Shown here one piece after another: positions 1 to 64,000 of a stretch of 64,000 bases of DNA. The stretch is taken from contig JAYULL010000171.1 of the NCBI GenBank assembly GCA_043763625.1, positions 16,077-80,076 on the forward strand, given 5' to 3'. The notes under the pieces are model-generated. The model had not been told where the DNA came from. It made no database searches and worked only from the letters and a program-made list of their open reading frames with translations. The position numbers and the translations under genes were made by a program. The first letter of the stretch is position 1. Each line of letters begins with the position of its first letter. This DNA comes from Sphingobacteriaceae bacterium. Its GTDB lineage: Bacteria; Bacteroidota; Bacteroidia; Sphingobacteriales; Sphingobacteriaceae.

Positions 1-914
1 CTCGTCCGTTAATTCGTACCATCGTAAAAGTGGTTGCGCCCAAAATTGGAGATAAAATATATGATGGTGCTGTAGGTAGTGCGGGTTTCTTGGTAGAAGC
101 ATTTGACTACCTGCGCTCTGCAAAAAACCTGACTACAAAGGATATAGAAATTCTTCAGAAGAAAACCTTCTACGGCAAAGAAAAGAAATCGCTGGCTTAC
201 ATCATCGGTACCATGAACATGATTCTCCATGGTGTAGAAGCTCCCAATATTATACATACCAACACGCTTGCCGAAAACATTGCCGATATTGAAGAGAAAG
301 ACCGTTATGATGTAGTTCTGGCAAACCCTCCATTCGGTGGTAAAGAGCGTTTAGAAGTACAGCAAAACTTCCCGATTAAAACCGGCGAAACGGCTTTCTT
401 ATTCTTACAGCATTTTATCAAAATTTTAAAGGCTGGGGGTAAAGCGGGTATTGTAATTAAAAACACCTTTCTTTCTAATACAGATAATGCGTCTGTAAGC
501 TTGCGCAAACAGCTTTTAGAAAATTGCAACCTGCATACGGTGCTCGATTTGCCGGGCGGAACGTTTACCGGTGCCGGTGTAAAAACGGTGGTTTTATTTT
601 TTGAAAAAGGAGCCCCAACCGCAAAGGTTTGGTTCTACCAACTAAACTTAAGCCGGAATTTGGGCAAGGGCAACCCTTTAAATGAAACAGATCTTGCAGA
701 GTTTGTAAATCTGCAACAAGCCAAAACGGATAGTGAGAACTCGTGGTCTGTTAACGTTGCCGAAATTAATACAGCTACTTGCGATTTATCAGTTAAAAAC
801 CCGTTTAAGAAAGAAACAGCGGCATTACGCTCGCCGCAAGAAATTTTAGATGAGATGAAAGCTTTGGATGAGGAGAGTGCGGATATTTTAAAGGGAATAA
901 TGGAATTGATATGA
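1..914 (+). CDS. hsdM: Type I restriction-modification DNA methyltransferase subunit HsdM; 5' end lies outside the window
   Basis: Frame is open from nt 3 (RPLIRTIVKVVAPK precedes the first ATG at 30). AdoMet motif GAVGSAGFL and catalytic motif NPPFGG are present. The stop overlaps the next start (ATGA at 911-914). Confidence 0.9.
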   Translation, partial: RPLIRTIVKVVAPKIGDKIYDGAVGSAGFLVEAFDYLRSAKNLTTKDIEILQKKTFYGKEKKSLAYIIGTMNMILHGVEAPNIIHTNTLAENIADIEEKDRYDVVLANPPFGGKERLEVQQNFPIKTGETAFLFLQHFIKILKAGGKAGIVIKNTFLSNTDNASVSLRKQLLENCNLHTVLDLPGGTFTGAGVKTVVLFFEKGAPTAKVWFYQLNLSRNLGKGNPLNETDLAEFVNLQQAKTDSENSWSVNVAEINTATCDLSVKNPFKKETAALRSPQEILDEMKALDEESADILKGIMELI

Positions 915-2110
915 GAGAGGGTTGGGAAATAAAGAAGTTGGGAGAAGTTTGTGAAAAGATCACGGATGGTACCCACCAAACTCCGACATATTTTGATGAA
1001 GGTGTAATCTTTTTGTCTTCTAGAAATGTAACCAGTGGTGAAATTGATTGGTTTAATATCAAGTATATAGATACGAAACAACATCTAGAAATGCACAAAC
1101 GTGTCGCACCACGTTTGAACGATATTTTGTTAGCCAAGAATGGAACAACAGGAGTTGCGGCAATAGTAGATAGGGAAGTGACTTTTGATATTTACGTTAG
1201 TCTTGCCCTATTGAGACCTTTAAAAAGTTTAATGCCGAGATATTTATTGTTTTTTATCAATTCTCCGTTAGCCAAAAATCAATTTAACAGTAGATTAAAA
1301 GGAGTTGGTGTACCAAACCTTCATCTAAATGAAATAAGAGAGGTTGAAATTCCGCTTCCGCCCCTCCCCGAACAACAACGCATCGTTTCAATTTTAGATG
1401 AAATCTTTGCGGCGATAGCCATAGCAAAACAAAACGCAAAAAAAAACCTCCAAAACGCTAAAGAGCTTTTTGAAACGTATTTGCAAAGTGTGTTTGAGAG
1501 GAAGGGAGAAGGTTGGGAGGAGAGGACGTTGGGAGATATTGGTAAAGTTTCAATGTGCAAGAGAGTGTTTAAAGACCAGACAACTAACTCAGGGGATATT
1601 CCTTTTTATAAGATTGGAACTTTTGGAAAGGTACCTGATGCTTTTATCTCCAATGAAATTTATAATGAATTCAAAAGGAAGTTCTCATTCCCAAAAGAGG
1701 GCGACGTCCTTTTATCTGCATCGGGTACAATTGGAAGAAGAGTAAAGTATGATGGTGAACCTGCATATTTTCAAGATTCAAATATTGTATGGATTAATAA
1801 TGATGAAAAACAAGTGTTGAATGATTATCTATATCAATTTTATGGAGCCTGTAATTGGAATTCAACAAAAGGAGCGACCATTTCAAGATTATACAATGAC
1901 AATCTGAATAGAATAGAAATTGCATTTCCAAAATCACTTGCAAACCAGCAAACCATCGTCCATAAACTCGATGCCCTTTCGTTTCAAACCAAAAAACTCG
2001 AATCCATTTACCAGCAAAAACTATCCAACCTCGAAGAATTAAAGAAAACCATATTACAAAAAGCCTTTGCGGGAGAGTTGAAAGATATAGAACATGCAGT
2101 AGCCGTATGA
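911..2110 (+). CDS. hsdS: Type I R-M specificity subunit HsdS with two target-recognition domains
   Basis: 399 aa. Two conserved spacer helices (LPPLPEQQRIVSILDEIF and PKSLANQQTIVHKLDAL) each follow a variable domain. Start and stop overlap the flanking genes. Confidence 0.85.
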   Translation: MREGWEIKKLGEVCEKITDGTHQTPTYFDEGVIFLSSRNVTSGEIDWFNIKYIDTKQHLEMHKRVAPRLNDILLAKNGTTGVAAIVDREVTFDIYVSLALLRPLKSLMPRYLLFFINSPLAKNQFNSRLKGVGVPNLHLNEIREVEIPLPPLPEQQRIVSILDEIFAAIAIAKQNAKKNLQNAKELFETYLQSVFERKGEGWEERTLGDIGKVSMCKRVFKDQTTNSGDIPFYKIGTFGKVPDAFISNEIYNEFKRKFSFPKEGDVLLSASGTIGRRVKYDGEPAYFQDSNIVWINNDEKQVLNDYLYQFYGACNWNSTKGATISRLYNDNLNRIEIAFPKSLANQQTIVHKLDALSFQTKKLESIYQQKLSNLEELKKTILQKAFAGELKDIEHAVAV

Positions 2111-2724
2111 CGCCACAGAGACTAAACGATTTACTTGACGAATTAGTTAAACAACCTACAGAAAGTGAGTGGGTAGAATTTAAACACAATTTTCATTCTG
2201 CAGAAGAAATCGGAGAACGGATATCTGCAATTTCAAATGGCGCTTGCCTGCAAAATCAGGCATTCGGTTATCTTGTTTTTGGGATCCAAGATATTACGCA
2301 TCAAATTTTAGGCACCTCTTTTAAAGCTAAAACTTATAAAAAGGGCGGCGAAGATTTAGAACATTGGCTGGCAACACGTTTAAATCCGCGAATTGATTTC
2401 AGCGTTTTCGAATTTGATTATGATGAAGGGCGGCATATTTCTATGTATGTAATACCTGCCACGAATTCGCGTCCGGTTGAGTTTTTAAACAAGCCATATA
2501 TCCGGGTTGGCAGTATCACTCGAAATTTAGGAGAGTTTCCTGATAAAGAAGCTCGAATATGGCGGAAGCAATTCATCTCTTTTGAAAAAGAAATAGCCGA
2601 ATTTAATTTGAATGCTTCGGATGTCATTCGCTTATTAAGTACCCAAACTTATTTTGATCTGCTGAAACTGCCTTATCCATCTGATCAAAGGGTGTTATTG
2701 ATAAATTTCTTTCTGAAGGTTTGA
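2107..2724 (+). CDS. AlbA_2 (Schlafen-like) domain protein; N-terminal part of a frameshifted AlbA_2/HATPase_c_4 gene
   Basis: ESEWVEFKHNF...AISNGACLQNQAFGYLVFGIQD matches the AlbA_2 (PF04326) signature. The ATGA overlap with the hsdS stop indicates coupling. The frame ends at 2724, but the +1 frame is already open from 2685. Confidence 0.6.
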   Translation: MTPQRLNDLLDELVKQPTESEWVEFKHNFHSAEEIGERISAISNGACLQNQAFGYLVFGIQDITHQILGTSFKAKTYKKGGEDLEHWLATRLNPRIDFSVFEFDYDEGRHISMYVIPATNSRPVEFLNKPYIRVGSITRNLGEFPDKEARIWRKQFISFEKEIAEFNLNASDVIRLLSTQTYFDLLKLPYPSDQRVLLINFFLKV

Positions 2725-3554
2725 TTGTAAAAGAAAAAAGCAGTTTTTCGATAACTAAATTAGGAGCTGTCCTTTTTGCCAAAAGTCTAAGTGATTTTGA
2801 ATCCGTTCATCGTAAAACTATCCGTGTAATAGTTTACAAAGGCAAAAATAAAGTACAAACAGAACGCGAACAAATTGGCGGCAAAGGGTATGCCCTGGGA
2901 TTTGAAGGTTTGGTAGATTGGATAAACAGCCAATTACCGGCAAACGAAGAAATAGGCAAAGCGCTAAGAACTGAAACAAGAATGTATCCTGAAATCGCTA
3001 TCCGCGAAGTTGTGGCAAATGCTTTAATCCATCAAGACTTTTCTGAAAAGGGATTTCCAATGATTGAAATTTATTCAGACAGGATAGAGGTTTCTAATTC
3101 GGGCATTCCGCTAATTACTCCTGATAGATTTATTGATGAATATGTTTCAAGAAATGAAAGCCTGGCAGATTTGATGCGCCGAATGGGCTTTTGTGAGGAA
3201 AAAGGAAGTGGTATGGATAAGGTTATTTTTTATAATGAGCTGTATCAGTTACCGGCTATTAATGTAATTATAACAGATAAAAGGACTAAAGTGACTCTGT
3301 ATAGCTATAAATCATTAAATGATACAGATAAGAAAGATAAAATCAGAGCCTGTTATCAGCACGCCTGTTTAAAATATGTGTCTAATGAAAAAATGACTAA
3401 TCAAACCCTGCGTGATCGATTTAAAATTGAAGACCACAATTATGCAACTGCGTCCAGAATTATTAGGGATGCTATTGAAGAAGGCGTGATAAAAGAAGAT
3501 GACCCAACAAACAAATCCAGAAAATATGCAAGTTATATTCCTTTTTGGGCCTGA
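2721..3554 (+). CDS. HATPase_c_4-type ATP-binding/wHTH protein; C-terminal part of the same frameshifted gene
   Basis: REVVANALIHQDFSEKGFPMIEIYSDRIEVSNSG matches the HATPase_c_4 (PF13749) signature. This frame reads SKGVIDKFLSEGLIVKEK from 2685, continuing the upstream ORF after a 1-nt slip. Confidence 0.6.
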   Translation: MIVKEKSSFSITKLGAVLFAKSLSDFESVHRKTIRVIVYKGKNKVQTEREQIGGKGYALGFEGLVDWINSQLPANEEIGKALRTETRMYPEIAIREVVANALIHQDFSEKGFPMIEIYSDRIEVSNSGIPLITPDRFIDEYVSRNESLADLMRRMGFCEEKGSGMDKVIFYNELYQLPAINVIITDKRTKVTLYSYKSLNDTDKKDKIRACYQHACLKYVSNEKMTNQTLRDRFKIEDHNYATASRIIRDAIEEGVIKEDDPTNKSRKYASYIPFWA

Positions 3555-3559
3555 ATCTT

Positions 3560-3644
3560 ATGTGATGGTCATGTGATGGAAATGCTATATTTAAAACTAA
3601 TAGCTTGATATATAGATCATTATTATGTGATTGTTATGTGATTG
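3560..3644 (+). promoter_or_regulatory. Four direct ATGTGATKG repeats in two 11-bp-phased pairs upstream of hsdR; candidate operator
   Basis: ATGTGATGG occurs at 3560 and 3571, and ATGTGATTG at 3625 and 3636. They lie in the 147-bp gap before the hsdR ATG at 3702. Confidence 0.3.
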
Positions 3645-3701
3645 AACCATTTAAATACAAAATTTTAAGCCTGAAACTAATCTCGAAATACAGTTAAAAT
3701 A

Positions 3702-6026
3702 ATGAACGAAGCAGAAACCCGGGCCGAATTAATTGACCCTCAACTAACAGCAGCGGGCTGGGGCTTGGTAGACGGAAGCAAAGTACATCGAGAGTTTAAC
3801 ATCACTGCCGGAAAGATAAAAACAGGCGGCGGAAGGGCGATGCCCTTAAAAGCCGATTATGTTTTAAGTTATAAAGACCGCAAGCTTGCTGCCATTGAAG
3901 CCAAAAGCGATATTCAGGAAGTAGGCGAAGGCGTTGCTCAAGCCAAAGATTACGCGGAGAAGCTTCAACTGGATACCACGTTTGCGGCAAACGGTAAAGA
4001 GATTTACCGCATCTGCATGAAAACGGGTAAAGAGGGATTAGTCGCCAATTTTCCAACCCCACAAGAACTATGGGATCATACTTTTGGAGATCAAAATACT
4101 TGGAGAGATCAGTTTGATGCAGTCTCATATCCCGATATCAGCGGAACTAAAAAACCTCGTTATTATCAGGAACTTGCGGTAACCAGGGTAGTAGACGCCA
4201 TCGCAAAAAACCAACAACGTATTTTATTAACCCTTGCAACCGGGACAGGTAAAACAACCATAGCCTTTCACATTGCATGGAAACTGTTTCAAACCCGCTG
4301 GAACCTACAACGTGACGGAAGTCGCAGACCACGGGTTTTATTTTTGGCTCACCGTAATATACTAGCCAATCAGGCGTTCGGCGAGTTTACTGCTTATTCA
4401 GCTTTTAGCGAAGACGCCTTGGTGCGAATAAATCCCGCAGAAGTAAAGAAGAACGGAAGGGTACCCACAAACGGCAGTATATTCTTTACCATCTTCCAAA
4501 CGTTTATGTCGGGGATGGATAGAGACGGTAATCCGGTACCAAATTTCGGGGAGTACCCCAAAGATTATTTCGACCTTATTATTATCGACGAATGCCATAC
4601 CGGTGGTGCAAACGCCGAAGGTAATTGGCGTGGAATTCTGGAATACTTTTCTCCTGCCGTTCAGCTTGGTTTAACCGCCACCCCTAAACGGAAGGATAAC
4701 GTAGATACCTACGCCTATTTTGGTGAACCTGTTTATATCTATTCACTAAAGCAAGGTATCAACGATGGTTTCTTAACTCCTTTTAAGGTAAAGCGCATAC
4801 AAACAACAGTGGATGAGTATATCTATACTAGTGATGATATCTTGATGGAAGGCGAAATCGAATATGGTAAAACTTACACAGAAAAGGATTTTAACGTTAC
4901 TATAGAGATTAAAGAGCGGGAAAGGAAGCGTGTGCAGCTTTATCTGGCTGAGGTTGATCAGAAAGCAAAGGCGATTGTGTTTTGTGCTAGTCAGGGTCAC
5001 GCTGCCCTAACGCGGGACTTGATTAATCAGAATAAAAAATCAACAGCAGCGAACTACTGTGTTCGTGTAACTGCCAACGATGGCGGCTTAGGCGACCAAT
5101 ATTTAAAGGAGTTTCAGGACAATGAGAAATCATTACCCACTGTTTTAACAACTTCCCGCAAACTTTCTACCGGAGTGGATGCTCGTAACGTTCGTAACAT
5201 TGTATTGCTTCGCCCGATTCGGGATATTATTGAATTTAAACAAATAGTTGGTCGGGGAACCCGTTTGTTTGATGGCAAAGAGTTCTTTACCATTTACGAT
5301 TTTGTCGATGCTTATAAACATTTCGCAGATCCGGAATGGGATGGAGAACCTTTAGAACCCGAACCGGCAACACCTCGTCCGCCCGTTGGGACACCATTGC
5401 CGCCGGGAGATGGAGGCGAACCGACTGCTCCGCCAAAGCAAAAAATCAAAATTAAACTTCGAGACGGAAAAGAACGCGAAATACAACACATGATGTCCAC
5501 TTCATATTGGAGTGCTGATGGTCGGCCGATTTCTGCTCAAGAGTTTTTAGATAATCTGTTTGGTGCTTTACCGGCATTATTTAAAGATGAAGATGAACTC
5601 CGCAGCATCTGGTCTAATCCTTTAACCAGAAGAACCCTACTTGAAAAGCTGGATGAAGCCGGTTTCGGGAAAGAAGAATTGACAGTTGTGCAGAAACTGA
5701 TCAATGCGGAGAAAAGTGATTTGTTTGACGTGCTGGAGTATGTGTACAACAGCAACTTTACCCCGATATCCAGAGAAAACAGGGTTGTAAACGCGCAACC
5801 AAACATCTTTGCACTTTTGAATGATAATCAAAAAGAATTTTTAGAATTTGTGCTTGCTAAATATATAGAAACAGGAGTTGAGGAACTCGATGAAGAGAAG
5901 CTGCCTAAGCTGTTGGAACTGAAATACCATTCTTTGAATGATGGAGCGCAAAAGTTGGGTGGGGTGAAGGTGATAAGGGAAACGTTTATAGGATTTCAGA
6001 AGTGGTTGTATGAGGAAGTGGGATAG
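3702..6026 (+). CDS. hsdR: Type I restriction endonuclease subunit HsdR (SF2 helicase/nuclease with an EcoEI-R-type C-terminal domain)
   Basis: 774 aa. Walker A LATGTGKTT, DEAH-box IIIDECH, and helicase motif VI QIVGRGTR are present. A Pro-rich linker PEPATPRPPVGTPLPPGDGGEPTAPP precedes the C-terminal domain. Confidence 0.9.
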   Translation: MNEAETRAELIDPQLTAAGWGLVDGSKVHREFNITAGKIKTGGGRAMPLKADYVLSYKDRKLAAIEAKSDIQEVGEGVAQAKDYAEKLQLDTTFAANGKEIYRICMKTGKEGLVANFPTPQELWDHTFGDQNTWRDQFDAVSYPDISGTKKPRYYQELAVTRVVDAIAKNQQRILLTLATGTGKTTIAFHIAWKLFQTRWNLQRDGSRRPRVLFLAHRNILANQAFGEFTAYSAFSEDALVRINPAEVKKNGRVPTNGSIFFTIFQTFMSGMDRDGNPVPNFGEYPKDYFDLIIIDECHTGGANAEGNWRGILEYFSPAVQLGLTATPKRKDNVDTYAYFGEPVYIYSLKQGINDGFLTPFKVKRIQTTVDEYIYTSDDILMEGEIEYGKTYTEKDFNVTIEIKERERKRVQLYLAEVDQKAKAIVFCASQGHAALTRDLINQNKKSTAANYCVRVTANDGGLGDQYLKEFQDNEKSLPTVLTTSRKLSTGVDARNVRNIVLLRPIRDIIEFKQIVGRGTRLFDGKEFFTIYDFVDAYKHFADPEWDGEPLEPEPATPRPPVGTPLPPGDGGEPTAPPKQKIKIKLRDGKEREIQHMMSTSYWSADGRPISAQEFLDNLFGALPALFKDEDELRSIWSNPLTRRTLLEKLDEAGFGKEELTVVQKLINAEKSDLFDVLEYVYNSNFTPISRENRVVNAQPNIFALLNDNQKEFLEFVLAKYIETGVEELDEEKLPKLLELKYHSLNDGAQKLGGVKVIRETFIGFQKWLYEEVG

Positions 6027-6135
6027 TCCGAATAGGTTAATGTAATACAAGTTTTTTAAATTAAGGTTTCTTCTGATAGTGCGGACACGAACTGGGGAAG
6101 ACGAATTAAATAATATAATCTAATATACCACACAA

Positions 6136-6936
6136 GTGAGCGTTTTTCGAGGAAATATTGATAACTGGCTGCGTCAGTGCGAGCCCGACTACTATTCTTT
6201 TTTTTTACGTGCATGGATCCCTTTTAATGCATGGTATGTAGCGGAGATGCCGCAACATAATAAAAAGGATCGTTTGTTAATTAAGGAATTGCAGGAAAAT
6301 ATGAATAGCAGGCCTCGATTACGTATTCAGGGATTGCTCACTAATGATGACTACGAATCGGAAAATTTTAAATACCACCTATCATTATTACATTATAATC
6401 TTGAAAAAAAGAATGTTTCCCATGATGGAAAAAAGCTTTCGTTTTGTTCAATAACCCTAACAGATAATCCAGTTAAGCATTCGAGTAAAGTAGATAAAAA
6501 AAGCAACAGATATAAGGCAGAAGTACAAAATACTTATTATGAAGCATTAATTGTGGCTCAAAACGGGAAGACGCTTATGCACTATAAACACCCGGGTTTT
6601 GACATAGAACATTTGAGGCGACATATAAAGTTTATAGGATTGGCCGATAAAAAGATTCAAGAAATTATTGCTGAATGTTACGCGAATATTGACCCCAATA
6701 AGCCCACCAATTTAGTTACAAATTCGAAAAAAAAAGGCGATTATATTTTTTTAAATTCTGATCAACCAGCCAAATTCGTTAATGATCAAATCACAATAGG
6801 AAAAGCAATCATTGGAGTACTTTATATGCTTCGGTGTATGCTTTTTCACGGTGAAATAGACCCTACTGATAGCAATAAAGTTTTATATGAACACTCCTAC
6901 TATCTACTTCGATTAATTCTTAAAGACTTGAACTAA
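6136..6936 (+). CDS. Hypothetical protein with a C-terminal HEPN-like R-x4-H motif
   Basis: 266 aa with a GTG start. The motif is VLYMLRCMLFHGEIDP (R-x4-H-G). The stop lies 1 nt before the next ATG. The gene looks AT-rich by eye. Confidence 0.5.
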   Translation: MSVFRGNIDNWLRQCEPDYYSFFLRAWIPFNAWYVAEMPQHNKKDRLLIKELQENMNSRPRLRIQGLLTNDDYESENFKYHLSLLHYNLEKKNVSHDGKKLSFCSITLTDNPVKHSSKVDKKSNRYKAEVQNTYYEALIVAQNGKTLMHYKHPGFDIEHLRRHIKFIGLADKKIQEIIAECYANIDPNKPTNLVTNSKKKGDYIFLNSDQPAKFVNDQITIGKAIIGVLYMLRCMLFHGEIDPTDSNKVLYEHSYYLLRLILKDLN

Positions 6937-6937
6937 A

Positions 6938-8710
6938 ATGAATCACGCAGCAAATAACATTGAAGCCAAAAGTAAAACGCTCAAGGACCTCTTAAAAGAG
7001 CGTAAATATCAAGTTAAATATTTTCAAAGAGAATATAAATGGGAAAAGAACCATATCGAAGACCTTATTATAGATTTGGAAAAGAGCTTTTTTTCAAATT
7101 TTCAAGTCGAACATACACGAGAAGACGTGCCCGACTACGATTGTTACTATATGGGGCCTGTTGTGCTTTATAGGGAAAAATCTTCTTTTGTTATAGTCGA
7201 CGGTCAACAACGACTAACTTCCTTTACTTTATTATTGATATATCTAACCCATTTGCAAAAAGAAATTTTTGTTGGAAATAAAAAGAAGATACAAAATTTA
7301 GATGAATATATCTATTCACAGCCTTATGAGAAGGAGACGTTTAACTTAGAAATTCAAGAACGCGAGGACATACTAAGGTGTTTATTTAAAAGTCTTGATC
7401 TGGAAGACGGGTTTCTCCTTAATGAATCCTCCCAGAATATATTAGACAGATATATTGATATAGTTGAATTATTCCCACCTACGCTAAAAAAAGACTATGT
7501 ATTACCCTTATTTATTAATTGGCTTGTCGAGAAGTTGATATTTATTGAAATACTGTCGCAGTCCAGTGATAGTGCCTATACGATCTTTGAAACAATGAAC
7601 GACAGAGGATTAAATCTTACTCAGTCAGAAATGTTAAAAAGTTATCTTTTATCAAGTGTGAAAGATGAGGAAAAAATAAAAGAACTTGACGCGGCATGGA
7701 AACAGAAAATTAGCTTAATTAAAACCTATAGTAGTGACGAAGATCAAGATTTTTTTAAAGCTTGGTTAAGAGCCAAATATGCTGTGGGCATAAGGACTAC
7801 CGAAAAAGGTGCTATTAACGAGGATTTTGAAAAAATTAGTACCAGGTTTAGCAATTGGGTTCAGGACAATTCTAAAAGATTGTTGAATTTAAATACTCCT
7901 GACGATTATTTTTATTTTATTGAGTCTGATTTCGATTTCTTCAGTGATATCTATTTGAAATTGTCCGAGATGGAGTTTAGCGAGAGTTTGCCAGAGCAAA
8001 GGTTTAAGTTACTTTCATACAAAGGTATTTCCCAATCATTGTCTTATCCTTTAATAATCTCTACAATTCAAAAGATTGATGATAACGAAACGGTGAATAA
8101 AAAGATAGAAACTTCGGTAAGTTATCTTGATTCTTTTTCAATTTATAGATTGCTATTAAATGAGTCAATAACTCATAGTACTGTTCGAAACAAAATATAC
8201 ACTAAAATAAAGGAGATAAGAGACAAAAGTTTTGAAGAAATAAGGGAAAACCTAAATGGCGAGATTGAGGATCTAAAGAAGCGATTTTTGAAGGAGATAG
8301 ACTATATTCCTTTTTATCCTAACTTCGGAAAATATGTCTTAGCGAGGGTATATAAGAGTAGAAATCCGCCTTTGTTTTTCGAAAATATCTATTTTCAAAG
8401 AAGGACAGCTTCTCTTGTCTTATTTCATTTTTTTACCCTTGACGATGTTGATGTAGAAGTACAAAAATTACCGAAAGGCTTGAAGGATATTATCATCAGA
8501 AGTTTATGCTCATACTGTTTGGTTACAAAAGAAGTTTTCAGTGAAGTGTCACGTCTCTCTTTGGTGAAGCGAATCCAATACTTGCTAAATAAGGGGTTTA
8601 TTTATGAATTTTCCGATCTCAAAGAAGTCGATTTAACAAATTTAAGAGAGTTCTTTATTACCCGTAATAAGCGTATGAAAGAGACTGTCATTAACTTGTG
8701 GAAGGTATGA
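6938..8710 (+). CDS. DUF262 (GmrSD N-terminal, ParB-like NTPase) domain protein with no recognisable DUF1524 nuclease domain
   Basis: 590 aa. Motifs YFQREYKW, VDGQQRLTS and FETMNDRGLNLTQSEMLK are present. No (D/E)HxxP...GNxxL His-Me signature was seen in the C-terminal ~250 aa. Confidence 0.8.
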   Translation: MNHAANNIEAKSKTLKDLLKERKYQVKYFQREYKWEKNHIEDLIIDLEKSFFSNFQVEHTREDVPDYDCYYMGPVVLYREKSSFVIVDGQQRLTSFTLLLIYLTHLQKEIFVGNKKKIQNLDEYIYSQPYEKETFNLEIQEREDILRCLFKSLDLEDGFLLNESSQNILDRYIDIVELFPPTLKKDYVLPLFINWLVEKLIFIEILSQSSDSAYTIFETMNDRGLNLTQSEMLKSYLLSSVKDEEKIKELDAAWKQKISLIKTYSSDEDQDFFKAWLRAKYAVGIRTTEKGAINEDFEKISTRFSNWVQDNSKRLLNLNTPDDYFYFIESDFDFFSDIYLKLSEMEFSESLPEQRFKLLSYKGISQSLSYPLIISTIQKIDDNETVNKKIETSVSYLDSFSIYRLLLNESITHSTVRNKIYTKIKEIRDKSFEEIRENLNGEIEDLKKRFLKEIDYIPFYPNFGKYVLARVYKSRNPPLFFENIYFQRRTASLVLFHFFTLDDVDVEVQKLPKGLKDIIIRSLCSYCLVTKEVFSEVSRLSLVKRIQYLLNKGFIYEFSDLKEVDLTNLREFFITRNKRMKETVINLWKV

Positions 8711-8926
8711 ACAAAGAGTTTTAATCTTCTGCTCTTGTTGGTGTTGTCACCAAAAAGCCTGAAGGAGATTGCCCGAATCAGAATACTATCGATACTCGTC
8801 TTCTCGGTTTTATATCGTGGTTATGACGAGATTTAAGATGGTGAGCAGTTTTGTTGGTAACAATACCAACAAAGGCGGAAGTATAGCAGTGCAATTGATT
8901 ACAGCGGAGGAAAAGGCTTTTTTTCT

Positions 8927-8975
8927 CCGCAGAGTCTCCTGCGCCAAAGCAATAACCCTGATAGGGACTCTGCGG
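8927..8975 (+). repeat. REP-like hairpin (CCGCAGAGTC ... GACTCTGCGG), family A
   Basis: Perfect 10-bp inverted repeat. It sits 33 bp upstream of a RAYT-like ORF remnant. Related copies lie at 11998, 13948 and 16178. Confidence 0.6.
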
Positions 8976-9007
8976 TAAACGTATCTTTCTCGTACCTTTA
9001 GTCAACT

Positions 9008-9283
9008 ATGCCTGTCAGAAGAACTATTCACGAATCTCAGGGAATCTATTTCATTACTTTCACTTGTGCACGTTGGCTAAAATTATTTAAACTGACGAAC
9101 AGCTATGATCTCGTCTACAATTGGTTCAATTACCTCAGCAAGCAAGGGCATCATATTATCGGTTATACCGTAATGCCCATCACGTTCATGCGATAATTGC
9201 TTTTAAGAATACCGAACCTTGCCCGGAAGCGTACAGTCAATCGATATGGCTGAGACGAACAGCAACCAACGTAAATTAACATT
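9008..9283 (+). pseudogene. REP-associated tyrosine transposase (IS200/IS605-like HUH Y1) remnant, frameshifted and truncated
   Basis: The ORF reads MPVRRTIHESQGIYFITFTCARWL...GYTVMP then ITFMR-stop. A 1-nt shift restores MP(N)HVHAIIAFKNTE, the HUH motif. The remnant is cut off by the next gene. Confidence 0.6.
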
Positions 9284-9340
9284 ATGTGGGCTAACGAATT
9301 TTCCTTAAATTCATTCCCGCACTTCAATACCCAAACAGCT

Positions 9341-10918
9341 ATGAAAAAAGAAATCTCCGCGTCCGAAACGAAAGACGATCTATCGGGGAAGGCCTCCGGC
9401 ATGAGCCGCCGCCAATTTGTTTCACTGACCGGCACAACTGCACTTGGCTTCTCAATTGTACCAAGACACGTGCTGGGAGGTACCGGCTATATCGCACCCA
9501 GCGATAAGATCACGATGGCTTATATCGGCATGGGTACACAGGGCATTCGTGAATTGTTACCGCTCCTAACCGTTCCGGAAATTCAGGTAGTGGCTGTTTG
9601 TGATCCTTGCAAAGAAGCAAGAGGCTATCGCGATTGGGACATCAATTCCCTTAAAAATGAAGTGCGTAAAGCACTCAACAAGCCTGACTGGACTCCCGGC
9701 GGCGACAACACGATCCCGGGAGGATTGGACAACGGCAAAGAGATAGTAGAAGCTTGGTACGCATCGATGCGCCCCGACAAAAAGTACAAAGGCTGTGCGG
9801 CCTATGCGGATGTGAGGGAATTGTTGGAAAAAGAAAAAGGCCTTGATAGTGTCAGGATCATGACACCTGACCACCTGCATGGAGTTTTAGCAATGGCCGC
9901 AATTAAAAGGGGAAAGCATGTGCTGATGCATAAACCGCTCTCTAACCGTTTGCTGGAAGGAAAGAAGGTAATTGAACTAGCCCGTAGCCGCCCTAAGGTG
10001 ATCACACATCTGATACCTTGGGACTCTAACGGTTCTATGGAGACGGTAATGGCCTGGATTAACGCAGGTGCCATCGGCAAACTTACTGAAGTGCACAACT
10101 GGACCAACCGGCCGGTGTGGCCGCAATTTCCTGAACTGCCTACGGACAAGCCTCCGGTTCCCGAGGGCTTTAACTGGGATCTTTGGCTCGGCCCTGAAAG
10201 CGATCGAGCTTATCATCCTAACTATACTCACATGGTTTTCCGAGGCTGGTACGACTTTGGTGGCGGCGCGATGGCGGACATGGGACATTACAGCCTTTGG
10301 ACGGTATTTGAAGCACTGCGGTTAACCTCTCCAACATCCGTGGAACCGCATCGCAGCCATGTAGTCAGCTTTAACGGCCCGGTGCCCTCTCAGATAAATA
10401 ATGATTTTTCTTTCCCGTTGGCCACCTCGGTACGTTTCCGCTACCCGGCAAATGAAGCTCGTGGGCCGGTAGACTTATTTTGGTACGATGGCGGCATGCG
10501 ACCTGCTGTACCGGAAGAACTGTCAGCCGTATACAAAGAGTTGCCGGCGGAAGGAATGCTGTTCGTGGGGGAAAAGGGGAAGATCCTCACAGGCTTTCGC
10601 CTGGAGGACCCGCAGATTATTTCGGGAATCAAAATGGAGGCGCCGGCGGGGGTAGTACAAAAAATTAGTGGCCGGGTACAAATGACGACCGAGGCATTGC
10701 CGCGGTTTGTACAAGCCTGTAAGGCCGGCAAGCAATACCCGGGTAGTTTTTCGGATGCAGGTTATATAACCGAAGCCGTAAACCTCTATGCGGCAGCCCT
10801 GCGTGCCAATAAACTACTCAAATACGATGCAGCTTCCGGTAAGATTACTAATGTGGAAAGCGCTAATAAGTACCTGCAGCGCGACTACCGGCCGGGATGG
10901 CAGCTTGGTTCCATTTAA
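9341..10918 (+). CDS. Gfo/Idh/MocA family oxidoreductase with a twin-arginine signal peptide
   Basis: MSRRQFVSLTGTTALG is a TAT motif, and a Rossmann fold begins at MAYIGMGTQG. The ATG at 9341 is preferred over 9284, which overlaps the transposase remnant. Confidence 0.85.
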   Translation: MKKEISASETKDDLSGKASGMSRRQFVSLTGTTALGFSIVPRHVLGGTGYIAPSDKITMAYIGMGTQGIRELLPLLTVPEIQVVAVCDPCKEARGYRDWDINSLKNEVRKALNKPDWTPGGDNTIPGGLDNGKEIVEAWYASMRPDKKYKGCAAYADVRELLEKEKGLDSVRIMTPDHLHGVLAMAAIKRGKHVLMHKPLSNRLLEGKKVIELARSRPKVITHLIPWDSNGSMETVMAWINAGAIGKLTEVHNWTNRPVWPQFPELPTDKPPVPEGFNWDLWLGPESDRAYHPNYTHMVFRGWYDFGGGAMADMGHYSLWTVFEALRLTSPTSVEPHRSHVVSFNGPVPSQINNDFSFPLATSVRFRYPANEARGPVDLFWYDGGMRPAVPEELSAVYKELPAEGMLFVGEKGKILTGFRLEDPQIISGIKMEAPAGVVQKISGRVQMTTEALPRFVQACKAGKQYPGSFSDAGYITEAVNLYAAALRANKLLKYDAASGKITNVESANKYLQRDYRPGWQLGSI

Positions 10919-10943
10919 TTCACTTCAAAAAAGAAACTAAACA

Positions 10944-11798
10944 ATGAAGCGCAAAGCATTCCTAAAAACAACCGCCACCGGTCTTGGAGGTGCGTTTTTC
11001 CTGGCCCATTTACCCGGTCAGCTGCTAGCTGCCACCCGCCTAATGAACATTCCGCTCGGTTTCCAAACTTGGGTGGTAAAAGACGCCCTCGCCAATGACT
11101 TTTCCGGTACACTGAAAACGATGGCCGCAGAAGGCTTCCGGACGGTAGAAATGTGTTCGCCGAAAGGATACGAGAAAATGGGTTTTGGCCCGCTTGCCGC
11201 AATGAAGGTATCCGACATGCGCAGCATCATCACAGATGCCGGGTTAACCTGCCCAAGCTGCCATTATACGTTTACCGAATTGACGGCACAAAACCTTGAT
11301 GAGAGTATTGAATTTGCAAAGCAGTTGGGAATCAAGCACATGATCTGTTCTCACCCGGGCCTGCCGGCGACGGCAACACTTGACGAATACCTGTTGCGAG
11401 CCGATGAGCTTAACAAAGCGGCTGAGAAGATAAAAAAAGCGGGGCTTCAGCTGGGCTATCACAATCACAGTATTGAGTTTGCTGTGTTGTCCGGCCGGCT
11501 GATATATGATGCGCTTCTTGAGCGTTTAGACCCGACGCTGGTAAAAATGCAGTTTCAGACGGAAGTGATCAATCTTGGTTACAAAGGCGCCGATTATTTC
11601 AAGAAGCATCCCGGCCGATTTATTTCAGCTCACCTCTCCGACTGGACAGCGGACAAAAAGGAGATGCCGATAGGAAAAGGGGTAATAGACTGGAAAGAAT
11701 TTTTTGCAGCTGCAAAAAATGCAGGCATAGAAACTTTTTTTGTGGAGATGACACCCGTAACTTTTAAAGAAAGCGTCAGGTATATACGTTCCCTTTAA
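10944..11798 (+). CDS. Sugar phosphate isomerase/epimerase (xylose isomerase-like TIM barrel), secreted
   Basis: 284 aa with an N-terminal signal-like segment KRKAFLKTTATGLGGAFFLA. The pairing with a Gfo/Idh/MocA gene is typical. Confidence 0.75.
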   Translation: MKRKAFLKTTATGLGGAFFLAHLPGQLLAATRLMNIPLGFQTWVVKDALANDFSGTLKTMAAEGFRTVEMCSPKGYEKMGFGPLAAMKVSDMRSIITDAGLTCPSCHYTFTELTAQNLDESIEFAKQLGIKHMICSHPGLPATATLDEYLLRADELNKAAEKIKKAGLQLGYHNHSIEFAVLSGRLIYDALLERLDPTLVKMQFQTEVINLGYKGADYFKKHPGRFISAHLSDWTADKKEMPIGKGVIDWKEFFAAAKNAGIETFFVEMTPVTFKESVRYIRSL

Positions 11799-11997
11799 CC
11801 GGCAGCCCGGTCTCGGCTAGTCCGAGTATAATAGTATTTATCCATGCAAACGCTAGCCAAGGAGAAGAAAGGCTTGTAGAAAGTTCCGCTGATTACGAGA
11901 CCGGTTCGGCAAGGTTTATGAATTGGGTGAGAGGGGTAGAGTGTGAATTACAACGTACCTTGAGTTTACAGGATATCGATTTAACAAAGCAGTAGCG

Positions 11998-12029
11998 CCG
12001 CAGAATCCCTGAAGAAGGAGACTCTGCGG
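11998..12029 (+). repeat. REP-like hairpin, family A
   Basis: CCGCAGAATCcctgaagaaggaGACTCTGCGG: a 10-bp stem with one mismatch. Confidence 0.6.
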
Positions 12030-12287
12030 GAAAGAAAAGCACCCGAAGGTGATACAATGGAGAGTAGCAAGGAGTGGATGCTATGGTTGATGAAACGGGC
12101 AGGCGCAACAGTAGCGCCAAAGATTAATCTGAAACAGGTAGAGTCAAATAAGAAATGGCATTTATATAATGAGTCTTAGAGACACGCTGCGCCCAGAATG
12201 AGGGTTAAATCAAATAAACTAAATATATAGTTCAAAATTGGCTTTCTTAAAAGTTAATTCTACCTTCACCTACAATATCTTATTTTT

Positions 12288-13826
12288 ATGAAATGTATAA
12301 TAACCATCTTCCTGTTTTTTATTTCATTTAATGCTTTTAGTCAAGCGGTAAAAGAGCCTATAACTTTGGCAAGTCCTGAACTGAATAAATATTTTGCATC
12401 GGCAAAACCCCCAACTGTTTCCGGAAAAATTATTAACGCAAGTCCTGAGGAGTTGGTAAAGCTTTCTGTAACTTATGCTTTGGTGACTCCTTTTAAAAAC
12501 TTCCAAGAAAAAGGGGTTTCTCCGCAAATAAAAAACGACGGAACATTTACATTTACTCTCGATTACCCCTTTCCTTATCAGCAAATTTGGTTTAACCTTG
12601 GCGATTATTTTTATGGAGCGTTGTATGTTAACAGGAATACGCACCTAGAGTTCGACTTCGCTCAACTGAAAAAAAAGGATGTTTACTTCATTGGAGAGGG
12701 TGTTAAGTATCTTGGGGAAGACGGACCCGCAACTGATTGGCTAAACAACCTGTTCATGTACCGACGTGAAGAGGTATCAGCAATTGAAGATTCCCTCAGA
12801 AAAATTGATGCTGAGATAGCTGATTATTCTGTGAAGACGGACTCAATCTATTCACTTTTACAGGGCATTCAGGATGAATATATCAAACTGCATCCCTCGC
12901 CCTATAGCTGGATTGCTAAAAATGAATTAAAATCAAAGTTTTACGAGACTCTGCTGTCAAAGGGGAGACGGAGTGGTGAAGAAATACAAAATTGGGAAGA
13001 CATTAAGCAGCATGTGCCGAAAATTATTTCTAATTCAGGCATGGGTTTTAATAGTATGCTTTATTCTTATCTTAATAGCAAAGTGAGTGGAAATCTTAAT
13101 AGTATGCTTTATTCTTATCGTGATAGCAAAGTGAGTGGAGATCCATCAGAAATTCGAAAACTTGTAAGTACTCCTAATTCTGACATACTGATGCTTCGGG
13201 CATCTATCGCCGATGTTAAGAAGAACGAAAAATTTCAGGACAGTTTGATAAAGGTGATAGAAACTCCTTGGGTAAGAGCCGCTATGAAGAAAAAGCAACA
13301 GCTTAATTTGCAAAAAACACAGCAACCTAATGCGTCTTTAAAAGCCGGGCTTAACGCGGGTAGCAATTCATCACTTGGTAAATTGATAGAGGAGCATCCT
13401 TATGGTGCCAAACTGTATAGTGCTGATAACATCGCCGCAGCAGATTTTCTTGCCAAGCTTTCTTCTCGTTTCAAAGGAAAAGCCATCGTGCTTGATTTCT
13501 GGGCAACATGGTGTGGTCCATGTATTGCTGCTATGCCATCAATGATGTCTGTAAATAAAGAAGCAGTAGATCTTCCCGTTGAATTTGTATATCTGTGTAC
13601 AAGCAGTAACTCCTCAATGGATTTATGGAAAAAGCAGGTTATAAAAATGAAACAGCAGGGAACACATGTGTTTTTAAATGAAAAATTAGCTAATGAGTTG
13701 ATGGCTCTGTTTGGCAAAGGTGGCTTTCCAAGTTACGTTTATTTGGATCGTAAGGGACAGATGTCTAAAGCAATAAGTGACTCTGAACATTTGTCAATAA
13801 ACGCATTAAAGAGATTAGTAGAGTAA
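12288..13826 (+). CDS. TlpA/ResA-like thiol:disulfide oxidoreductase with a long N-terminal domain
   Basis: 512 aa with a signal peptide. The thioredoxin active site FWATWCGPC lies near the C-terminus. Confidence 0.75.
   Translation: MKCIITIFLFFISFNAFSQAVKEPITLASPELNKYFASAKPPTVSGKIINASPEELVKLSVTYALVTPFKNFQEKGVSPQIKNDGTFTFTLDYPFPYQQIWFNLGDYFYGALYVNRNTHLEFDFAQLKKKDVYFIGEGVKYLGEDGPATDWLNNLFMYRREEVSAIEDSLRKIDAEIADYSVKTDSIYSLLQGIQDEYIKLHPSPYSWIAKNELKSKFYETLLSKGRRSGEEIQNWEDIKQHVPKIISNSGMGFNSMLYSYLNSKVSGNLNSMLYSYRDSKVSGDPSEIRKLVSTPNSDILMLRASIADVKKNEKFQDSLIKVIETPWVRAAMKKKQQLNLQKTQQPNASLKAGLNAGSNSSLGKLIEEHPYGAKLYSADNIAAADFLAKLSSRFKGKAIVLDFWATWCGPCIAAMPSMMSVNKEAVDLPVEFVYLCTSSNSSMDLWKKQVIKMKQQGTHVFLNEKLANELMALFGKGGFPSYVYLDRKGQMSKAISDSEHLSINALKRLVE
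13048..13143 (+). repeat. 48-bp tandem duplication inside the TlpA-like CDS
   Basis: ttaatagtatgctttattcttatc(t/g)t(a/g)atagcaaagtgagtgga(a/g)atc occurs twice. It encodes NSMLYSY(L/R)(N/D)SKVSG(N/D) x2. Confidence 0.8.
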
Positions 13827-13881
13827 GGGGTAATGAAAAACCTTTTATTTAGGATAACACCAACAGCAAACCAAAAAAGTG

Positions 13882-13913
13882 AAAGCCCTTTCATTTTTAG
13901 AAAGGGCTTTTTT
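13882..13913. terminator. Bidirectional rho-independent terminator
   Basis: The hairpin aaagccctttcatttttagaaagggcttt is flanked by an A-run and a T-run. It lies between convergent genes. Confidence 0.6.
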
Positions 13914-13947
13914 CACAGGCCTCCATGCTGACGCACGCGTGTTGACG

Positions 13948-13979
13948 CCGCAGAGTCCCTGAAAAAGGAGACTCTGCGG
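13948..13979 (+). repeat. REP-like hairpin, family A
   Basis: CCGCAGAGTCcctgaaaaaggaGACTCTGCGG: a perfect 10-bp stem. Confidence 0.65.
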
Positions 13980-14011
13980 AAAGAAAAAAGAAATACTTTA
14001 TAAGCGGTATT

Positions 14012-15865
14012 TTATTTATATCCTTTTGCTTGGAGCTCAAACAGCTCGGCATACCGGCCCTTTTTTTCGATGAGCTCTTCATGGCTCCCGATTTCTATCA
14101 ATTCACCTTTGTTTAAAACCATGATGCGATCTGCCATACGAACCGTAGAGAAGCGATGAGAAATAAGAACGGCCGACTTTCCCCTGGTTAATTCGGCAAA
14201 GCGTTGAAAAACCTCGTATTCGGCACGGGCATCTAAAGCCGCTGTAGGTTCGTCCAAAATCAGTAGTTGAACATCTTTCATATAGGCACGTGCAAGAGCC
14301 ACTTTTTGCCATTCGCCGCCCGAAAGCTCTACGCCGTTTGCAAAGCGCTTGCCCAACATTTGATCGAACCTTTTGGGAAGCTTTTCCGCCAAACTATCGG
14401 CAAGGCTAAGTCTTGCTGCCTGTACAATCAGTTCCCGGTTGTCTTTTTCTTTAATATTTCCGGTAGCGATGTTGTGCGCTAAGGTCATCTGATAGCGGAT
14501 AAAGTCTTGGAATATAATACCCATATTCAACCGTAATTCATGGATGTCGTATTCCTTTAAATCAATATGGTCCAATAAAATACGGCCTTCGGTAGGGTCG
14601 TATAAACGTGCAAGCAACTTTACCAAGGTTGTTTTACCGGCACCGTTCTCTCCAACCAGAGCCAATTTCTCGCCTGCCTTTAAGGTAAAGTTAAGGTTGC
14701 GGTTAGCCCACGTTTCTGAATGGAGGTACTTAAAGCCCACGTTCTCGAAGGTTATGCCGAACCGTATCGGTTTAGGGAAGGGCCGCGGGTTTCTTGCCTG
14801 CTTTATTCGGGGAGTAATTTCGAAAAAGTCAAAAAAGTCGTTCAGGTAAATGGCGCCCTGAGAAATGTTGGTAAAGCGGCTAAGAATGCCCTCCAGCGAA
14901 CTTTTCATTTGTCTGAAAGAACCTACCATGAAAGTAAGTCCGCCGATTGAGGTGTTTCCCGTAATGGTTTGGTAAATGATAATGGCATAGGCCGCGTAGT
15001 AGCCGGCGCTTCCTATCAAGGAAAACAAGGTACCCCAGCCGGCTCTTCGGATAACAAGGCTTTTATTGTCGTTATAAAATTTGGTTGATAAGGCGAGGAA
15101 GCGGTTGACTATAAAATCCGAAAGATTAAAGATCTTAACTTCTTTAGCCGTCTCATCGCTCGCCCCGAGAAACCGGATATAGTCCAGCTCACGGCGTTCG
15201 GGGGTTTGGCCTCTGGTAAGCAGGTAATTTTTACTGTTAAAGTAAGATTCTCCTAAAAAGGAAGGTATAATGGCAATCAGCAACAGAAGGATTAGCCAAG
15301 GATTGAACGTAATAAGTCCGACGCCGAGAAATGAAAGCGTTATAACATCCTGGATTTGGGCCATCACTTGCGACAGTAACATGGTGCGTCCGCCTGTCTG
15401 TTGCCTTGCTCGTTCCATCTTATCGTAAAATACCGAGTCTTCGAACTGGTCAAGATCAAGAGTGGCAGCGTGTTTCAGTATCTTAATCGAAGATTCGTTG
15501 GAAAACAAATCCCCGAGTAAGGTGTCTAAAAGCAGCATGGCCCGCCCGGTAAGATCAGATAAGATGGCGAGAGCAAACTCAATTCCTACATACTCCCATA
15601 CTTTATTAATCGAATAGCCCGGTTGTGCTTTGCTTAATCCTACTATTTCATCGATGATGAGCTTACCGACATATAACATAGTCACAGGCAAGGCTGAACG
15701 CAGTAACCGTATCGCACAACTACCTAAGGTCATTCCCGGACTTGTTTTCCAAACGAGTCTTAAAAATTCGGGCAGGTTGGTTAGTGCCGAGATCCGGTGT
15801 CTAAAGGTTAGCTTGTCGGTGTCCATTAAGTTAGATCTTCCGCGTGTTTTGCTCATCAGAGGCAA
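14012..15865 (-). CDS. ABC transporter, fused permease/ATP-binding protein (MsbA-like exporter)
   Basis: 617 aa. Walker A GENGAGKTT, signature LSGGEWQKV and Walker B LLILDEPTAALD are present, with an N-terminal 6-TM domain. Confidence 0.85.
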   Translation of the reverse strand: MPLMSKTRGRSNLMDTDKLTFRHRISALTNLPEFLRLVWKTSPGMTLGSCAIRLLRSALPVTMLYVGKLIIDEIVGLSKAQPGYSINKVWEYVGIEFALAILSDLTGRAMLLLDTLLGDLFSNESSIKILKHAATLDLDQFEDSVFYDKMERARQQTGGRTMLLSQVMAQIQDVITLSFLGVGLITFNPWLILLLLIAIIPSFLGESYFNSKNYLLTRGQTPERRELDYIRFLGASDETAKEVKIFNLSDFIVNRFLALSTKFYNDNKSLVIRRAGWGTLFSLIGSAGYYAAYAIIIYQTITGNTSIGGLTFMVGSFRQMKSSLEGILSRFTNISQGAIYLNDFFDFFEITPRIKQARNPRPFPKPIRFGITFENVGFKYLHSETWANRNLNFTLKAGEKLALVGENGAGKTTLVKLLARLYDPTEGRILLDHIDLKEYDIHELRLNMGIIFQDFIRYQMTLAHNIATGNIKEKDNRELIVQAARLSLADSLAEKLPKRFDQMLGKRFANGVELSGGEWQKVALARAYMKDVQLLILDEPTAALDARAEYEVFQRFAELTRGKSAVLISHRFSTVRMADRIMVLNKGELIEIGSHEELIEKKGRYAELFELQAKGYK

Positions 15866-15882
15866 AAATAAATTTTTATGAT

Positions 15883-16160
15883 AGAGTAGGACCGGTAAAA
15901 TTTAGCCTTGCATCAATGTACTTCCTTTTATCACTGAACGAAGGCTATTCCGCTTCGCGATTACACTCTGCTACTCGTCTTTGTGAGGAGGCACGACGAA
16001 GCCGTCATTGCGAGGAGATTCGACGAAGCAATCTGTCTCCGTGTCTCCGCCAGACGAAAAGAGATCGCTTCAGCGCCTTTCGCTCATGTTCCTCACTGCT
16101 TCGCGATGACGTGATTTTGTTTGGTCACTGCGAGTAGGCACGACGCGCCGGTCTCTTCGA
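15883..16160. repeat. Cluster of interspersed repeats: a family C unit followed by several family B units in both orientations
   Basis: Family C is agagtaggaccggtaaaatttag. Family B is ..gcgaggaggcacgacgaagc... Family B-like units lie at about 15982, 16007, 16063 (inverted) and 16125. The same units recur at 17764-17829 and 19321. Confidence 0.55.
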
Positions 16161-16177
16161 TGACGTCTTTTCCTGTG

Positions 16178-16320
16178 CCGCAGAGTCTCCTGCCAAAGCC
16201 ATAGCTTGGATGGCAACTGAGCGGTAAACGTATCTTTTTCGTGCCTTTAGCCGGGTATGCCTCTTAGAAGAACTGTTCGCGAATCTAAGGGAATCTTTCA
16301 TTACTTTTACTTGGGCCTTT
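16178..16320 (+). repeat. Second copy of the REP hairpin plus 5' end of the RAYT-like gene (about 140-bp repeat shared with 8927-9070), decayed
   Basis: ccgcagagtctcctgc...ggtaaacgtatcttt..cgt.cctttag....atgcct...agaagaact.ttc.cgaatct.agggaatct aligns with 8927-9070. It reads MPLRRTVRESKGIF and then degenerates. Confidence 0.5.
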
Positions 16321-16406
16321 TTCAGAACTTCTAACTTAATCCGGCGTTCAAAAACCCCCTTTGAAACATACCGCCCCCAATTCTGTTGCAATGAAAAGCC
16401 ATAAAT

Positions 16407-16715
16407 ATGCAGCAACAGAATCAGGGTAAGATTACCATACAACAAGGACAAAAGAACGGTGAAGAACTTGTTTGGGGAGCCGTGGTCGGAGAACGAGAGT
16501 TTCAATATTTCGGAGAAGCAAAGGAGACATTAGAAACTATCGATTGGGAAACAGCAGAGCATATTTGCGGCCGAAAGCTCGATGATTCATATGCTGTCTT
16601 ATTCAAAGTGCTTGAGAGTAAGGAAGGGAAATGGCATGAAAGAGAGGAACGAATTCTCTTGTACTTTTTTGGTGAAGAACAGCAAAGTGTGCAACAGAAT
16701 AGCGATAGCGAGTAG
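16407..16715 (+). CDS. Hypothetical small acidic protein (uncertain)
   Basis: 102-aa ORF ending 6 nt before the tspO start. The 5' part overlaps repeat-derived sequence, and I recognise no motif. Confidence 0.25.
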   Translation: MQQQNQGKITIQQGQKNGEELVWGAVVGEREFQYFGEAKETLETIDWETAEHICGRKLDDSYAVLFKVLESKEGKWHEREERILLYFFGEEQQSVQQNSDSE

Positions 16716-16721
16716 TAGGCG

Positions 16722-17192
16722 GTGAAAAATATAGTCAGGCTCATTATTAGTATATCACTTCCCCTGTTGGTGGGTGCTGTTGCCGGCTATGCAACCTCTA
16801 GCAATATTTCTAATTGGTATGTTTATTTGAATAAGCCTTGGTTTAATCCGCCAAACTACGTATTCGGGCCGGTTTGGACTGTTTTATACCTGCTGATGGG
16901 TATCTCACTCTTTTTAATTTGGAAGACTGCAGCTACCGATGCCCGGTTAACTGCCCTGAGAATATTTTTTATCCAGCTTGGTTTAAACTTCGCCTGGAGC
17001 TTTATATTCTTTTATTTTCACCAACCGGGGTGGGCCTTTGTCGAAATAATACTGCTATGGGGAAGTATTATTTATATGATTTTCTCATTTAATCGGATAA
17101 ACCCGATTTCGGCATATTTACAAGTTCCATATCTCTTGTGGGTAAGCTTTGCTGCTTGCCTGAATTTTTCTATATGGTACTTGAACCGTTGA
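16722..17192 (+). CDS. tspO: TspO/MBR family tryptophan-rich sensory protein
   Basis: 156 aa with 5 TM segments. Trp-rich motifs include WYVYLNKPWFNPPNYVFGPVWTVLY. Confidence 0.85.
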   Translation: MKNIVRLIISISLPLLVGAVAGYATSSNISNWYVYLNKPWFNPPNYVFGPVWTVLYLLMGISLFLIWKTAATDARLTALRIFFIQLGLNFAWSFIFFYFHQPGWAFVEIILLWGSIIYMIFSFNRINPISAYLQVPYLLWVSFAACLNFSIWYLNR

Positions 17193-17218
17193 AAGAGAAC
17201 AACCGCTCCTCTGCTCTG

Positions 17219-17289
17219 GTTCGTGTCTTCACGAAACAATATTATAAACAATAAAAAATGAAAACAGAAGTTCGTGGAGACACGAACCT
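17219..17289 (+). repeat. Hairpin repeat, family D (GGTTCGTGTCTTCACGAA ... TTCGTGGAGACACGAACC)
   Basis: 18-bp arms with 1 mismatch and a ~35-nt AT-rich loop beginning acaatatta. Confidence 0.6.
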
Positions 17290-17406
17290 TGGCTCAGAAA
17301 TTTGAAAGATGAGGAACGTCTTAAAGAGGACTTAAATAACGATTACCCCAAATTAAGGCATCATTAAGTCTTCCTTTTTTACCTGATTGATTGAACTTCT
17401 CGTTCT

Positions 17407-17676
17407 CTAGCTGTTTTGCCGTACTACGTGGTCAGCTAATTTAATGCGCTTGTCGGGATTTTTATCCTTCAAGCACAGAAGTACAATAATGGATATGATT
17501 GGAATAAGAAAGGAAATAAAAAACCAAAACCAGAATTTCCGTCCCTGACTTTGAGCGAGCAACCCTGCTATCAACTGCGGGCCCAGGAGAAGACCCAAAG
17601 CGATAAAAAATAATGGGATTTCGAACATTAGAATGACCATGCGCAAATTTACCAACTTAATTTTCCATCGCTGCAA
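17407..17676 (-). CDS. Small membrane protein (2 TM), hypothetical
   Basis: 89 aa with two hydrophobic segments. It is bracketed by two family D hairpins. Confidence 0.45.
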   Translation of the reverse strand: MQRWKIKLVNLRMVILMFEIPLFFIALGLLLGPQLIAGLLAQSQGRKFWFWFFISFLIPIISIIVLLCLKDKNPDKRIKLADHVVRQNS

Positions 17677-17699
17677 GATTGATTAGTTTCCCCCGCCTT

Positions 17700-17756
17700 G
17701 GTTCGTGTCCGCACGAACAATATTAACGATGACAGAGGCTCGTGAAGACACGAACC
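17700..17756 (+). repeat. Hairpin repeat, family D, second copy
   Basis: GGTTCGTGTCCGCACGAAC...CTCGTGAAGACACGAACC, in the same orientation as 17219-17289. Confidence 0.6.
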
Positions 17757-17763
17757 TTGGCCG

Positions 17764-17829
17764 AGAGTAGGACCGGTAAAATTTAGTCCTTTGTATCGTC
17801 ACTGCGAGGAGGCACGACGAAGCAGTCTC
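17764..17829 (+). repeat. Family C unit followed by a family B unit
   Basis: agagtaggaccggtaaaatttag (identical to 15883-15905) is followed by gtcactgcgaggaggcacgacgaagcagtctc. Confidence 0.55.
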
Positions 17830-18204
17830 TTGGATGGACGTGTTTTTCGCTTCCTTATATAAGTGCAGATTATATCCGCTTCATTCAATTGTACGAGATG
17901 CGAAGGTTACCGGCTCGAACAGACCGATTGTTACTATCCCACGTTGGGACATTGCAATTAAACAAAAAGTGTTTATATTAAGCTTCTCATGAAATAACGC
18001 ACAAATGAAAAAGATTTTACTTTTCTTGCTTATTGCCTAAACAAGCCTCATCGGTTGCACAACAATAGAAATATAGCAGTGCGATTGGCTATACCGGAGG
18101 AAAAGGGTTCTTAAATATTTATTTGGCGGACTAATAGGTCCGAAATCCAAGCTCGAACAGGGACAGGTTATTCAGAATTCTAAAGATTGAATTAAAACTC
18201 ATAG

Positions 18205-19311
18205 ATGAAAAGTAAAATTCTAATAGTAAGTGTTGGAAGTATGGTGTCTCAAAATATTTTAGAGACACTTAAAAACAGAAGGAAAAATATTATCATCATA
18301 GGTACAGATGCAAGTGCTGATGCTCCTTTATACGATTGTGATAAAATTTATTTGACCCCAATTTCTGAGTTACCACCTTCAAATTACGCGGAATGTCTTT
18401 CAAAAATAATTATAGAAGAATCACCGGACCTTATTCTTGCGGGAAGAGATATCGATATAATAATCTTAGCCGAGTTAAAAACAAAATTTCCAAGCATTGC
18501 TGACAGGTTTATTGCCGGCGAATCTAATTTAGCACAACTTATGGAAGACAAATGGCTAAGTTGGCAATTTGCTCAAGAAGAAAGTCTCCCCTTTGCCGAA
18601 ACTATTGTTTATGACCGGGAAAATAATAAGGCAGGCGTTGAAATATTTGTTCAAAAATACGGATTCCCGTTTATTGCTAAACCAAGAAAGGGCTTTGCAA
18701 GCAAAGCAGTTTCGTTTATATTAAATTATGATCAGCTATCGGGTATTTCTTCGGATGGCTCCATTATTATTCAAGAATATTTAGGAGATAGCCGTAAAAT
18801 AATAGATTTTCAAGAAAGTATGAAATGTGGGGGCATACCCTTGTTTTATTCGCTGGAAGAAGTGAAATACAGTATGCAAATGTACATTGGTAAATCAGGA
18901 GAACTAAAGGGAAGTGTAGTGACAAAACACCAAATGAGAAATGGCGTGAGTGCCGGTGTCACTATTTTTGAAAACCACGGGTTGGAGGATTTGATAGATA
19001 AATATTATAAGGTTTTCTCAAGAAAAGGCTGGTATGGTCCGTTAAATATTCAATTACAGACGTGCAATACTACAAATAAACTAAAGGCCTTTGAATTTAA
19101 CGGACGCTTTACAGGTGCAACGGCAGCAAGATATATATTAGGCTATGATGAAGTGGGTTTCGCTTTGGAACTATTACCTTCAAGCCACATCAAAAAAGAT
19201 GGGTCATGCGGCTCTCAGAAAAATGTGCTTAAACAGACGTATGTTTCTGTGAGGCCCGATTGCCATATTACAACGCTCAACAAACATAAAACGTGGGAAC
19301 CGTTGGATTGA
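18205..19311 (+). CDS. ATP-grasp domain protein (carboxylate-amine ligase-like), orphan
   Basis: 368 aa. An N-terminal Rossmann-like pre-ATP-grasp region is followed by FPFIAKPRKGFASKAV...IIQEYL...FEFNGRF, which resembles ATP-grasp motifs. The gene is AT-rich by eye and flanked by repeats. Confidence 0.6.
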   Translation: MKSKILIVSVGSMVSQNILETLKNRRKNIIIIGTDASADAPLYDCDKIYLTPISELPPSNYAECLSKIIIEESPDLILAGRDIDIIILAELKTKFPSIADRFIAGESNLAQLMEDKWLSWQFAQEESLPFAETIVYDRENNKAGVEIFVQKYGFPFIAKPRKGFASKAVSFILNYDQLSGISSDGSIIIQEYLGDSRKIIDFQESMKCGGIPLFYSLEEVKYSMQMYIGKSGELKGSVVTKHQMRNGVSAGVTIFENHGLEDLIDKYYKVFSRKGWYGPLNIQLQTCNTTNKLKAFEFNGRFTGATAARYILGYDEVGFALELLPSSHIKKDGSCGSQKNVLKQTYVSVRPDCHITTLNKHKTWEPLD

Positions 19312-19428
19312 GCGTATTTGGGAGGAGGCACGACAAAGCAATCTCTTGCTCGGGTTCGAGGGAGATTGTTTCCCCTCTATCGCAACCTTCGCTTATGCAG
19401 CAATTGCACATGACTTTCGTAATGCCGT

Positions 19429-19970
19429 TTATAAATCAGCAAAGAATTCCGGATTTTTTCTAAAAATATTAACGTTTCCGGTGTAAGTTTTTTCAGCTGC
19501 CTTTATCTTATAGTAATACGAACCTGTTGGAAGATAAGCGCCATTAAACTTACCGTTCCAAGGATGCGGGTAATCAACAGATCGAAATACTAAGTTACCA
19601 TGGCGATTGTAAACCGAAACAGAACAATTAATGCCTTCAAGAAATTTAATTTCCCAAGTGTCGTTTATTCCGTCGTTGTGGGCGAAAAGGCATTAGGGAT
19701 ACCGTTGAACATATATTCTTTTTTGGGAAAAAAGATTTCCATTCTACCGGAGTCATCATTCTTCCATGAGAATCGATAATTCCCTGTGTAGGGGTCGGAA
19801 GCACTCCAATTAAATACAACGCCGGTGCCCGCATGCGGGGAAGAATTTTTGGTATGTTGAACTGTAAACTCGTTAGCGGACGGATTGTAAATAACATTTA
19901 ACGAGGAGTTACTGACATATGGAGGTAAAGAACTAAGCGGCATACCGGAAAGAGTAAGAGGCCGTTGCAA
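19429..19970 (-). pseudogene. C-terminal fragment of a T9SS type-B sorting-domain (gliding motility-associated C-terminal domain) protein, frameshifted
   Basis: The minus strand reads ...GIPNAFSPTTTE-stop. After a 1-nt shift near 19680 it reads HNDGINDTWEIKFLEGINCSVSVYNRHGNLVFRSVDYPHPWNGKFNGAYLPTGSYYYKIK...stop at 19429, matching the TIGR04131-type signature. No upstream body of the protein is present. Confidence 0.65.
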
Positions 19971-20114
19971 ATTTAGTATCCAAATTTTAATACCGGGATT
20001 GCCGATTAAACGTCCGATGGGCCGTCAATGTTTATATTGCCGGTGTCTTCTTTTTTATCCATTTTGCAGGATACAAACAGCAATGCTAAAATTCCCATGG
20101 GTAACCTTTTTTTA

Positions 20115-21335
20115 ATGAGAAATCTTCCGGCAGTTTTACTGTTTATTTTCGTTTCCCTACCGGCTTTTTTACTTGGAGGTACAGTACTTAGCGGTTATGA
20201 GGATCTTAAAAATATCGTTTCAAAAAAAGATACAGGCACCGGTATCGTGATAACAACACCGTTATCTCGGATAGTTTATCAAAGGCGCACTAATGGCAAA
20301 ACCTTAGTTCCGGTTAAAGGAACCTGTTTCGAAAAAACATTTCGTGTTGAGGCAAGGCTGGTAGCACGCGGGAAAGGGCAGGGAAAAACTTCGAAATGGC
20401 AAAAAATTAAGATCGTAAACCCCGCCGGAGCTTTTTCAGGAACCATAGAAGGATCGGATGGCTGGTACGATCTGGAAGTTAGATGTAAAATTGCAAAACC
20501 CGATTGGAAAAAAACAAAGCTGGAAAGAGTGGGCATTGGCGAAGTGTTTATAGTGGTCGGCCACTCCGTTGCGCAAGGGGGCGAAATCAATGGCGAGGGT
20601 GCCGTGGACGATCGCGTAAGCACCATTGCCCTTGATGAAAAGTCGGAAAGCTTTGATAAAAAATATCTTACAACCGGCGATCCCGGGTATCTTCCGGATG
20701 CCGTTTTTGTTCAAGCAGCTACAGGAATTGCGCAGGCACCGTTTGCGCATGGTAATTATTTCTGGTCAAAGTTTGCAGAGTTGGTCGTTCAAAAAGAAAA
20801 TGTTCCTGTGCTGATATTCAACGCTGCTTTTGGGGGAACAAGCCTTGAGCATTGGGCGAAGTCATCGCAGAATATCCGGTTTGAACATGGGTTTGTGAGA
20901 TCCGATATCCGGATGCCATATATAAATTTGTTTAATACGTTTAAAAAATATATTTCACTAACGGGGCTACGTGCACTTCTTGCTGATCAAGGGCAGAATG
21001 ATTCCGGACAAAAAGACGCGGGCATAATTCTGGCGAACTATAAAATATTTGTACAACAAGCACGTGAAGATTTAAACTACCCTAAATTAGCAGTAGTTGT
21101 AAACCGACAAATGCCTAAAAATGCGCCGGCCGTAGGAGAAGCGCAGGAAAGAATGATAAAGGAGCCTTATTGCTTTCCCGGCCCCGATTACAATATGGAC
21201 CTGCAAGAAAAAGACTGTGTAGACGGTATTCATTTAAGTCTCTCAGGTGTCCAAAAAGCAGCTCATTTATGGGCGAAAGCGTTAACCCCGGCTTTTTTTA
21301 AAAAGGTCGAACCGTGGATACCCTCGTGGCAGTAG
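20115..21335 (+). CDS. SGNH/sialate O-acetylesterase-like carbohydrate esterase, secreted
   Basis: The signal peptide is MRNLPAVLLFIFVSLPAFLLG. Catalytic-like blocks VGHSVAQGG, FGGTSLEHW, DQGQNDSG and DGIHLS are present. The start at 20115 (or 20097) is preferred over 20028. Confidence 0.6.
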   Translation: MRNLPAVLLFIFVSLPAFLLGGTVLSGYEDLKNIVSKKDTGTGIVITTPLSRIVYQRRTNGKTLVPVKGTCFEKTFRVEARLVARGKGQGKTSKWQKIKIVNPAGAFSGTIEGSDGWYDLEVRCKIAKPDWKKTKLERVGIGEVFIVVGHSVAQGGEINGEGAVDDRVSTIALDEKSESFDKKYLTTGDPGYLPDAVFVQAATGIAQAPFAHGNYFWSKFAELVVQKENVPVLIFNAAFGGTSLEHWAKSSQNIRFEHGFVRSDIRMPYINLFNTFKKYISLTGLRALLADQGQNDSGQKDAGIILANYKIFVQQAREDLNYPKLAVVVNRQMPKNAPAVGEAQERMIKEPYCFPGPDYNMDLQEKDCVDGIHLSLSGVQKAAHLWAKALTPAFFKKVEPWIPSWQ

Positions 21336-21458
21336 CCTCGGCTATCCGGTTTTTGAAAAAACATCTTCAGGTTATCTATAATTAGAGATAATGCTGGATA
21401 TTGATAGTCACCGATTCTATCTTTGCGAGATCTAATAGTTTAGTTATATATCAATAGA

Positions 21459-23345
21459 ATGAATAGTATTAAAAAAATTATCGTACCTCTTGTGATGTTG
21501 TTGATTTGGTCTTTTTTAGCTACCGCACAAACCGGCTATAAATTGCAACAAGTCCCGTTACAGAACTGTACTATTGATGATGCTTTCTGGTTACCGCGTT
21601 TACAAAAACACAGTAATGCAACCATCCCGGCAGCAATTGTTCAATTGCGTGATTCCACCGCACGTATCCAAAATTTTGAAATAGCTGCCGGAGAAAAGCA
21701 GGGAAAGTTTAAGGGGCTGGTATGGGATGATTCCGATGTATATAAAGTAATGGAAGGAATCGCCTACTCAATCATGTTAAAACCTGATCCCGGCCTTGAG
21801 AAGCTGATGGATTATTGGATCGACATGATGGCGAAGGCACAACAACCGGATGGGTATCTGGTTACTTTTTTTATTCTTTCAAAAGAAGATGATGGCTTAG
21901 GCAAAAATTTGGGTCGCTGGTCGGATATCGGACGGCATGAGATGTACGACGGCGGGCACATGATCGAAGCTGCAATTGCCTATTACAAAGCCACCGGAAA
22001 AATAAAATTTCTGGAGGTCGCCGGTCGTTTTGCTGATCACTGGATTGCCATGTTCGGCCCCGGAAAGCGACATTGGGCAGAGGGCCACCAGGAGCCTGAA
22101 TTGGCACTGGTGAAACTGTATAATGTAACTAATGAAAAAAAATACCTCGACTTTGCGAACTGGCTTCTTGAAGAAAGAGGCCATGGTTATGAATTTGGCC
22201 CCATGTGGGAAGCAAACCCGAGGGCCAATATTGATATCTTGAGCGACATCCCCGTAAAAGACATAGTGGAAGCTAAAGGTCATGCGGTGAGAGCGATGTA
22301 TATGTATTCCGGCATGGCTGATATTGTAGCTAACACAGGTGATAGTACTTATCTTAAAGCACTTAATACCGTTTGGGACGATGTAGTGAACAAAAAAATG
22401 TATATCACCGGAGGCGTTGGATCAATGCGTGACGGCGAGGCATTCGGTCCTGCTTATTATCTGCCCAATAAAGCTGCTTATTGCGAAACCTGCTCCTCCG
22501 TAGGAATGGTGTTATGGAACAGCCGTATGAACCTCTTGTCCGGAAATGGCAAGTACGCAAATGTACTGGAGCGATCTCTCTACAATGCTGTGTTAGCCGG
22601 ACAATCGCTATCAGGCGATAAGTTTTTTTACACGAACCCGCTTGAAGCAGAAGGGAAAACACATCGTGGCGGAGAATATGGTATTGCTTGCTGCCCTACA
22701 AATATGGCCCGTTTTATTCCGCAGATTGGGCAGTATATTTATATGACAGGCGCAAATGAATTGTTTGTGAACCTGTATGTGGGAAGCAAAACAAAAACTA
22801 ACATTGGCAACACAGAAGTGACAGTCTCGCAAAAAACTAATTATCCGTGGTCAGGAAAAGTGATGTTGCAAATAGATCCGGGATCGCCTGTTAACGCCAC
22901 AGTAAAATTACGGATACCGGATTGGTGCAAAAAATATACTGTAAAATTAAACGGTAAAAATGTACATCAACAATCACCGGATAAAGACTATCTCAGTATT
23001 AAGAGGCAATGGAACAAAGGCGACATGATTACTCTGGATTTAGAGATGCCGGTGCAATTGGTTGCCGCGGACCCACGTGTAAAAGACAATGTAGGAAAGC
23101 GAGCTATACAGGTTGGGCCGATTGTATATTGCGCTGAAGAAGTAGATAACCCGGGAATTGATCTTAATAACATAACCATTAGTGATAAAAATAAATTCAA
23201 AACCGTAGCCTGCGAAGGCGTGCTTGAGGGAATAAAAAAACTAACAACCATGGCGAGTGGAAATAATGTGGTGTTTGTTCCCTATTTCGCTTGGGAAAAC
23301 AGGAAATCCGGTAAAATGCAGGTGTGGATGAATTATTCAAAATAG
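21459..23345 (+). CDS. Glycoside hydrolase family 127 (beta-L-arabinofuranosidase-like, DUF1680)
   Basis: 628 aa with a signal peptide. The Cys-rich catalytic/Zn blocks AYCETCSSVGMV and GIACCPTNMARF are present. Confidence 0.85.
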   Translation: MNSIKKIIVPLVMLLIWSFLATAQTGYKLQQVPLQNCTIDDAFWLPRLQKHSNATIPAAIVQLRDSTARIQNFEIAAGEKQGKFKGLVWDDSDVYKVMEGIAYSIMLKPDPGLEKLMDYWIDMMAKAQQPDGYLVTFFILSKEDDGLGKNLGRWSDIGRHEMYDGGHMIEAAIAYYKATGKIKFLEVAGRFADHWIAMFGPGKRHWAEGHQEPELALVKLYNVTNEKKYLDFANWLLEERGHGYEFGPMWEANPRANIDILSDIPVKDIVEAKGHAVRAMYMYSGMADIVANTGDSTYLKALNTVWDDVVNKKMYITGGVGSMRDGEAFGPAYYLPNKAAYCETCSSVGMVLWNSRMNLLSGNGKYANVLERSLYNAVLAGQSLSGDKFFYTNPLEAEGKTHRGGEYGIACCPTNMARFIPQIGQYIYMTGANELFVNLYVGSKTKTNIGNTEVTVSQKTNYPWSGKVMLQIDPGSPVNATVKLRIPDWCKKYTVKLNGKNVHQQSPDKDYLSIKRQWNKGDMITLDLEMPVQLVAADPRVKDNVGKRAIQVGPIVYCAEEVDNPGIDLNNITISDKNKFKTVACEGVLEGIKKLTTMASGNNVVFVPYFAWENRKSGKMQVWMNYSK

Positions 23346-23461
23346 ACAGATGTTAACGGGTAAGCAGCTCTACCCCACGAGGCGGATTGCTGCCGGTATA
23401 ATTTTTTGGTTTCTTCATATAGAAGAGCAGATTGAAATTGGTTTTCATCCCTTAAAGCTGT

Positions 23462-23931
23462 TTAATGGTTTCCTTTCAGTGCATGGAGCATCCGGCGATC
23501 AAAGTCGAGATCTGCCGGTCTGATATTACGGGCTTCAAAACAGCGCAGACCGCATCCGTAGAGCAAACCAATCGAAAATACGATGCTTTAGCAGTTTGGT
23601 GCTTTTAGCAGCCGCTTCATTTCCTCTCTGCTTAACACGATAGGGAGTTTTTTCTCATGCTTAATACCGGGCAACTCGATGTGCTTATCTTTAAAACCCA
23701 ACATCCGGAAGGCAAAGCGAAGTCCGTAAACGGTAAACTTGAAATAGGAATCGGAAAGAGTGGGGTGTTCTGCTGCACCAAGTACAGGTAATCGTTAATC
23801 TGATCTGTATCCGGCTCGGTAGGAAACCGGCCGAAATGAAGAGCCATTTTAGCTAAATGGGTACTGTAACCGATTAGGGCATTCCGGCTTTTATCGGTAA
23901 TAGAAACTTTCTGCTGCATCTGAGCATACAA
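23462..23931 (-). pseudogene. Tyrosine recombinase/integrase remnant (multiple frameshifts, in-frame stop, truncated)
   Basis: The minus strand reads ...ITDKSRNALIGYSTHLAKMALHFGR...INDYLYLVQQ. After a shift it reads SDSYFKFTVYGLRFAFRMLGFKDKHIELPGIKHEKKLPIVLSREEMKRLLKAPNC-stop-SIVFSIGLLYGCGLRCFEARNIRPADLDFDRRMLH and then ends. Confidence 0.6.
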
Positions 23932-24591
23932 GTCGGAAAATCCTGATACTTTCGCACAGGCAGAACTGATTAAGTTTGGAGTGTCTTTTTTTTCATAATA
24001 ATAAACTTAATCTAGTTTCTGCTAATTCTAGGCTGAGGCGCTTTGAAAAACTACCGAAGGTTTAGTGCAACATCGGCTTGTGGCTATTGCTAGCTTTTTC
24101 GTTTAGTAAATTGAGTTCTTTCTATTACTTTAGTTCGAGCTTGTGATGTTAATGCTCTTAATTCCGCAACTACAACAAGCCCTAACCGTTATAACCGATA
24201 GAAAAGACAACGAACGATAATCATTTAAACCCCTTATTCTCTTCACAACGTTAAATTTTAAATACCTGTTGCATTTCTAAAAAATAATACTGTTTTTTGC
24301 ATCCTTAAACTATTTAAATCGCTGAGAGTCAATAATCCGCAAATGAACATCACCGCTTACATAACAACTGTTACTGTTTGGCTAAATAGATGCCGGGTGA
24401 GTATAATTAGTATTCTTAGGAACAGCGAAAAACCCGTACTTAGGCGACGATTTTTTATGCCTAAAATTTGATTTCAGGCAATCCTTCCACTCACTCTTCG
24501 GAATTTCCCGGAAACCATAACTCACATTTTTCATTTATTTAATATCAAGATTTGTTTTTTTCCGTACAACCGGGATAATTTTTACCTCAAG

Positions 24592-25314
24592 ATGCAAGAA
24601 AACGAATTTTCAGTATTGGTAGCAAGCGAAACCCACATCCGTTATGCAGAAGAGATTGTAGAGGAAATGGCCGAATCGGCCAAAGCAAGGGGAACCGGTA
24701 TAGCTCGTCGCTCGTCGGAATATATTGCTAAAAAAATCCTTGAGGGTAAAGCCGTTATTGCTTTGCATATCGACGGCACATGGGCGGGTTTTTGTTATAT
24801 CGAAACGTGGAGTCACGGGAAGTTTGTAGCAAACTCCGGCCTTATTGTCAGTCCTAAGTTCAGGAACTTCGGATTAGCCAAAAAGATAAAACATAAAATT
24901 TTTGAGCTTTCAAGAGAACAATATCCCGACGCTAAGCTATTTGGCCTCACGACCGGCCTTGCCGTAATGAAAATTAACTCAGAAATCGGTTACGAACCCG
25001 TTACCTATTCAGAACTCACGCAGGATGAGGAGTTTTGGAAGGGCTGCAAAAGCTGCGTTAATTACGATATTCTAATGAGTAAAGACCGGAAAAACTGTAT
25101 GTGCACCGCCATGCTTTTCGACCCGACGGATATTCAGCAAAAATGGGAAAACAAGCTCAAAGCACTGGAAGAACAAAAGCGTGAACTTGAAGAACAAATA
25201 AAAAAAGTATCCCGAAAATCAACCTTGCTTGAACGGATTGAAGAGAAGCTACGCGGTTCTATAAAAGTTTTCGCGGCTTTAGGTGCATTGTTAACTAAAT
25301 TCCTACATCAATAA
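24592..25314 (+). CDS. GNAT family N-acetyltransferase (first gene of the Bacteroidota arginine operon, ArgA-like role)
   Basis: 240 aa. The position directly upstream of argG matches the operon layout. A C-terminal coiled-coil tail is present. Confidence 0.65.
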   Translation: MQENEFSVLVASETHIRYAEEIVEEMAESAKARGTGIARRSSEYIAKKILEGKAVIALHIDGTWAGFCYIETWSHGKFVANSGLIVSPKFRNFGLAKKIKHKIFELSREQYPDAKLFGLTTGLAVMKINSEIGYEPVTYSELTQDEEFWKGCKSCVNYDILMSKDRKNCMCTAMLFDPTDIQQKWENKLKALEEQKRELEEQIKKVSRKSTLLERIEEKLRGSIKVFAALGALLTKFLHQ

Positions 25315-25318
25315 TATC

Positions 25319-26551
25319 ATGAAGAAAAAAGTTGTATTAGCCTTCAGCGGGGGCCTGGACACTTCATATTGCGCCATATATCTATCTAAAGATTTAGACT
25401 TAGAAGTTCATTCAGTTATAGTTGATACCGGTGGTTTTACAACAGAAGAACTGGAGCACATTGAAAAAAGAGCCTATGCACTCGGGGTTCTTTCACACCA
25501 CGCTGTCGACGCCGTTAAAGGTTATTACGAAAGCAGTATCAGGTATTTAATTTACGGAAATGTTTTAAAGAACAATACTTATCCGCTTTCTGTAAGTGCC
25601 GAGCGTGTTACTCAAGCAACAGCAATTGCGGAGTATGCTAAAAAAATAAACGCGGATTTTGTAGCTCACGGATCAACGGGTGCCGGAAACGATCAGGTGC
25701 GTTTCGATATGATCTTTAATATTTTATGTCCAAACGTGGGTATTATTACTCCTATCCGGGATTTAAAATTATCCCGCGAAGCAGAAATTCAATATTTGAA
25801 ATCTCACGGCGTTGAATTTAACTTCGAGAAAGCGCAATACTCTATCAATAAAGGCATTTGGGGAACTTCTGTGGGCGGAAAAGAAACTTTGAAATCAAAG
25901 GGGATTTTGCCGGAAGAAGCTTGGCCTACTCAAGTATCTAAATCCGGCACGGAAGAAGTCGTTTTAGAGTTTGAGAAGGGCGAATTAATGGGAGTAAACG
26001 AAGAGAAATTCAATCATCCGGCAGATGCAATAAAAGCGGTTCAAGCTATAGTCGGACCTTACGGGATAGGAAGAGATGTTCATGTAGGCGATACAATTAT
26101 CGGGATTAAAGGTCGGGTAGGTTTTGAAGCCGCAGCGCCGATGGTAATTATCAAAGCCCACCATGCAATAGAAAAGCATACACTTACAAAATGGCAACTA
26201 AGCTGGAAAGATCAGCTTTCAATGTTTTACGGAAACTGGATGCACGAAGGTCAATTTCACGATCCGGTAATGCGCAATATCGAAGCCTTTCTTACCGATA
26301 CTCAAAAAACAGTTTCAGGGAAGGTGTTTGTGCAATTAATGCCTTATCGGTTCCAAGTTATGGGGATCGAATCTAAGCACGATTTAATGGCAAGCAAATT
26401 CGGTAGCTACGGGGAAATGAACGAAGGATATACCGGAGATGATGTAAAGGGTTTTTCGAAGATTTTCGGGAATCAGGTGAAGATTTACCATAGCGTGAAC
26501 CCCTCCGGCTCTCTTGAAGGGGAGAGCCTAAACGCAGATGGACATGATTAG
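25319..26551 (+). CDS. argG: Argininosuccinate synthase
   Basis: The N-terminal ATP-pyrophosphatase motif AFSGGLDTS is present. 410 aa. The C-terminal tail is encoded by a palindromic element and overlaps argC by 14 nt. Confidence 0.9.
   Translation: MKKKVVLAFSGGLDTSYCAIYLSKDLDLEVHSVIVDTGGFTTEELEHIEKRAYALGVLSHHAVDAVKGYYESSIRYLIYGNVLKNNTYPLSVSAERVTQATAIAEYAKKINADFVAHGSTGAGNDQVRFDMIFNILCPNVGIITPIRDLKLSREAEIQYLKSHGVEFNFEKAQYSINKGIWGTSVGGKETLKSKGILPEEAWPTQVSKSGTEEVVLEFEKGELMGVNEEKFNHPADAIKAVQAIVGPYGIGRDVHVGDTIIGIKGRVGFEAAAPMVIIKAHHAIEKHTLTKWQLSWKDQLSMFYGNWMHEGQFHDPVMRNIEAFLTDTQKTVSGKVFVQLMPYRFQVMGIESKHDLMASKFGSYGEMNEGYTGDDVKGFSKIFGNQVKIYHSVNPSGSLEGESLNADGHD
26507..26528 (+). repeat. GC-rich palindrome inside the argG 3' end
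   Basis: ggctctc ttgaaggg gagagcc. It is translated as PSGSLEGES. Confidence 0.55.
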
Positions 26552-27584
26552 GGCCGGAATTATCGGCGGTGCCGGATACACAGGAGGTGAACTACTTCGA
26601 ATTCTGGTAAACCACCTTTTCGTTGAAATCGCTTTTGTTCACAGTAACAGCAATGCCGGAAACTATATTTTTGACGTTCATACAGATTTAATCGGTGATA
26701 CCGATATTAAATTTACTAATAGTCTTGATTTTAATACGCTTTTTAACGTCTCCCCTACCGGGGGAGATTTAGAGCGGGCAGTATTGTTTCTTTGTGTAGG
26801 TCATGGCGATGCGAAAAAGTTTTTGGAAGCAAACGATGTTGACGGCAGAATAAAGATAATAGACTTAAGTCAGGATTTTAGATTAGCAGAAAACTCAAAA
26901 CTCAAAGCTAAAAGCTTCCTGTACGGCTTGCCGGAAATCAGCAGAGAGCAAATAAAATCAGCTCAAAATATTGCTAATCCCGGTTGTTTTGCAACTTGCA
27001 TCCAATTAGCTCTGCTTCCTTTAGCGAAAGCAGGATTATTAAAAAACGAAGCGCATATTTCTGCAACTACAGGCTCAACCGGTGCCGGACAAAGCTTGTC
27101 GCAAACTTCCCATTTTAGTTGGAGGAATAATAACCTTTCGGTTTACAAGGCTTTCGAGCATCAGCATTTAAAAGAAATCGGCGAGTCCTTAAACAGCTTA
27201 CAAGATCAAGTTTCTCTCTCTCCTTCGGAGAGGGCCGTGGTCAGGCTTAATTTTATTCCCTACAGAGGAGATTTTACCCGAGGTATCATGGCTTCTGTTT
27301 ACACAGAATGCAATTTAAGCGAGGAAGAAATTCGGGAGTTGTATAGGCAATATTATCAAGATCATGTTTTTACTCATGTAAGTGAAAAGAATATTGACCT
27401 AAAGCAAGTAGTCAACACCAATAAATGTTTGTTGTATGTCGAGAAACACGGGAACAAAGCATTTATTTTAAGCATAATCGATAACCTATTAAAGGGAGCT
27501 TCCGGACAAGCAGTTCAAAATATGAACCTGATGTTCGGATTGGATGAACGGGAGGGGCTGAGGTTGAAAGCCGGGGCTTTTTGA
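26538..27584 (+). CDS. argC: N-acetyl-gamma-glutamyl-phosphate reductase
   Basis: IIGGAGYTGGELLR is the NAD motif and ANPGCFAT contains the catalytic Cys. At 348 aa it is about 25 aa longer than the homologues I remember. Confidence 0.9.
   Translation: MDMIRAGIIGGAGYTGGELLRILVNHLFVEIAFVHSNSNAGNYIFDVHTDLIGDTDIKFTNSLDFNTLFNVSPTGGDLERAVLFLCVGHGDAKKFLEANDVDGRIKIIDLSQDFRLAENSKLKAKSFLYGLPEISREQIKSAQNIANPGCFATCIQLALLPLAKAGLLKNEAHISATTGSTGAGQSLSQTSHFSWRNNNLSVYKAFEHQHLKEIGESLNSLQDQVSLSPSERAVVRLNFIPYRGDFTRGIMASVYTECNLSEEEIRELYRQYYQDHVFTHVSEKNIDLKQVVNTNKCLLYVEKHGNKAFILSIIDNLLKGASGQAVQNMNLMFGLDEREGLRLKAGAF
26749..26767 (+). repeat. GC-rich palindrome inserted in-frame in argC
   Basis: tctcccc taccg ggggaga. 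It is translated as VSPTGGDL. Confidence 0.55.
27216..27247 (+). repeat. GC-rich palindromic element (CTCTCTCC-TTC-GGAGAGGG + CCGTGGTCAGGC) in-frame in argC
   Basis: It shares gagagggccg.gg..aggc with the copy at 29807-29838 and is translated as SLSPSERAVVRL. Confidence 0.6.
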
Positions 27585-27602
27585 GTGAAAAGTTAAAAGT
27601 AT
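27585..27602 (+). repeat. Left 18-bp inverted repeat of the four-helix-bundle cassette
   Basis: The reverse complement of gtgaaaagttaaaagtat matches 27971-27988 at 17 of 18 positions. It begins immediately after the argC stop. Confidence 0.65.
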
Positions 27603-27623
27603 AAAGCTAAAAGTTATTAGGAA

Positions 27624-27956
27624 GTGCAAGATTACCAGGAGTTATTGGTTTGGCAAAATTCACATAGGTTTACATTAAGCGTTTACCAAAATGTTTCTTC
27701 GTTTCCTAAAGAAGAAGCTTACAACTTGGTAAGTCAGCTTAAACGAGCTTCATCTTCAATACCTACAAACATTGCCGAAGGAACAGGCAGATATACTCAA
27801 AAGGATTTCGCAGGCTTTTTGCAAAATGCATTAGGCTCGGCTCATGAGATAGAATATCTTTTACTTCTTTCGAAAGACTTAGGATTTATACCTGACAATT
27901 CTTTTATCGACTTAAATAGTAGGGTCAATGAAACCAAAGCGATGCTGATGCCTTGA
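27624..27956 (+). CDS. Four-helix-bundle protein (23S rRNA intervening-sequence protein family, PF05635-like)
   Basis: 110 aa with a GTG start. YQELLVWQNSHRFTLSVYQ...LVSQLKRASSSIPTNIAEGTGRYTQKDFAGFLQNALGSAHEIEYLLLLSKDLGFI matches the family signature. Confidence 0.75.
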   Translation: MQDYQELLVWQNSHRFTLSVYQNVSSFPKEEAYNLVSQLKRASSSIPTNIAEGTGRYTQKDFAGFLQNALGSAHEIEYLLLLSKDLGFIPDNSFIDLNSRVNETKAMLMP

Positions 27957-27970
27957 TTAAGAAAGTCCGC

Positions 27971-27988
27971 ATACTTTAAACTTTTCAC
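27971..27988 (+). repeat. Right 18-bp inverted repeat of the four-helix-bundle cassette
   Basis: atactttaaacttttcac. Confidence 0.65.
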
Positions 27989-28011
27989 TTTCAACCTTAA
28001 ACTCCATCAAC

Positions 28012-29160
28012 ATGAATCTCTTCAACGTTTACCCCATCAACAATATAGAAATCGTAAAAGGCCAAGGCAGCTTAGTTTGGGACAATAAGGGCCAAGAGTA
28101 TTTAGACTTATACGGTGGCCATGCGGTTATCTCTATCGGACATACTCACCCGCACTATGTTAGCCGGGTTACTGAGCAATTGAACAAGCTCGGATTTTAT
28201 TCTAACTCGATAGAAATTCCGATCCAAAAACAATTAGCGGAAAAGCTTGGGAAGGTTTCCGGAAAAGAAGATTATCAATTATTTCTGATAAACTCCGGTG
28301 CGGAGGCTACCGAGAATGCTTTAAAACTTGCTTCTTTTTATAACGGGCGAAAAAAGATTATTTCGTTTACCGGAGCATTTCACGGTCGAACTTCATTAGC
28401 CGTTGCGGTTACGGATAATCCTAAAATTATAGCGCCTGTAAATCAAACAGACAATGTTATTTTCCTTCCTCATAATGATGAAGAAGCTTTAGAGAAAGCT
28501 TTCGCAGATTTCGGGGAAGAGATTTGTGCTGTAATTATTGAAGGAATTCAAGGAGTCGGCGGAATTAGAGTTGCATCAGAGAATTTCTTACAGACAATTC
28601 GTTCGCTTTGCGATACTTATAATGCCGTTTTCATTGCTGATTCTGTACAGTGCGGCTACGGCAGAACGGGCAAATTCTACTCTCACGATTATGCCGGAAT
28701 AGATGCAGATGTCTACACCATGGCTAAGGGAATGGGTAACGGTTTCCCGATAGGCGCTATTTCTATTGCTCCTAAATTTGAGGCTTGGCACGGAATGCTC
28801 GGAACAACTTTTGGCGGAAACCATCTGGCATGTGCTGCTGCGTTAGCAGTACTGGAAATAATAGAAAAAGAAAACCTGATGCAAAATGCAACTGATCTGG
28901 GAGCTTATTTGATAACCGAGTTGAAAAAATTTGATGTAATTAAAGAAGTCAGGGGCCGCGGTTTGATGATAGGAATAGATTTACCGGAAGAACTAAGTCA
29001 AGTAAAGAAGAATTTATTATTTAAACATCATATTTTTACCGGCGAAGCAAAACCGAACGTAATTCGTTTGCTTCCGGCGTTAACTTTAACTATGGCTGAT
29101 GCGGACAGATTTTTAGAAGCACTGGCTGTAGAGTTTAAGGCAGAGGCTGTAAAAATTTAA
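28012..29160 (+). CDS. argD: Acetylornithine/succinylornithine aminotransferase (class III PLP)
   Basis: 382 aa. Motifs LINSGAEATENA and DSVQCGYGRTGKFY are present, with the PLP lysine in TMAKGMGNGFP. Confidence 0.85.
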   Translation: MNLFNVYPINNIEIVKGQGSLVWDNKGQEYLDLYGGHAVISIGHTHPHYVSRVTEQLNKLGFYSNSIEIPIQKQLAEKLGKVSGKEDYQLFLINSGAEATENALKLASFYNGRKKIISFTGAFHGRTSLAVAVTDNPKIIAPVNQTDNVIFLPHNDEEALEKAFADFGEEICAVIIEGIQGVGGIRVASENFLQTIRSLCDTYNAVFIADSVQCGYGRTGKFYSHDYAGIDADVYTMAKGMGNGFPIGAISIAPKFEAWHGMLGTTFGGNHLACAAALAVLEIIEKENLMQNATDLGAYLITELKKFDVIKEVRGRGLMIGIDLPEELSQVKKNLLFKHHIFTGEAKPNVIRLLPALTLTMADADRFLEALAVEFKAEAVKI

Positions 29161-29177
29161 CTATTAATCTTAGTGCT

Positions 29178-29240
29178 TGTCACTCTGAGCGTAGTCGAAG
29201 AGTCTAAGCAATAGATGCTTCGCTCACGATCAGCATGACA
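29178..29240. repeat. Imperfect inverted-repeat element related to family B, in the argD-argF' gap
   Basis: tgtcactctgagcgtagtcgaagagtc...gatgcttcgctcacgatcagcatgaca. Confidence 0.4.
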
Positions 29241-29278
29241 AAATGCAATAATAACACTTCATTATCGAACAATAAAGG

Positions 29279-30298
29279 ATGCGAATTTTTACTTCTGTTC
29301 ACGACGTTAACAATGTTCCGGCAATTGTTGACGAAGCTTTATTTCTGAAGCAAAATCCATTTTCAAACCAAGAAATAGGGAAAAACAAAACAATCGGGCT
29401 GATATTCATGAACCCGAGCCTTCGAACTCGCTTAAGCACACAAAAAGCTGCTCTTAACTTGGGTATGAACGTTATCGTAATGAACATGGATAAAGAGGGT
29501 TGGGCTTTAGAAACCCGCGACGGAGTAGTAATGAACGGAACAACGGTAGAACATATACGCGAAGCTGCCGGAGTGATGGGAGAATATTGTGATATTTTAG
29601 GTATCCGCTCGTTTCCCGGCCTAAAAGACAAAGAAGAAGATTACAGTGAGGACATTTTTAACAAGTTTGTAAAATACAGTGGCAAACCGGTTGTAAGTTT
29701 AGAAAGCGCAATACGCCATCCGCTGCAAAGTCTAGCCGATTTAATTACTATAGTGGAACATTCTAAGGTATCTTCTGTGATAGAAAATGCAAACGGCGGT
29801 TTTGTTCCCTCTCCACCGGAGAGGGCCGGGGTGAGGCCCAAAGTAGTTCTCACTTGGGCTCCTCACGTAAAATCTCTTCCTCAAGCTGTCCCAAACTCCT
29901 TTTCTGAATGGATGTGCAGAGCACAAAATGAAGGAATGCTTGACTTTGTAATCACGCATCCCGAAGGATATGAACTTGCAGAAGAATTTACTCAGGGAGC
30001 AAAAATCACGCATAATCAGGATGAAGCTTTAAAAGGAGCTGATTTTATTTATGTAAAAAACTGGTCGAGCTTTAAGGATTATGGAAAAGTTCTAACCTCG
30101 GGTGAGGGTTGGATGTTAAACCGGGAAAGACTTAAGAGCACTAACCGAGCAAAAGTAATGCATTGTCTTCCCGTGAGACGAGATTTAGAATTAAGTTCTG
30201 ACATTTTAGACAGCCACGATTCTATAGTAATTAAAGAAGCAGGAAATAGGGTGTGGGCTGCGCAGGCAGTATTAACGCGAATGTTGAAAAACCTTTAG
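29279..30298 (+). CDS. argF: N-acetyl/N-succinyl-ornithine carbamoyltransferase (ArgF'-type)
   Basis: Motifs FMNPSLRTRLS, HPLQSLADL and HCLPVRR are present. At 339 aa it has an insert of about 20 aa before RPKVVLTWAPH. Confidence 0.85.
   Translation: MRIFTSVHDVNNVPAIVDEALFLKQNPFSNQEIGKNKTIGLIFMNPSLRTRLSTQKAALNLGMNVIVMNMDKEGWALETRDGVVMNGTTVEHIREAAGVMGEYCDILGIRSFPGLKDKEEDYSEDIFNKFVKYSGKPVVSLESAIRHPLQSLADLITIVEHSKVSSVIENANGGFVPSPPERAGVRPKVVLTWAPHVKSLPQAVPNSFSEWMCRAQNEGMLDFVITHPEGYELAEEFTQGAKITHNQDEALKGADFIYVKNWSSFKDYGKVLTSGEGWMLNRERLKSTNRAKVMHCLPVRRDLELSSDILDSHDSIVIKEAGNRVWAAQAVLTRMLKNL
29807..29838 (+). repeat. GC-rich palindromic element (CCCTCTC-CACCG-GAGAGGG + CCGGGGTGAGGCC) in-frame in argF'
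   Basis: It has a 7-bp stem and is translated as PSPPERAGVRP. Confidence 0.6.
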
Positions 30299-30799
30299 CA
30301 GAAGTATATCTCTAAGTCTTTTAAAAATACGGACGAAAAGAAGTTTTAACCTTTATGCAGAAATACCGTTTTGCCACAATTGTATTTGCAGTTTGATGAG
30401 AGACATAGAGCATAATATCTGCCTTTTTGGTATCAAAAGAGTTAGTAAAACATCATTGTTTATTCTCCCCTAGCCAAGGGCGGTCCTCAAGCCGGAGCTT
30501 TAACCGGTAAAGATATTTTAGTTATTTTTTCGGAACCACACGCTTACATTTCTGCCGGTGTTCCAATAAACAGAAAGCATCCATACCGAGAATTACATTA
30601 TTAACGCCGACCTGCCGCCACAGACGTCAGGATATTTACTTTGGGAAGGCAAACGATATGAACTAAAGGCGGGCCGGTTCGCCTGGCACCCGCTTCCGCC
30701 GGGGGAATAAAGGGAAAAAAATTTATTTTTTCTATTACGTGTTTAAACTTCTTTATAAAACTTTTGTCTATGATGCATAGAGTTTTTTAGTGTAGGTGT

Positions 30800-30839
30800 A
30801 GAGAGGGGGGGCAGTTCGAAAGGGCTGCTCTCTTTTTTT
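30800..30839 (+). terminator. Possible rho-independent terminator (bulged hairpin plus T7)
   Basis: agaga-gggggg-gcag ttcgaaaggg ctgc-tctct ttttttt. Confidence 0.35.
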
Positions 30840-30846
30840 GTGTAAC

Positions 30847-31293
30847 TTACTTTTTTCCCTCCGTCGAATTCCTCCTGATCAGCTCGTCCAGACTCCATTT
30901 GCCTGCACCGAAAACCAATAAGGCTAATAAGAAGATTAAGTAATAAAGCGGTATCTCGAATCCGTTATCGCCTGCTTCAAAGCCATTGCCCCAATGCACC
31001 GTTTTGATGGCAACAAGCATCACGACAATTAGCGGGATAGTAATAAAACGTATTCCTAATCCTAGAACTAACAGAATGACTCCTAAAGCTTCGGTTCCGG
31101 CAGCGAGGTAAGCGTTTAAAGCCGGAAAAGGAATACCCATTCCTTTAAACCAGTCTATAATATCATTTATATTAGTCCATTTCATAACTGCAGGTTCGTA
31201 AAAACCGTAAGCTAAGACCATGCGAATAAGAAACAGTGGAAGTGATTTTGCCGTTGAAAGCAAAGCAATGTACTTCAATACAAATTTTTTCAT
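30847..31293 (-). CDS. DoxX family membrane protein (last gene of the MNIO RiPP cluster)
   Basis: 148 aa with 4 TM segments and DoxX-like topology and size. Synteny with DUF692/DUF2063 supports the call. Confidence 0.7.
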   Translation of the reverse strand: MKKFVLKYIALLSTAKSLPLFLIRMVLAYGFYEPAVMKWTNINDIIDWFKGMGIPFPALNAYLAAGTEALGVILLVLGLGIRFITIPLIVVMLVAIKTVHWGNGFEAGDNGFEIPLYYLIFLLALLVFGAGKWSLDELIRRNSTEGKK

Positions 31294-31337
31294 TTTGTTT
31301 GATTTAATTATGAAGGAAAGGATTGATAAGATTTATG

Positions 31338-32087
31338 TTACAGCTTAAAACCCAAGATGAATTGCTTTTGCTTCATCTCGTTTAAAAAGTTTACGGTATA
31401 TTCGATAAGTTGGTTTTTTTCGGTATCAGGAAACAAAGAAGCTGTTTCGTCTAATATTTCTTGCAGGGTATATTCGGCGTTAAGCAGTTGCTCAACCACA
31501 ATCGCGTAAAGTCCGGAAAGATTAACAAACTCCACTTCGCGGGTTTCCAAATCCCGATAGGCCAGTAGAAAGTATACTCCTTTGTTAACCTCCAAATTTT
31601 CAGGAGTTGTAAGATGAACCGGATATTCGAATTGAACAATTTTAGTTTCAGGATTAACAACAACGATGTCGATAAGCCAATCACCTTGAGGTTTGTATTC
31701 CCGCACCGGCAAATCTTCCATATTATAAAGCTCAATCTCGAGCCATTCGAAATATAAAAGATCCTTTAAATACGGCAGCTCGGGTTTTTCGGAGAACTCG
31801 TTTTCAATCAGATATTCGTAAAACTCAAAGGGGAGTTTCCAAACTTGAGGCGACTGAGCTTTGTGGTTAGAAAAGAAATTTTGAACTAATTCGTGCCATT
31901 TATCCTCACCCAGTAATTGAAAAGTAATAGGATAAGCGTTTTCAAGCGTATCGAAAACTACATTGTAGACAAGTTCGCGGTAGCGGGAAATATTTTTATT
32001 TGTTCCGGGGATTTCGGGCTTTATTCCTGTTCGGCAATAGTCGGCAAGCAAGCTTTGGGCTTCAAAAGTTTCAGACTGCAAGTGCAT
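31338..32087 (-). CDS. DUF2063-type RiPP maturation partner protein (BufC/HvfC-like)
   Basis: 249 aa. The start overlaps the DUF692 stop by 17 nt. The position immediately after DUF692 is the canonical arrangement. Confidence 0.6.
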   Translation of the reverse strand: MHLQSETFEAQSLLADYCRTGIKPEIPGTNKNISRYRELVYNVVFDTLENAYPITFQLLGEDKWHELVQNFFSNHKAQSPQVWKLPFEFYEYLIENEFSEKPELPYLKDLLYFEWLEIELYNMEDLPVREYKPQGDWLIDIVVVNPETKIVQFEYPVHLTTPENLEVNKGVYFLLAYRDLETREVEFVNLSGLYAIVVEQLLNAEYTLQEILDETASLFPDTEKNQLIEYTVNFLNEMKQKQFILGFKL

Positions 32088-32898
32088 GAGTTCTTACTGC
32101 TTTTGAAGCGCAAATAAATTTCAGTCGTTCTAGTTCTGTTTGCAATTCTTCCATTTCCGGAATATTGAAATCGCGTTCAAGCAAAACCGGCACGTTGTCG
32201 ACCAAATTCATAGTGTAATCAAAAAGGTCGAAAACGGGTTCTACAATGGCTTCTCCGTGCGTATCAATGATTAGATCTTCCGAAACTTGTTCGTGTCCTG
32301 CCATGTGGATGTACGCAACCTCGCTTAAAGGCAATCCGCTAATAAATGCTTTTGCATCGTATTTATGATTAAAAGAGTTTACATACACATTGTTCACATC
32401 GAGCAAAAGTTTGCAACCGGATTTGGCAACTATGGAATTGATAAAGGCGAGTTCGTCCATTTCTGCGGCAACAGGCGAATAATAAGAAACAATTTCGAGC
32501 ACTAATTCTCGCCCTAAAAAGCCTTGAATAGAATCAATTCTGTTTACAATATGATTAACTGCATCATGCCGAAAAGGGATTGGAAGTAAATCGTAGAGGT
32601 GAGCGTTATTGCATTTGGAATAGCTCAAATGCTCGGAGTAGATCTTGACGTTGTATTCTTGGAGAAAATTCTTTATCTGTTTCAAAAAATCCCAATCCAA
32701 CTCGTCCGGACTGCCGATAGAAAGCGAAAGACCGTGAGTAAAAATCGGATACTTCTCAGCAACTCGGTTTAGCATTTTTTTCCAATTTCCGCCTAATCCC
32801 ACCCAATTTTCCGGAGCAAGTTCAACGAAGTCAGGCTTTATCACCGATCCTTCTATTAACTCTTCGGCAAAATCACGTCTAAATCCTATTCCTACCAT
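32071..32898 (-). CDS. DUF692 multinuclear non-haem iron oxidative enzyme (MNIO; BufB/HvfB/MbnB family)
   Basis: MVGIGFRRDF...FVELAPENW...THGLSLSIGS...SEHLSY...LLDVNNVYVNS...YIHMAGH matches DUF692 blocks. The ATG at 32898 is preferred over 32970. Confidence 0.85.
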   Translation of the reverse strand: MVGIGFRRDFAEELIEGSVIKPDFVELAPENWVGLGGNWKKMLNRVAEKYPIFTHGLSLSIGSPDELDWDFLKQIKNFLQEYNVKIYSEHLSYSKCNNAHLYDLLPIPFRHDAVNHIVNRIDSIQGFLGRELVLEIVSYYSPVAAEMDELAFINSIVAKSGCKLLLDVNNVYVNSFNHKYDAKAFISGLPLSEVAYIHMAGHEQVSEDLIIDTHGEAIVEPVFDLFDYTMNLVDNVPVLLERDFNIPEMEELQTELERLKFICASKAVRTHALAV

Positions 32899-32986
32899 AA
32901 TTGCTTCAAAGTATTTCGTCGTCTCGACGATAGGAGAGATCCTCGCTTTCGCTTTCCTTCCCATCGTCAATACGACAAATCATTAA

Positions 32987-33322
32987 TTATTTTTTCTTGT
33001 CGCCACCGCATTTACCTTCGCCGCATTTTGCGTCTTTGGTTTTTGCTTTAGCACCTTTTTTACCTTTAGCACCACATTTGCCGTCTTTAGTTTTAGCACC
33101 GCATTTACCGTCTTTAGTTTTAGTGCTGTCTTTTCCGCACTTTAATTCAAAAGCTTTGTCCACAACATTGTTGGAAAGTAATTCAGCTCTAACTTCAGAA
33201 GCTGTACCTAAAGAAGAATACGTGTTTAAGGAAGCCGCCGCAGTAGCAGCTAATGCCGACACACTCATAATTGCTCCGGCCAATAAAGAGCCGCTTAAGA
33301 TTGATTTTTTGTTTGATTTCAT
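32987..33322 (-). CDS. Secreted Cys/Gly/Lys-repeat RiPP precursor (HvfA/bufferin-like metallophore candidate)
   Basis: 111 aa. A Sec signal peptide (MKSNKKSILSGSLLAGAIMSVSALA) is followed by five C-G dipeptides in KCGK, DGKCGAK x2 and KCGEGKCGG. It lies directly upstream of the MNIO gene. Confidence 0.7.
   Translation of the reverse strand: MKSNKKSILSGSLLAGAIMSVSALAATAAASLNTYSSLGTASEVRAELLSNNVVDKAFELKCGKDSTKTKDGKCGAKTKDGKCGAKGKKGAKAKTKDAKCGEGKCGGDKKK
33065..33118. repeat. 27-bp tandem repeat x2 within the precursor gene
   Basis: tttagcacc(a/g)cattt(g/a)ccgtctttagt occurs twice and encodes TKDGKCGAK x2 on the minus strand. Confidence 0.85.
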
Positions 33323-33461
33323 TTTGTGTAAATTAATTGTTTATAGTTGTCAGCTTCCCGCTGAATATTTTAGTTCTACCTTTAATCTTGGTTTTTTGAT
33401 TATTGTCTCGTGCTTCCTTTTCTCTCTTAGACGTTCCGTGGAAATAAGCCTTACAATAAAA

Positions 33462-33734
33462 TTAACCTTTTTTTATTTCGCTATCAATTATCTTTTCTAA
33501 GTTCGACTTAAAATCTTCATGGAGTTTAAAATCAATACTATTTTCCATATATAATTCTTTCACCTTTCGTTCGATAAACCGACTTTGCTTGCTATACAAT
33601 TTACAGAAAGAACAACCGATTAAGTGAATCGAAAGCTCTAATCCTTTCCTCCGGCTCAAGCCTTCCGAATTTCTTCTTTCAATAAGCTCGGTAGCCTTTT
33701 TGCAATTCCATAATAATGCTATAAGCCCTGACAT
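33462..33734 (-). CDS. Anti-sigma factor, soluble zf-HC2/ZAS type
   Basis: 90 aa with motif H-LIG-C-SF-C (H-x3-C-x2-C) and no TM segment. The start lies 1 nt after the sigma-factor stop. Confidence 0.6.
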   Translation of the reverse strand: MSGLIALLWNCKKATELIERRNSEGLSRRKGLELSIHLIGCSFCKLYSKQSRFIERKVKELYMENSIDFKLHEDFKSNLEKIIDSEIKKG

Positions 33735-33735
33735 T

Positions 33736-34305
33736 CTATCTCCCTACCCAATTTTTCTCCACACAAGCCCTTAAACTTAATTTAGCTCGGTGCATGATTA
33801 CCCAAAAGTTAGACGGCGATAAATTCAGTTCCTTACAAATGTTTTCCGAATCCTCATCATCAAGGTGTTTCATCGTGAATACTGACAACCATAAGTACGG
33901 CATTTTTCCCATACATAGTTTCAGCATTTCGCCAAATTCTTTATTTTCTATAGAATCAGCTTCATCGTAAGCAATTTCACGCGGGCTGTATTCAGGCTTC
34001 CAGTGTCCGTTGTCTTCAAAAAAATTATCCGGATTCAATTCATTTATACTATGCGAAATAGTTTTATTCCCCGCATTTTTTCGATGATAATCAATGATTT
34101 TATTTTTAAGAATTGCAACCAACCAAGTTCTTTCGGAACTTTTGCCTTGAAACGAACCACGGTTTTTAAGGCCGGATATAAAAGTATCCTGAATTAAATC
34201 TTTGCAAGTTTCTGAGTCTGAAATTCTCCTTACCGCAAAAGCATACAAATAATCGGCGTGATTTTTAACCCAAGCCTCCGGTTCTAAACTTTTATCTTGG
34301 TGCAA
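33736..34305 (-). CDS. ECF-type RNA polymerase sigma-70 factor
   Basis: 189 aa. Region 2 reads DLIQDTFISGL...WLVAILKNKIIDYHR. Region 4 contains an HTH at SENICKELNLSPSNFWVIMHRAKLSLR. Confidence 0.85.
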   Translation of the reverse strand: MHQDKSLEPEAWVKNHADYLYAFAVRRISDSETCKDLIQDTFISGLKNRGSFQGKSSERTWLVAILKNKIIDYHRKNAGNKTISHSINELNPDNFFEDNGHWKPEYSPREIAYDEADSIENKEFGEMLKLCMGKMPYLWLSVFTMKHLDDEDSENICKELNLSPSNFWVIMHRAKLSLRACVEKNWVGR

Positions 34306-34413
34306 AACTCAGGTATAATTTCAAAATTAGAGCTTATATTTCTTTGATTTTTGGTTACAAAAAACTTTAACATTAATTAACAGAAGTATAAATAGGGTTT
34401 CTTTGGAGGTTAG

Positions 34414-36093
34414 CTAAACAAGCTTTTTGTATCTTATTCGTTTTGGAGCGATATCACCTGTACGTTTCTTGCGGTTTTCTTCGTATTCGCTATAATTTCC
34501 TTCGAAGAAGTAAACCTGCGATTCGCCTTCAAAAGCCAAAATATGCGTGCAAACCCGATCGAGAAACCAACGATCGTGCGATATAATAACAGCACAACCC
34601 CCGAAGTTTTCCAAGGCTTCTTCCAAAGCTCTTAAGGTATTTACATCAATATCATTTGTAGGCTCATCCAGCAATAAGACATTCGAGCCCTTTTTTAGTG
34701 TAATAGCCAAATGAGCACGATTACGTTCACCTCCGGACAGTACATTCACTTTCTTCTGCTGATCTGCCCCGTTGAAATTAAATTTAGAAACGTACGCCCT
34801 CGAATTCACGGGCTTGTTTCCTAACAGTATAGTTTCTTGTCCGTCAGTTATATTCTCCCAAACCGATTTGTCGGGGTTTAAGTCGTTATGCATTTGATCA
34901 ACATAACCTAACGCAACCGTTTCGCCTACACGGAAAGTTCCTGCATCAGGTGTTTCTTGCCCGGTAATTAATCTAAACAAAGTTGTTTTTCCGGCACCGT
35001 TGGGGCCGATAATTCCTACAATTCCGGCGGGTGGTAAAGAAAAATTTAAATTTTCGAACAAAACTTTGTCACCGTAGGCTTTAGAAACATTTTGTACTTC
35101 GATAACAATGTTGCCCAGCCGAGGACCCGGCGGTATAAAAAGCTCCAGTTTATCTTCTCTTTCCTTAGTTTCTTCCGAAGCTAGTTTTTCGTAATTGGAT
35201 AAACGAGCTTTGGATTTTGCGTGCCTTGCTTTCGGAGCCATCCTTACCCACTCTAACTCTCGTTCTAAGGTTTTTTGACGTTTGCTTTCGGTTTTTTCTT
35301 CTTGGCCTAATCGCTTAGCCTTCTGGTCTAGCCACGATGAATAATTACCTTTCCAAGGGATTCCTTCGCCCCTGTCTAATTCTAAAATCCATCCGGCAAC
35401 GTTATCAAGAAAATATCTGTCGTGAGTAACAGCTATAACCGTTCCCTTGTATTGCTTCAAATGCTGTTCGAGCCACTCGATTGATTCGGCGTCCAAGTGG
35501 TTTGTAGGCTCGTCAAGCAACAAAACATCCGGTTCTTGAAGTAATAAACGACATAAGGCCACGCGACGCCGTTCTCCCCCTGACAAAGTGTCAATTTTAG
35601 ATTCCGGCTCGGGAGTTCGTAAGGCGTCCATCGCCCTTTCTAATTTTGAATCAAGTTCCCAAGCTCCTGTCGCATCTATTTTATCTTGCAGCTCACCTTG
35701 TCGGGCTAACAACTTGTCCATCTCGTCGGGGTTTTCGTAAACCTCGGGCAAACCGAATTTTTCGTTTATATCTTCGTATTCTTTTAAAATGGCTGTTGTT
35801 TCGGCCACTCCCTCTTCAACTATTTCTCTTACCGTTTTAGTAGGGTCTAATTCCGGTTCTTGGGCCAAATAGCCCACTGTAAAGCCCGGAGCAAATACTA
35901 CTTCGCCCTGATATGATTTATCTAACCCGGCAATTATTTTTAATACCGAAGATTTTCCGGAACCGTTTAAACCTATTACACCGATTTTTGCTCCATAGAA
36001 AAATGAGAGGTAAATATTTTTTAAAACTTGCTTTTGCGGCGGGTAAATCTTATTTACTCCGGCCATCGAAAATATTATTTTTTCGTCTGCCAT
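34414..36093 (-). CDS. ettA: ABC-F ATPase, energy-dependent translational throttle protein EttA
   Basis: There are two ABC cassettes (GLNGSGKSS/LSGGERRRV and GPNGAGKTT/LSGGERNR). The ATG at 36093 (MADEKIIFSM) is preferred over the TTG at 36117. Confidence 0.9.
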   Translation of the reverse strand: MADEKIIFSMAGVNKIYPPQKQVLKNIYLSFFYGAKIGVIGLNGSGKSSVLKIIAGLDKSYQGEVVFAPGFTVGYLAQEPELDPTKTVREIVEEGVAETTAILKEYEDINEKFGLPEVYENPDEMDKLLARQGELQDKIDATGAWELDSKLERAMDALRTPEPESKIDTLSGGERRRVALCRLLLQEPDVLLLDEPTNHLDAESIEWLEQHLKQYKGTVIAVTHDRYFLDNVAGWILELDRGEGIPWKGNYSSWLDQKAKRLGQEEKTESKRQKTLERELEWVRMAPKARHAKSKARLSNYEKLASEETKEREDKLELFIPPGPRLGNIVIEVQNVSKAYGDKVLFENLNFSLPPAGIVGIIGPNGAGKTTLFRLITGQETPDAGTFRVGETVALGYVDQMHNDLNPDKSVWENITDGQETILLGNKPVNSRAYVSKFNFNGADQQKKVNVLSGGERNRAHLAITLKKGSNVLLLDEPTNDIDVNTLRALEEALENFGGCAVIISHDRWFLDRVCTHILAFEGESQVYFFEGNYSEYEENRKKRTGDIAPKRIRYKKLV

Positions 36094-36283
36094 TTTTACT
36101 GTTGCTAAAGGGGCCAAATATCGTTAATTTGGTAACATCGAGGTAATATTTGTTTCCTTGCCCGGCAAGACAACTTTTTAGGGGCAACCGGCGTAATTGT
36201 TGATAATTAGTTTTAAATAGCGCCCTTATTTTAACGAAACAAATCAATAGATTAGGGCGTTCAACACGAAGAAAGGTTTATAA

Positions 36284-38836
36284 ATGGAAGCTAAATTTTC
36301 ACCACGCGTTAAAGACGTAATTTCTTACAGCAGGGAAGAAGCGTTGCGATTGGGACACGACTACATTGGTACTGAGCATTTGCTGCTTGGCCTTATCCGC
36401 GAAGGAGACGGCATGGCAATCAAAATACTTAAAGCATTAGGTGTTGATACTGTTCGTTTACGCCGGTCTATAGAAGACGCTGTGAAAGGCACATCAAGCA
36501 CTACTGTAAATTTGGGAAATATCCCACTTACTAAACAAGCCGAAAAGGTTTTAAAAATCACATACTTAGAAGCCAAAATATTTAAAAGTGATGTAATTGG
36601 AACAGAACATTTATTGCTGTCGATTTTAAGGGACGACGATAACATTGCTTCTCAAATTTTGTTACAATACAACGTTAATTATGACGTGTTTAAAGCTGAA
36701 GTAGAACAAAACAAGGAAGGTTTTAGAGATGAACTCCCCGGTTCTGCTGCCGGAGATGATGATTTTCGTGAAGAAGAATCTTTCAGCCAACCTAAAAAAG
36801 TATCAGACATCAAATCTAAAACTCCGGTGTTGGATAATTTTGGAAGAGATTTAACCAAAGCTGCCGAAGACGGAAAACTTGATCCGATTGTGGGTCGCGA
36901 AAAAGAAATTGAGCGTGTTTCGCAAATTCTCTCTCGTCGTAAAAAGAACAATCCTATTCTAATCGGTGAGCCCGGTGTGGGTAAATCGGCGATCGCCGAG
37001 GGGTTAGCTTTAAGAATTGTTCAACGCAAAGTATCACGGGTATTGTTTAACAAACGCGTTGTTACACTTGATTTAGCATCTTTAGTAGCGGGAACAAAGT
37101 ACCGCGGGCAGTTTGAAGAGCGAATGAAAGCCGTAATGAACGAGCTTGAAAAATCGCCTGATGTTATTCTTTTTATTGATGAGATCCACACTATAGTAGG
37201 TGCCGGGGGTGCTTCCGGTTCCCTCGACGCATCCAACATGTTTAAACCTGCACTTGCCCGGGGGGAAATACAATGCATCGGTGCCACTACTCTGGACGAA
37301 TACCGCCAGTATATTGAAAAAGACGGGGCTTTAGATCGCCGGTTCCAAAAGGTAATGGTAGAACCTGCTTCTCCGGTTGAGACTATTGAAATTCTTAACA
37401 GAATTAAAGAGAAGTATGAAGAGCATCATGGGGTAACTTATACCAACGAAGCCATCCTTGCCTGCGTTTCTTTAACTTCTCGATACATTACCGACCGGTT
37501 TTTGCCGGATAAGGCTATTGATGCACTGGATGAATCGGGTTCCCGAGTTCATTTAACTAACATTCACGTTCCTCAAAATATTCTCGAGATAGAACAAAAA
37601 ATTGAGGAGATAAAAGTTGAAAAAAATCGTGTAGTACGAAGCCAGAAATACGAAGAAGCTGCTAAACTTCGCGATACAGAAAAACATTTGCTCGAGGAAC
37701 TAGAACGTGCCAAAACAGAATGGGAAGCCGAAACTAAAACTAAACGCTATACCGTTTCGGAAGATAACGTTGCAGAGGTTGTTTCAATGATGACAGGGAT
37801 ACCCGTACAACGGGTCGGTCAATCCGATAGTCAAAAGCTTTTGGCAATGAATGAAACGATCGGTGGAAAAATCATTGGCCAAGAAGAAGCGATCAAGAAA
37901 CTTACAAAGGCAATTCAGCGTACTCGTGCCGGATTGAAAGATCCGAAAAAGCCTATCGGTTCGTTCATTTTCTTAGGCCCTACCGGTGTAGGTAAAACAG
38001 AACTTGCAAAGGAATTGGCTCGTTTTATGTTCGACAGCGATGAAGCCCTAATTCAAATTGACATGAGCGAATACATGGAAAAATTTGCAGTGTCGAGATT
38101 AGTGGGAGCGCCTCCGGGATATGTAGGTTACGAAGAAGGCGGTCAGTTAACAGAAAAAGTTCGCAGAAAGCCATATGCAGTAGTATTGTTGGATGAAATT
38201 GAAAAAGCTCATCCAGATGTGTTCAATATTTTGCTTCAAGTTTTAGATGAAGGACAATTAACCGACAGTTTGGGCCGCAAGGTAGATTTTAGAAATACGA
38301 TCGTAATCATGACCTCTAATATCGGAGCGAGACAGTTGAAAGATTTCGGCCAAGGAGTAGGTTTTACAACATCTGCTAAAGCAATACAAGCCGATACTCA
38401 TTCAAGAGGGGTGATCGAGAATGCGCTGAAACGTGCATTTGCCCCTGAATTTTTGAATCGTATTGATGATGTTATAGTATTTAATTCTCTGAGTAAGGAG
38501 AATATATTTAAAATTATTGATATTGAACTGCACGCTTTATTTTCGCGAGTACAGAGCTTAGGATATGATGTTGTCTTAACGGATGCAGCTAAAGAATTTA
38601 TCGCCGAGAAAGGATACGACTCGCAGTTTGGAGCTCGTCCCTTGAAAAGGGCAATTCAGAAATATCTTGAAGATCCTATTGCCGAAGAAATCCTTAAAGG
38701 CGAACTTACCGATGGTGATACAATGGAAGTTGATTATGATACTGAATCGGGAGAGATAAAAATAGCCGGGAAGGTTAAAGGAAAGAAAAAGAAAGAAGCA
38801 AAACTCCCCGACAGCCCTGAGAAAAAAGAAGAGTAA
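36284..38836 (+). CDS. clpC: ATP-dependent Clp protease ATP-binding subunit ClpC (class I AAA+)
   Basis: 850 aa. It has a Clp_N repeat, two Walker A motifs ([16 protein letters not shown]) and a UVR-like linker. Confidence 0.9.
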
Positions 38837-38866
38837 TTGTAAATAAGTTTATAATTTATTTTAAAT

Positions 38867-38898
38867 GGTGGTGAGGGTTTTTCTTCACCACCGTTTTT
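38867..38898 (+). terminator. Rho-independent terminator after clpC
   Basis: ggtggtga gggtttttct tcaccacc followed by gttttt. Confidence 0.6.
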
Positions 38899-39043
38899 GT
38901 TTACGAGTCTTGCTCTGAAAAACACTGTAAATAGTATTATCTTATCAACTAAGCATTAGCGGGATCGGAATATCATAGGCGCACATAAAAAACAAAAACC
39001 CCATGCTTTAACATGAGGTGAATTCTTTTTGGAGAAAAATAAT

Positions 39044-39238
39044 TTAAGGCCTTTTTATTTCCTCGTCTGCGCTAAGCGGCTTATCCGGATTTTGAGAATC
39101 TTTAAACTCTTTTACTCCTTTACCTAATCCTCGCATTAATTCAGGAATTTTCTTTCCGCCGAATAAAAGCAAAAGAGCAACTATAATAAGGATAATTTCG
39201 GGGCCGCCTAATCCGGCAAGTAAGATTGTATTTACCAT
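39044..39238 (-). CDS. tatA: Twin-arginine translocase subunit TatA/E
   Basis: 64 aa with the motif LLLFGGKKIPELMRGLGKGVKEFK. Confidence 0.85.
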   Translation of the reverse strand: MVNTILLAGLGGPEIILIIVALLLLFGGKKIPELMRGLGKGVKEFKDSQNPDKPLSADEEIKRP

Positions 39239-39249
39239 GTTTAATCTGT

Positions 39250-39720
39250 TTATGCCCGATTGGTTACAGGCGGGTTAATTTTTTCTGATTCAGGTTCTTG
39301 TGATAAAGTTTCGGTCTTAACGGGTTCCGGAATATCTACGTTCGCTTCTGCATGTTCATGTTCTTCTGCAAAGATAGAAGCTTTTGGATCTATCGGTTCA
39401 GAGTTTACCGGAGGTGCATAGTAATGATGATAAGGATCAGAATAAGAACTTGTTTCTCCTGTGGTTTGCGGAAGTTCAGGTTGTTTAAAAGTATGCTCAT
39501 GCTCAGTATCTACCTTCAAATCTTCTTGAACCTGATTAATACTATTGTGAATTTCCCGCTTTACTCCTTCAGACGCATCCTTAAATTCCCGAATTCCCTT
39601 CCCTAAACCACGGGCCAGTTCCGGCAGCTTCTTTCCGCCAAACAAAAAAAGTGCAGCCCCCAAAATCAACATCATTTCAGGAGTGCCGATGTTAAGAAAT
39701 AACAAGGTTGAATGTTGCAT
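39250..39720 (-). CDS. TatA/TatB-family translocase subunit with a long acidic/His-containing C-terminal tail
   Basis: 156 aa. FLFGGKKLPELARGLGKGIREFK is paralogous to the downstream tatA. Confidence 0.7.
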   Translation of the reverse strand: MQHSTLLFLNIGTPEMMLILGAALFLFGGKKLPELARGLGKGIREFKDASEGVKREIHNSINQVQEDLKVDTEHEHTFKQPELPQTTGETSSYSDPYHHYYAPPVNSEPIDPKASIFAEEHEHAEANVDIPEPVKTETLSQEPESEKINPPVTNRA

Positions 39721-39776
39721 TATTACTTTTTATTGAAGTTTACAAATATACGGAAATTTAAATCCGGCGGATTTAT

Positions 39777-41042
39777 TTAATTTGCCAACCAGCTCTCCGG
39801 GTTCATTGGTGCCGCTCCTTTTCTTATTTCAAAATGAAGCTGTGTTGCTCCATCATTCGGGTCAGTTAAAACCGTTCCCAAATTCTGCTTAATACTTACC
39901 TTTTGCCCTTTAGATACATTAACAGCTTTTAAATTTGAATATACTGTAAAGTATTCGCCGTGTCTTATCAAAACCGCATACATACCTCCAATGTTTTGAA
40001 CAGTGCTTACATCGCCGGAAAAAACTGCCCGAACCGCGGCGCCATCGGCTGTTCTGATATCTACACCGTTATTTTCTACAGTAACATTTACACCATAGCC
40101 GTGGTTACCGAATCGCTCAACAATTGTACCTACTGCCACCGGCCAAGGCAGATTTCCGCGACTCCCTAAAAAGTCGGACGATAATTTAGCAGATTCCGGC
40201 GTGGCCGACAAAATACTTGATCCTCGGGCCAAAGGCTTTGCACCCGGCGTTTCCCTATTTTCGGCTTTTGCTTTCGCAACAGCTTCTCGAGCTTCTTGTT
40301 CTGCTCGCCGGCGTGCTTCTTCTATTTCTTTGGCGATGGCATTTTGGATCGCCCGGTTTACCCGTGCATCCTCTTTTTGTTTCCGGGTAAGCTCTCGTTT
40401 AAGCTGCTTCTCTTGTTTACTAAGCGAACTTAATACAGTAGCTTGGTTGTTCTTTTCTTTACCTAAAGTCTGTTTCTCCTTTTCCTGATCTCTAAGCAAA
40501 TTACTTTTTTCACGTTTGTTACGGTCAAGCTCTACTATCTTTATTCCCAGTTCTTTCTGAGTTTCCTGAATGTATTGTGCTTGCTTTTGCCGGTATTTAC
40601 CAAATTGCTGCAAGTATTTTAATCGCTTATAGCCTTGATTAAAGTCTTTAGAAGCAAATACAAACATCAACTTACCGTAAACACTTTGATTACGAAAGGC
40701 GAATAAAACCATCGCGGCATATTCTTTTTTAAGCTTATTTAACTGTTCCTGTAAAGAGTGAACAGTATTGGTGTTCTCCGAAATCTGATTATCCAATAAG
40801 CGAACTTCTGAGTTGATAGTATTAATCTTTGCTTCGCGAAGGCGGATTTGTGCATTTAGGGCATTAATCTGTTTTAACGATAACCTTTTGATGCTTGAAG
40901 TTTGCGACAAACTTTTGCGAATCATTTCAATCTCCCGCGAAAGCGCTTCTTTTCTTCGTCTAAGTTCGGCGCTGTTTTGCGCAAATGCTTGAGTGCAAAA
41001 GCAAAGAATAAAAACGAGAAGAACTGCTTTAAAAAATCTCAT
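39777..41042 (-). CDS. Murein hydrolase activator / M23 family peptidase (EnvC-like coiled coil plus LytM domain)
   Basis: A long coiled coil is followed by the M23 block LHFEIRKG. The ATG at 41042 avoids overlap with the upstream gene. Confidence 0.8.
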   Translation of the reverse strand: MRFFKAVLLVFILCFCTQAFAQNSAELRRRKEALSREIEMIRKSLSQTSSIKRLSLKQINALNAQIRLREAKINTINSEVRLLDNQISENTNTVHSLQEQLNKLKKEYAAMVLFAFRNQSVYGKLMFVFASKDFNQGYKRLKYLQQFGKYRQKQAQYIQETQKELGIKIVELDRNKREKSNLLRDQEKEKQTLGKEKNNQATVLSSLSKQEKQLKRELTRKQKEDARVNRAIQNAIAKEIEEARRRAEQEAREAVAKAKAENRETPGAKPLARGSSILSATPESAKLSSDFLGSRGNLPWPVAVGTIVERFGNHGYGVNVTVENNGVDIRTADGAAVRAVFSGDVSTVQNIGGMYAVLIRHGEYFTVYSNLKAVNVSKGQKVSIKQNLGTVLTDPNDGATQLHFEIRKGAAPMNPESWLAN

Positions 41043-41055
41043 CGGGCGAATACGA

Positions 41056-41844
41056 CTATTTTCTATTCGTGTATTTCTTAGGAATATTGAATGGGAACTC
41101 AAGCGATTGGTTTAAAAAAATTTGGCTGTAATTTAAATTAATTTCCACTTTTTTAGTTCCTGCCTTCGATGATATTTTTACCGTACCCGGGATAATTTGC
41201 TCGTTGACTTCAGCAAAATCAGAATAGTTAACAACCAAGCTTTGATTTTCCTTTTCGTCTTTTAACCGGGTTTCAGCGACTTTAAAGGCCGAATTGAAAT
41301 TTATAAGATAGGTTATTTCTTCAATCAACCCTGCTAACACCACCTTGTTGTCCACGAAATCCACTTTTGCTTGTTCGCCTGCTAATTCAGGCATATAATT
41401 TCCTATCAACAAATTCTGAAGAGTAGAAAAAGTTATTTGCTTATTAGCATATTGATAAATAAAACTAAAAGGCTCGGATACATAAACATCGCGAAAACGA
41501 CTAAACATTCTCAAACTGTCCGGAGTTATTAAAATTCGTGCCACCTCTACTCCAACACTCGCCGAAATCCAAATGATTTTGTCTTTCTGCATTCTGATGT
41601 TTAATGTAACATCATTATCCTTTTCATCAATTAAAAGTTTTGCTTTAGCTTTAAGCGACAAAGTATTGAATACTGTTTGCTTTGCGCTAATATTTCTTAA
41701 CAAATCTTCTCGCGAAAATGCCGGCTTCTCTGTAGCAGCCGCTTGAGGTAAAACCGGCACCACTATAGCCTTTTTGGTTTTACAAGCCGTAAAAGTAAGC
41801 ACCGCAAGCAGTAAAACTATTTTATTCGAAATACTTCCTCTCAT
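41056..41844 (-). CDS. DUF4292-like lipoprotein
   Basis: A lipoprotein signal ends in TFTAC. The position between the TPR protein and the M23 peptidase follows conserved Bacteroidota synteny, which I recall from memory. Confidence 0.5.
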   Translation of the reverse strand: MRGSISNKIVLLLAVLTFTACKTKKAIVVPVLPQAAATEKPAFSREDLLRNISAKQTVFNTLSLKAKAKLLIDEKDNDVTLNIRMQKDKIIWISASVGVEVARILITPDSLRMFSRFRDVYVSEPFSFIYQYANKQITFSTLQNLLIGNYMPELAGEQAKVDFVDNKVVLAGLIEEITYLINFNSAFKVAETRLKDEKENQSLVVNYSDFAEVNEQIIPGTVKISSKAGTKKVEINLNYSQIFLNQSLEFPFNIPKKYTNRK

Positions 41845-43543
41845 TAATCTTTTTCTCTAGAATTTTAGAACCGGGGCCTGCTTGTTTGGCTTTTTGCCAT
41901 TGTAATACAGCTTTATCAACTTCGCCTAAACCGAAAAGAATATCGCCGTAATGTTCCACTTGAGTGGGATTATTTTTATCCTTGCTTATCGCTTTTTCCA
42001 TCCAAAGCCTTGCCTCCGCATACTTTTTTTGCTTAAATAAGATCCAAGCATAAGTGTCTTGAAAAGAGGCATTACCCGGATCGAGTTCGTTCGACCTTTT
42101 AGACATTTTTTCTGCCCTTTCAATTTTCTCACCCCTTAACGATAAATAGTAGGCATAATTGTTTAACGCATAAATATTATCAGGCGATATCTCAAGAGCT
42201 TTTTCATAAGCTTGGTCTGATTCCGAATGTTTCTTTACTGCGTTGTAGGCATCTCCCAAGCTCGAATAAATTTGACCCTGCAAAGCATTATCTTTTCCGG
42301 AAAGACTTAATGCATCCTTGAGATACGATATTGACTGTTCATGCTTTTGAGTTTGGATATATGCTAAAGCCGTAAGAAAATACAGGTTACCTTGGTTTGG
42401 GAAAACAGTAAGGGCTTCTTCACCGTCTTTAGCTGCTTCTACGGGTTGGTTCAAGCTAAGCTCTATATTTATCAACTGCTCCCAAATTAAATAGACTTGA
42501 CTGTTTAATTCCAGAGCCTTCTTGTACGAAGCCTTTGCTTCTTGCAACTTTCTTTGCTGAAACAAAACGTCGCCATAAATTGCGAATGCTTTTGCTTCTT
42601 GCGGATGGGCTTTAACCAGCAGCGATGAAAGTTCTTCAGCTTTCGCTCTGATTTCGGGCTTTTCGAACTGAGGAAAATAGGAAAGCAGCGTTTTAACCTT
42701 AGTATCAATATCCATATCCGGATTACCGAAAACTTCTTTTTGTTCCACAAAAGCATCAATGTTTTTTCCGGCAGCAGTATAAATATTGGCAAGCGAAGCA
42801 CGAATTTCTACATTATCGGGATCTTTAGTTTTAGCCTGCTCTAATATTTGCAGTGCCTTCTTGTCATTTTTTTGCCGGTGATACAGATCGGATAAAAGCA
42901 GGTAATCTTTAACCTGAGCAGAGTTATATTTTACGCTTTCTTCCAGTTCTACTATCACCTTATCAAATTTCCCTTGTTTTAAATTGATGCGCCTCCGGGC
43001 TTCAACTAAATCGTTGCCGGTGCCGAATTCTTTTTCTATGTTATCATATAGGCTTAATGCTTCTTTGTACTTATTTTGCAATTGAAGAACATTTGCCCGA
43101 TCAAAATAATAGTCCGCCTTGCCGGGCGAAATCTTGATCAACTCATTAAACACCAACTGCAAATCCTCCCATTTGTCGCCACGTTTATAAATGTCGGCTA
43201 ACAAAAGCCAATACCACTCGTTTTCCGGCTCAACAGTAACCGCCTTGCGAGCAAAAGTCTCGGCTTCGCTTTCTTTTTCTTTACTGTGGTAAAGGTTGGC
43301 GAGTTCAAACAAAGCTGCGTCGTTTCTTCCGTCTATAGCTACAGCTTCTGCAAACAGTTCGCCGGCTCTGTCAGAATTTTGATTAATTTTTGCTTTTATT
43401 CCCTCGAAAAAAAGCTCTTGAACTCGTAAACTATCCGCTGTAGTCAGTACTCTTCCGGCAACAATTACGGCCGTTGTTTTAGACTTCTTTTGCGAGAAAG
43501 CCGCCACCGGAACCATTAATAAAAAGAGTAGTGTATTACGCAT
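41822..43543 (-). CDS. Tetratricopeptide repeat protein
   Basis: 573 aa with a signal peptide and many TPR-like A/Y/L periodic repeats. Confidence 0.8.
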   Translation of the reverse strand: MRNTLLFLLMVPVAAFSQKKSKTTAVIVAGRVLTTADSLRVQELFFEGIKAKINQNSDRAGELFAEAVAIDGRNDAALFELANLYHSKEKESEAETFARKAVTVEPENEWYWLLLADIYKRGDKWEDLQLVFNELIKISPGKADYYFDRANVLQLQNKYKEALSLYDNIEKEFGTGNDLVEARRRINLKQGKFDKVIVELEESVKYNSAQVKDYLLLSDLYHRQKNDKKALQILEQAKTKDPDNVEIRASLANIYTAAGKNIDAFVEQKEVFGNPDMDIDTKVKTLLSYFPQFEKPEIRAKAEELSSLLVKAHPQEAKAFAIYGDVLFQQRKLQEAKASYKKALELNSQVYLIWEQLINIELSLNQPVEAAKDGEEALTVFPNQGNLYFLTALAYIQTQKHEQSISYLKDALSLSGKDNALQGQIYSSLGDAYNAVKKHSESDQAYEKALEISPDNIYALNNYAYYLSLRGEKIERAEKMSKRSNELDPGNASFQDTYAWILFKQKKYAEARLWMEKAISKDKNNPTQVEHYGDILFGLGEVDKAVLQWQKAKQAGPGSKILEKKINERKYFE

Positions 43544-43545
43544 AT

Positions 43546-43980
43546 TTAAACCCCTGTGTGTCCGTACCCTCCGGCACCGCGAACTGTTTCCCCTAATAAT
43601 TCAACCTCTTCCCATCCTATTTGTTCGTGTTTGGAGATAATCATTTGGGCGATGCGATCTCCGTTTTTAATAATAAAATCGGCATCGGAAAAGTTAATCA
43701 ACAAAATTTTCAGTTCGCCGCGATAATCTGCATCAATCGTTCCGGGAGAATTTAAAACGGTTATTCCATGCTTAAAAGCCAAACCGCTCCGCGGACGAAT
43801 TTGTGCTTCATATCCGATAGGAAGCTCTACGAATATTCCGGTAGGAATTAAACGACGTTCTAAAGGTTTAAGTGTTTGTTCGCCTTCCGGCAGATTAGCT
43901 CTTAAATCCATTCCGGCTGATGCTTCAGTTTCGTAGGCCGGTAAAGCATGATTTGATTTATTTATAACTCGGACTTTCAT
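43546..43980 (-). CDS. dut: dUTP diphosphatase
   Basis: 144 aa with motifs AGMDL, RSGLA and [10 protein letters not shown]. Confidence 0.9.
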
Positions 43981-45479
43981 TTACGTTTTAAAAGCAATTT
44001 CAATTCGCTGCGTTCTACAAAGAGTATTCCGGCCACAAACAAGGTTAAAAGAATATTTCCGGCAATTAGGTTTCCGGCAAAAATTTGAAATGATAGAAAT
44101 ACAATTACTACTGCGACGATTAGATACAGCAGATTCTTTTTGAGATTGTAAGGAATGGGGTAATTTTTTTGGCCCAGGATATAGGACAGAACCATCATGC
44201 TCGTGTAAGCAATAAGCGAAACCCAAGCGGCAGCCATGTAGCTGTATTTCGGGATGTAAATAAGATTAAGCACAATAGTTATTATTGCCCCTGCTCCCGA
44301 AATGTATAAGCCGTATTTTGTTTGATCAGAAAGCTTATACCAAATAGAAAGATTCATGTAAATACCCAAACTCACGTAACCGAAAAGCAGTAGCGGGACC
44401 ACTCTAAGCCCTGACCAGTATAGCTGTTGTTGTATCGGATCCTTTCCCCGAATAAAATATTTGAAAATTTCGATATTGGCGGCTATCGCTACAAATATTA
44501 TAGAAACAACGATAATGAAGTAATCCATAATACGGGCATACATTTCGCCCGAATTTTTATTTTTGGCCTGATTAAAAAAGAAGGGTTCGGCACCTAACCG
44601 AAAAGCTTGTATAAAAATGTTCAGGAAAATAGCAATCTTGGCACAGGCCCCGTAGATTCCTACTTGCTGATCAGCAATTTTGGAGGGAAGCAAGTGCCCC
44701 AGAAAAATTTTATCTGAGGTTTCATTGATAATAAAGGAAAAATTTGCAACCAGAACCGGGAAACTGTAGGCGAGCATTTCGCTTACAAACGGCCAATCGA
44801 AGTTTAGCTGAAGCTGCAACATCTCCGGAAGAAGTATAATAAGGGTGAGTATGTTGGCTACAAGCTGAGCTATAAAAACATATCCCACCCACCCTTCGCG
44901 AAAACCGGCAACAAGTGAAGCTCCGTGCAAATCGTGGTGCAAAATATACGGTATAGCATAAATAAAAATTAAGTTAAGCACCACGTTAATCAGGATATTG
45001 AGGAATTTAACAACCGCGTACCTTCCCGGCCGGCCCTCTGCCCGCAGCTTTGCGAAAGGAATAACAGCCAACGCATCAACAATTAGAATGAAGATAAAAT
45101 AACGTACATATTGACGGTAATCCGCTGTCGCTTGAACAGAACCTTGCTGTAGCCACTCGGCGATATCATCAACAAACAAAAAAGTACCGGTAAAAAAAAG
45201 CACCGATATAAAAGCTATTGTTAGAAAAGCGTTGTTAAATACTTTCTGCTTGTTGCCTTCGTATTTATTTAGGTAGCGAAAAAATGTCGTTTCCATCCCG
45301 AAAGAAAGCAAGGCATTGAACACGGAAGCCCAAGTGAACATTTTAGTAAGAATCCCGAAAACGGTAGTAGGATAAACACTTACATAAACGGGGGTTAAAA
45401 AGAAGTTAAAAAGGCGGGAAATAATAGTACTTAAACCGTAAACGGCAGTTTGCCCGGCAAATTTTTTTAAGGTTGACAA
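43977..45479 (-). CDS. MOP-superfamily polysaccharide/oligosaccharide flippase
   Basis: 500 aa with about 14 TM segments. It overlaps the dut start. Confidence 0.7.
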
Positions 45480-45501
45480 TGTATAAGATTTCTTTTACCG
45501 G

Positions 45502-45786
45502 TTACCACAGTATATTTTTCTTTATAACCTCAAAATTACGATAGTTTTTAATTTCTGCTTCTTTGATTTCCACTTTCTCTACCTCCGCCTTTTCAGGGCC
45601 TTCGCCGCACCATTCTAAAAATGATTCTAAGCCGAAATCGTCACCTTCAGCCTCGATATAGACGGTTCCGTCTTTTTGATTTTTAACAAGTCCTTTCACC
45701 CCGAGCTGGTCAGCCACTGCCTTTGTAGAAGCCCGAAAAAATACTCCCTGAACTTTGCCGTGAACGGTTATGTTAAGATGTTTCAT
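45502..45786 (-). CDS. Acylphosphatase
   Basis: MKHLNITVHGKVQGVFFRASTK carries the acylphosphatase signature. The internal ATG at 45786 removes the overlap with the upstream gene. Confidence 0.8.
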   Translation of the reverse strand: MKHLNITVHGKVQGVFFRASTKAVADQLGVKGLVKNQKDGTVYIEAEGDDFGLESFLEWCGEGPEKAEVEKVEIKEAEIKNYRNFEVIKKNILW

Positions 45787-45872
45787 GCAGAAAGATGTGA
45801 GATATGAGACTTTAAATATGAGAGCGCCGCTAAATTCATCGGTTGTAATAATTGTTGTTTCATCCCGATAGG

Positions 45873-46817
45873 TTAAATCTTTAATGAAGCAATTTGTTCT
45901 TTTGCTTGCATAAATTCCCGCCAAATTTCATCCACCACTTGTGCCGCCGGTTTTATTTCTTTTAAGCTTGCGGATACTTGCCCGATTTCTAACTCACCCT
46001 GTTGCAAATCTCCTTCAAACATACCAATTCGAGATCTTCCTTTGCCTAAAATAGCCGCAAGTTCTTCAATTCCGGCCCCACGCACTTCTGCTTTTTCGAC
46101 AGCGCGGGCAAATTCATTTTTCAATAGCCTTACCGGCACTAATTGTTTTAAAGAAAGTTTAGTGTCGCCTTCTCCCGAATCAATAATAGCCTTTTTAAAG
46201 TTTAGGTGAGCAGACGATTCTTCGCTTGTTGCGAAAGCCGTTCCGATTTGTACGCCTTCGGCTCCTAAAGCAAAAGCGGCAAGCATTGCTTTTCCGCCGG
46301 CAATTCCCCCTGCAGCAATCACGGGAATTGTTACTGCATCGGCAACAGCCGGAATTAAGCAAAGTGTTGTAGTTTCTTCGCGTCCGTTATGGCCGCCCGC
46401 CTCAAAACCTTCGGCGACAACAGCATCTACTCCGGCATTTTGGGCTTTTACTGCAAACTTGCTGCTCGAAACAACATGAACAAGGGTAATGCCTTTCTCT
46501 TTAAGGAAGCCGCTCCACGTTGCCGGGTTTCCCGCCGAGGTAAAAACTATCTTAATGCCTTCTTCAACTATCAAATTTAAAACTTCTTCAGCCTTGCCTG
46601 CAATTAACGGAACATTTATGCCGAAAGGATTTGCTGTTGCCGCTTTACATTTCCGGATGTGTTTACGAAGGATTTCCGGGCTCATCGATCCCGAGCCGAT
46701 TAAGCCTAATCCACCTGCATTTGACACTGCTGAAGCCAACCTCCACCCGCTGCACCATACCATTCCGGCTTGTATTATAGGATACTTAATAGCGAAAAGC
46801 GAAGAAATTCTGTTCAT
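45873..46817 (-). CDS. Nitronate monooxygenase / FMN-dependent NAD(P)H oxidoreductase (FabK-like)
   Basis: 314 aa with IIQAGMVWCS and GFEAGGH...PVIAAGGIA motifs. Confidence 0.8.
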   Translation of the reverse strand: MNRISSLFAIKYPIIQAGMVWCSGWRLASAVSNAGGLGLIGSGSMSPEILRKHIRKCKAATANPFGINVPLIAGKAEEVLNLIVEEGIKIVFTSAGNPATWSGFLKEKGITLVHVVSSSKFAVKAQNAGVDAVVAEGFEAGGHNGREETTTLCLIPAVADAVTIPVIAAGGIAGGKAMLAAFALGAEGVQIGTAFATSEESSAHLNFKKAIIDSGEGDTKLSLKQLVPVRLLKNEFARAVEKAEVRGAGIEELAAILGKGRSRIGMFEGDLQQGELEIGQVSASLKEIKPAAQVVDEIWREFMQAKEQIASLKI

Positions 46818-46831
46818 CCTGCGAAAATAAT

Positions 46832-48010
46832 CTAAACTAACTTTAACACTTTAGAATCTTTAGTAAGCTTTAAGCCTTTAGTATTGGTAATGAGATTAAG
46901 TCCGGGAGTTTTTCCGGGATCTAAACTGCCGAACCTGTCTGATATTTTTAAAGCTTTAGCGCCGTTTAAAGTTGCCCATGATATTGTTTCTTCCAGATTT
47001 ATGTCTGTAAAATTTTCATGAAGAAGCTTTAACTCGTTAAAAATAGACAATCCTGTATTAGAAGCAAGGCTATCCGTGCCTAAGGTTATGTTGAAATCAT
47101 CGAATAAAAAAAAGTCGATTTTAGGCAGTCTCTGTTCGATATACAAATTTGCTCCGGGACAAAAACACCAAGTAATTTCTTTAATAAACCGCCTAACAAA
47201 ATAGATGTCTTTTAAACTTGTATAAGTATTATGGACCAGCATAACCTTAGATTCTTTAACAAGAAGCGGGATAATGCTTTGCAGAGAATTGCGTGCTTGA
47301 GGCTTGAAAAAACCAATGGGAACGTTTATGCTTTGATAAAAGTCCAAAAAACCGCCGGTTTTGTAGCGATAAAACTTATTTTCTTCTTCACTTTCTTGAT
47401 TGTGAATTGAAAGTACGCATTCGGACTCTACACAGTTTGCGTTGATAAGCTTCAGGAGCTCTTTACAAACAGAATAGGACGCATGCGGCACTAACGAAGC
47501 CGGCAAACTTCCAAAGGCTTCTTTGAGTTTTAACCCGGCTTCGTAAACATGATTTGCTTTTTCCGGATTAAAACCAATTAACTCTAAAAAGGTATGGTAA
47601 TAAATTTGGCTGTTTTGCTTTACCTGTTTTGAAACCGATGAATTTGAAATATCTCCAACAGCAACAATTCCGTTCTCCCACATTTCCCTATCCGCCCTAT
47701 CCATGGCCTCTCTTATAACTTCCTCAGAAAAATCAGAGCGACTCGAAATAATTTTTCTGATAAAGGGAATCAGCCCTTCGCCTTGATCAATTTTTTTATA
47801 AAGGTGGGAGAGTTCTAAATGGCAATGGGCATTTACAAAACCGGGAACTATGAGGCCTTTGTGTTTTTCGACCTGTAAAGAATTTTCCGGAGAGAGATTT
47901 TGAGGAGAAAAAATTTCGAGAATCTTACCGGCTTCGTTAACAGCTATGATTCCATCTTTTATCGGCGAGCTTGTAACGGGGAGGACATAATCTGCTGAAT
48001 AAAATTTCAT
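46832..48010 (-). CDS. Amidohydrolase family metal-dependent hydrolase/deaminase
   Basis: 392 aa with the HxH metal motif FVNAHCHLELS. Confidence 0.7.
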   Translation of the reverse strand: MKFYSADYVLPVTSSPIKDGIIAVNEAGKILEIFSPQNLSPENSLQVEKHKGLIVPGFVNAHCHLELSHLYKKIDQGEGLIPFIRKIISSRSDFSEEVIREAMDRADREMWENGIVAVGDISNSSVSKQVKQNSQIYYHTFLELIGFNPEKANHVYEAGLKLKEAFGSLPASLVPHASYSVCKELLKLINANCVESECVLSIHNQESEEENKFYRYKTGGFLDFYQSINVPIGFFKPQARNSLQSIIPLLVKESKVMLVHNTYTSLKDIYFVRRFIKEITWCFCPGANLYIEQRLPKIDFFLFDDFNITLGTDSLASNTGLSIFNELKLLHENFTDINLEETISWATLNGAKALKISDRFGSLDPGKTPGLNLITNTKGLKLTKDSKVLKLV

Positions 48011-48118
48011 CTATAGCAACTCAGCGACCAACACTTTTATGATTAATTGATTTGTAAAAGTAGTTTAAATTTTTTTCCTCAATAATTCTAAGGGAACTTT
48101 TATCTGTAACTTTGGCGT

Positions 48119-49171
48119 GTGCATCAGGGAGTTAAAAAGAACGACATACGGAATTTAAGTTTAGAAGAGCTGAAAAACCGATTAACAGAAAGTGGCGAAC
48201 AAGCCTTTAGAGCTAAGCAAATTTATGAGTGGATCTGGATGAAATCTGCCTCCGGCTTTGATGAAATGAGCAATCTTTCGAAGGAGCTGAGAGTAAAACT
48301 GAACGGAAAGTTTTCTATAAACCCGGCAACAATTTTCAACTCCCAATATAGTTCAGACAAAACCATAAAAAACACCTTTAAACTTTACGACGGAAATATT
48401 ATAGAGGGAGTTCTAATTCCCACCACGGAAAGAATGACCGCTTGTGTTAGTTCGCAAGTAGGCTGTAGCTTAACCTGCAAGTTCTGTGCTACCGGTTACA
48501 TGGAACGCAAGCGGAACTTAGACGCAGCCGAGATTTACGATCAGGTGGTTTTGATAAATAAACAAGCGATAGAGAATTACGGGTTGCCGCTAACCAATAT
48601 TGTTTACATGGGCATGGGCGAGCCTCTGCTGAATTACGCAAACGTTCTTCATTCTATCGATCGGCTTACTGCTGAAGACGGCTTAAATATGTCTTACAAA
48701 AGAATTACAGTGTCAACCGCCGGAATAGCAAAAATGATTAAAAAGCTTGGCGATGACAAGGTGAAGTTTAATCTGGCACTTTCTCTACACGCAGCAAATG
48801 ACGATAAGCGAAACGAAATTATGCCGATAAACGAACAAAATTCGCTTAAAGCTTTAGCCGAAGCACTAAAGTATTATTTCGCTATTACTAAAAATCCGGT
48901 TACCTACGAGTATATCCTTTTCGATAATTTTAACGACACTTTACAAGACGCAGCTGAGTTGGTTAAATTCTGTAAGCATCTTCCGTGCAAGGTAAATATC
49001 ATTGAATATAATCCGATCTCTTTTGCCTCATTTGAAAATGCAGATGAAGATAAAACAGAAGCTTTTGCAGCATATTTACGAAAGCAAGGGGTCAATACAA
49101 ATATTCGTCGCAGTCGCGGTAAAGACATTGATGCTGCTTGCGGACAGTTAGCGGTTAAAGAAAAAGTCTAA
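48119..49171 (+). CDS. rlmN: 23S rRNA/tRNA (adenine-C2)-methyltransferase RlmN (radical SAM)
   Basis: CxxxCxxC motif GCSLTCKFCATG. A C-terminal catalytic Cys lies in DIDAACGQL. Confidence 0.9.
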   Translation: MHQGVKKNDIRNLSLEELKNRLTESGEQAFRAKQIYEWIWMKSASGFDEMSNLSKELRVKLNGKFSINPATIFNSQYSSDKTIKNTFKLYDGNIIEGVLIPTTERMTACVSSQVGCSLTCKFCATGYMERKRNLDAAEIYDQVVLINKQAIENYGLPLTNIVYMGMGEPLLNYANVLHSIDRLTAEDGLNMSYKRITVSTAGIAKMIKKLGDDKVKFNLALSLHAANDDKRNEIMPINEQNSLKALAEALKYYFAITKNPVTYEYILFDNFNDTLQDAAELVKFCKHLPCKVNIIEYNPISFASFENADEDKTEAFAAYLRKQGVNTNIRRSRGKDIDAACGQLAVKEKV

Positions 49172-49202
49172 CATTTTTCTTCCTTTCGCCGTAAACGGGC
49201 GG

Positions 49203-49901
49203 ATGAATGTGGTTTACGAATATGTAAAAGACTTCTGTTCACTCTTTTTCCCTGAGCTCTGCGCCGGGTGTCATACTGATCTGGTTAAAAACGAGCACGT
49301 TATTTGTACAGGCTGTCTTTACAATCTTCCCTACACTGATTTTCATTTAGATTCCGGAAACCTTGCAGCAAAGCAACTTTACGGCCGCGTTCCCTTTGTT
49401 TCTTGTTCTTCGTTTTTAAACTTTACTAAGGGCTCGAAGGTTCAAAACTTAATGCATGCGCTTAAATACAAAAACCGGCAAGATGTGGGTTTGAAACTCG
49501 GGGAAATGTACGGCCGGGCATTGTTGAAATCCGATTCTTTAAAGTCTGCAGATTTAATTGCTTCTGTTCCCCTCCATTTAGGTAAACTCAGGAAAAGAGG
49601 TTACAATCAAAGCGACTGCTTTGCAGAAGGACTTTCTAATAGTTTGCAAATTACTTTTGACAAAACACTATTAATCCGGAAAGTAAACACCGACACGCAA
49701 ACTCATAAATCACGATTCGAACGTTTTGAAAACATGAAAGAAATATTTGCGGTAAAGGAACCGCAAAAGATATTGGGTAAACATATTATTTTAGTGGATG
49801 ATGTTTTAACAACCGGAGCAACGTTAGAGGCTTGTGCTTTAGAGCTGCTGAAAACGTCGGGAGTAAAAGTCAGTATAGCTACGATTGCCTATACTAATTG
49901 A
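49203..49901 (+). CDS. comF: ComF family phosphoribosyltransferase-domain protein
   Basis: An N-terminal Cys4 motif (CAGC...CTGC) is present, plus the PRTase motif ILVDDVLTTGATL. Confidence 0.75.
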   Translation: MNVVYEYVKDFCSLFFPELCAGCHTDLVKNEHVICTGCLYNLPYTDFHLDSGNLAAKQLYGRVPFVSCSSFLNFTKGSKVQNLMHALKYKNRQDVGLKLGEMYGRALLKSDSLKSADLIASVPLHLGKLRKRGYNQSDCFAEGLSNSLQITFDKTLLIRKVNTDTQTHKSRFERFENMKEIFAVKEPQKILGKHIILVDDVLTTGATLEACALELLKTSGVKVSIATIAYTN

Positions 49902-49917
49902 ATCATTTTAAAAAAAG

Positions 49918-49951
49918 AAAGAGCAGTAGGTTTGGGGCCATGCTGCTCTTT
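49918..49951. terminator. Possible bidirectional terminator between comF and glyA
   Basis: A 9-bp stem aaagagcag/ctgctcttt is preceded by an A-rich run. Confidence 0.35.
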
Positions 49952-50088
49952 CAAATTAACGCTCTCAATTACTTATATCTATTAACCACAAACTTTTTCT
50001 TTTGTTGTAGCCGGTTTAGAAAAAAATGAGAAAAACTCATAACATTTTGATAATCAACGAGAAAAAATTAATAATTTTTTAAAACGTC

Positions 50089-51366
50089 CTAGCTTTCCTT
50101 ATAAAGCGGGTGACTTTCCATCAATTCGTTCACCTTTTTACTCACCTTTTTCAAGTTACTTTCGTTATCAGGCTGAGTAATTACACTGTCAATTAGTTCC
50201 ACGATTTTTTCCATGTGCTTTTCTTTCAATCCACGAGTGGTAATTGCAGCAGTACCGACGCGAATTCCTGAAGTAACAAAAGGTGAACGGTCGTCAAACG
50301 GGACCATATTTTTATTAACGGTAATATCTGCTTTACCTAATATTTCTTCTGCAACTTTGCCGGTAATATTTTTATTCCGAAGATCGATTAACATTAAATG
50401 ATTATCAGTTCCTCCCGAGATAATCTTGTAATTTCTTTCGACAAAAGTTTGCGCCATTGCGGCCGCATTTTTCTTTACCTGAAGAATGTACTTCATGTAC
50501 GAGTCGCTCAATGCCTCACCGAAAGCAATTGCCTTAGCAGCTATAATATGTTCTAACGGCCCGCCCTGCGTTCCCGGGAAAACAGCCATATCTAATAAAG
50601 ACGACATCATTCTGATTTCGCCTTTCGGAGTTTTTAAACCGAAGGGATTTTCGAAATCTTTACCCAGCATAATCATTCCGCCGCGTGGTCCGCGAAGAGT
50701 TTTATGAGTAGTTGTAGTAACAACGTGACAATGAGGAAGCGGATCATCGAGCAAACCTCTGGCGATTAATCCGGCAGGATGGGAAATATCTGCAACAACT
50801 AAAGCCCCGATTTGATCTGCAACGTTTCGCAGAAATTTATAATCCCATTCGCGTGAATAAGCGGAAGCGCCGCAAATAATCACTTTTGGTTTTTCAACCA
50901 AGGCTGTTTCTTCTAATTTTTTATAATCTATTAAGCCGGTCTCTCGATCTACCCCGTAAAACAAAGGGCTGTATAGTTTACCGGAGAAGTTAACAGGCGA
51001 ACCATGAGTTAAGTGGCCGCCGTGAGAAAGATCAAAACCTAAAATTTTATCGCCGGGTTGAAGAAGAGCTAAAAAAACCGCAGCGTTAGCTTGGGCGCCG
51101 GAATGTGGTTGAACATTAACCCATTCAGCATTGAAAAGTTGCTTTCCACGTTCTATCGCTATATTTTCAATTTCGTCAACAACTTCGCAACCGCCGTAAT
51201 ATCTTTTTCCGGGAAGGCCTTCTGCATATTTATTTGTAAGTACAGATCCGGCTGCTTCCATTACTTGCTTACTCACAAAATTTTCTGATGCAATAAGTTC
51301 AAGTCCGTTTTCTTGCCTCTCCTGCTCCTCTTCAATCAGTTTAAATATAAGTTTGTCTTTCTTCAT
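50089..51366 (-). CDS. glyA: Serine hydroxymethyltransferase
   Basis: 425 aa with the PLP-lysine block [14 protein letters not shown]. Confidence 0.95.
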
Positions 51367-51547
51367 TTTGTACCCGCGTTGTTAAAGGCGCAAAATTAAG
51401 ATAATTATTTTTCTAATACTAAAGAAGTTAACTTAGTTGTGAGCGAAGATTTGAAGGCAGTGAGCGCAGTCATAGTCAAACAATTTTTAGGTTTTGCCGT
51501 TTCAAAATCGCGTATATCGCATTTAACTTATTAAACTAATATAATTA

Positions 51548-52693
51548 ATGAATTCTACCTACGACTACCTCATTGTCGGCTCCGGTTTGTTTGGAGCTGT
51601 ATTTGCACACGAAGCAAAAAAAGCAGGAAAAAGATGTTTGGTAATTGACAAAAGAAACCATGCCGGAGGGAATGTTTTTTGTAGGGAAGTTGAAGGAATA
51701 AACGTTCATGCTTACGGAGCTCATATTTTTCATACCAACGATAAAGAAATTTGGGATTACGTGAATCAATTTGTCGAATTTAACCGGTATACCAATTCGC
51801 CTGTTGCCAATTACTACGGCGAGCTTTACAATCTTCCGTTCAACATGAATACCTTTTACAAACTTTGGGGAACCAAAACACCGGAGGAGGCTCAACAAAA
51901 AATTGCCGAACAAATCGGAGATCTTGATATTAAAGAACCTCAAAACTTGGAAGAACAGGCTTTAATGCTTGTCGGGAGAGATATCTACGAAAAACTTATA
52001 AAACATTATACCGAAAAACAATGGGGCAGGAGAGCTACAGAATTGCCTCCTTTTATCATCAAACGTTTGCCCGTGCGCTTTACTTTCGATAACAACTACT
52101 TTAACGATAAATACCAAGGTATCCCGATAGGAGGCTATAATAAACTTATAGAAGGTTTGCTTGCCGGGATTGAAACTCGAGTAAATGTTGACTTTTTTAA
52201 AGAGCGAGAAGAGCTATCAGCATTAGCCGACAAGGTAGTTTATACCGGTAAGATCGACGAGTATTTTGGTTTTCAATTCGGGGAGCTAGAATATCGGAGT
52301 CTTAGTTTTGAAGATGAAATTTTAAATACTTCAAATTATCAAGGTAATGCCGTGGTTAACTATAACGATGCCGAAACCAAGTTTACTCGAATAATCGAGC
52401 ATAAACATTTCGAGTTCGGCACGCAGCCGAAAACCGTAATTACTCGAGAGTATCCGGTAACCGGAGGACATGGGGTGGAACCCTATTATCCGGTAAACGA
52501 CGAGAAAAATAGCGGAATTTTAAAAAAATACCAAGAGCTGGCTTCTAAAGAGAGTAATATAATATTCGGAGGACGCTTAGCCGAGTATCGTTACTATGAT
52601 ATGCACCAAGTTGTGGGGTCAGCGTTAGCAAAAGTGCGTAAAGAACCGGAAGTAAAATCGACTATGCCGGATTTAGTATCACAGCGCACGTAA
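51548..52693 (+). CDS. glf: UDP-galactopyranose mutase
   Basis: 381 aa with the FAD motif IVGSGLFGAV, plus GGRLAEYRYYDM. Confidence 0.9.
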   Translation: MNSTYDYLIVGSGLFGAVFAHEAKKAGKRCLVIDKRNHAGGNVFCREVEGINVHAYGAHIFHTNDKEIWDYVNQFVEFNRYTNSPVANYYGELYNLPFNMNTFYKLWGTKTPEEAQQKIAEQIGDLDIKEPQNLEEQALMLVGRDIYEKLIKHYTEKQWGRRATELPPFIIKRLPVRFTFDNNYFNDKYQGIPIGGYNKLIEGLLAGIETRVNVDFFKEREELSALADKVVYTGKIDEYFGFQFGELEYRSLSFEDEILNTSNYQGNAVVNYNDAETKFTRIIEHKHFEFGTQPKTVITREYPVTGGHGVEPYYPVNDEKNSGILKKYQELASKESNIIFGGRLAEYRYYDMHQVVGSALAKVRKEPEVKSTMPDLVSQRT

Positions 52694-52794
52694 AAACGTG
52701 TTTTTTCTCCTCTTCCGGGATAACCGGCCCGAAAATCTGCGTTGCAATTATAAGTTTACTGCTTATATTTGCGCCCGAACTTGATTCAGTTAAA

Positions 52795-53781
52795 ATGAGA
52801 GAAATACAATTCAGAGAGGCCCTTCGCGAAGCATTAAATGAAGAGATGCGCAAAGACGAAAAGATTTTTTTAATGGGCGAAGAAGTTGCTGAATATAACG
52901 GTGCGTATAAAGTAAGTCAGGGAATGTTGGAAGAGTTCGGCGCAAAACGAATTATTGATACTCCGATTGCGGAACTCGGATTTGCCGGAATAGGCGCCGG
53001 AGCTGCGATGAACGGGTTGCGACCGATTATCGAATTCATGACGTTTAACTTTTCTCTTGTTGCAATAGATCAAATTATAAACGGTGCGGCCAAGATTTTG
53101 TCGATGAGCGGGGGCCAAATAGGTTGTCCGATCGTATTCCGAGGCCCGACCGGTAATGCCGGACAATTAGGAGCCCAACACTCCCAAAACTTCGAAAATT
53201 GGTACGCAAACTGCCCCGGTTTAAAAGTAGTTGTTCCGTCGACTCCTTATGATGCCAAAGGATTATTAAAACAATCTATAATAGACAATGATCCTGTTAT
53301 ATTCATGGAATCAGAGTTAATGTACGGGGATAAAGGGCAGGTGCCGGAAGAGGAATACTATTTAGAGATAGGCAAGGCGAATGTAGTTAAAGAAGGAGCA
53401 GACGTTACAATTGTCACTTTCGGGAAAATGCTCTCACGCGTGGTCCTTCCTGCGGTTGAAGAATTAACAAAAGAAGGGATAAACGCCGAAATAATTGATT
53501 TACGTACGGTTCGCCCGATTGACTATGCCACAGTTATAGAATCGGTAAAGAAAACAAACCGACTGGTAATTGTTGAAGAAGCTTGGCCCTTGGGCTCAAT
53601 AGCTACCGAAATTACTTTTAAAGTTCAAAAAGATGCATTTGATTTTTTAGACGCTCCTATTTTGCGGGTGGTTTGCGCTGATGTTCCACTTCCTTATGCA
53701 CCAACTTTAATTAAAGAAGCGCTGCCGAGTGCAGAAAAAGTTATTAAGGCCGTTAAAGAAGTACTATACGTTACCAAATAA
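52795..53781 (+). CDS. pdhB: Pyruvate/2-oxoacid dehydrogenase E1 component beta subunit
   Basis: 328 aa with a transketolase-like pyrimidine-binding domain (IDTPIAELGFAGIG). Confidence 0.85.
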   Translation: MREIQFREALREALNEEMRKDEKIFLMGEEVAEYNGAYKVSQGMLEEFGAKRIIDTPIAELGFAGIGAGAAMNGLRPIIEFMTFNFSLVAIDQIINGAAKILSMSGGQIGCPIVFRGPTGNAGQLGAQHSQNFENWYANCPGLKVVVPSTPYDAKGLLKQSIIDNDPVIFMESELMYGDKGQVPEEEYYLEIGKANVVKEGADVTIVTFGKMLSRVVLPAVEELTKEGINAEIIDLRTVRPIDYATVIESVKKTNRLVIVEEAWPLGSIATEITFKVQKDAFDFLDAPILRVVCADVPLPYAPTLIKEALPSAEKVIKAVKEVLYVTK

Positions 53782-53861
53782 TTTTTGAATGTTATACTAA
53801 TTGAATGCCGTTTTACAGACGACTTTTCCGGAGGTGATACTTAGCTACTCCGCAGATACCA

Positions 53862-54344
53862 TTACATTAAATCGTCTAAGCTTATTTGCCTTTTGATGCT
53901 TTCTTCTAGTGAGATAAAAGTTTCCGTTCGTTGAATTCCTTCTACAGCCTGTATAGATTCATTTAAAACATGCCTTAAATGATTTGTATCTCTGCAAATT
54001 ATTTTGGCGAACATACTGTATGCCCCGGTACAATAATGCATTTCTACTATCTCTTTAACTTTTTTAAGCTTTTCTACAGCGTCCTTGTAAATTGATCCTT
54101 TTTCTAAATAGATACCTAAAAAGGCACACACATCGTAGCCGATTTTTTGAGCATCTATCAGAAGATTAGAGCCTTTAATTATTCCCAAATCCTGCATTTT
54201 CTTCATACGTACATGGATAGTTCCACCGGAAACTATAAGTCTTTTTGCAATTTCGGTATACGGAATAGTTGCATCCTCCATCAATACAGAGAGAATCTGC
54301 AAATCAAGATTATCAATTTCTAAATTTAGGGCTCGTTTTTCCAT
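53862..54344 (-). CDS. Lrp/AsnC family transcriptional regulator
   Basis: LDLQILSVLMEDATIPYTEIAKRLIVSGGTIHVRMKKM is the HTH, followed by a RAM domain. The ATG at 54344 is preferred. Confidence 0.85.
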   Translation of the reverse strand: MEKRALNLEIDNLDLQILSVLMEDATIPYTEIAKRLIVSGGTIHVRMKKMQDLGIIKGSNLLIDAQKIGYDVCAFLGIYLEKGSIYKDAVEKLKKVKEIVEMHYCTGAYSMFAKIICRDTNHLRHVLNESIQAVEGIQRTETFISLEESIKRQISLDDLM

Positions 54345-54485
54345 CGTCTTTTGAAAAGATAACAATCGTTAAACGAAGTAAATAAAAAAATAATAAAAAT
54401 TAAAATAAATTGTTAAAATATTTGCAAAGGAATACTCATTTGCTTTAAATTTGTATCAAGCAAATCGAAAGAAAAGTTTAGTTCT

Positions 54486-54595
54486 TGTAGGGTGGTGAAA
54501 TTGGCAGACACACCTCCTTGTCTCGGTGGCGGAGAGCATGGAAAATCCGGAAACGGGCTAACCACTCCTTGAAGGTTCGACTCCTTCCCCTACAG
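54486..54595 (+). tRNA. tRNA-like gene of atypical length (~110 nt); isotype and anticodon could not be assigned by eye
   Basis: There is a 7-bp acceptor stem (tgtaggg/ccctaca) and a type-II (Leu-like) D arm tggtgaaattggcagacac. The T arm gaagg-ttcgact-ccttc is perfect, and a terminator follows. The ~58-nt central region contains no canonical 5-bp/7-nt anticodon arm. Confidence 0.45.
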
Positions 54596-54666
54596 CTCCT
54601 TTCGTTTAATTTAGGTTTATAATTGGTTAGTTTGAAAAAGTCCCGCCGCCCGGTAGGGACTTTTTT
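54583..54666 (+). repeat. 84-bp direct repeat, left copy (attL-like; includes the tRNA-like 3' end and its terminator)
   Basis: It matches 56309-56392 at 83 of 84 positions. Confidence 0.85.
54639..54666 (+). terminator. Rho-independent terminator of the tRNA-like gene
   Basis: agtccc gccgcccggta gggact followed by ttttt. Confidence 0.6.
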
Positions 54667-54842
54667 GTTTTAACGCTCTCAGAGGGCATTTCTAGCCTTC
54701 TCTTTTTAGTGACTTTAATAGAAAAATCGATAGTTTAACTCAAGCTGATGCCAAATTGATGCCACGACTCTTCGCGTTAATCTCAATATCTTCAAGTCTT
54801 TAGAATCTTTAATTATTACTGCCTCGTCTAAAAAATTGACAT

Positions 54843-55244
54843 ATGGCTATAGTAAATTATGATTATCCCTTTAATCCAACATGCAGTAAACCACTAGTAA
54901 GCGGTAAGAGGCTTCTGGACAGATGGTCCGTTTATTTTTACTACTTCCACAAGGGAGTTAGAAAGCAATATAAAGTTTCAGCAGGGCTAAACAATAAAGA
55001 AGACTCTCTTGCTGATCGAAAAGGCAAAGCTGCGATTGTGCAAAAGTCACTAATAGAGAAATTAGCGACACGAGAGCTTGATACAGAAACGGGTTACTTT
55101 CGAAAGTCTGCTTCAGAAGGTACGATGTTGTCCGACCTTATAAAAGAATACCTTGAAACAACAAGGAATCTGGTAGTTTCTCACACGTATGCGAACTATA
55201 AAACGATCTTTAAGAGCTTTCTTGAGTACACAATTAGCCTCTAA
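54843..55244 (+). pseudogene. Tyrosine integrase, N-terminal arm/SAM-like part only (truncated)
   Basis: 133 aa. RWSVYFYYFHKGVRKQYKVSAGLN...RKGKAAIVQKSLIEKL resembles the Bacteroidota integrase N-terminal arm domain. No catalytic domain follows. Confidence 0.5.
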
Positions 55245-55319
55245 ATTCAAATAAAGCAAGAGCCCTTATTTCCTAACCAATCATTATCTTAGACAATGCA
55301 TCGGTCAGAGATCTGTAAA

Positions 55320-56048
55320 ATGAAAAAAGTCTTATTACTATCGTTATCAGCAGTATTGCTGGTCACTGCATGCAAAAAATCAAAGCCTGAAACCAAGCAA
55401 GACGAAGTTTGCATAGTAAAATCCATAGAACTACATGGAAATAAAATCATTAAATATTCCTTCTCCTATGATGATAAAGGGAGAATTGTAAAAAAAAATA
55501 ATTCGTGGCCATATTATTGGACCTATACTTATCTAACTGATAAAATAATTTTAGGTTACTCTCATACTTCAAGCACTGATACTTTAGATTTAGATGCAAA
55601 CGGAAGAATAAAATATCGGAACGGATATACTTACAAATATAATGAAGAGGGTTATTTAATTGAAGCTATAACCAAGGAGGGAGAGACTATGACACTTACT
55701 TACCAAAACGGTAATCCTGTTAAGATCGTTGCTGCATATCAGTTAGATAATGGACCTTATATAGAAACTACTACTTTTGAATACAACAATGAGCCTTATC
55801 AAACCCTGAGAGGATTGTTTGGACAACCCTTATTCCAAGCTGTTATTGATGACAGTTCTCTCGTTCCATACTTGGGCAAATCTCCTAAAAATATGTTGAT
55901 CAAGGAAACTGTAAAGCAAGGTGACTTTCTTTCTTACGTTACAACGTACACCTATGAAAAGGATACACAGGGCAATATAAACTCAATTAAAGAAATCAAT
56001 CCTGAAGGAGTTCAAAGAGAAGAAAAGTTAACTTACCAGTGTAAATAA
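55320..56048 (+). CDS. Lipoprotein with YD/Rhs-like short repeats, hypothetical
   Basis: The signal is MKKVLLLSLSAVLLVTAC. Motifs YSFSYDDKGRIV, YKYNEEGYLIEA and YTYEKDTQGNINS recur. Confidence 0.55.
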   Translation: MKKVLLLSLSAVLLVTACKKSKPETKQDEVCIVKSIELHGNKIIKYSFSYDDKGRIVKKNNSWPYYWTYTYLTDKIILGYSHTSSTDTLDLDANGRIKYRNGYTYKYNEEGYLIEAITKEGETMTLTYQNGNPVKIVAAYQLDNGPYIETTTFEYNNEPYQTLRGLFGQPLFQAVIDDSSLVPYLGKSPKNMLIKETVKQGDFLSYVTTYTYEKDTQGNINSIKEINPEGVQREEKLTYQCK

Positions 56049-56308
56049 TAAGTCACACCATCCCAATACCTACCTTACCCTCTTTTTGCTGCTTATCGAT
56101 GGATAAGGTAGGCTTGGTCTTTCGTTTGTTCGGGTATGTTCTGTAGCAATTATTTTATAAGGTCACTGCGCTTACTTCGCCACTATAGGTACGTTCAGTG
56201 CTGATATGTAAGTTAGTCTATAATTAGTGTTCCTTGAGGTCTTGAAAATAATATTTATGCAATATTGATGCTAAAATTTGGTAACGACTTTTCTAACTAA
56301 CTGATACC

Positions 56309-56392
56309 CTTCCCCTACAGCTCCTTTCGTTTAATTTAGGTTTATAATTGGTTAGTTTGAAAAAGTCCCGCCGCCCGGTTGGGACTTTTTTA
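56309..56392 (+). repeat. 84-bp direct repeat, right copy (attR-like)
   Basis: It matches 54583-54666 with one mismatch. Confidence 0.85.
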
Positions 56393-56520
56393 TTGGAAAT
56401 GCTTTAAGACGGGGTTATCCGTTCTAGATAAAAATAAAGCAATAGTGGCTTCCGAAAATCTTCAAATATAATGACTTGTGCAACTTCGTAATCTTCCGGT
56501 TTATTATATTTGGCAATAAG

Positions 56521-57675
56521 ATGAATATGGAATCACTTATAAGCCGGGCTGCCGGCGTCGGCAAAGAAGTTGCAAGCAAGGAAGCACTCTCGGCAGACGA
56601 GAACGGGAGCTGGGTTGAAAAGACGATGAGGGCATTGCAAGAATCAAAGCTTACGGGACTTACAGTGCCGGCCTCTTTTGGCGGTTTAGATCAGGGCTTA
56701 CTTGCGTTAGTAAGGATTAGCGAAGAACTGGGTAAGTCTTATTCCTCTGCAGGGCTTTGTTTTGGAATGCATTGTGTAGGAACGGCGGTTATTGCGGCAA
56801 AAGCTACTTCGTGGCAGCAAAAAAACTATCTTGCTCCGATTGCAGAAGGGAATCATATTACAACTTTAGCGCTAAGCGAGTCCGGAACAGGTGCTCATTT
56901 TTACTTCCCGCAAACAGCACTCATGGCAGTTACACAAGATGAATTCATTGTATCCGGTACGAAATCATTTGTAACCAACGGAGGCCATGCAGATTCATAT
57001 GTTACTTCCACCCTTGGGGCAAGTGCCGACGCCGAACAAGATGAATTTTCCTGCGTGCTGATAGATAAGTCTGCCGGAGGCATAGAATGGGGCGACCCAT
57101 GGGCCGGTATGGGAATGCGAGGAAACTCCTCAAGACTTATGCGTTTGAACGACGTACATATTTCAGGAAACCATGTACTGGGTGAAAAGGGCGATCAACT
57201 CTGGTACATATTTAATGTAGTAGCTCCTTATTTTTTAATGGCTATGGCCGGTACGTACTTAGGAATAGCCGAAGCAGCCCTAAATGAAGCAAGAGAAACT
57301 TTAGCCAAGCGGTATTATGCACATAGCGGCGGTTCATTATCTAATGTATCGTTGCTGCAACATCGTTTAGGAATGTTGTGGTCAAATGTTGAACGTACCA
57401 GAAGACTTGTTTACCATGCCGCCGACTTAGGCGACAAAAACTCGCAGGAAGCGATGTTGAGCATCTTAAGTGCCAAAGCAGAAGTTGCTAACTGTTGTGT
57501 GGACGTAGTTAATGAAACAATGACATTAGCAGGTGGTTTAGGTTATCAAAACAACTCCTATTTAGGAATGCTGCTAAGAGATGCCAGAGCCTCTCACGTT
57601 ATGTCTCCAACCACCGACCTGTTATACACTTGGATTGGCAGAGTATTACTGGATCAACCAATTCTTTCTGACTAA
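56521..57675 (+). CDS. Acyl-CoA dehydrogenase family protein
   Basis: The domain order follows the ACAD pattern, with blocks ALSESGTGAHF and FVTNGGHAD. The ATG at 56521 is preferred over the TTG at 56476. Confidence 0.75.
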   Translation: MNMESLISRAAGVGKEVASKEALSADENGSWVEKTMRALQESKLTGLTVPASFGGLDQGLLALVRISEELGKSYSSAGLCFGMHCVGTAVIAAKATSWQQKNYLAPIAEGNHITTLALSESGTGAHFYFPQTALMAVTQDEFIVSGTKSFVTNGGHADSYVTSTLGASADAEQDEFSCVLIDKSAGGIEWGDPWAGMGMRGNSSRLMRLNDVHISGNHVLGEKGDQLWYIFNVVAPYFLMAMAGTYLGIAEAALNEARETLAKRYYAHSGGSLSNVSLLQHRLGMLWSNVERTRRLVYHAADLGDKNSQEAMLSILSAKAEVANCCVDVVNETMTLAGGLGYQNNSYLGMLLRDARASHVMSPTTDLLYTWIGRVLLDQPILSD

Positions 57676-57686
57676 AACGAGTTTCC

Positions 57687-59060
57687 GTGTCTAAGATATT
57701 TTATATTGGCTTTGGACAGTTGTTATACAGTGCTCAAGGTAAGCTTACGGGCGACAGTGTTCTCCGGCTTATACCGATAACACAACTAACGTCAGACATT
57801 CATAAAAATACTCTTGAAGATGCTGATGTATTCTTAATCGGGCCGCTTACTATCAATCCTTTGCAGCAGGTTCAACGTGCTTACCGGCAAAACCCGCTTA
57901 TCTCTGTAGTTGTTCTCGCCTTTCAAGAACAGTTTCAAAAAATAAAACAAACAATCAGCTTTGGACATAACGTCGGGAAAAATATAACGGTTATTCCTTA
58001 TCAGTTCGGCAGGGATATTTCTGAAGTATTAGAAAGTGCAATTAAGCGTACTCAGCAAAGAAAAAGCTTTTTGAAGTTACAAGGCCATGCTACTCTACCC
58101 CGGGCTACCGGCCATAATGTTACTTTTCAAAATCTTGGTGTATTTCTTGAAAATGCTCCTATCGGAGCAATTGTATTCGATAAAGAAAAAAAAGTTATTA
58201 GTGCGAACTTTAAGGCTAAACAGTTTTTCGGTAAAAAACTGGATCTGCGCTACCTCATAACCTGGACCGATTTATTCCCAAGCGAAGATTACGCAAAACG
58301 AATTGATTCCGAGTCGGAGCAAGCGCATGAAATTATCAAAGTGAATGATCAATTTCTTGAAGTAAACATGTCATCATTTTTAATTGAGAGTGATAAGCCA
58401 CACTATCTTTTATTAGTGAATGATGTAACAAGAACAATTAATGTTGAGAATCAATTAAAAAATAAAATAGAAGAACTTGAGTTCTTAAACCGAGAATTGG
58501 ATGAGTTTGTGAATGTTGTTTCGCATGATTTTAAAACACCGCTTACTGCTATCGGCTTGTTGACGGCTCTTGCATTGAAAGAAACTTCGGATGAAAAGAA
58601 AACCGGCTTTCTACTTCAAATCATGCAAAGTAGCAACAAGCTTAAAGAACAACTGAAAGGATTGAACAAGCTTGTTGATATCAAGAAAAACCGTGCGGAA
58701 AAAGCAGAAATTGTTAATTTCCAACCAAGCCTTGATATAATTTTGGGTGAGTATAAAGAGACTCTTGAAGATATCGGTGCTAAGCTCATAACAAACTTTA
58801 CTCAAGCACCGAGTATAGTCTATTTCGCAGCTCACATCAACTGCTTGCTGAGTAACCTAATTACTAATGCAATTAAATACCGTCGTTTAGATACGCCTTT
58901 AATTATCGAAGTTTACAGTAGAATAGAAAAAGATTACACAGCTCTGGTGGTGAAAGATAATGGAATCGGAATTGATCTCGAAAAGAACTTGAATATGCTA
59001 TTTCAACCGTTTAAACGATTAACGGACCAGAGCACGGGTTCAGGGCTCGGACTAGCATAG
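57687..59060 (+). CDS. Sensor histidine kinase (degenerate receiver-like N-terminus, PAS, HisKA, HATPase_c); 3' end frameshifted, and the remainder of the gene runs to 59167
   Basis: H-box VSHDFKTPL, N-box LITNAIKY, G1 VKDNGIGID and G2 GSGLGLA are followed by a stop. The +1 frame continues (I)VKRMIEHNQGYLEVCSKVGGGTEFKAYLKGINTTV-stop. Confidence 0.75.
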   Translation: MSKIFYIGFGQLLYSAQGKLTGDSVLRLIPITQLTSDIHKNTLEDADVFLIGPLTINPLQQVQRAYRQNPLISVVVLAFQEQFQKIKQTISFGHNVGKNITVIPYQFGRDISEVLESAIKRTQQRKSFLKLQGHATLPRATGHNVTFQNLGVFLENAPIGAIVFDKEKKVISANFKAKQFFGKKLDLRYLITWTDLFPSEDYAKRIDSESEQAHEIIKVNDQFLEVNMSSFLIESDKPHYLLLVNDVTRTINVENQLKNKIEELEFLNRELDEFVNVVSHDFKTPLTAIGLLTALALKETSDEKKTGFLLQIMQSSNKLKEQLKGLNKLVDIKKNRAEKAEIVNFQPSLDIILGEYKETLEDIGAKLITNFTQAPSIVYFAAHINCLLSNLITNAIKYRRLDTPLIIEVYSRIEKDYTALVVKDNGIGIDLEKNLNMLFQPFKRLTDQSTGSGLGLA

Positions 59061-59401
59061 TAAAGCGAATGATAGAGCATAACCAAGGATACCTTGAGGT
59101 ATGCTCAAAAGTTGGCGGCGGAACTGAATTTAAAGCCTATTTAAAAGGCATTAACACCACAGTCTAAAAGTAATTATCATCACCCCCGCACCCCCGCTTT
59201 AGAACATGTTCAAGTATGAGTCCGGTTTTTTTAAACCCCTGAGCGCCTTCGCAGTTTACAATTCAACCCAAACCGATCCCTAAAATAGAATGCTGTAAGG
59301 CATAAGATAAATAAATTCGGATATGCCTGTTGTCTTTCTTTTACTTCTTCAAGCTTTCTAAAAGAAATAATTTTACTTTTGAATAATTGACCTAAGATAT
59401 C

Positions 59402-59854
59402 ATGGACTTATATAAAATCTTATTAGAAGCACATTCAGGATTGCGCTATGTAGTAATGCTGTTATTGTTACTTGCAATAGTAGTTGCTTTTGCAGGATGG
59501 TTTGGGAACAGGCCCTATACAAACGGCAACAAGAAATTAAACTTATTTACCTTAATATTTACGCATATTCAACTTCTCGTCGGTCTGATCTTATATTTTC
59601 TGAGCCCTTTTTCTCAACCCTCGAACATGGGTGCGGCTATGAAAGATTCTACTTTACGTTATTGGACCGTAGAGCATGCAGTTATGATGTTAGTTGCTGT
59701 GGTATTAATTACTATTGGCTACTCAAAATCAAAAAAGCTTCCGGAAGCCTTAGTTAAGCACCGCACGGTAGCCATATACTTTACTTTAGCCTTATTAGTG
59801 GTTATTGCGGCAATTGTTCAAAGCGGAAGGCCTTTACTGGGGATGACAAGGTAG
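59402..59854 (+). CDS. Integral membrane protein (4 TM), hypothetical
   Basis: 150 aa with four hydrophobic helices. I cannot name a family. Confidence 0.5.
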   Translation: MDLYKILLEAHSGLRYVVMLLLLLAIVVAFAGWFGNRPYTNGNKKLNLFTLIFTHIQLLVGLILYFLSPFSQPSNMGAAMKDSTLRYWTVEHAVMMLVAVVLITIGYSKSKKLPEALVKHRTVAIYFTLALLVVIAAIVQSGRPLLGMTR

Positions 59855-60029
59855 TTCCCTCATTGTAATAATGTGTAAGATTCGCTATGTTCTTTACGCC
59901 TCGCCTAATTGATTATTCAGCCGGGAACTTCAACGCTTAGCAAAAAAGTTTAATCTGTTGTTAATAAATACCGGCTGGGTTTGCTAAACCGGGTGTATCC
60001 TTTATATAATAAGACAAGTTTGGTATTGA

Positions 60030-61061
60030 CTACGTGTGATTGACCCTTTCCAAGGTAAACCCGAAAGTTGATCCGATACCCTCTGTGCTTCTTGCAGTAA
60101 TAGTTTGTTGGTGTGCTTCTATAATATGTTTTACAATGGCCAATCCTAAGCCTGAGCCGCCAATTTGTCGCGAACGACTTTTATCTGTTCTGAAAAAACG
60201 TTCAAATAACCGAGGCAGGTGCTTTTCTTCAATTCCAACACCGTTGTCGGTTACTTCAATTAGTATTTGATCGTGCAGTTCGAAAGTTTTTACAAACGTT
60301 GCTCCGCTTTCCTTTCCGTATTTTATCGAATTATCAATCAAGTTCACTAAAACCTGTCTTATCTTTTCCTTGTCAGCATTTACCCAAATTTGCGAATCGT
60401 ATTTTTCCTTAAATATGAGGCTGATTCTGTTCTTTTTTGCCTGAAGTTCCGATAATTCTATTACCTCCTTAATTAACGACGTAAGATCGAACTTTTGAAA
60501 GTTTATGCGAAGTTCACCACTTTCAAGTTTCGAAATCTCGTCAAGGTCTGTTATCAGATATCCTAATCGATCCAAGTTCTGAGAGGCCTTTTTTAAAAAT
60601 CGTTCTGCAAGCTCAGTATCCTCGAAACCATCGTCTTGCAAGGCTTCGATATAGCCTTGAACTGCGAAAAGAGGAGTTTTAAATTCATGGGATATGTTCG
60701 ACAGAAATTCGCGTCTAAATTGTTCCTGCTTTTTTAATGTATCTATTTCACTTTTTTTATCCCGGGCCCATTCTTTAACTTCTTGTTCAACATCGTTAAT
60801 CGGATCAGAAGTTACATACTCGCCTAGAGCATCTTTTAAGTCTTTCCCGAGCTTTAAATTATGTATCAGTTTATAAATTAATTTTATTTTAGAATAAACA
60901 TAACGCTCAATCATGTAATAAAAAAGCAAGAAACTTATAATAAGCGTGAGTGAAAAAGTAAATAAGAAATGAAACCAGCTACGCTGAAAATAATAATTAG
61001 AAAGGCCCAAGGTAAGTGCCATAGCCAAGGCATTTAAAAAAACTAAAGCCCGTAGTTTCAT
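60030..61061 (-). CDS. Sensor histidine kinase (2 TM, HisKA, HATPase_c)
   Basis: H-box ISHEFKTPL, N-box LIDNSIKYG, G1 VTDNGVGIE and G2 GGSGLGLAIVKHI are present. Confidence 0.85.
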   Translation of the reverse strand: MKLRALVFLNALAMALTLGLSNYYFQRSWFHFLFTFSLTLIISFLLFYYMIERYVYSKIKLIYKLIHNLKLGKDLKDALGEYVTSDPINDVEQEVKEWARDKKSEIDTLKKQEQFRREFLSNISHEFKTPLFAVQGYIEALQDDGFEDTELAERFLKKASQNLDRLGYLITDLDEISKLESGELRINFQKFDLTSLIKEVIELSELQAKKNRISLIFKEKYDSQIWVNADKEKIRQVLVNLIDNSIKYGKESGATFVKTFELHDQILIEVTDNGVGIEEKHLPRLFERFFRTDKSRSRQIGGSGLGLAIVKHIIEAHQQTITARSTEGIGSTFGFTLERVNHT

Positions 61062-61073
61062 TGGTGCAAATTA

Positions 61074-62210
61074 CTATAAAAACGGCTTGCCGTGTGTGAG
61101 ACTTATCATAAACTTTGCGGCCCCGAATTTTTTCAAAGCTGCTGTCATAACATTTGAAATGTGCCGGCTTCCAAATACATTTTGTATAAATCTTCCTGTT
61201 TTTAAACGAGCAGCAAATTCAATATTCCATTGCTCCAAATAACGGTGCTCCAACAGGTTTCGCTTTTGCGGATTTTTAAAGTCGGGATCCTTAATTATGC
61301 TGTCGGAAAGAATTTTAGCAGAGCGTATGGCCATAGCCATGCCGTTTCCGCAAAGGGGTGCAATCATACCGGCAGAATCTCCGCAAAATAAAATATGATT
61401 TTCAACTAAAGATTTTCTTTCAAACGATATCTCATTTATCACTTCGGGTTTCTCGAACAAAAAATCTGAATTACTAAAAATTTGCCGGAGAAACGGATTC
61501 TTATAAAGCAACCTTTCTTCCATTTCGGGAATGGATCCGTACGTTTTTAGATTTTCAGTGGCAGACAAATAGCACAAACAATATTTATCGCCCTCGACTT
61601 TGACAATACCGCAATAGCCGCCTTTAAAAATATCAAGTTGAATTAAATCAACAGGGAAGTCTGTTTTTATATGATACTTTACACCGAGATACGGGCTTCG
61701 CTTATTAAAAAAATTTCGATTAAATTTCTGATCAATATTAGATCGTTTTCCGTGAGCGGATATTACTAAATCAGCGTTCAAAGCGGGGCCCGCCTCAAGC
61801 GAAACCGTAAATGCATTGTCTACGAATTGAACATCCGTCACCTTTCTTCCCTGTAAAACTTCTACGCCTTCGGATAAAGCCTTGTGATATAAGAAATTGT
61901 CGAAAGCATAACGGCTTATTCCGAATCCCCCTAAATCCAAAGGCGCATCAAAGTAGTTTCCCGAAAGGGAACTTACTTTTAATCGAGTAATAAAAGAAGG
62001 TTTAAATTCTTCAGGATATATATTCTGATTTTTTAAAAAAGGGACAACTTCGTTGGAAATATATTCACCGCAAACTCTATGGAAAGGAAAGATTTTTTTC
62101 TCAATAAGTGTTACGGCAAATCCGGCACGATTTAAAAGAATAGAGTTGATTAATCCTGCTAGCCCGGCTCCTGCAATAACAATTTTTCCGTTCGCTGTTG
62201 AAAGGCTCAT
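61074..62210 (-). CDS. FAD-dependent oxidoreductase/monooxygenase (geranylgeranyl-reductase-like; SrsC-like position)
   Basis: The dinucleotide motif is VIAGAGLAGL...IEKK. 378 aa. It overlaps the upstream methyltransferase gene by 4 nt. Confidence 0.75.
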   Translation of the reverse strand: MSLSTANGKIVIAGAGLAGLINSILLNRAGFAVTLIEKKIFPFHRVCGEYISNEVVPFLKNQNIYPEEFKPSFITRLKVSSLSGNYFDAPLDLGGFGISRYAFDNFLYHKALSEGVEVLQGRKVTDVQFVDNAFTVSLEAGPALNADLVISAHGKRSNIDQKFNRNFFNKRSPYLGVKYHIKTDFPVDLIQLDIFKGGYCGIVKVEGDKYCLCYLSATENLKTYGSIPEMEERLLYKNPFLRQIFSNSDFLFEKPEVINEISFERKSLVENHILFCGDSAGMIAPLCGNGMAMAIRSAKILSDSIIKDPDFKNPQKRNLLEHRYLEQWNIEFAARLKTGRFIQNVFGSRHISNVMTAALKKFGAAKFMISLTHGKPFL

Positions 62211-62911
62211 TGCCGGCTCTTATAAAGTATAAGTTGCCATCGGAAAGCCCACATCCATTTTAATGTATAATTTGGAATGCCGGCTTCTTGCAATAGTTTT
62301 TGAAGTTCGGGGCGTGTAAATCCTTTTAAAACCGAGAGTTGCGAATCGTGTTTCACCATTTCAGATTTGGAAAAAGCCCTTGTTAAAGCTCCAATAGATT
62401 GATACGCAAACCAATGCCTGTGAAGGTCATTTACAATTACGGCTGTTGTTGCACATTCGCTCATTTTAAGCATCAGTTTTTTCCAGTTTTCATCTTCAAA
62501 GTGATGAGTAAAAAGACCGGAAATTATAATATCAAACTGATCGGTCCGGAGCTTATCGCTTAAAACGTCAGCTTCGATATAAGCTATTTCGGGAAAAGAT
62601 TTTGAATGCTTACGAGCATAATCAAGTGCCGAAGGTGTAGCATCAACCCCAACAAAACTTAAATTCAACTTTTTCTTTCGGGCTCGTTTTGCAAGTATTC
62701 GCAACGAATCGCCGCCGCCGCAGCCCCAATCGCTCACGGTCATACCGTCTTTTAACCCAACCTTAGTAAACGCATCGTAAAACACGTTATATCCCCCTAA
62801 AAGCTTATTAATCACTTCAAGTTCGTCCATAATGGGAAAGATGATTTCTTCGCCGAGGCTGAAATCGTCCATCATCTCCGCTTTGGTACTGCGCTTACTG
62901 AAATCGGCCAT
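62207..62911 (-). CDS. Class I SAM-dependent methyltransferase (SrsB-like position)
   Basis: Motif I is VSDWGCGGGDS. 234 aa. Confidence 0.8.
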   Translation of the reverse strand: MADFSKRSTKAEMMDDFSLGEEIIFPIMDELEVINKLLGGYNVFYDAFTKVGLKDGMTVSDWGCGGGDSLRILAKRARKKKLNLSFVGVDATPSALDYARKHSKSFPEIAYIEADVLSDKLRTDQFDIIISGLFTHHFEDENWKKLMLKMSECATTAVIVNDLHRHWFAYQSIGALTRAFSKSEMVKHDSQLSVLKGFTRPELQKLLQEAGIPNYTLKWMWAFRWQLILYKSRQ

Positions 62912-62919
62912 AAAAGAAA

Positions 62920-64000
62920 TTACACGGTTTCAAGAATCATACTTTCGAAGGTTAAACCCGGACCGAATGCAAAGCCCATCAATTTTTGGCCCTTTTGTGC
63001 TTCCTGCAATTGCTGTTGTAAAATAAACAAAATGGTGGCCGATGACATGTTCCCGAACTTTTTTAATACGTGATAGGAATGCTCCAAAAATTCTTCCGGC
63101 AATTCAAGAGCTTCTTCGCAAACTTCTAAAATCCTGCGCCCCCCGGGATGAATTGCAAATCGAGAAACATCTTTAAAAGAAAATTTTGCCTTATCAAGCA
63201 AACTTCGGGTTACTTCGGCAATTTTACCTTTTATGCTTTTAGCAACGTGCGACGACAGTAGCATTTCAAAGCCGGTATTCCCGACACGCCAGCTCATTTC
63301 TTTTTTGCCTTCTAATACTAATAAGTTGTAAAAGCCCGCTAAGCGAAATCCTTTTGCTGTTGATCTATTACTTTCAGGCTCAACTAATACTGCCGCTGCT
63401 CCATCCGAAAACAATGAGTTAGCCAGCCAATTATTTAGCGAGTTTTGTTTTTGGAAGTGAATGGTGCAAAGTTCAACATCAACAATAAGAACTTTTGCGT
63501 TTAGCTGCGCCCGACAAATATAATCTGCTGCTTTTAACGCGTTGAAAGCACCGTAACAGCCCATAAAATTAATGCAAATTCGTTCTGTAGAAGTGCTTAG
63601 GCCAAGTTTCTCTATTAAATCAATATCTAAACCCGGAGCATACATTCCGGTGCAGCTTACGGTAATGAGATGTGTTATTTCGGCAGGATCGAAATCGTTT
63701 ACATTTAAAAACAAATTCTCCGCAGCCGATTTGCTTATCTTCCAAGCTTCATTTTCGTATAACATGCTTCTGTCGGCAGTTGAAGGGAAAGACGAATTGA
63801 AAAATGAATTGCCGGTGTGCGAAGCTTCGAAGTCCGGAATTACGGAATGGCGATTTTCAATACCTGAAACCTCGTAGATCTTTTTTAAGCGAGATGCTTC
63901 ACGGCTGTCTAATTCATGAGCTTCAATCATAAACTTCAGCACTTCTTGTTGAGAAAAGCGAAAGGGAGGTGTTGCTGTCCCGATTGCTGAAATTACATTG
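62920..64000 (-). CDS. Type III polyketide synthase (chalcone/stilbene synthase family); 5' end outside the window
   Basis: The catalytic triad contexts are MGCYGAFNA (Cys), IHPGGRRIL (His) and GNMSSATI (Asn). The frame stays open to the window edge (..NVISAIGTATPPFRFSQQEVLKF). Confidence 0.85.
   Translation of the reverse strand, partial: NVISAIGTATPPFRFSQQEVLKFMIEAHELDSREASRLKKIYEVSGIENRHSVIPDFEASHTGNSFFNSSFPSTADRSMLYENEAWKISKSAAENLFLNVNDFDPAEITHLITVSCTGMYAPGLDIDLIEKLGLSTSTERICINFMGCYGAFNALKAADYICRAQLNAKVLIVDVELCTIHFQKQNSLNNWLANSLFSDGAAAVLVEPESNRSTAKGFRLAGFYNLLVLEGKKEMSWRVGNTGFEMLLSSHVAKSIKGKIAEVTRSLLDKAKFSFKDVSRFAIHPGGRRILEVCEEALELPEEFLEHSYHVLKKFGNMSSATILFILQQQLQEAQKGQKLMGFAFGPGLTFESMILETV

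Follow-up and report, generated by a model that had tools for sequence, protein, structure and literature searches.

Two adjacent genes, here called ORF A and ORF B, appear to form one module in which ORF B senses DNA and drives ORF A, a putative RNase effector; on the sequence evidence we give this reading a probability of about 50%. The genes lie in a 64,000-nucleotide stretch of DNA from a Sphingobacteriaceae bacterium (GCA_043763625.1, JAYULL010000171.1:16077-80076), referred to below as the window, and positions are counted from its first letter. The pair looks like an undescribed, although not unprecedented, anti-phage module, namely a variant of the theme in which a DUF262 sensor is combined with a separate effector.

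ORF A (6136..6936, plus strand) starts with GTG and encodes a stand-alone, probably HEPN-like protein of 266 aa, which is the proposed effector. ORF B (6938..8710, plus strand) encodes a GmrSD/DndI/SspE-like protein of 590 aa with a DUF262 NTPase, a helical middle domain and a degenerate DUF1524 domain. The junction reads ...AAC TAA A ATG..., and as the stop codon of ORF A ends one nucleotide before the start of ORF B, the two proteins are probably made together. We infer that they probably also form a complex. The coordinates, the GTG start, both lengths and the junction given in the first-pass annotation were all confirmed.

The pair stands 3′ of a type I restriction-modification (R-M) operon on the same strand, as had been reported. 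The operon (30..6026) comprises, by Pfam assignment and all on the plus strand, hsdM (30-914, truncated by the window start), hsdS (911-2110), an AlbA_2 gene (2107-2724), a HATPase_c_4 gene (2721-3554) and hsdR (3702-6026). Between hsdR and ORF A lies a plus-strand spacer of 109 nt (6027..6135), previously put at 110 bp, in which neither a terminator-like site nor an Rfam family was detected. Around the pair itself, searches likewise yielded neither an Rfam family nor a terminator nor any meaningful repeat, and co-transcription with hsdR is possible. The identical R-M gene order, with a full-length hsdM, occurs on an independent metagenome contig; the operon is nevertheless context and no conserved part of the ORF A-ORF B pair. 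The base composition sets the pair apart as well. The GC content is 0.343 for ORF A and 0.324 for ORF B, against a median of 0.402 for the remaining window and a minimum of 0.354 for any other 2.5-kb segment. The pair is thus the most AT-rich stretch of the whole window, which goes beyond the earlier remark that it is AT-richer than the genes from 9.3 kb on, where a GC-richer block (9.3-11.5 kb) reaches 0.47-0.52.

The assignment of ORF B to the DUF262 proteins is firm. All three characteristic blocks are found (YFQREYKW at residues 28-35, DGQQR at 88-92 and FETMNDRGL at 217-225), and Pfam GmrSD_N matches residues 15-238 with E=2e-30. The NTP-hydrolysis motif D88-GQQ-R92 (7199..7213, plus strand) is intact, and DGQQR is present in 32/32 ORF A-linked B proteins. 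A motif of this type is needed for defence in HEC-06 and DndI (10.1101/2024.01.29.577857; PMC11662687). The AlphaFold model of ORF B has a mean pLDDT of 85, and its full-length Foldseek matches are SspE (7drs, E=3e-10), DndI (9jfl, E=8e-10) and BrxU (1e-3). SspE and DndI are the best of these, DndI with the higher TM-score (0.46), and DndI is also the best PDB sequence match of ORF B. DndI and SspE are phosphorothioate-sensing DUF262-HNH nickases, and their NTPase-driven conformational switch offers a mechanistic template for ORF B. DndI requires its HNH motif (N541), of which ORF B has no conserved counterpart, and no dnd or ssp modification genes (dndBCDE, sspABCD) are conserved beside B in the annotated flanks.

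ORF B had been described as lacking the nuclease usual for its family. This holds for the catalytic residues, which are lost, and not for the domain, which is still there as a degenerate His-Me finger. Pfam GmrSD_C/DUF1524 gives no match in ORF B. When ORF B is aligned (MAFFT) to relatives that do match Pfam GmrSD_C, however, a vestigial His-Me finger is located at 8414..8551 (plus strand): LVLF-H498-FF aligns to the canonical x-E-H-I-x, and SLCSYCLVTKEVFSEVS to IGNLxLLxxxxNxS. In the model, the region forms a strand-strand-helix arrangement (493-497, 526-530, 531-537), so that the His-Me fold appears to be retained. The catalytic columns are scarcely occupied among the ORF A-linked B proteins, with E in 1/32, H in 3/32 and the last N in 2/32. 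By alignment, the C-terminus of ORF B is a homologous, catalytically decayed DUF1524 His-Me finger, in other words a pseudo-nuclease. In the window copy, this column is still occupied by a His (F-H), while the acidic residue and the Asn are absent; because of this His, a residual nuclease activity is possible.

The occurrence of the two genes elsewhere was examined in both directions. In the B-linked part of the A tree, the B gene starts between -4 and +9 nt from the A stop in 31/31 testable genome loci, as it does in the window, and the gap is exactly 1 nt in 17/31. Conversely, 64 full-length ORF B relatives from metagenomes had enough upstream DNA to be scored. Where the E-H...N triad is degenerate, A lies directly upstream (39/39), whereas relatives with an intact triad have no A upstream (25/25). 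The association is strong by Fisher's test (p ~6e-17, with locus L087 still counted as an exception), yet the 39-versus-25 table represents two sister clades and not 64 independent events. L087 had been taken for a dead nuclease without A; this was traced to an ORF-calling overlap, and A is present there (hhalign E=7e-56). The 31 testable genomic loci agree without exception with the metagenome pattern, and overall A is present in 71/71 testable cases. Plasmid-borne relatives without A (Pantoea, Lactobacillaceae, E. coli) match Pfam GmrSD_C, which the A-linked B proteins do not; the Pantoea relative is 40% identical to ORF B over residues 1-471. Furthermore, the pairwise distances of A and B correlate (r=0.72). 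A and B are thus strictly co-conserved in both directions, from A to B in all 31 genome loci and from degenerate B to A in all 39 metagenomic cases.

These results bear directly on the alternative that ORF A is a neighbour with no relation to ORF B, the latter being a GmrSD type IV enzyme of the usual single-chain kind whose nuclease has merely diverged. The C-terminus is indeed homologous to GmrSD_C, as the first-pass annotation had considered, and the window copy carries its His. But the catalytic columns are unconserved throughout the clade, none of the 39 A-linked metagenomic proteins keeps the triad, and both the constant presence of A and its tight spacing to B speak against chance neighbourhood. 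We regard this explanation as largely refuted and extremely improbable.

ORF A was said to belong to no nameable family, and the library searches bear this out. No match above threshold was obtained in Pfam, NCBIfam, PADLOC or PHROGs, in scans which covered 25 and 44 family members, family consensus sequences and insert-deleted constructs; Pfam gave no match among 69 family members scanned. Foldseek searches with the ORF A model returned nothing significant (best PDB E=0.08, best BFVD E=0.065), nor did the family profile against PDB sequences (best E=0.25). The family was not found in the phage collection, and an exact-sequence lookup of ORF A gave no record. It is nevertheless widespread, with 142 close homologues and 501 representative clusters (about 500 at 50% identity), nearly all members being 255-290 aa long. 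Hosts include Bacteroidota, Cyanobacteria, Verrucomicrobiota, Bacillota, an archaeal MAG and a Klebsiella conjugative plasmid.

The R-x4-H motif noted near the C-terminus of ORF A is present. The segment VLYMLRCMLFHGEIDP contains R233 and H238 followed by G239, and the candidate catalytic dyad R233-C-M-L-F-H238 (6832..6849, plus strand) is continued by G239 E240. Both R and H are conserved in 69/69 aligned family members (the window and 68 genome loci) and are also invariant among 44 diverse representatives. The canonical HEPN form R-N-x-x-x-H-G occurs in 31/36 R-M-linked members. A second strongly conserved block, W27-IPFNAWY-34 (6214..6237, plus strand), lies in the first long helix and is invariant or at least 90% conserved in two family alignments. 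In the AlphaFold model (mean pLDDT 91), an alpha/beta insert at about residues 93-217 separates N- and C-terminal helix pairs, and R-x4-H straddles the point where helix 218-238 ends and the loop to the last helix (248-265) begins. HEPN domains carry Rx4-6H at this same position, at the end of the penultimate helix, and in the model the motif position and helix topology of ORF A match that description (PMC3710099).

The HEPN assignment, proposed earlier from the motif, is consistent with the motif and the helix topology, although the Foldseek and profile searches gave no significant match to any HEPN family. Below threshold, Pfam yields DUF4209 (0.014 and 0.18, three sequences), a HEPN family according to PMC3710099, and HEPN_Swt1 (0.059, one sequence), alongside many unrelated entries. 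Motif, topology and weak matches of this kind are what suggest that ORF A is probably HEPN-like. Two further leads were discarded. Three family members bear the UniRef label 'Apea-like HEPN', which current Pfam does not reproduce. A TerB_C match (E=5.8e-5, under the gathering score) appeared solely with an artificial insert-deleted ORF A consensus; as it was absent from nine real insert-deleted sequences, it was rejected as a composition artefact.

Neighbourhoods place the pair in defence contexts, in line with the earlier expectation: it often adjoins R-M systems of several types (type I, ISP, IIG and BcgI-like), and an Abi_C gene is also found. Many other A-B pairs stand amid housekeeping genes, the nearest R-M gene, if any, being more than 10 kb away. 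In the annotated flanks, which hold R-M or housekeeping genes, the sole conserved neighbour of B is A; in particular, no ATPase gene is conserved beside the pair. About half of the A family is not linked to B and instead forms the third gene of BcgI-like R-M operons consisting of a nuclease-methylase and an S gene; the Klebsiella plasmid NZ_LR890357 carries one of these. The idea that a dead nuclease accompanies A in these operons as well was rejected, since the D...E-x-K (RADIV...VELK) is conserved and the PD-(D/E)xK motif of the R-M nuclease is intact. With an intact nuclease motif in about half of the A-bearing loci, A is not simply a replacement nuclease, and it may act as a regulator or a guard. 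The earlier proposal that A supplies the effector missing from ORF B consequently survives in part: the nuclease site of B has decayed, but A, given the BcgI-like operons, is no dedicated stand-in.

The same observations help to judge two further explanations. In the first, A acts on DNA and not on RNA, directly replacing the lost His-Me DNase, so that the pair would be a split type IV modification-dependent restriction enzyme. In favour of this, the intact DUF1524 triad and A are perfectly anticorrelated, the searches for a HEPN fold in A gave no significant match, and two-gene type IV enzymes composed of GmrS1 and GmrSD2 (ECOR17 type) exist (PMC12373910). These share with the present pair the two-gene organisation of a GmrSD-family system and a DUF262 protein without a nuclease (PMC12373910). 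In them, however, an active nuclease is provided by a second DUF262 protein; the partner in the present pair is unrelated, a HEPN-like protein of 266 aa, and an active His-Me finger is no longer there. Moreover, R-x4-H(G) or R-N-x-x-x-H-G at a helix end is a HEPN RNase signature, A resembles no DNase fold in Foldseek or Pfam, and the R-M-linked loci already possess a functional-looking DNase motif. We consider a split restriction enzyme unlikely.

In the second, A would be a non-catalytic adaptor or regulator that links B, or the BcgI-like M-S complex, to another output (a transcriptional response, or an R-M nuclease encoded at another genomic site), with R and H serving for binding. A does partner two unrelated DNA-reading modules, and the conserved aromatic N-terminal W-IPFNAWY block could be an interaction surface. 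Non-catalytic HEPN domains also exist, with MtlR as an example (PMC3710099). Yet R and H do not vary across about 500 clusters from several phyla, as is usual for catalytic residues, and the many pairs remote from any R-M gene are hard to reconcile with an adaptor of this type, which we hold to be rather improbable.

Among named systems, the single-gene type IV restriction enzymes HEC-06, GmrSD and BrxU are close to ORF B. ORF B shares with them the DUF262 motifs QR..W, DGQQR and F..MN, the helical middle domain and a C-terminal domain homologous to DUF1524. Its best PADLOC matches are HEC-06 models (PDLC04154 over residues 5-281, PDLC04157 over 5-440), and the HEC-06 and Orf5 models cover only ~5-440. 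Its sister clade is the canonical enzyme, 40-46% identical over residues 1-471. ORF B differs in that the catalytic (D/E)H...N...N is decayed, the EHICP nuclease motif is absent and an obligate upstream partner, A, is present.

The general logic is shared with other systems. Menshen (NsnA-NsnB-NsnC), Dazbog and PD-T4-2 are DUF262 systems without DUF1524, in which a nuclease-less DUF262 sensor is served by a separate effector, often an RNase-type toxin (PMC12065111). In contrast to Menshen, the ORF A-ORF B pair has no ABC-ATPase transducer gene; ORF A is not of the inPIN-BECR type used as Menshen-type effector, and ORF B keeps a vestigial DUF1524 that NsnA lacks. The best 25 of the 26 PADLOC matches of ORF B include no Nsn, Dzb or PD-T4-2 model. 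PADLOC-DB v2 gives no match for the window ORF A or five other A-family members tested, apart from a chance-level NsnC match (0.0064) of one cyanobacterial member. The first-pass statement that no named system has this composition is therefore right insofar as no PADLOC-DB v2 model detects A, but the design is preceded by Menshen, Dazbog and PD-T4-2.

A catalogue from 2013 already contains operons that combine HEPN genes with ParB/DUF262 and methylase genes (PMC3710099). PrrC, RloC and the R-M-embedded HEPN genes likewise link a HEPN-type motif protein to R-M or ParB-DUF262 genes and share the idea of an RNA-level backup for DNA-level defence (PMC3710099). PrrC and RloC carry an ABC-ATPase domain, however, of which the 266 residues of ORF A show none, and no Pfam HEPN model, including PF18737, detects ORF A. 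The MAE_28990 HEPN family (Anantharaman 2013) has a genomic context strikingly like that of A, a likeness of gene neighbourhood.

In the mechanism that we infer for the module, ORF B would have descended from a single-gene GmrSD/HEC-06/DndI-type enzyme. It would have kept the DUF262 NTPase and a helical middle domain for DNA binding, the parts with which its relatives sense how DNA is modified, while the His-Me finger, its catalytic residues gone, would survive only as a fold. ORF B would scan DNA by NTP hydrolysis, and upon meeting phage-type DNA, modified or otherwise non-self, it would shift its conformation. The vestigial nuclease domain would pass this change to ORF A, the output, whose invariant R-x4-H dyad is predicted to cleave RNA. 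Active ORF A would then stop translation, leading to abortive infection or growth arrest. In the window, the pair would form the tail of a horizontally acquired R-M island of type I and provide a second defence layer there.

The pair might also be an addiction module of the toxin-antitoxin kind. A would then be a toxin that B neutralises, and the module would stabilise the mobile R-M island without any phage sensing. The tightly coupled, low-GC, mobile genes and their varied contexts would suit such a module, and HEPN toxins are common in toxin-antitoxin systems (PMC3710099). As an antitoxin, however, a 590-aa protein whose NTPase motif and DNA-binding architecture are intact in 32/32 cases would be atypical. 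The toxin-first order with a large multidomain partner, and the descent of B from a validated defence family (HEC-06, DndI, SspE), point to sensing instead, and addiction as the sole function seems quite unlikely.

A wider reading, which we offer tentatively, also accommodates the R-M-linked half of the family. The A family, HEPN-like or a new fold with an R-x4-H dyad, would be a previously unrecognised portable effector family shared by two unrelated machines that read DNA modification, converting detection into RNA-level abortive infection. One would be the GmrSD-type NTPase, its dead His-Me finger reused for docking and relay; the other would be the BcgI-like nuclease-methylase-S complex. 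The cue would be non-self DNA, or an R-M complex inhibited by phage anti-restriction proteins.

A is a widespread orphan protein family. As the third component of BcgI-like R-M operons it goes unannotated, being at present overlooked by annotation pipelines and by PADLOC. If the pair is a defence system, it would represent a fourth architecture in the GmrSD/DUF262 family, besides the single-chain enzyme, the two-DUF262 enzyme and the Menshen-type sensor-transducer-effector. The sister clades of B differ only in whether their own nuclease is intact or decayed and in the partner gene, an unusually clean natural experiment. This contrast makes it testable how a DUF262 NTPase transfers its signal from DNA recognition to an output domain. 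If the portable-effector reading is true, the two clades would be an effector exchange caught in the act, from DNA cutting to RNA cutting.

Two genes on the + strand, ORF A (6136-6936, GTG start, 266 aa) and ORF B (6938-8710, 590 aa), lie 3′ of a type I restriction-modification (R-M) operon in which Pfam recognises hsdM, hsdS, an SLFN_AlbA_2 ORF, a HATPase_c_4 ORF and hsdR (3702-6026, + strand; ResIII and EcoEI_R_C domains). The hsdM gene is incomplete, being cut by the window start; the same arrangement, with a full-length hsdM, is present on an independent metagenome contig. A spacer of 109 nt, with no terminator-like site, separates hsdR from ORF A, and the A/B junction reads TAA-A-ATG. The ORF calls, this junction and the Pfam domains agree with the first-pass annotation, which had placed two ORFs behind the R-M operon. 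It had also called the pair AT-rich, and GC contents of 0.343 (A) and 0.324 (B) against a median of 0.402 for the remainder of the window confirm this; outside the pair, the lowest 2.5-kb stretch of the window has 0.354. Directly 3′ of the pair GC jumps to ~0.5. The right-hand edge of the low-GC island (8711-9283), where GC passes from ~0.33 to ~0.5 within 1 kb, contains a 62-aa ORF (9008-9196, sequence MPVRRTIHESQGIYFITFTCARW...) that gave no match in a Pfam scan and which we take to resemble a piece from the N-terminus of an IS200/RAYT-type transposase.

Within the operon, the SLFN_AlbA_2 (2107-2724, 205 aa) and HATPase_c_4 (2721-3554, 277 aa) ORFs overlap on the + strand between hsdS and hsdR, the HATPase_c_4 ORF with a TTG start and a 4-nt overlap with the preceding stop. 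They represent either two genes or a single Schlafen-like ATP-binding protein that has been split or frameshifted. SLFN_AlbA_2 weakly matches PADLOC PDC-S50 (5e-7), and prokaryotic Schlafen nucleases were recently reported as anti-phage effectors (PMC13056530). These ORFs could represent a third defence gene embedded in the type I operon.

The A-B pairing recurs well beyond the window. When one genome per species was scanned for A, 71 loci came back, 68 of which encode a recognisable full A homologue. At 31 of the 68, A is followed by a full-length B homologue whose start lies -4 to +9 nt from the end of A, with a gap of exactly 1 nt in 17/31; one further member of the B-linked part of the A tree (L005) lies at a contig edge. 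In the reciprocal test, B was the query against metagenome contigs, and its matches fell into two classes, full-length or restricted to residues 1 to ~471. Sixty-four full-length metagenome proteins had enough upstream DNA to relate A to the E-H...N catalytic triad of the DUF1524 (GmrSD_C) His-Me finger nuclease. The triad is intact in 25 proteins, none of which has A directly upstream (0/25), and degenerate in 39, all of which do (39/39). The partition is perfect, and its Fisher p of ~1e-16 overstates independence because the two groups are sister clades. One of the 39 (L087) was considered as a dead nuclease without A and rejected as such: overlapping ORF calls had hidden A, which hhalign identifies at E=7e-56. 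Pairwise distances of A and B correlate (r=0.72). The expectation that homologues of A co-occur with DUF262 proteins elsewhere is thus borne out by the genome loci and the degenerate-triad proteins, and the two genes form a genuine module whose conservation is strict. That B is an ordinary GmrSD and A an irrelevant neighbour is essentially excluded.

The surroundings of the module vary. It stands beside type I (L001, as in the window), type ISP (L006) and type IIG (L004) R-M genes, directly 3′ of an Abi_C (AbiJ-type HEPN) gene (L039, 8986-9924) or among plain housekeeping genes (L009, L055, L063, L067). These varied neighbours identify A-B as an autonomous mobile cassette which frequently docks onto R-M loci. 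That the pair is a toxin-antitoxin-like addiction module is a reading we regard as improbable.

ORF B had been described as a DUF262 protein without its nuclease. Pfam finds GmrSD_N only (residues 15-238, E=2e-30). Its GmrSD_C model matches neither this protein nor the A-linked B proteins, unlike all plasmid relatives without an A gene (Pantoea, a Lactobacillaceae plasmid, E. coli plasmids), the Pantoea protein being 40% identical to B over residues 1-471. The top PADLOC matches are HEC-06 and ‘Orf5’ DUF262 models, with alignments ending at ~residue 440; the large ‘Orf5’ set (PDLC02686-PDLC02702) fits these first ~440 residues nearly as well as HEC-06. Over its whole length, the AlphaFold model (pLDDT 85) matches SspE (3e-10), DndI (8e-10, TM 0.46) and BrxU (1e-3) in Foldseek. 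Alignment with canonical relatives shows a C-terminus homologous to DUF1524 whose active site has decayed: x-E-H-I-x is replaced by LF-H (window only), YQ, FQ, TP, IN, HR or YK, and IGNLxLLxxxxNxS by SLCSYCLVTKEVFSEVS and similar. Among 32 A-linked B proteins the catalytic Glu, His and final Asn persist in 1, 3 and 2, respectively, DGQQR is kept in 32/32, and the window model retains a strand-strand-helix unit at the degenerate finger. From these motif states B, which belongs to the GmrSD/DndI/SspE lineage, is predicted to be competent as an NTPase and dead as a nuclease. The earlier description therefore holds for the predicted activity and not for the domain, which is still there: B is not truncated but a pseudo-nuclease.

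ORF A matches no Pfam, NCBIfam, PADLOC or PHROGs model, nor do 25 and 44 family members scanned one by one. The family comprises 142 proteins by word-indexed search and 501 clusters at 50% identity by exhaustive HMMER search, nearly all stand-alone and 255-290 aa long. A did not turn up among 50,697 phage records. Across 44 diverse representatives only W11, L89, Y230, R233, H238 and Y251 are invariant; conservation reaches at least 90% in the block W27-x-x-FNAW33. In the AlphaFold model (pLDDT 91, pTM 0.83), N-terminal helices and an alpha/beta insert (~93-217) come first; the helix at 218-238 then carries R233...H238 at its end and leads through a loop into the last helix (248-265). The proposed HEPN-type R-x4-H motif is retained in 69/69 A proteins from genome loci. 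Its Arg is followed by Asn in 31/36 R-M-linked proteins, giving the canonical HEPN R-N-x-x-x-H-G, and by Cys in 29/33 B-linked ones. The fold assignment fared less well, as Foldseek against PDB (best E=0.08) and BFVD (best 0.065) and a profile search of PDB sequences gave nothing significant. Weak Pfam matches are many and mostly to unrelated families; two concern HEPN-clan families, namely DUF4209, the C6orf70 HEPN family (PMC3710099), in three sequences (0.014 and, at the motif, 0.18), and HEPN_Swt1 in one (0.059). Three homologues bear the UniRef name ‘Apea-like HEPN’, which current Pfam does not support. We regard A as probably HEPN-like. If A instead cut DNA, the pair would be a split type IV enzyme, an unlikely reading.

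B is absent at 37 genome loci, and 35/37 show A in one of two R-M arrangements; by neighbour joining, the A proteins concerned group as a single clade. In the BcgI-like arrangement, a conserved three-gene operon, a ~690-aa HSDR_N_2 + N6_Mtase protein and a ~475-aa S subunit are followed by A as third gene (A ~10001-10800, R-M genes ~6300-10000 in L010, L019, L023-L026, L028, L030, L032, L034, L035, L041, L045, L047-L049, L052-L054, L056-L062, L065 and L069). In cyanobacteria, A lies 5′ of a single ~1180-aa AloI-like R-M-S fusion. The A-carrying R-M operons, for which L022, L027 and L040 are further loci, span Bacteroidota, Verrucomicrobiota, Cyanobacteria, Melainabacteria, Chloroflexota, Bacillota, Planctomycetota and one archaeal MAG, and RM-S is combined with A-B at five loci. 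PADLOC places the methylases under ‘Type I MTase’ (E ~1e-285); A, which is unannotated everywhere in these operons, is covered by none of its models. Since the PD-(D/E)xK motif (RADIV...VELK) of the R-M partner is conserved, A is here an addition and not a substitute nuclease. A might also lack catalytic activity and serve DNA-reading complexes as an adaptor, or guard them in the manner of PrrC; we hold this, too, to be unlikely. At L012 the A-B pair, as at L039, abuts a defence-type gene, here an AAA_21/OLD-like ABC ATPase (9889-11589) lying behind the RM-S genes. A defence island on the Klebsiella pneumoniae conjugative IncF plasmid NZ_LR890357.1 (L075, 2553-10507) includes RM (674 aa), S and a ‘hypothetical protein’ of the A family; ~500 bp 3′ follow a DUF262+DUF7834 and then a DUF262+GmrSD_C protein, a pair resembling ECOR17's two-gene type IV system GmrS1/GmrSD2.

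DUF262 genes tied to type I R-M operons have long been known, e.g. RloF (PMC4619093), and the known GmrSD architectures are single-gene and two-DUF262-gene enzymes (PMC12373910). HEC-06 is a validated single-gene member requiring both its DGQQR and EH nuclease motifs (10.1101/2024.01.29.577857). Menshen, Dazbog and PD-T4-2 are DUF262 systems without DUF1524, Menshen being proposed to combine a sensor, an ATPase transducer and an RNase/DNase effector (PMC12065111). A 2013 catalogue lists HEPN genes that share operons with methylases and ParB/DUF262 nucleases; the one-line context description of the MAE_28990 family there, on which our comparison is based, fits A (PMC3710099). When tested for membership, the pair falls outside GmrSD, HEC-06, PrrC/RloC and DndI/SspE systems, and also outside Menshen, Dazbog and PD-T4-2 (for B, among the best 25 of 26 PADLOC matches). 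The suggestion of an undescribed two-gene system survives to this extent; A-B shares the logic of Menshen-type systems and is not a new category.

The best-supported model is an effector exchange. A single-chain GmrSD/HEC-06-like ancestor would have gained A, whose family also serves BcgI-like R-M, after which the enzyme's own His-Me active site decayed. In SspE and DndI, a DNA mark is sensed by the DUF262 NTPase, which drives a conformational switch controlling the C-terminal domain (PMC11662687; PMC12065111). By analogy, B would read DNA, and its vestigial His-Me domain would contact and control A instead of cutting DNA. Once triggered, A may act as a HEPN-type RNase and cause translation arrest. 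The pairing, motif states and architecture of A-B are observed; from them we infer the rest of this model, including a role in defence, for which A-B is a credible candidate system. The two most valuable findings go beyond the first-pass annotation: nuclease integrity is perfectly anticorrelated with the presence of A in sister clades, and the A family also supplies BcgI-like R-M operons with a third gene that has gone unannotated.

Follow-up and report, generated by a model that had tools for sequence, protein, structure and literature searches.

Rickettsia palindromic elements (RPEs), reportedly described by Ogata and colleagues in 2000 and 2002 as repeated DNA lying in frame within housekeeping genes, are palindromes of ~100-150 bp restricted to Rickettsia; the peptide they encode is accommodated at the protein surface, and intergenic copies occur too. 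The very small dispersed repeats of cyanobacteria (SDR), which Elhai and colleagues are said to have described in 2008, are reportedly ~20-30 nt long and appear to enter both genes and spacers, coding sequence included, with no known enzyme inserting them. A third class, known as BoxC, PIT (potential intrastrand triplex) or TM_ECO, was reportedly treated by Bachellier in the 1990s and by Hoyne and Maher in 2000 and 2002.

The portions of Holder et al. (2015, PMC4666352) drawn on here place this third class in E. coli and other bacteria, and give the TM_ECO pattern as CCCTCNCCC-N3-6-GGGNGAGGG-N3-GGGNGAGGG. There, 23/23 copies in E. coli K-12 are intergenic, and a survey reports copies of the pattern in 262 proteobacterial genomes, with G/C-rich triplex motifs spread more widely (cyanobacteria, Thermus); the same portions make no mention of Bacteroidota or of coding copies. 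H-DNA and mirror-repeat polypurine tracts are associated with polymerase stalling and genome instability (PMC11667243). Here we describe a 64-kb window, the whole stretch of DNA analysed, whose elements very probably belong to the BoxC / PIT / TM_ECO repeats, a class with the potential to form intrastrand (purine-motif) triplexes. Two of them lie in frame in argC and one in argF', and the tail of argG holds a decayed copy on the reverse strand.

Three-arm elements in the arginine genes

The arg genes of the window lie on the plus strand: argG (argininosuccinate synthase, 25319..26551; NCBIfam and PDB matches), argC (N-acetyl-gamma-glutamyl-phosphate reductase, 26544..27584; 284.9 bits against TIGR01850 with a cut-off of 233.6, and further supporting matches), an argD-type transaminase (28012..29160; family match) in which the motif scanner found zero motifs, and argF' (N-succinyl/acetyl-ornithine carbamoyltransferase, 29279..30298; family, PDB and homologue matches). 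The three genes that carry motifs are intact. The four elements of the earlier note in argG, argC (two) and argF' all lie where it placed them, in the frames and with the peptides that it gave. Its 14-nt overlap of argG and argC holds only if argC starts at an alternative ATG at 26538; with the start of the database protein at 26544 (MIRAG...) the overlap is 8 nt, and this is common to the window and the relative L201.

The elements share one grammar: a pyrimidine arm and the purine arm complementary to it enclose a loop of 3-5 nt, and a linker of 3 nt then leads to another purine arm, the mirror of the first. What had been taken for a conserved 3' tail flanking a palindrome is in fact this linker plus mirror-repeat third arm. 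The best preserved copy is in argF' (29807..29836, plus strand, in frame as P177-R186, PSPPERAGVR). Its pyrimidine arm CCCTCTCC (29807-29814) is followed by the loop ACC, its purine arm GGAGAGGG (29818-29825) by the linker CCG, and the third arm is GGGTGAGG (29829-29836); the scanner gives 8/8 for both Watson-Crick pairs and mirror triads, and the hairpin 29807-29825 has a perfect stem (7-8 bp). By the parts of PMC4666352 consulted, it corresponds to TM_ECO type B (CCG linker) with 8-nt instead of 9-nt arms. The 18-mer core of this copy recurs unchanged in many phyla, at no fewer than 120 loci and with the architecture seen here.

This copy ends a loop in ArgF' (codons S162-R186, 29762..29836, plus strand) that extends 20 residues beyond the KKTA of 319-aa orthologues, the protein having 339 aa here. 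PDB entries 1js1 and 2fg6 align with a 20-residue gap exactly at the loop, the orthologue alignment and a codon alignment with L201 also support the extra residues, and the solved structure of the B. fragilis enzyme is entirely without the loop. In the predicted structure the insertion sits between H148-164 and E188-194, with a pLDDT of 55-61 in the loop and 88-95 in the flanks. The 11 codons upstream of the motif (SSVIENANGGF, ~29771-29803) are AT-rich and not motif-like, and a search elsewhere for sequence similar to these extra 33 nt found none.

Site 2 of argC (27216..27245, plus strand, in frame as LSPSERAVVR) is partly decayed. Its arms are CTCTCTCC, loop TTC, GGAGAGGG, linker CCG and third arm TGGTCAGG; the third arm forms just 6/8 triads in the scanner, and the hairpin 27216-27234 has 8 pairs, one of them G·T. 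The consensus proposed for this site and the argF' copy is borne out: 27215-27246 and 29806-29837 are identical at 27/32 positions, and the pattern GGAGAGGGCCGNGGTNAGGC matches exactly these two sites, with 0 expected from 100 shuffles. The orthologous copy in L201 is better preserved and in the same frame, and ~9 codons here are missing from base-state orthologues. Site 1 (26749..26778, plus strand, in frame as SPTGGDLERA) has a second sequence type, with arms TCTCCCCT, loop ACC, GGGGGAGA, linker TTT and AGAGCGGG; the third arm is a true mirror repeat (7/8 triads in the scanner), the hairpin 26749-26767 has a perfect stem (7-8 bp), and comparison with L201 gives a clean 13-codon indel (~26739-26777). 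ArgC has 346/348 aa here compared with 325-326 aa in insertion-free orthologues; the usual lengths that the earlier note gave for both enzymes hold. Placement in a loop is supported for ArgF'; for ArgC, residues 222-231 have a pLDDT <50 in a model that is itself of too low a quality to carry weight.

The argG element (26500..26528, minus strand) is degenerate, the minus strand reading GGCTCTCCCC-TTCAA-GAGAGCC-GGAGGGG, and lies in a tail PSGSLEGESLNADGHD (26503-26548, plus strand) that is ~10-12 residues longer than in most orthologues, which terminate 3-6 residues past 'KVN'. Its hairpin (26507-26528; 7-bp stem, 8-nt loop) is real, though weak (DNA fold z -1.2). The two nearest relatives, L201 and L202, have clear reverse-strand three-arm copies at the tail that differ from the window copy: three relatives, three different copies. 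The most plausible reading of the argG element is a reverse-strand copy of the motif that has decayed.

A scan of the whole window found no motif copies outside the arg genes. The only CT-rich/GA-rich hairpins returned by a scan for GC-rich polypyrimidine/polypurine hairpins were the three in argC and argF', and three further hairpins on its list have unrelated arm sequences. In a check of 30 ORFs of the window, neither a transposase nor a RAYT turned up.

The third arm is a real feature of the elements. Among 70 polypyrimidine/polypurine hairpins, at least 6/7 mirror triads lie 3' of the purine arm in 28 and on the 5' side in 0, and asymmetric arms are followed by a perfect mirror third arm 14 times, as against one perfect direct repeat. 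Motif scans gave 15-23 matches in real sequence and 0 in shuffled sequence, and in the parts of PMC4666352 consulted both the TM_ECO pattern and entries of the table agree with the motif. According to the same source, RNA does not form purine-motif triplexes; as regards the earlier note's idea of an effect on operon processing, the mirror third arm thus speaks for DNA, not RNA, as the relevant level. The regularity lies at the DNA level rather than in the protein: one motif is read as PSPxERAGVR or LSxGEGRGE, or on the reverse strand as LTPALSKGEGE, and copies are found between genes too.

Distribution and turnover among relatives

In Sphingobacteriaceae and related Bacteroidota, the copies cluster in the arg operon and keep the three-arm design. 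Across ~1.07 Mb of related loci (often phylogenetically non-independent, the outside DNA being arg-operon neighbourhood only), the arg-operon span contains 29/30 motif sites on 44% of the bases (p = 7e-10); density is 6.2 per 100 kb inside the span vs 0.17 in its immediate neighbourhood. Flanking genes and spacers in these loci are almost free of copies, and nearly all of the 23 matches in a separate 940-kb scan are within the arg span. The sense strand carries 25/30 copies and the antisense strand 5/30 (p = 3e-4, many loci being phylogenetically non-independent), and most copies are translated, in whichever frames have no stop. In other phyla, the 18-mer is near arg genes in 1/120 loci among those listed (at least 120), and in other Bacteroidota it sits inside unrelated genes (a methylase and an altronate dehydratase-like ORF).

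The insertions are lineage-specific, as first suspected: orthologue alignments show them absent from most orthologues. In many close lineages a given site is empty or copies are lacking altogether; Desertivirga and Paradesertivirga, for example, have a 319-aa ArgF' and a 326-aa ArgC, i.e. are insertion-free. The insertions occupy tolerant places and the copies turn over at fixed positions. The same few loops and intercistronic junctions hold different variants in different lineages, flipped copies included (the ArgF' loop has sense copies in some and antisense copies in others), decayed copies are present, and L155 has 4-5 copies in 9 kb of successive genes. At argC site 1, Pedobacter loci carry three variants, each internally consistent, in which the three arms covary as whole triads with every triad preserved; variant distribution does not track gene similarity (different variants are present in L204 and L207, although these are 82% identical). 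In two species pairs the argC copies are identical at 33/33 nt, third codon positions fully conserved, whereas other argC third codon positions are 52-55% identical. Orthologous copies occur in independent assemblies, complete isolate genomes included.

Weighing the explanations

The best explanation overall, at a probability of roughly 0.55, is that these are triplex-class repeats with structure-driven turnover, tolerated as loops. As to mechanism, we tentatively propose a transposase-independent, structure-driven turnover in single-stranded DNA. The elements would be DNA-level units, neither protein modules nor transposase-borne. In the single-stranded state, chiefly on the non-template strand while the arg operon is transcribed, they could fold into a hairpin or triplex. 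Replication and repair may halt or be diverted at the folded structures, and whole ~30-nt units would then be inserted, swapped for variants, flipped or eroded by template switching or short-tract conversion. Turnover would be confined to a few positions (surface loops and gene junctions), and intragenic copies would persist only in stop-free frames (in the GGGTGAGG type one sense frame is closed by TGA, in the GAGATTTAGAG type one is closed by TAG) and only where a flexible Gly/Pro/Ser/Glu-rich loop does the enzyme no harm. For the proteins, the copies are most likely neutral passengers. The sense-strand bias fits folding of the non-template strand. We found neither an intermediate of template switching or conversion nor a donor copy or a signature at the target sites, and in vivo triplex formation was not detected in E. 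coli according to the parts of PMC4666352 consulted. Passive insertion plus tolerance does not predict concentration in the arg operon, and the identity islands and whole-triad covariation are equally readable as purifying selection on structure.

Structure-driven turnover has a serious competitor in a cis-acting role under selection in the arg operon, which we nevertheless consider rather unlikely. Here a non-template DNA hairpin/triplex or an mRNA hairpin, about one motif per gene, would tune elongation, polarity or mRNA stability. It would account for the arg-span enrichment in both scans, the 25:5 strand ratio, the islands of identity amid nearly saturated synonymous sites, the three-way covariation at argC site 1 and the recurrence at the same loops and junctions, L155 included. 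However, the motifs are dispensable, since many close lineages have no copy; copies visibly decay and flip orientation; the 18-mer elsewhere shows next to no association with arg genes and, in other Bacteroidota, lies in the two unrelated genes; and for PIT elements the portions of PMC4666352 drawn on report that in vivo effects of a promoter, terminator or polymerase kind were not seen in E. coli.

A conventional selfish mobile element (an RPE-, REP/REPIN- or MITE-like palindrome, its enzyme encoded elsewhere in the genome and its in-frame landing due to chance) is improbable. Several genes carry the repeated motif in frame, insertion recurs at the same sites and in both orientations, and near-identical copies occur within and between genomes, but the units are only ~30 nt, lack the long inverted repeats of the MITE/RPE type and the GTAG/CGTC head, and have no transposase or RAYT in the window; nor was one found near the E. 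coli copies in the consulted parts of PMC4666352. Transposition also leaves the mirror repeat, the defining regularity, unexplained, a lineage-specific transposon is hard to square with the 18-mer in distant phyla, and a selfish insert should accumulate in the nearly empty flanking spacers. The earlier proposal of new RPE-like selfish palindromes in Bacteroidota gives way to the known BoxC / PIT / TM_ECO grammar; a simple palindrome of the Rickettsia type is contradicted by the ~30-nt size, the mirror third arm and the 18-mer core across phyla. Protein-level selection, in which Gly/Pro/Ser/Glu/Arg-rich peptides would be of use as linkers or loops for interaction and the regularities in the DNA would be by-products, is very improbable: the inserts are translated at domain or secondary-structure boundaries and peptides such as SPxGGDLEGA are conserved across Pedobacter, yet other frames or orientations at the same loop give unrelated peptides, third codon positions in the motif are fully conserved, non-coding copies exist, and base-state orthologues and the B. 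fragilis enzyme do without the loop. Chance low-complexity sequence or an assembly artefact is scarcely credible; the elements are short and individual hairpin fold z-scores modest (-1.2 to -1.9), but the shuffle controls, the GGAGAGGGCCGNGGTNAGGC test (2 matches vs 0 expected) and the orthologous copies in independent assemblies rule it out.

Comparison with known repeat systems

Translated copies, variant swapping at fixed sites, triad covariation, identity islands and the concentration in the arg operon and on the sense strand appear to be new; full-text literature searches found nothing comparable. The clustering in the arg operon, with the three-arm design kept, makes the old question of the in vivo relevance of triplex motifs testable.

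Like RPEs, the elements are repeated DNA in frame in housekeeping genes and also between genes; unlike them, they are ~30 nt long, are defined by their mirror third arm and represent a class that spans phyla. With REP, BIME and REPIN sequences they share short length (20-40 nt), GC-richness, hairpin formation, multiple copies and frequent location within operons, but REPs are extragenic, have a GTAG/CGTC head and are RAYT-linked, none of which was observed here. Cyanobacterial SDR resemble them in unit size (~20-30 nt) and in occupying genes and spacers, coding sequence included, but belong to other sequence families with no triplex grammar described. H-DNA has the same polypurine/polypyrimidine mirror symmetry (PMC11667243), but needs a long duplex mirror repeat and supercoiling, whereas here a hairpin and third arm lie on one strand. 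The closest match is BoxC / PIT / TM_ECO, with the same three-arm grammar, nearly the same sequence, multiple copies without a linked mobility gene, local sequence turnover, decayed copies and palindromic or flipped arrangements. It differs in that the E. coli K-12 copies are intergenic, whereas here most copies are translated in frame within conserved enzymes, several variants with triad covariation occur per site, and the copies are concentrated in one operon with a sense-strand bias.

Arginine operon and its inserted segments

The stretch from 24.6 to 30.3 kb of the window is an arginine operon on the + strand, comprising a GNAT-like gene (24592-25314), argG (25319-26551), argC (starting at 26544 or 26538 and ending at 27584), a four-helix-bundle gene (27624-27956), an argD-type transaminase gene (28012-29160) and argF' (29279-30298). 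Each of these genes is an intact ORF and has strong family and PDB matches. The closest relatives named are all Sphingobacteriaceae, headed by a MAG (about 80% protein identity) and followed by Pedobacter, Desertivirga and Arcticibacter. A foreign origin of the operon was rejected because its GC content is the same as that of its flanks (0.41 and 0.40).

Four hairpins described by the earlier note inside these coding sequences are present where it placed them; the motifs that contain them span 26500-26528 in the argG tail (reverse strand), 26749-26778 at argC site 1, 27216-27245 at argC site 2 and 29807-29836 in argF'. The argG hairpin is real and weak. The consensus claimed for the last two also holds: 27215-27246 and 29806-29837 are identical at 27 of 32 positions, and a 20-mer pattern built from them matches only those two places in the window (0 expected by chance). 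Among the GC-rich polypyrimidine/polypurine hairpins of the 64 kb, the CT-rich/GA-rich type occurs only in argC (two) and argF' (one); the three further GC-rich hairpins listed have unrelated arm sequences. Folding was done with ViennaRNA, which models the hairpin only and not a triplex. Rfam gave no match to the window at gathering thresholds, nor to 24-31 kb at E <= 1.

Comparison with orthologues bears out the proposal that the segments are lineage-specific insertions, as they are missing from base-state ArgC orthologues, from most ArgF' orthologues and from the B. fragilis ArgF' structure. At the motif loop, ArgF' has 20 residues beyond the solved B. fragilis enzyme, and the majority of its best 120 orthologues are 319 aa long with 'EEHKKTAKPKVV' at this position. 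In the AlphaFold model, the insertion is a predicted loop with a pLDDT of 55-61, and the helix before it and the strand after it score 88-95. ArgC orthologues vary from 325 to 378 aa, with a base state that lacks the site 1 and site 2 segments; at site 1, the nearest relative (locus L201) shows a clean 13-codon gap. The ArgC structure model (mean pLDDT 64) is too poor to say much on sites 1 and 3. The ArgG tail exceeds the usual length by about 10-12 residues. Whole insertions span 9-20 codons, with a motif unit of about 30 nt.

Two further features of the insertion sites deserve mention. Directly upstream of the argF' motif lie eleven additional AT-rich codons (SSVIENANGGF, 29771-29803) that are not in L201; a search for their origin found no similar sequence in the window or in any locus compared. 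A third argC site (window equivalent about 26890-26925) holds a motif in the Pedobacter locus L205 and a decayed one in L202, another near relative. Since species without the motif already have a pyrimidine-rich stretch here (AACTCCCAACTCTCC), its pyrimidine arm may have been recruited from coding sequence already in place.

The operon is also variable in its gene content. The four-helix-bundle gene between argC and argD (TIGR02436 / PF05635 '23S rRNA IVS protein', Avd-like) is flanked by an inverted repeat (arms 27584-27602 and 27971-27989, 95% complementary over 19 nt) and is missing from L201. It gave 35 tblastn matches (the window's own and a few split hits included) in about 24 related loci, all within arg operons and 0 in about 600 kb of flanks, often with 2-3 genes per operon placed after argC, argD and proC. 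In the argD-argF' spacer, a long imperfect hairpin (29178-29240; RNA fold -28.2 kcal/mol, z -3.2), which had no Rfam match, contains the 16-mer CTGAGCGTAGTCGAAG. This 16-mer is also present in three other loci (L020, L149 and L195), in L020 inside the loop of a triplex-type motif, and with 2 mismatches at window 12650-12665 (-). The 16-mer seems to represent a second family of small repeats in Bacteroidota. The operon ends after argF' and is followed by about 550 bp of non-coding sequence (30299-30846) with GC-rich hairpins at about 30667-30700 and 30795-30830. In relatives, argB, proC, argE and argH come directly after argF'; in the source genome they must be elsewhere. The spaces between cistrons in the Pedobacter arg operons (L203-L208) are unusually crowded with extra genes that vary by species (DUF1016/YhcG nuclease-like, GNAT, cupin, alpha/beta-hydrolase and toxin-antitoxin-like), which fits the idea of the arg operon as a hotspot of local rearrangement.

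Elsewhere in the window, 30-8710 is a defence island with type I restriction-modification genes (hsdM, hsdS, hsdR), among which Schlafen/AlbA_2 and HATPase_c_4 genes are inserted, and then a GmrSD-type nuclease gene. The genes at 30847-34305 (-) form a cluster for a RiPP metallophore of the HvfA/bufferin type that binds copper. They encode an ECF sigma factor with its anti-sigma factor, the KCG-repeat precursor HvfA (32987-33322, -), the MNIO maturase HvfB, HvfC and a DoxX-like HvfX.

Three-arm motifs of the BoxC/PIT/TM_ECO class

Motifs of the BoxC/PIT/TM class have been known for about 30 years and are common across bacteria; we know of no role for them and of no mode of spread. The 18-mer GAGAGGGCCGGGGTGAGG of the argF' copy has exact matches in at least 120 loci. 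Among the matches listed, the hosts are Enterobacteriaceae, Verrucomicrobiota, Planctomycetota, Acidobacteriota, Myxococcota, Deinococcus, Chloroflexota, Bifidobacterium and Bacteroidota, and nearly all of these loci read CTCCCTCTCCC, a short loop and GGGAGAGGGCCGGGGTGAGGG. The 18-mer is identical to five entries in the K-12 TM_ECO table (PMC4666352). Holder et al. 2015 (PMC4666352) describe this very sequence as TM_ECO, earlier called BoxC and then PIT element, a class II purine-motif intrastrand triplex with the pattern CCCTCNCCC-N3-6-GGGNGAGGG-N3-GGGNGAGGG. The paper gives 23 copies in E. coli K-12 (23/23 intergenic) and 3610 copies across 262 proteobacterial genomes, without linked mobility genes and without promoter or terminator activity. 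It further describes an association with local sequence instability, and a single strand that forms a stable triplex in vitro with none detected in vivo (PMC4666352).

We compared the window's elements with the TM_ECO order of parts on one strand, in which the loop has 3-6 nt and the linker about 3 nt. The three + strand copies all consist of a pyrimidine arm, a loop, a complementary purine arm, a linker and a second purine arm, with 7-8/8 pairs and 6-8/8 triads in the three-arm scan; against this order the argG copy is degenerate. If its arms are taken as 8 nt, the argF' copy fits the TM_ECO pattern; each 9-nt arm of the pattern differs at its outermost base. ArgC site 2 has two mismatches in its third arm. 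The argC site 1 copy (TCTCCCCT-ACC-GGGGGAGA-TTT-AGAGCGGG) is of another sequence type with the same grammar, and because its purine arm is asymmetric the third arm can be recognized as a true mirror repeat. Read against the TM_ECO design, the 'consensus tail' that the earlier note saw after two of the hairpins is the CCG linker and the third arm.

For a broader view, about 1.07 Mb was scanned; besides the window, this comprised 80 metagenomic loci centred on argC orthologues and a further 8 that were retrieved by exact protein. A strict three-arm scan gave 15-23 hits, compared with 0 in shuffled sequence. An independent test started from hairpins alone and then looked for a third arm: mirror triads (>= 6/7) lie directly 3' of the purine arm in 28 of 70 polypyrimidine/polypurine hairpins and on the 5' side in 0 of 70. 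The three-arm grammar is thus not created by the scanner. TM_ECO is defined by a third arm antiparallel (mirror) to the purine arm, with triads G*G and A*A or T*A; where arms are asymmetric, the third arm is a perfect mirror in 14 cases and a perfect direct repeat in one, and it is found only on the 3' side. The assignment of the window's elements to the BoxC/PIT/TM class, already described and pan-bacterial, is secure.

Turnover, identity islands and biases

The motifs act as DNA units and not as peptide modules. In different lineages, the ArgF' loop reads PSPSERAGVR, PSGEGWGEA (the same motif in another frame), LTPALSKGEGEE (reverse strand) or SPSGGDLEGA (a second sequence type), or holds tandem copies. 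The same variety is seen at ArgC sites 1 and 2. Coding copies use stop-free frames only, and several copies lie in spacers or directly upstream of start codons. Elsewhere in Bacteroidota, two ORFs contain the 18-mer in frame, one methylase-like (reverse strand) and the other altronate-dehydratase-like, and further copies lie in spacers. A host-protein search with a synthetic concatenate of the motif-encoded peptides found 175 candidates that shared words, of which 0 scored.

These units turn over at fixed sites. The argC site 2 and argF' copies are common to the window and L201 in the same frame, L201 has no motif at site 1 and L202 a decayed one, and the ArgG tails of the window, L201 and L202 carry three different reverse-strand copies. 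Over six Pedobacter loci, site 1 has three variants: A (TCTCCCC / GGGGAGA / AGAGGGG), B (CCTCCCC / GGGGAGG / GGAGGGG) and C (TCCCCTC / GAGGGGA / AGGGGAG). Because each is internally perfect, three triad positions must have changed jointly on all three arms. Which variant a locus carries does not track overall gene similarity (L204, with B, and L207, with C, are 82% identical), and in some lineages the copy in the ArgF' loop is antisense. On these two grounds, a single ancestral copy per site that slowly changed by compensatory substitutions was rejected as the sole process. Since drift of one ancestral copy by point mutation cannot explain a flip, units must be replaced or re-inserted.

In two pairs of Pedobacter loci (L203/L208 and L204/L205), the site 1 motif is identical at 33/33 nt, loop included, compared with 76-79% over the rest of argC. 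Third codon positions are identical at 11/11 within the motif and at 52-55% in the rest of the gene; the probability of 11/11 is about 1e-3 per pair, taken alone. Such islands mean that the nucleotide sequence is under purifying selection or that both copies were recently derived from one source.

The motifs are concentrated in arg operons. The arg-operon span, 467 kb of 1,067 kb, holds 29 of 30 distinct motif sites (binomial p = 7e-10), where 'outside' means neighbours of arg operons only and the loci are phylogenetically non-independent. When only loci with a site are counted and the window is left out, 27 of 28 sites fall in the span, which makes up 56% of bases (p = 2e-6). Six loci were selected for ArgC insertions, and 14 in-span sites are not in argC. 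Within the span, motifs occupy the argG tail, argC sites 1-3, loops of argF', argB and argE, and the argG/argC, argC/argD and argE junctions; about 22 of the 30 are coding copies proper. The sense strand is the pyrimidine-purine-purine strand at 25/30 sites (p = 3e-4). The bias towards arg genes is not seen in other phyla, and an arg association outside Bacteroidota was rejected, with an arg gene nearby at 1 of 120 loci among the exact 18-mer matches listed.

Possible origins and comparison with known elements

In our preferred model, which is inferred, the motifs would be structure-defined DNA units without a dedicated enzyme. Exposure and folding of one strand would lead to their insertion, exchange, inversion or erosion, and in genes they would persist only as flexible, stop-free loops. 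The model accounts for the frames and orientations seen, for decayed copies and for the absence of mobility genes; on its own, it leaves the concentration in arg operons and the identity islands unexplained. Both the operon and the strand bias would follow from a transcription-linked origin on the non-template strand. They would equally follow from selection for a cis-acting structure in the arg operon, an explanation that we consider rather unlikely.

A bolder form of selection would make the motifs a DNA-level sensor or attenuator in the arg operon of Sphingobacteriia, a polyamine/Mg2+-sensitive triplex providing feedback without a protein regulator. The stability of purine-motif triplexes depends on Mg2+ and polyamines, and arginine and ornithine are polyamine precursors. 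During transcription, the non-template strand would fold into a purine-motif triplex, which high polyamine levels would stabilize, and elongation through the arg genes would be throttled as a result. We think it very improbable that the motifs work in this way; if they did, the triad covariation and the 33/33-nt islands would be the first comparative evidence of intrastrand triplex selection in vivo. More generally, real constraint would be the first evolutionary evidence that a triplex-forming design matters in cells. If transcription-linked mutation is responsible instead, a structured DNA of about 30 nt repeatedly adds loops to conserved enzymes with no transposase involved. The motifs explain much of the unusual variation in length of this family's ArgC (325-378 aa) and ArgF' (319-349 aa), and may underlie similar variation in other proteins (cf. 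the in-frame methylase and dehydratase-like ORF copies).

Within a limited searchable set of literature, coding or in-frame triplex motifs in Bacteroidota were not found. Against that set, the coding in-frame copies, the recurrent use of sites with triad covariation, the arg-operon bias and the sense-strand bias are apparently new.

The earlier note likened the elements to Rickettsia palindromic elements (RPEs). The likeness stands in so far as both insert in frame into conserved enzymes and are tolerated at the protein surface, but it is not membership: RPEs are Rickettsia-specific palindromic units of 100-150 bp, whereas the motifs are about 30 nt long, and size and architecture do not agree. 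REP and REPIN-RAYT elements are extragenic, with a GTAG/CGTC head and a RAYT gene, whereas the copies here are coding; the head is absent from the motif sequences, and no Y1 transposase was found among 30 window ORFs. MITEs have terminal inverted repeats and a target-site duplication and are usually > 50 bp, in contrast to units of about 30 nt from which long terminal inverted repeats are absent. No duplication was noted at one clean indel, the relatives compared being too diverged to show one. By size and architecture, the elements are neither RPEs nor REPs, and they are probably not MITEs.

Within their own class, the copies differ in location. All 23 E. coli K-12 copies are intergenic, whereas the window copies and most related copies are inside ORFs and in frame; intergenic location is a trait of the E. 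coli set and not part of the BoxC/PIT/TM_ECO definition. One K-12 copy (NC_000913.3, 289246-289278) is found 22 nt beyond the argF stop codon, beside a member of the gene family of the argF' host gene, which is probably a coincidence. Compared with the E. coli copies, the Sphingobacteriaceae arg operon offers orthologous, datable sites at which the arms are seen changing together and the motif can be set against synonymous sites in the same gene, and its strand and operon biases lend themselves to genome-wide testing.

Follow-up and report, generated by a model that had tools for sequence, protein, structure and literature searches.

An hvf-type, Lys-Cys-group RiPP cluster with a predicted ECF sigma/ZAS anti-sigma switch in a Sphingobacteriaceae bacterium

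Does the gene group at 30847-34305 of the window (the whole 64-kb stretch of DNA that was analysed) represent a new kind of metal-binding RiPP locus or a known one? The first-pass annotation described a bufferin/HvfA-like MNIO (DUF692)/DUF2063/DoxX cluster that has a secreted Lys-Gly-Cys repeat precursor and adjoining ECF sigma and ZAS anti-sigma genes, and suggested that its Lys-rich core and soluble anti-sigma factor may mark a distinct subfamily. Family models and synteny agreed with the gene assignments, and the locus is a well conserved yet unexceptional RiPP cluster of an already known kind, the hvf type (Lys-Cys group of the 'captophorins'). Based on sequence comparison and analogy with homologues, the whole locus was read as a copper-binding hvf-type peptide cluster under ECF sigma/ZAS anti-sigma stress control, with a probability of about 75%.

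Gene order and conservation of the locus

All six co-directional minus-strand ORFs of the earlier description were confirmed, coordinates included. The 17-nt overlap of hvfB and hvfC was exact, and the gap between the sigma stop codon and the anti-sigma ATG was 1 nt. The features of the locus are:

30796..30843, strand not assigned: GC-rich hairpin directly 3' of the doxX stop (terminator scan, 20 pairs)
30847..31293, minus: HvfX, DoxX-family membrane protein, 148 aa
31338..32087, minus: HvfC, DUF2063 / NGO1945_C, RRE-containing PME1 partner, 249 aa
32071..32898, minus: HvfB, MNIO (DUF692) maturase, 275 aa
32915..32979, minus: strong RNA hairpin in the precursor/hvfB gap, MFE -33.5 kcal/mol, z -5.45
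32987..33322, minus: HvfA-type precursor, 111 aa, with Sec signal peptide, leader, Lys-rich core and five K-C-G sites
33176..33220, minus: leader motif Y-x-x-L-G-[ST]-[GA]-x-E-[VL]-R-x-x-L-L, precursor residues 35-49, between signal peptide and core
33427..33455, minus: predicted precursor/maturase operon promoter, TGTAAGGCTT-N12-CGTCTAA
33462..33734, minus: small cytoplasmic ZAS anti-sigma factor, 90 aa, with C11, H37, C41 and C44
33736..34305, minus: ECF sigma factor of Neisseria sigmaE / Haemophilus RpoE2 type, 189 aa, TTG start
33808..33837, minus: predicted internal promoter at the 3' end of the sigma gene, TGTAAGG-N15-CGTCTAAC

Of 80 related loci, which come from Bacteroidota, Ignavibacteriota and Calditrichota, about 60 have the same six-gene order, a recurrence which suggests that the arrangement is more than chance. 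The nearest named relatives were Chitinophaga (72%) and Melioribacter/Ignavibacteriales (~69%). The hairpin 3' of doxX, with a run of T on the plus strand and of A on the minus strand, is likely the end of a transcription unit, which may be that of the hvf operon.

Precursor, maturation enzymes and expected product

The precursor has a hydrophobic N-terminus (Kyte-Doolittle 19-residue maximum mean 1.86), and its core, including the five Cys each followed by Gly, was exactly as first quoted. The Cys residues (62, 74, 83, 100 and 105) all lie within K-C-G, in the motifs ELKCG, DGKCG (twice), DAKCG and EGKCG; the Cys count is odd and there is only one canonical KCGEGKCG pair. The proposed likeness to HvfA held for the domain model NF050137 KCGExKCG_twice (25.4 bits, cutoff 19.5) and failed for the HvfA equivalog NF050188 (27.2 bits, cutoff 95), while the proposed likeness to bufferin precursors found no support, as DUF2282 and Buf_6/12Cys signatures were absent. 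Homologues at E <= 0.001 numbered 345, among them a 52% identical protein of Ferruginibacter albus that carries the RefSeq name 'HvfA family'. In all 80 precursors of the FCB group (Bacteroidota and allies) the signal peptide, leader motif and K-C-G repeats were kept, Lys made up 24-36% of the tail, and 327 of the 407 core Cys lay within K-C-G. A Lys-rich core is thus the norm of this clade and not a distinguishing trait. The leader motif, in the form [LM]G[STN][GAS]x[EAQSD][VLI]R, was present in 80/80 of these precursors, absent from that of N. gonorrhoeae and without a clear instance in an Acinetobacter plasmid precursor; it is a candidate recognition site for the RRE domain of HvfC.

The DUF692 ORF opens at TTG 32970, and homology begins at ATG 32898, a start which gives 275 aa, as in all close relatives. 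HvfB matched PF05114 (324 bits), in line with its first assignment, and passed the HvfB model NF003818 (375 bits, cutoff 360), but failed the BufB (276, cutoff 310) and MbnB (56.6, cutoff 325) models. Its closest solved structure is 3BWW from Histophilus somni (213.7 bits), which has the motifs HGLSLS, SEHL, LDVNN, HMAGH, DTHG and LLERD in identical or nearly identical form. HvfB also holds GFRR (residues 5-8) and ERDF (241-244), the published Lys-Cys-type determinants. HvfC passed PF09836 (58.8 bits) and PF22106 (50.4 bits) and scored just below the cutoff of NF050145 (135.3 against 142). HvfX matched PF07681 (64.8 bits), passed NF050144 (130 bits, cutoff 80) and is hydrophobic along its whole length (Kyte-Doolittle 19-residue maximum mean 2.59).

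It has been reported that HvfA loses 4 Da per Cys and binds copper (PMC11252979), and that fontiphorin, oxazolin and gonophorin contain 5-thiooxazoles (PMC13097082). Since the HvfA modification was reassigned in 2026 to 5-thiooxazole, this is now the expected product; of the oxazolone/thioamide or thiooxazole chemistry first suggested, the thiooxazole part stands, now specifically as 5-thiooxazole by homology. FonBC fully modified a DGKCG variant, and copper binding by EGKCG peptides appears heterogeneous (PMC13097082). By analogy with these homologues, the 111-aa precursor would be synthesised in the cytoplasm, where the iron enzyme HvfB and the RRE-bearing HvfC would oxidise the Cys of the five x-x-K-C-G sites, each losing four electrons to give a 5-thiooxazole. 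Once modified, the Lys-rich peptide would be exported by way of its Sec signal peptide, and in the periplasm or at the cell surface its thiooxazole sulfur/nitrogen ligands would bind copper.

Predicted regulation by the sigma and anti-sigma factors

The sigma factor matched Sigma70_r2 (53.6 bits), fell just below the cutoff of Sigma70_r4_2 (25.1 against 25.7), passed TIGR02937 (73.2 bits, cutoff 42.9) and stayed below that of TIGR02943 (148.8 against 162.2). Over 175 aa it shares 35% identity with N. gonorrhoeae sigmaE (E 1e-32), including an 'NGHW' linker, and it is 30% identical to the sigma factor of Acinetobacter plasmid pAURM-2 (E 4e-32). The anti-sigma factor was found to be soluble and to carry H-x3-C-x2-C, as first claimed: its ligands are H37-x3-C41-x2-C44 plus C11, and no hydrophobic or transmembrane segment was detected by the Kyte-Doolittle 19-residue mean (maximum 0.68). 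The ligand positions are kept in about 60 orthologues; in a 69-sequence alignment C11 and C44 were invariant, and H37 and C41 at least 90% conserved. The protein matched NF052368 antisigmaE at E 1.3e-9 (37.7 bits, below the cutoff of 50), as did 68 of its 69 relatives, and its family has 387 representatives, of 60-121 aa among the 150 listed. It also aligned without gaps to the Neisseria anti-sigma factor MseR, all four ligands being in register.

In N. meningitidis, MseR is a small cytoplasmic ZAS protein (Cys4/His30/Cys34/Cys37) whose Cys residues are needed for anti-sigma activity (PMC2893595). Expression of the doxX/hvf operon of H. influenzae depends strictly on RpoE2, which the cytoplasmic ZAS protein HrsE (67 aa) keeps in check (PMC7907618). 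A soluble ZAS protein is therefore no departure from the proteobacterial examples, and the proposed distinct subfamily fails because a cytoplasmic ZAS protein and an ECF sigma factor already control the operon in Neisseria and Haemophilus; the contrast holds only for the Buf1 bufferins (SigF/NrsF).

The promoter motif was derived de novo from the related loci, and its consensus, GTAAGG(A/T)TT-N12-CGTCTA(T/A), equals that published for Neisseria sigmaE, GTMAGBWTT-N12-13-CGTCTAAH (PMC2893595). TGTAAG-N16-CGTC has only two exact matches in the window, one upstream of the precursor gene and one inside the sigma gene. The first has a predicted start near 33420 and a leader of about 98 nt. Among loci with a cis-encoded sigma factor, 51 of 62 have a relaxed motif 5' of the precursor, vs 4 of 17 among those without (background 0.09 per kb), and the same pattern recovered the known promoter 5' of doxX in N. 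gonorrhoeae.

The second match, about 70 nt 5' of the anti-sigma ATG, may be a second sigma-dependent promoter. It could instead be a by-product of region-4 amino acids and shared ancestry, leaving the promoter before the precursor as the only sigma-dependent one, a doubtful reading which still deserves serious weight. The motif does encode a conserved C-K-[DE]-[LFM]-x-[IL]-[ST]-x-S-N stretch and the related loci are phylogenetically non-independent. However, 58 of the 62 related sigma genes contain it in frame, and in these 58, which were themselves selected by matching the pattern, its Cys codon is TGT in 58/58 (56% elsewhere in the same genes) and its Lys codon AAG in 55/58 (25% elsewhere). 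An NCG codon is likewise held in 58/58 (14% elsewhere) while the encoded residue shifts among S, T, P and A. Moreover, neither the N. gonorrhoeae nor the Acinetobacter sigma gene has the DNA motif, although the former encodes a related ...S-T-S-N stretch. These points favour a promoter.

In the precursor/hvfB gap, the hairpin was matched in stability by 0 of 200 shuffles, and a hairpin with z < -2 occurs at this position in 74 of 76 related loci (median z -4.85) with unconserved sequence. A U-run follows in several relatives, the window's own hairpin lacks a clear U-tract, and no Rfam family was matched. It is predicted to be an attenuator, a partial terminator or an mRNA stabiliser.

As predicted from homologues, the ECF sigma factor would be kept inactive by the 90-aa cytoplasmic Zn-binding protein until the zinc site at C11, C41 and C44 is attacked by a thiol-reactive signal, which would be HOCl, H2O2 or another oxidant, or possibly a thiophilic metal. 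The freed sigma factor would fire the 33455-33427 promoter to give a precursor-hvfB-hvfC-hvfX transcript, in which the hairpin 3' of the precursor gene could keep precursor mRNA in excess over enzyme mRNA. The internal promoter might then re-express the anti-sigma factor alone and shut the response down. No sigma-type motif was found 5' of the sigma gene itself, so positive autoregulation, as in Neisseria, would not be expected.

Function and comparison with known systems

The same genes and chemistry might serve mainly to protect the envelope from oxidative, hypochlorite or thiol stress, for example through a sacrificial or redox-active peptide acting with DoxX, copper binding being secondary. 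In H. influenzae, HOCl acts through RpoE2 to induce the operon together with MsrAB and MtsZ, which are periplasmic methionine sulfoxide reductases, and rpoE2 itself is induced by HOCl, H2O2 and paraquat (PMC7907618). The Neisseria sigmaE regulon comprises the operon and msrAB (PMC2893595), the ligand layout of the anti-sigma factor is that of the redox sensor RsrA, and passages in PMC11252979 and PMC7907618 cite a thiol-homeostasis role for an M. tuberculosis DoxX homologue. However, modified HvfA and its relatives were directly shown to bind copper, bufferins give copper protection, msrAB and further motif-bearing genes are absent from the window, and meningococcal sigmaE was not induced by H2O2, diamide or singlet oxygen (PMC2893595). 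We therefore consider stress protection unlikely to be the main role. Release and re-uptake of the peptide as a chalkophore-like metal acquisition factor is very improbable: the MNIO superfamily and a copper-binding heterocycle-plus-sulfur ligand set are shared with methanobactin, but the MbnB model failed, the locus and its conserved relatives lack MbnA, MbnC, a TonB-dependent receptor, an exporter and a leader protease, the product keeps about 80 residues after signal peptide removal and is no small excreted chelator, and the flanking genes are housekeeping.

As a probable copper-binding hvf-type cluster, the locus can be placed among the known systems. Bufferins Buf1/Buf2 (Caulobacter, Cupriavidus gig operon) share the MNIO, DUF2063, DoxX, signal-peptide precursor, thiooxazoles and ECF control, and protect against copper stress; they differ in precursor signatures and BufB type, and their anti-sigma factor, NrsF, is located in the membrane. 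Fontiphorin FonABC and the captophorin Lys-Cys group share the MNIO, the RRE-containing DUF2063 partner PME1 and x-x-K-C-G 5-mer substrates (PMC13097082), and their published determinants, Arg-Arg close to the N-terminus and Asp-Phe towards the C-terminus, correspond to GFRR and ERDF. That survey centred on Pseudomonadota, and the double Arg is retained in only 32 of 80 FCB-group HvfB proteins.

H. influenzae hvfXABC (oxazolin) shares the HvfB, HvfX and precursor domain models, the Sec signal, the (A)EGKCGEGKCG motif type and an ECF sigma factor with a cytoplasmic ZAS protein, but its regulator genes lie elsewhere, beside msrAB, and those of the window adjoin the cluster. HvfA carries its double motif in three tandem copies and has a disulfide pair at the N-terminus, whereas the window peptide, which fails the HvfA equivalog model, has one double motif, three single K-C-G sites, Lys-rich spacers and no N-terminal Cys pair. 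In an uncharacterised locus on Acinetobacter ursingii plasmid pAURM-2, precursor, DUF692 (HvfB identity 51%), DUF2063, sigma-70, a 63-aa zf-HC2 protein and doxX lie together, with a GTAAT...CGTCTA motif 5' of the precursor; there the regulator genes stand at the end, doxX is divergent and the repeats of the precursor are of A-K-C-G type.

The closest characterised system is the sigmaE-dependent N. meningitidis operon NMB2140-2145, consisting of doxX, three hypothetical genes, rpoE and mseR (PMC2893595). With NGO1948-1943 (doxX, gonophorin precursor, MNIO, DUF2063, sigmaE, MseR) it unites the same six families in one locus, with the Cys...H-x3-C-x2-C ligands in register, 35% identical sigma factors and the same promoter consensus. 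MseR has 59 aa as read from the N. gonorrhoeae locus, against 90 aa here, and the L-G-x-G-x-E-V-R leader motif is missing from the Neisseria precursor, which has S-C-G sites too. In Neisseria doxX comes first, the regulators last and a single promoter is autoregulated. What appears lineage-specific in the window is that the regulator genes come first, that a predicted sigma-type promoter directly precedes the precursor gene and a second motif copy lies inside the sigma gene, 5' of the anti-sigma gene, and that the precursor/enzyme hairpin and the leader motif common to the precursors are conserved.

Gene content and family membership of the locus

The six co-directional minus-strand ORFs claimed by the first-pass annotation were all found, and they are listed here together with the predicted control elements of the locus.

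34305-33736, minus strand: ECF sigma factor (TTG start, 189 aa)
33837-33808, minus strand: predicted internal promoter in region 4 of the sigma gene, a second exact motif copy (TGTAAGG-N15-CGTCTAAC) about 70 nt before the anti-sigma ATG
33734-33462, minus strand: anti-sigma factor (90 aa)
33455-33427, minus strand: predicted precursor promoter (TGTAAGGCTT-N12-CGTCTAA)
33322-32987, minus strand: precursor peptide (111 aa)
32979-32915, minus strand: RNA hairpin between precursor and hvfB (MFE -33.5 kcal/mol, z -5.45)
32898-32071, minus strand: MNIO (DUF692) maturase, HvfB (275 aa from the ATG at 32898)
32087-31338, minus strand: DUF2063 partner, HvfC (17-nt overlap with hvfB)
31293-30847, minus strand: DoxX protein, HvfX

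The hvfB frame opens upstream at a TTG (32970), and gene callers took this 297-aa form. Alignments with Pfam and NCBIfam models and with all close relatives begin at the ATG, which gives 275 aa, and the extra 5' codons of the longer form would cross the strong RNA hairpin. The gene unit is bounded because its flanks are housekeeping genes: on one side lie those for an ABC-F ATPase and for a Clp-type AAA+ chaperone, and on the other those for arginine biosynthesis. A 20-pair GC-rich hairpin with a T-run on the plus strand lies directly after the doxX stop (30796-30843) and may be a bidirectional terminator; the nearest plus-strand gene upstream of it, encoding a carbamoyltransferase, ends at 30298, about 500 nt off. 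Further away, the segment at about 9284-11798, which may be acquired DNA, has a G+C content of 0.50 where that of the window is about 0.39-0.40. Its products are a Gfo/Idh/MocA-type oxidoreductase and a xylose-isomerase-like TIM-barrel protein, and it is followed by a 512-aa protein (12288-13826) with a C-terminal redoxin/thioredoxin-like domain. The window contains no tRNAs, and no Rfam family was matched in the whole window at gathering thresholds or in the locus, including the hairpin and the precursor leader, at E <= 1.

The proposed HvfA-type MNIO/DUF2063/DoxX cluster was confirmed by profile searches. HvfB passed NF003818 (375 bits, cutoff 360) and, as the first-pass annotation had anticipated, matched PF05114 (324 bits); HvfX passed NF050144 (130 bits, cutoff 80); and HvfC was above the cutoffs of PF09836 (DUF2063, 58.8 bits) and PF22106 (NGO1945_C, 50.4 bits), falling marginally below the stricter NF050145 equivalog (135.3 vs 142). 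The solved structure closest to HvfB is 3BWW from Histophilus somni, with which the motifs HGLSLS, SEHL, LDVNN, HMAGH, DTHG and LLERD were aligned in a motif-level comparison. It has been reported that Arg-Arg and Asp-Phe features are determinants of Lys-Cys-type enzymes, whose substrates carry x-x-K-C-G (PMC13097082); both are present in the window HvfB, as GFRR and ERDF. The precursor, which has an N-terminal hydrophobic segment (Sec signal peptide), passed the domain model NF050137 (KCGExKCG_twice, 25.4 bits, cutoff 19.5) and failed the HvfA equivalog NF050188 (27.2 bits, cutoff 95). By its sequence it is an HvfA-family member at the domain level, not an HvfA equivalog.

Other MNIO families were rejected. 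The locus had been described as "bufferin/HvfA-like", and only the second half of that description holds: the precursor has no DUF2282 match and the enzyme failed the BufB model NF050167 (276 bits, cutoff 310), which speaks against both Buf1 and Buf2 bufferins. The methanobactin family is still more distant (MbnB TIGR04159, 56.6 bits, cutoff 325), with MbnA, MbnC and transport genes absent from the locus, and ChrH- and ApyH-type clusters were rejected in the family profile search. The locus, itself uncharacterised, belongs to a kind that is known and has already been curated, that of hvf/captophorin clusters, captophorins being a published class of MNIO-made peptides. Among Bacteroidota, RefSeq already names a Ferruginibacter albus homologue, 52% identical to the window precursor, "HvfA family...", and a Chitinophaga homologue, 70% identical to the window HvfB, "HvfB family MNIO-type RiPP peptide maturase".

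Related loci and the precursor peptide

A scan of species-representative genomes with HvfB gave 304 relatives, of which the best 80 (64-72% identity) were analysed by searching their ORFs with the six window proteins; the window's own genome was not among these 80. Its contig is represented in metagenome assemblies only, and a Bacteroidota origin is plausible. All 80 belong to the FCB group (Bacteroidota and allies), and they include Chitinophaga, Bacteroidia and Flavobacteriales MAGs, Ignavibacteriales, Melioribacter and Calditrichaceae. About 60 of the 80 loci share one gene order, which runs sigma, anti-sigma, precursor, hvfB, hvfC, doxX.

The core peptide quoted in the first-pass annotation was exact, with five Cys residues, every one in a K-C-G context, and DGKCG is its commonest site type. 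In the 80 best loci, all precursors combine a signal peptide and a leader motif with a Lys-rich core that contains 4-8 Cys, and K-C-G accounts for 327 of their 407 core Cys residues, mostly as EGKCG, DGKCG and DAKCG. The Lys-rich core had been taken as a distinguishing trait, a view that did not survive the comparison: Lys makes up 24-36% of the precursor tail across the clade, with the window peptide (36%) at the top of the range. Judged by sequence, the window peptide is a typical clade member. The leader motif, [LM]-G-[STN]-[GAS]-x-x-[VLI]-R, is present in 80/80 clade precursors, where the window precursor has it within residues 35-49. It is absent from the Neisseria precursor, and may be a recognition element for the clade's HvfC.

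Five Chitinophaga loci (L034, L045, L049, L063 and L066) look like a distinct sub-type of the cluster. Their precursor Cys residues lie in K-C-A, K-C-S or K-C-V instead of K-C-G, they lack both the promoter motif and a neighbouring sigma/anti-sigma pair, and their precursor ORFs end at about 5926-5932.

Of 76 related loci, 74 have a hairpin at the same position between the precursor gene and hvfB (median z -4.85); its sequence is not conserved, and several of the clade hairpins are followed by a U-run. Such a structure would probably raise precursor mRNA relative to enzyme mRNA.

Regulators and predicted promoters

The sigma factor is a two-domain ECF protein (TIGR02937, 73.2 bits, cutoff 42.9) whose best family, TIGR02943, was matched below its cutoff (148.8 vs 162.2 bits). 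It is 35% identical to N. gonorrhoeae sigmaE (E 1e-32), with which it has an NGHW linker in common. The anti-sigma factor carries the ligand set C11, H37, C41 and C44, that is, H-x3-C-x2-C and a Cys 26 residues before the His. It aligns without gaps to MseR, the Neisseria ZAS anti-sigma, with the four ligands in register, and this register also fits RsrA. Its maximum 19-residue hydropathy is 0.68, so that no transmembrane or extracytoplasmic domain is present. A word-indexed homology search gave a single near-identical relative (93%), and an exhaustive HMMER search gave the family, in which the 150 representatives listed are all 60-121 aa long. In an alignment of 69 relatives, C11 and C44 never vary, and conservation of H37 and C41 is at least 90%; in the related loci every anti-sigma is short and keeps C11...H37-x3-C41-x2-C44. 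The model NF052368 ("antisigmaE") was matched below its cutoff of 50 (37.7 bits, E 1.3e-9); 68 of the 69 relatives also match this model. An AlphaFold2 model was all-helical (pLDDT 87.7); Foldseek found no PDB match with E <= 0.001, which is no evidence against ZAS membership, and a sequence search of the PDB gave nothing relevant. Because of the sigma identity, the NGHW linker and the ligand register with MseR, the regulator pair appears to be orthologous to sigmaE/MseR.

A clade motif, TGTAAGG(A/T)TT-N12-CGTCTA(T/A), was derived de novo from the related loci. It is the same as the published N. meningitidis sigmaE consensus, with -35 GTMAGBWTT, a spacer of 12-13 and -10 CGTCTAAH (Hopman et al. 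2010, PMC2893595). In the window, the copy at 33455-33427 lies 7 nt past the anti-sigma stop and about 100 nt ahead of the precursor ATG. Of the 62 loci that have an adjacent sigma gene, 51 carry a relaxed form of the motif ahead of the precursor, compared with 4 of 17 without one (in 3 of these 4 the locus contains no full sigma gene), against a background of 0.09 per kb. The same pattern occurs exactly once in the N. gonorrhoeae locus, at the known promoter before doxX, and once on an Acinetobacter plasmid, before the precursor. The gonococcal comparison sequence (L083) was PLSDB record NZ_CP119142.1 (2.17 Mb), which is filed as "plasmid", is evidently the N. gonorrhoeae chromosome and has 17 annotated features. 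Elsewhere in the window, one-mismatch matches (384, 2448, 11558, 29692) were at chance level (6 found, 2.6 expected) and no further regulon member was found; a generic sigma-70 promoter scan of the window was likewise at background (11 found, 10.0 expected).

The second motif copy falls within the sigma gene, and 58 of 62 related sigma genes carry it in-frame. In these genes, which are related to one another and were chosen for counting by the pattern itself, the Cys codon of the motif is always TGT (56% elsewhere in the genes), the Lys codon is AAG in 55 of 58 (25% elsewhere), and the codon giving the "CG" of CGTC is always NCG, for S, T, P or A (14% such codons elsewhere). The internal DNA motif is missing from the Neisseria and Acinetobacter sigma genes; at its position, N. 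gonorrhoeae sigmaE shows a related ...S-T-S-N stretch. We infer that the internal motif would be a sigma-dependent promoter boosting the anti-sigma alone and giving negative feedback. In the fuller reading, to which we give slightly less than even odds (roughly 0.45), the clade sigma's own recognition sequence sits in its region-4 codons, serves there as an internal promoter driving nothing but the anti-sigma, and is kept at synonymous sites across three phyla (Bacteroidota, Ignavibacteriota and Calditrichota); the sigma gene would not be autoregulated, and together with the precursor promoter this would produce a self-limiting pulse, unlike the positively autoregulated Neisseria operon. In E. 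coli, a sigmaE-dependent promoter for rseA lies inside rpoE, so such a design would not be unprecedented.

Positive autoregulation of the sigma gene, as in Neisseria, was considered for the clade. The relaxed pattern was found upstream of the sigma gene in 9 of 60 loci, none of them resembling the consensus, and several of the nine represent a single conserved sequence some 190 nt upstream that may belong to a neighbouring gene; in the window, the region upstream of the sigma gene (34306-34413) contains no sigmaE-type motif. With the regulator genes leading the cluster and no sigma-type motif ahead of the sigma gene, the evidence points away from positive autoregulation. The Bacteroidetes housekeeping -7 consensus is TAnnTTTG. 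A TAATTTTG element about 25-30 nt before the sigma TTG start fits this consensus, hinting that the regulator pair is transcribed constitutively.

Proposed product, significance and comparison with known systems

By homology, HvfB and HvfC would oxidise each K-C-G cysteine to 5-thiooxazole; Sec would export the modified peptide, which would bind copper. In HvfA the modification was originally taken for oxazolone/thioamide (PMC11252979), an assignment changed to 5-thiooxazole in 2026. The 5-thiooxazole (-4 Da per Cys) and copper binding have been shown for HvfA, FonA and the gonococcal peptide only. Fontiphorin, oxazolin and the gonococcal peptide carry the same modification and are now grouped as "captophorins", and a DGKCG variant was fully modified by FonBC (PMC13097082). 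Relatives give conflicting indications of what triggers the ZAS switch: H. influenzae rpoE2 is induced by HOCl, H2O2 and paraquat (PMC7907618), and meningococcal sigmaE is not induced by H2O2, diamide or singlet oxygen (PMC2893595).

The locus reveals no new kind of system. Its significance is that the hvf/captophorin system with its sigmaE/ZAS switch extends beyond Pseudomonadota, where all experiments and published surveys centre, to a large FCB-group clade that lies outside their coverage, with 304 species-level relatives in one HvfB scan. Because promoter specificity matches between Neisseria and the FCB phyla, it is suggested that enzyme genes and regulators travelled, or were retained, as one module. 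With five modification sites and predicted promoters, the locus is a compact and well-delimited test case, which could be used for asking to which signal the ZAS sensor responds and what role DoxX plays; the promoter-in-sigma-gene arrangement is the most interesting by-product.

The soluble ZAS anti-sigma had been thought to set the locus apart from proteobacterial examples with a membrane anti-sigma. This argument fails, since Neisseria MseR and H. influenzae HrsE are cytoplasmic ZAS proteins controlling the same genes. HrsE has 67 aa and holds RpoE2, as shown by co-purification, and induction of the hvf/doxX operon is lost when rpoE2 is mutated (PMC7907618). MseR is small and depends on its Cys residues to act as an anti-sigma, and its control of sigma was shown genetically (PMC2893595). 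Nor is a membrane anti-sigma the rule for characterised relatives: the membrane protein NrsF, unlike the soluble ZAS protein of the window, belongs to the Buf1 bufferin branch, which the window enzyme and precursor do not fit. The Acinetobacter plasmid encodes a precursor together with DUF692 and DUF2063 proteins, a sigma factor and a zf-HC2 protein of 63 aa. In Neisseria, doxX, precursor, MNIO, DUF2063, rpoE and mseR form one sigmaE-dependent operon (PMC2893595), a six-gene content that we confirmed in the gonococcal sequence. That operon is positively autoregulated, whereas in the window clade the regulators stand first, with no sigma-type motif before the sigma gene.
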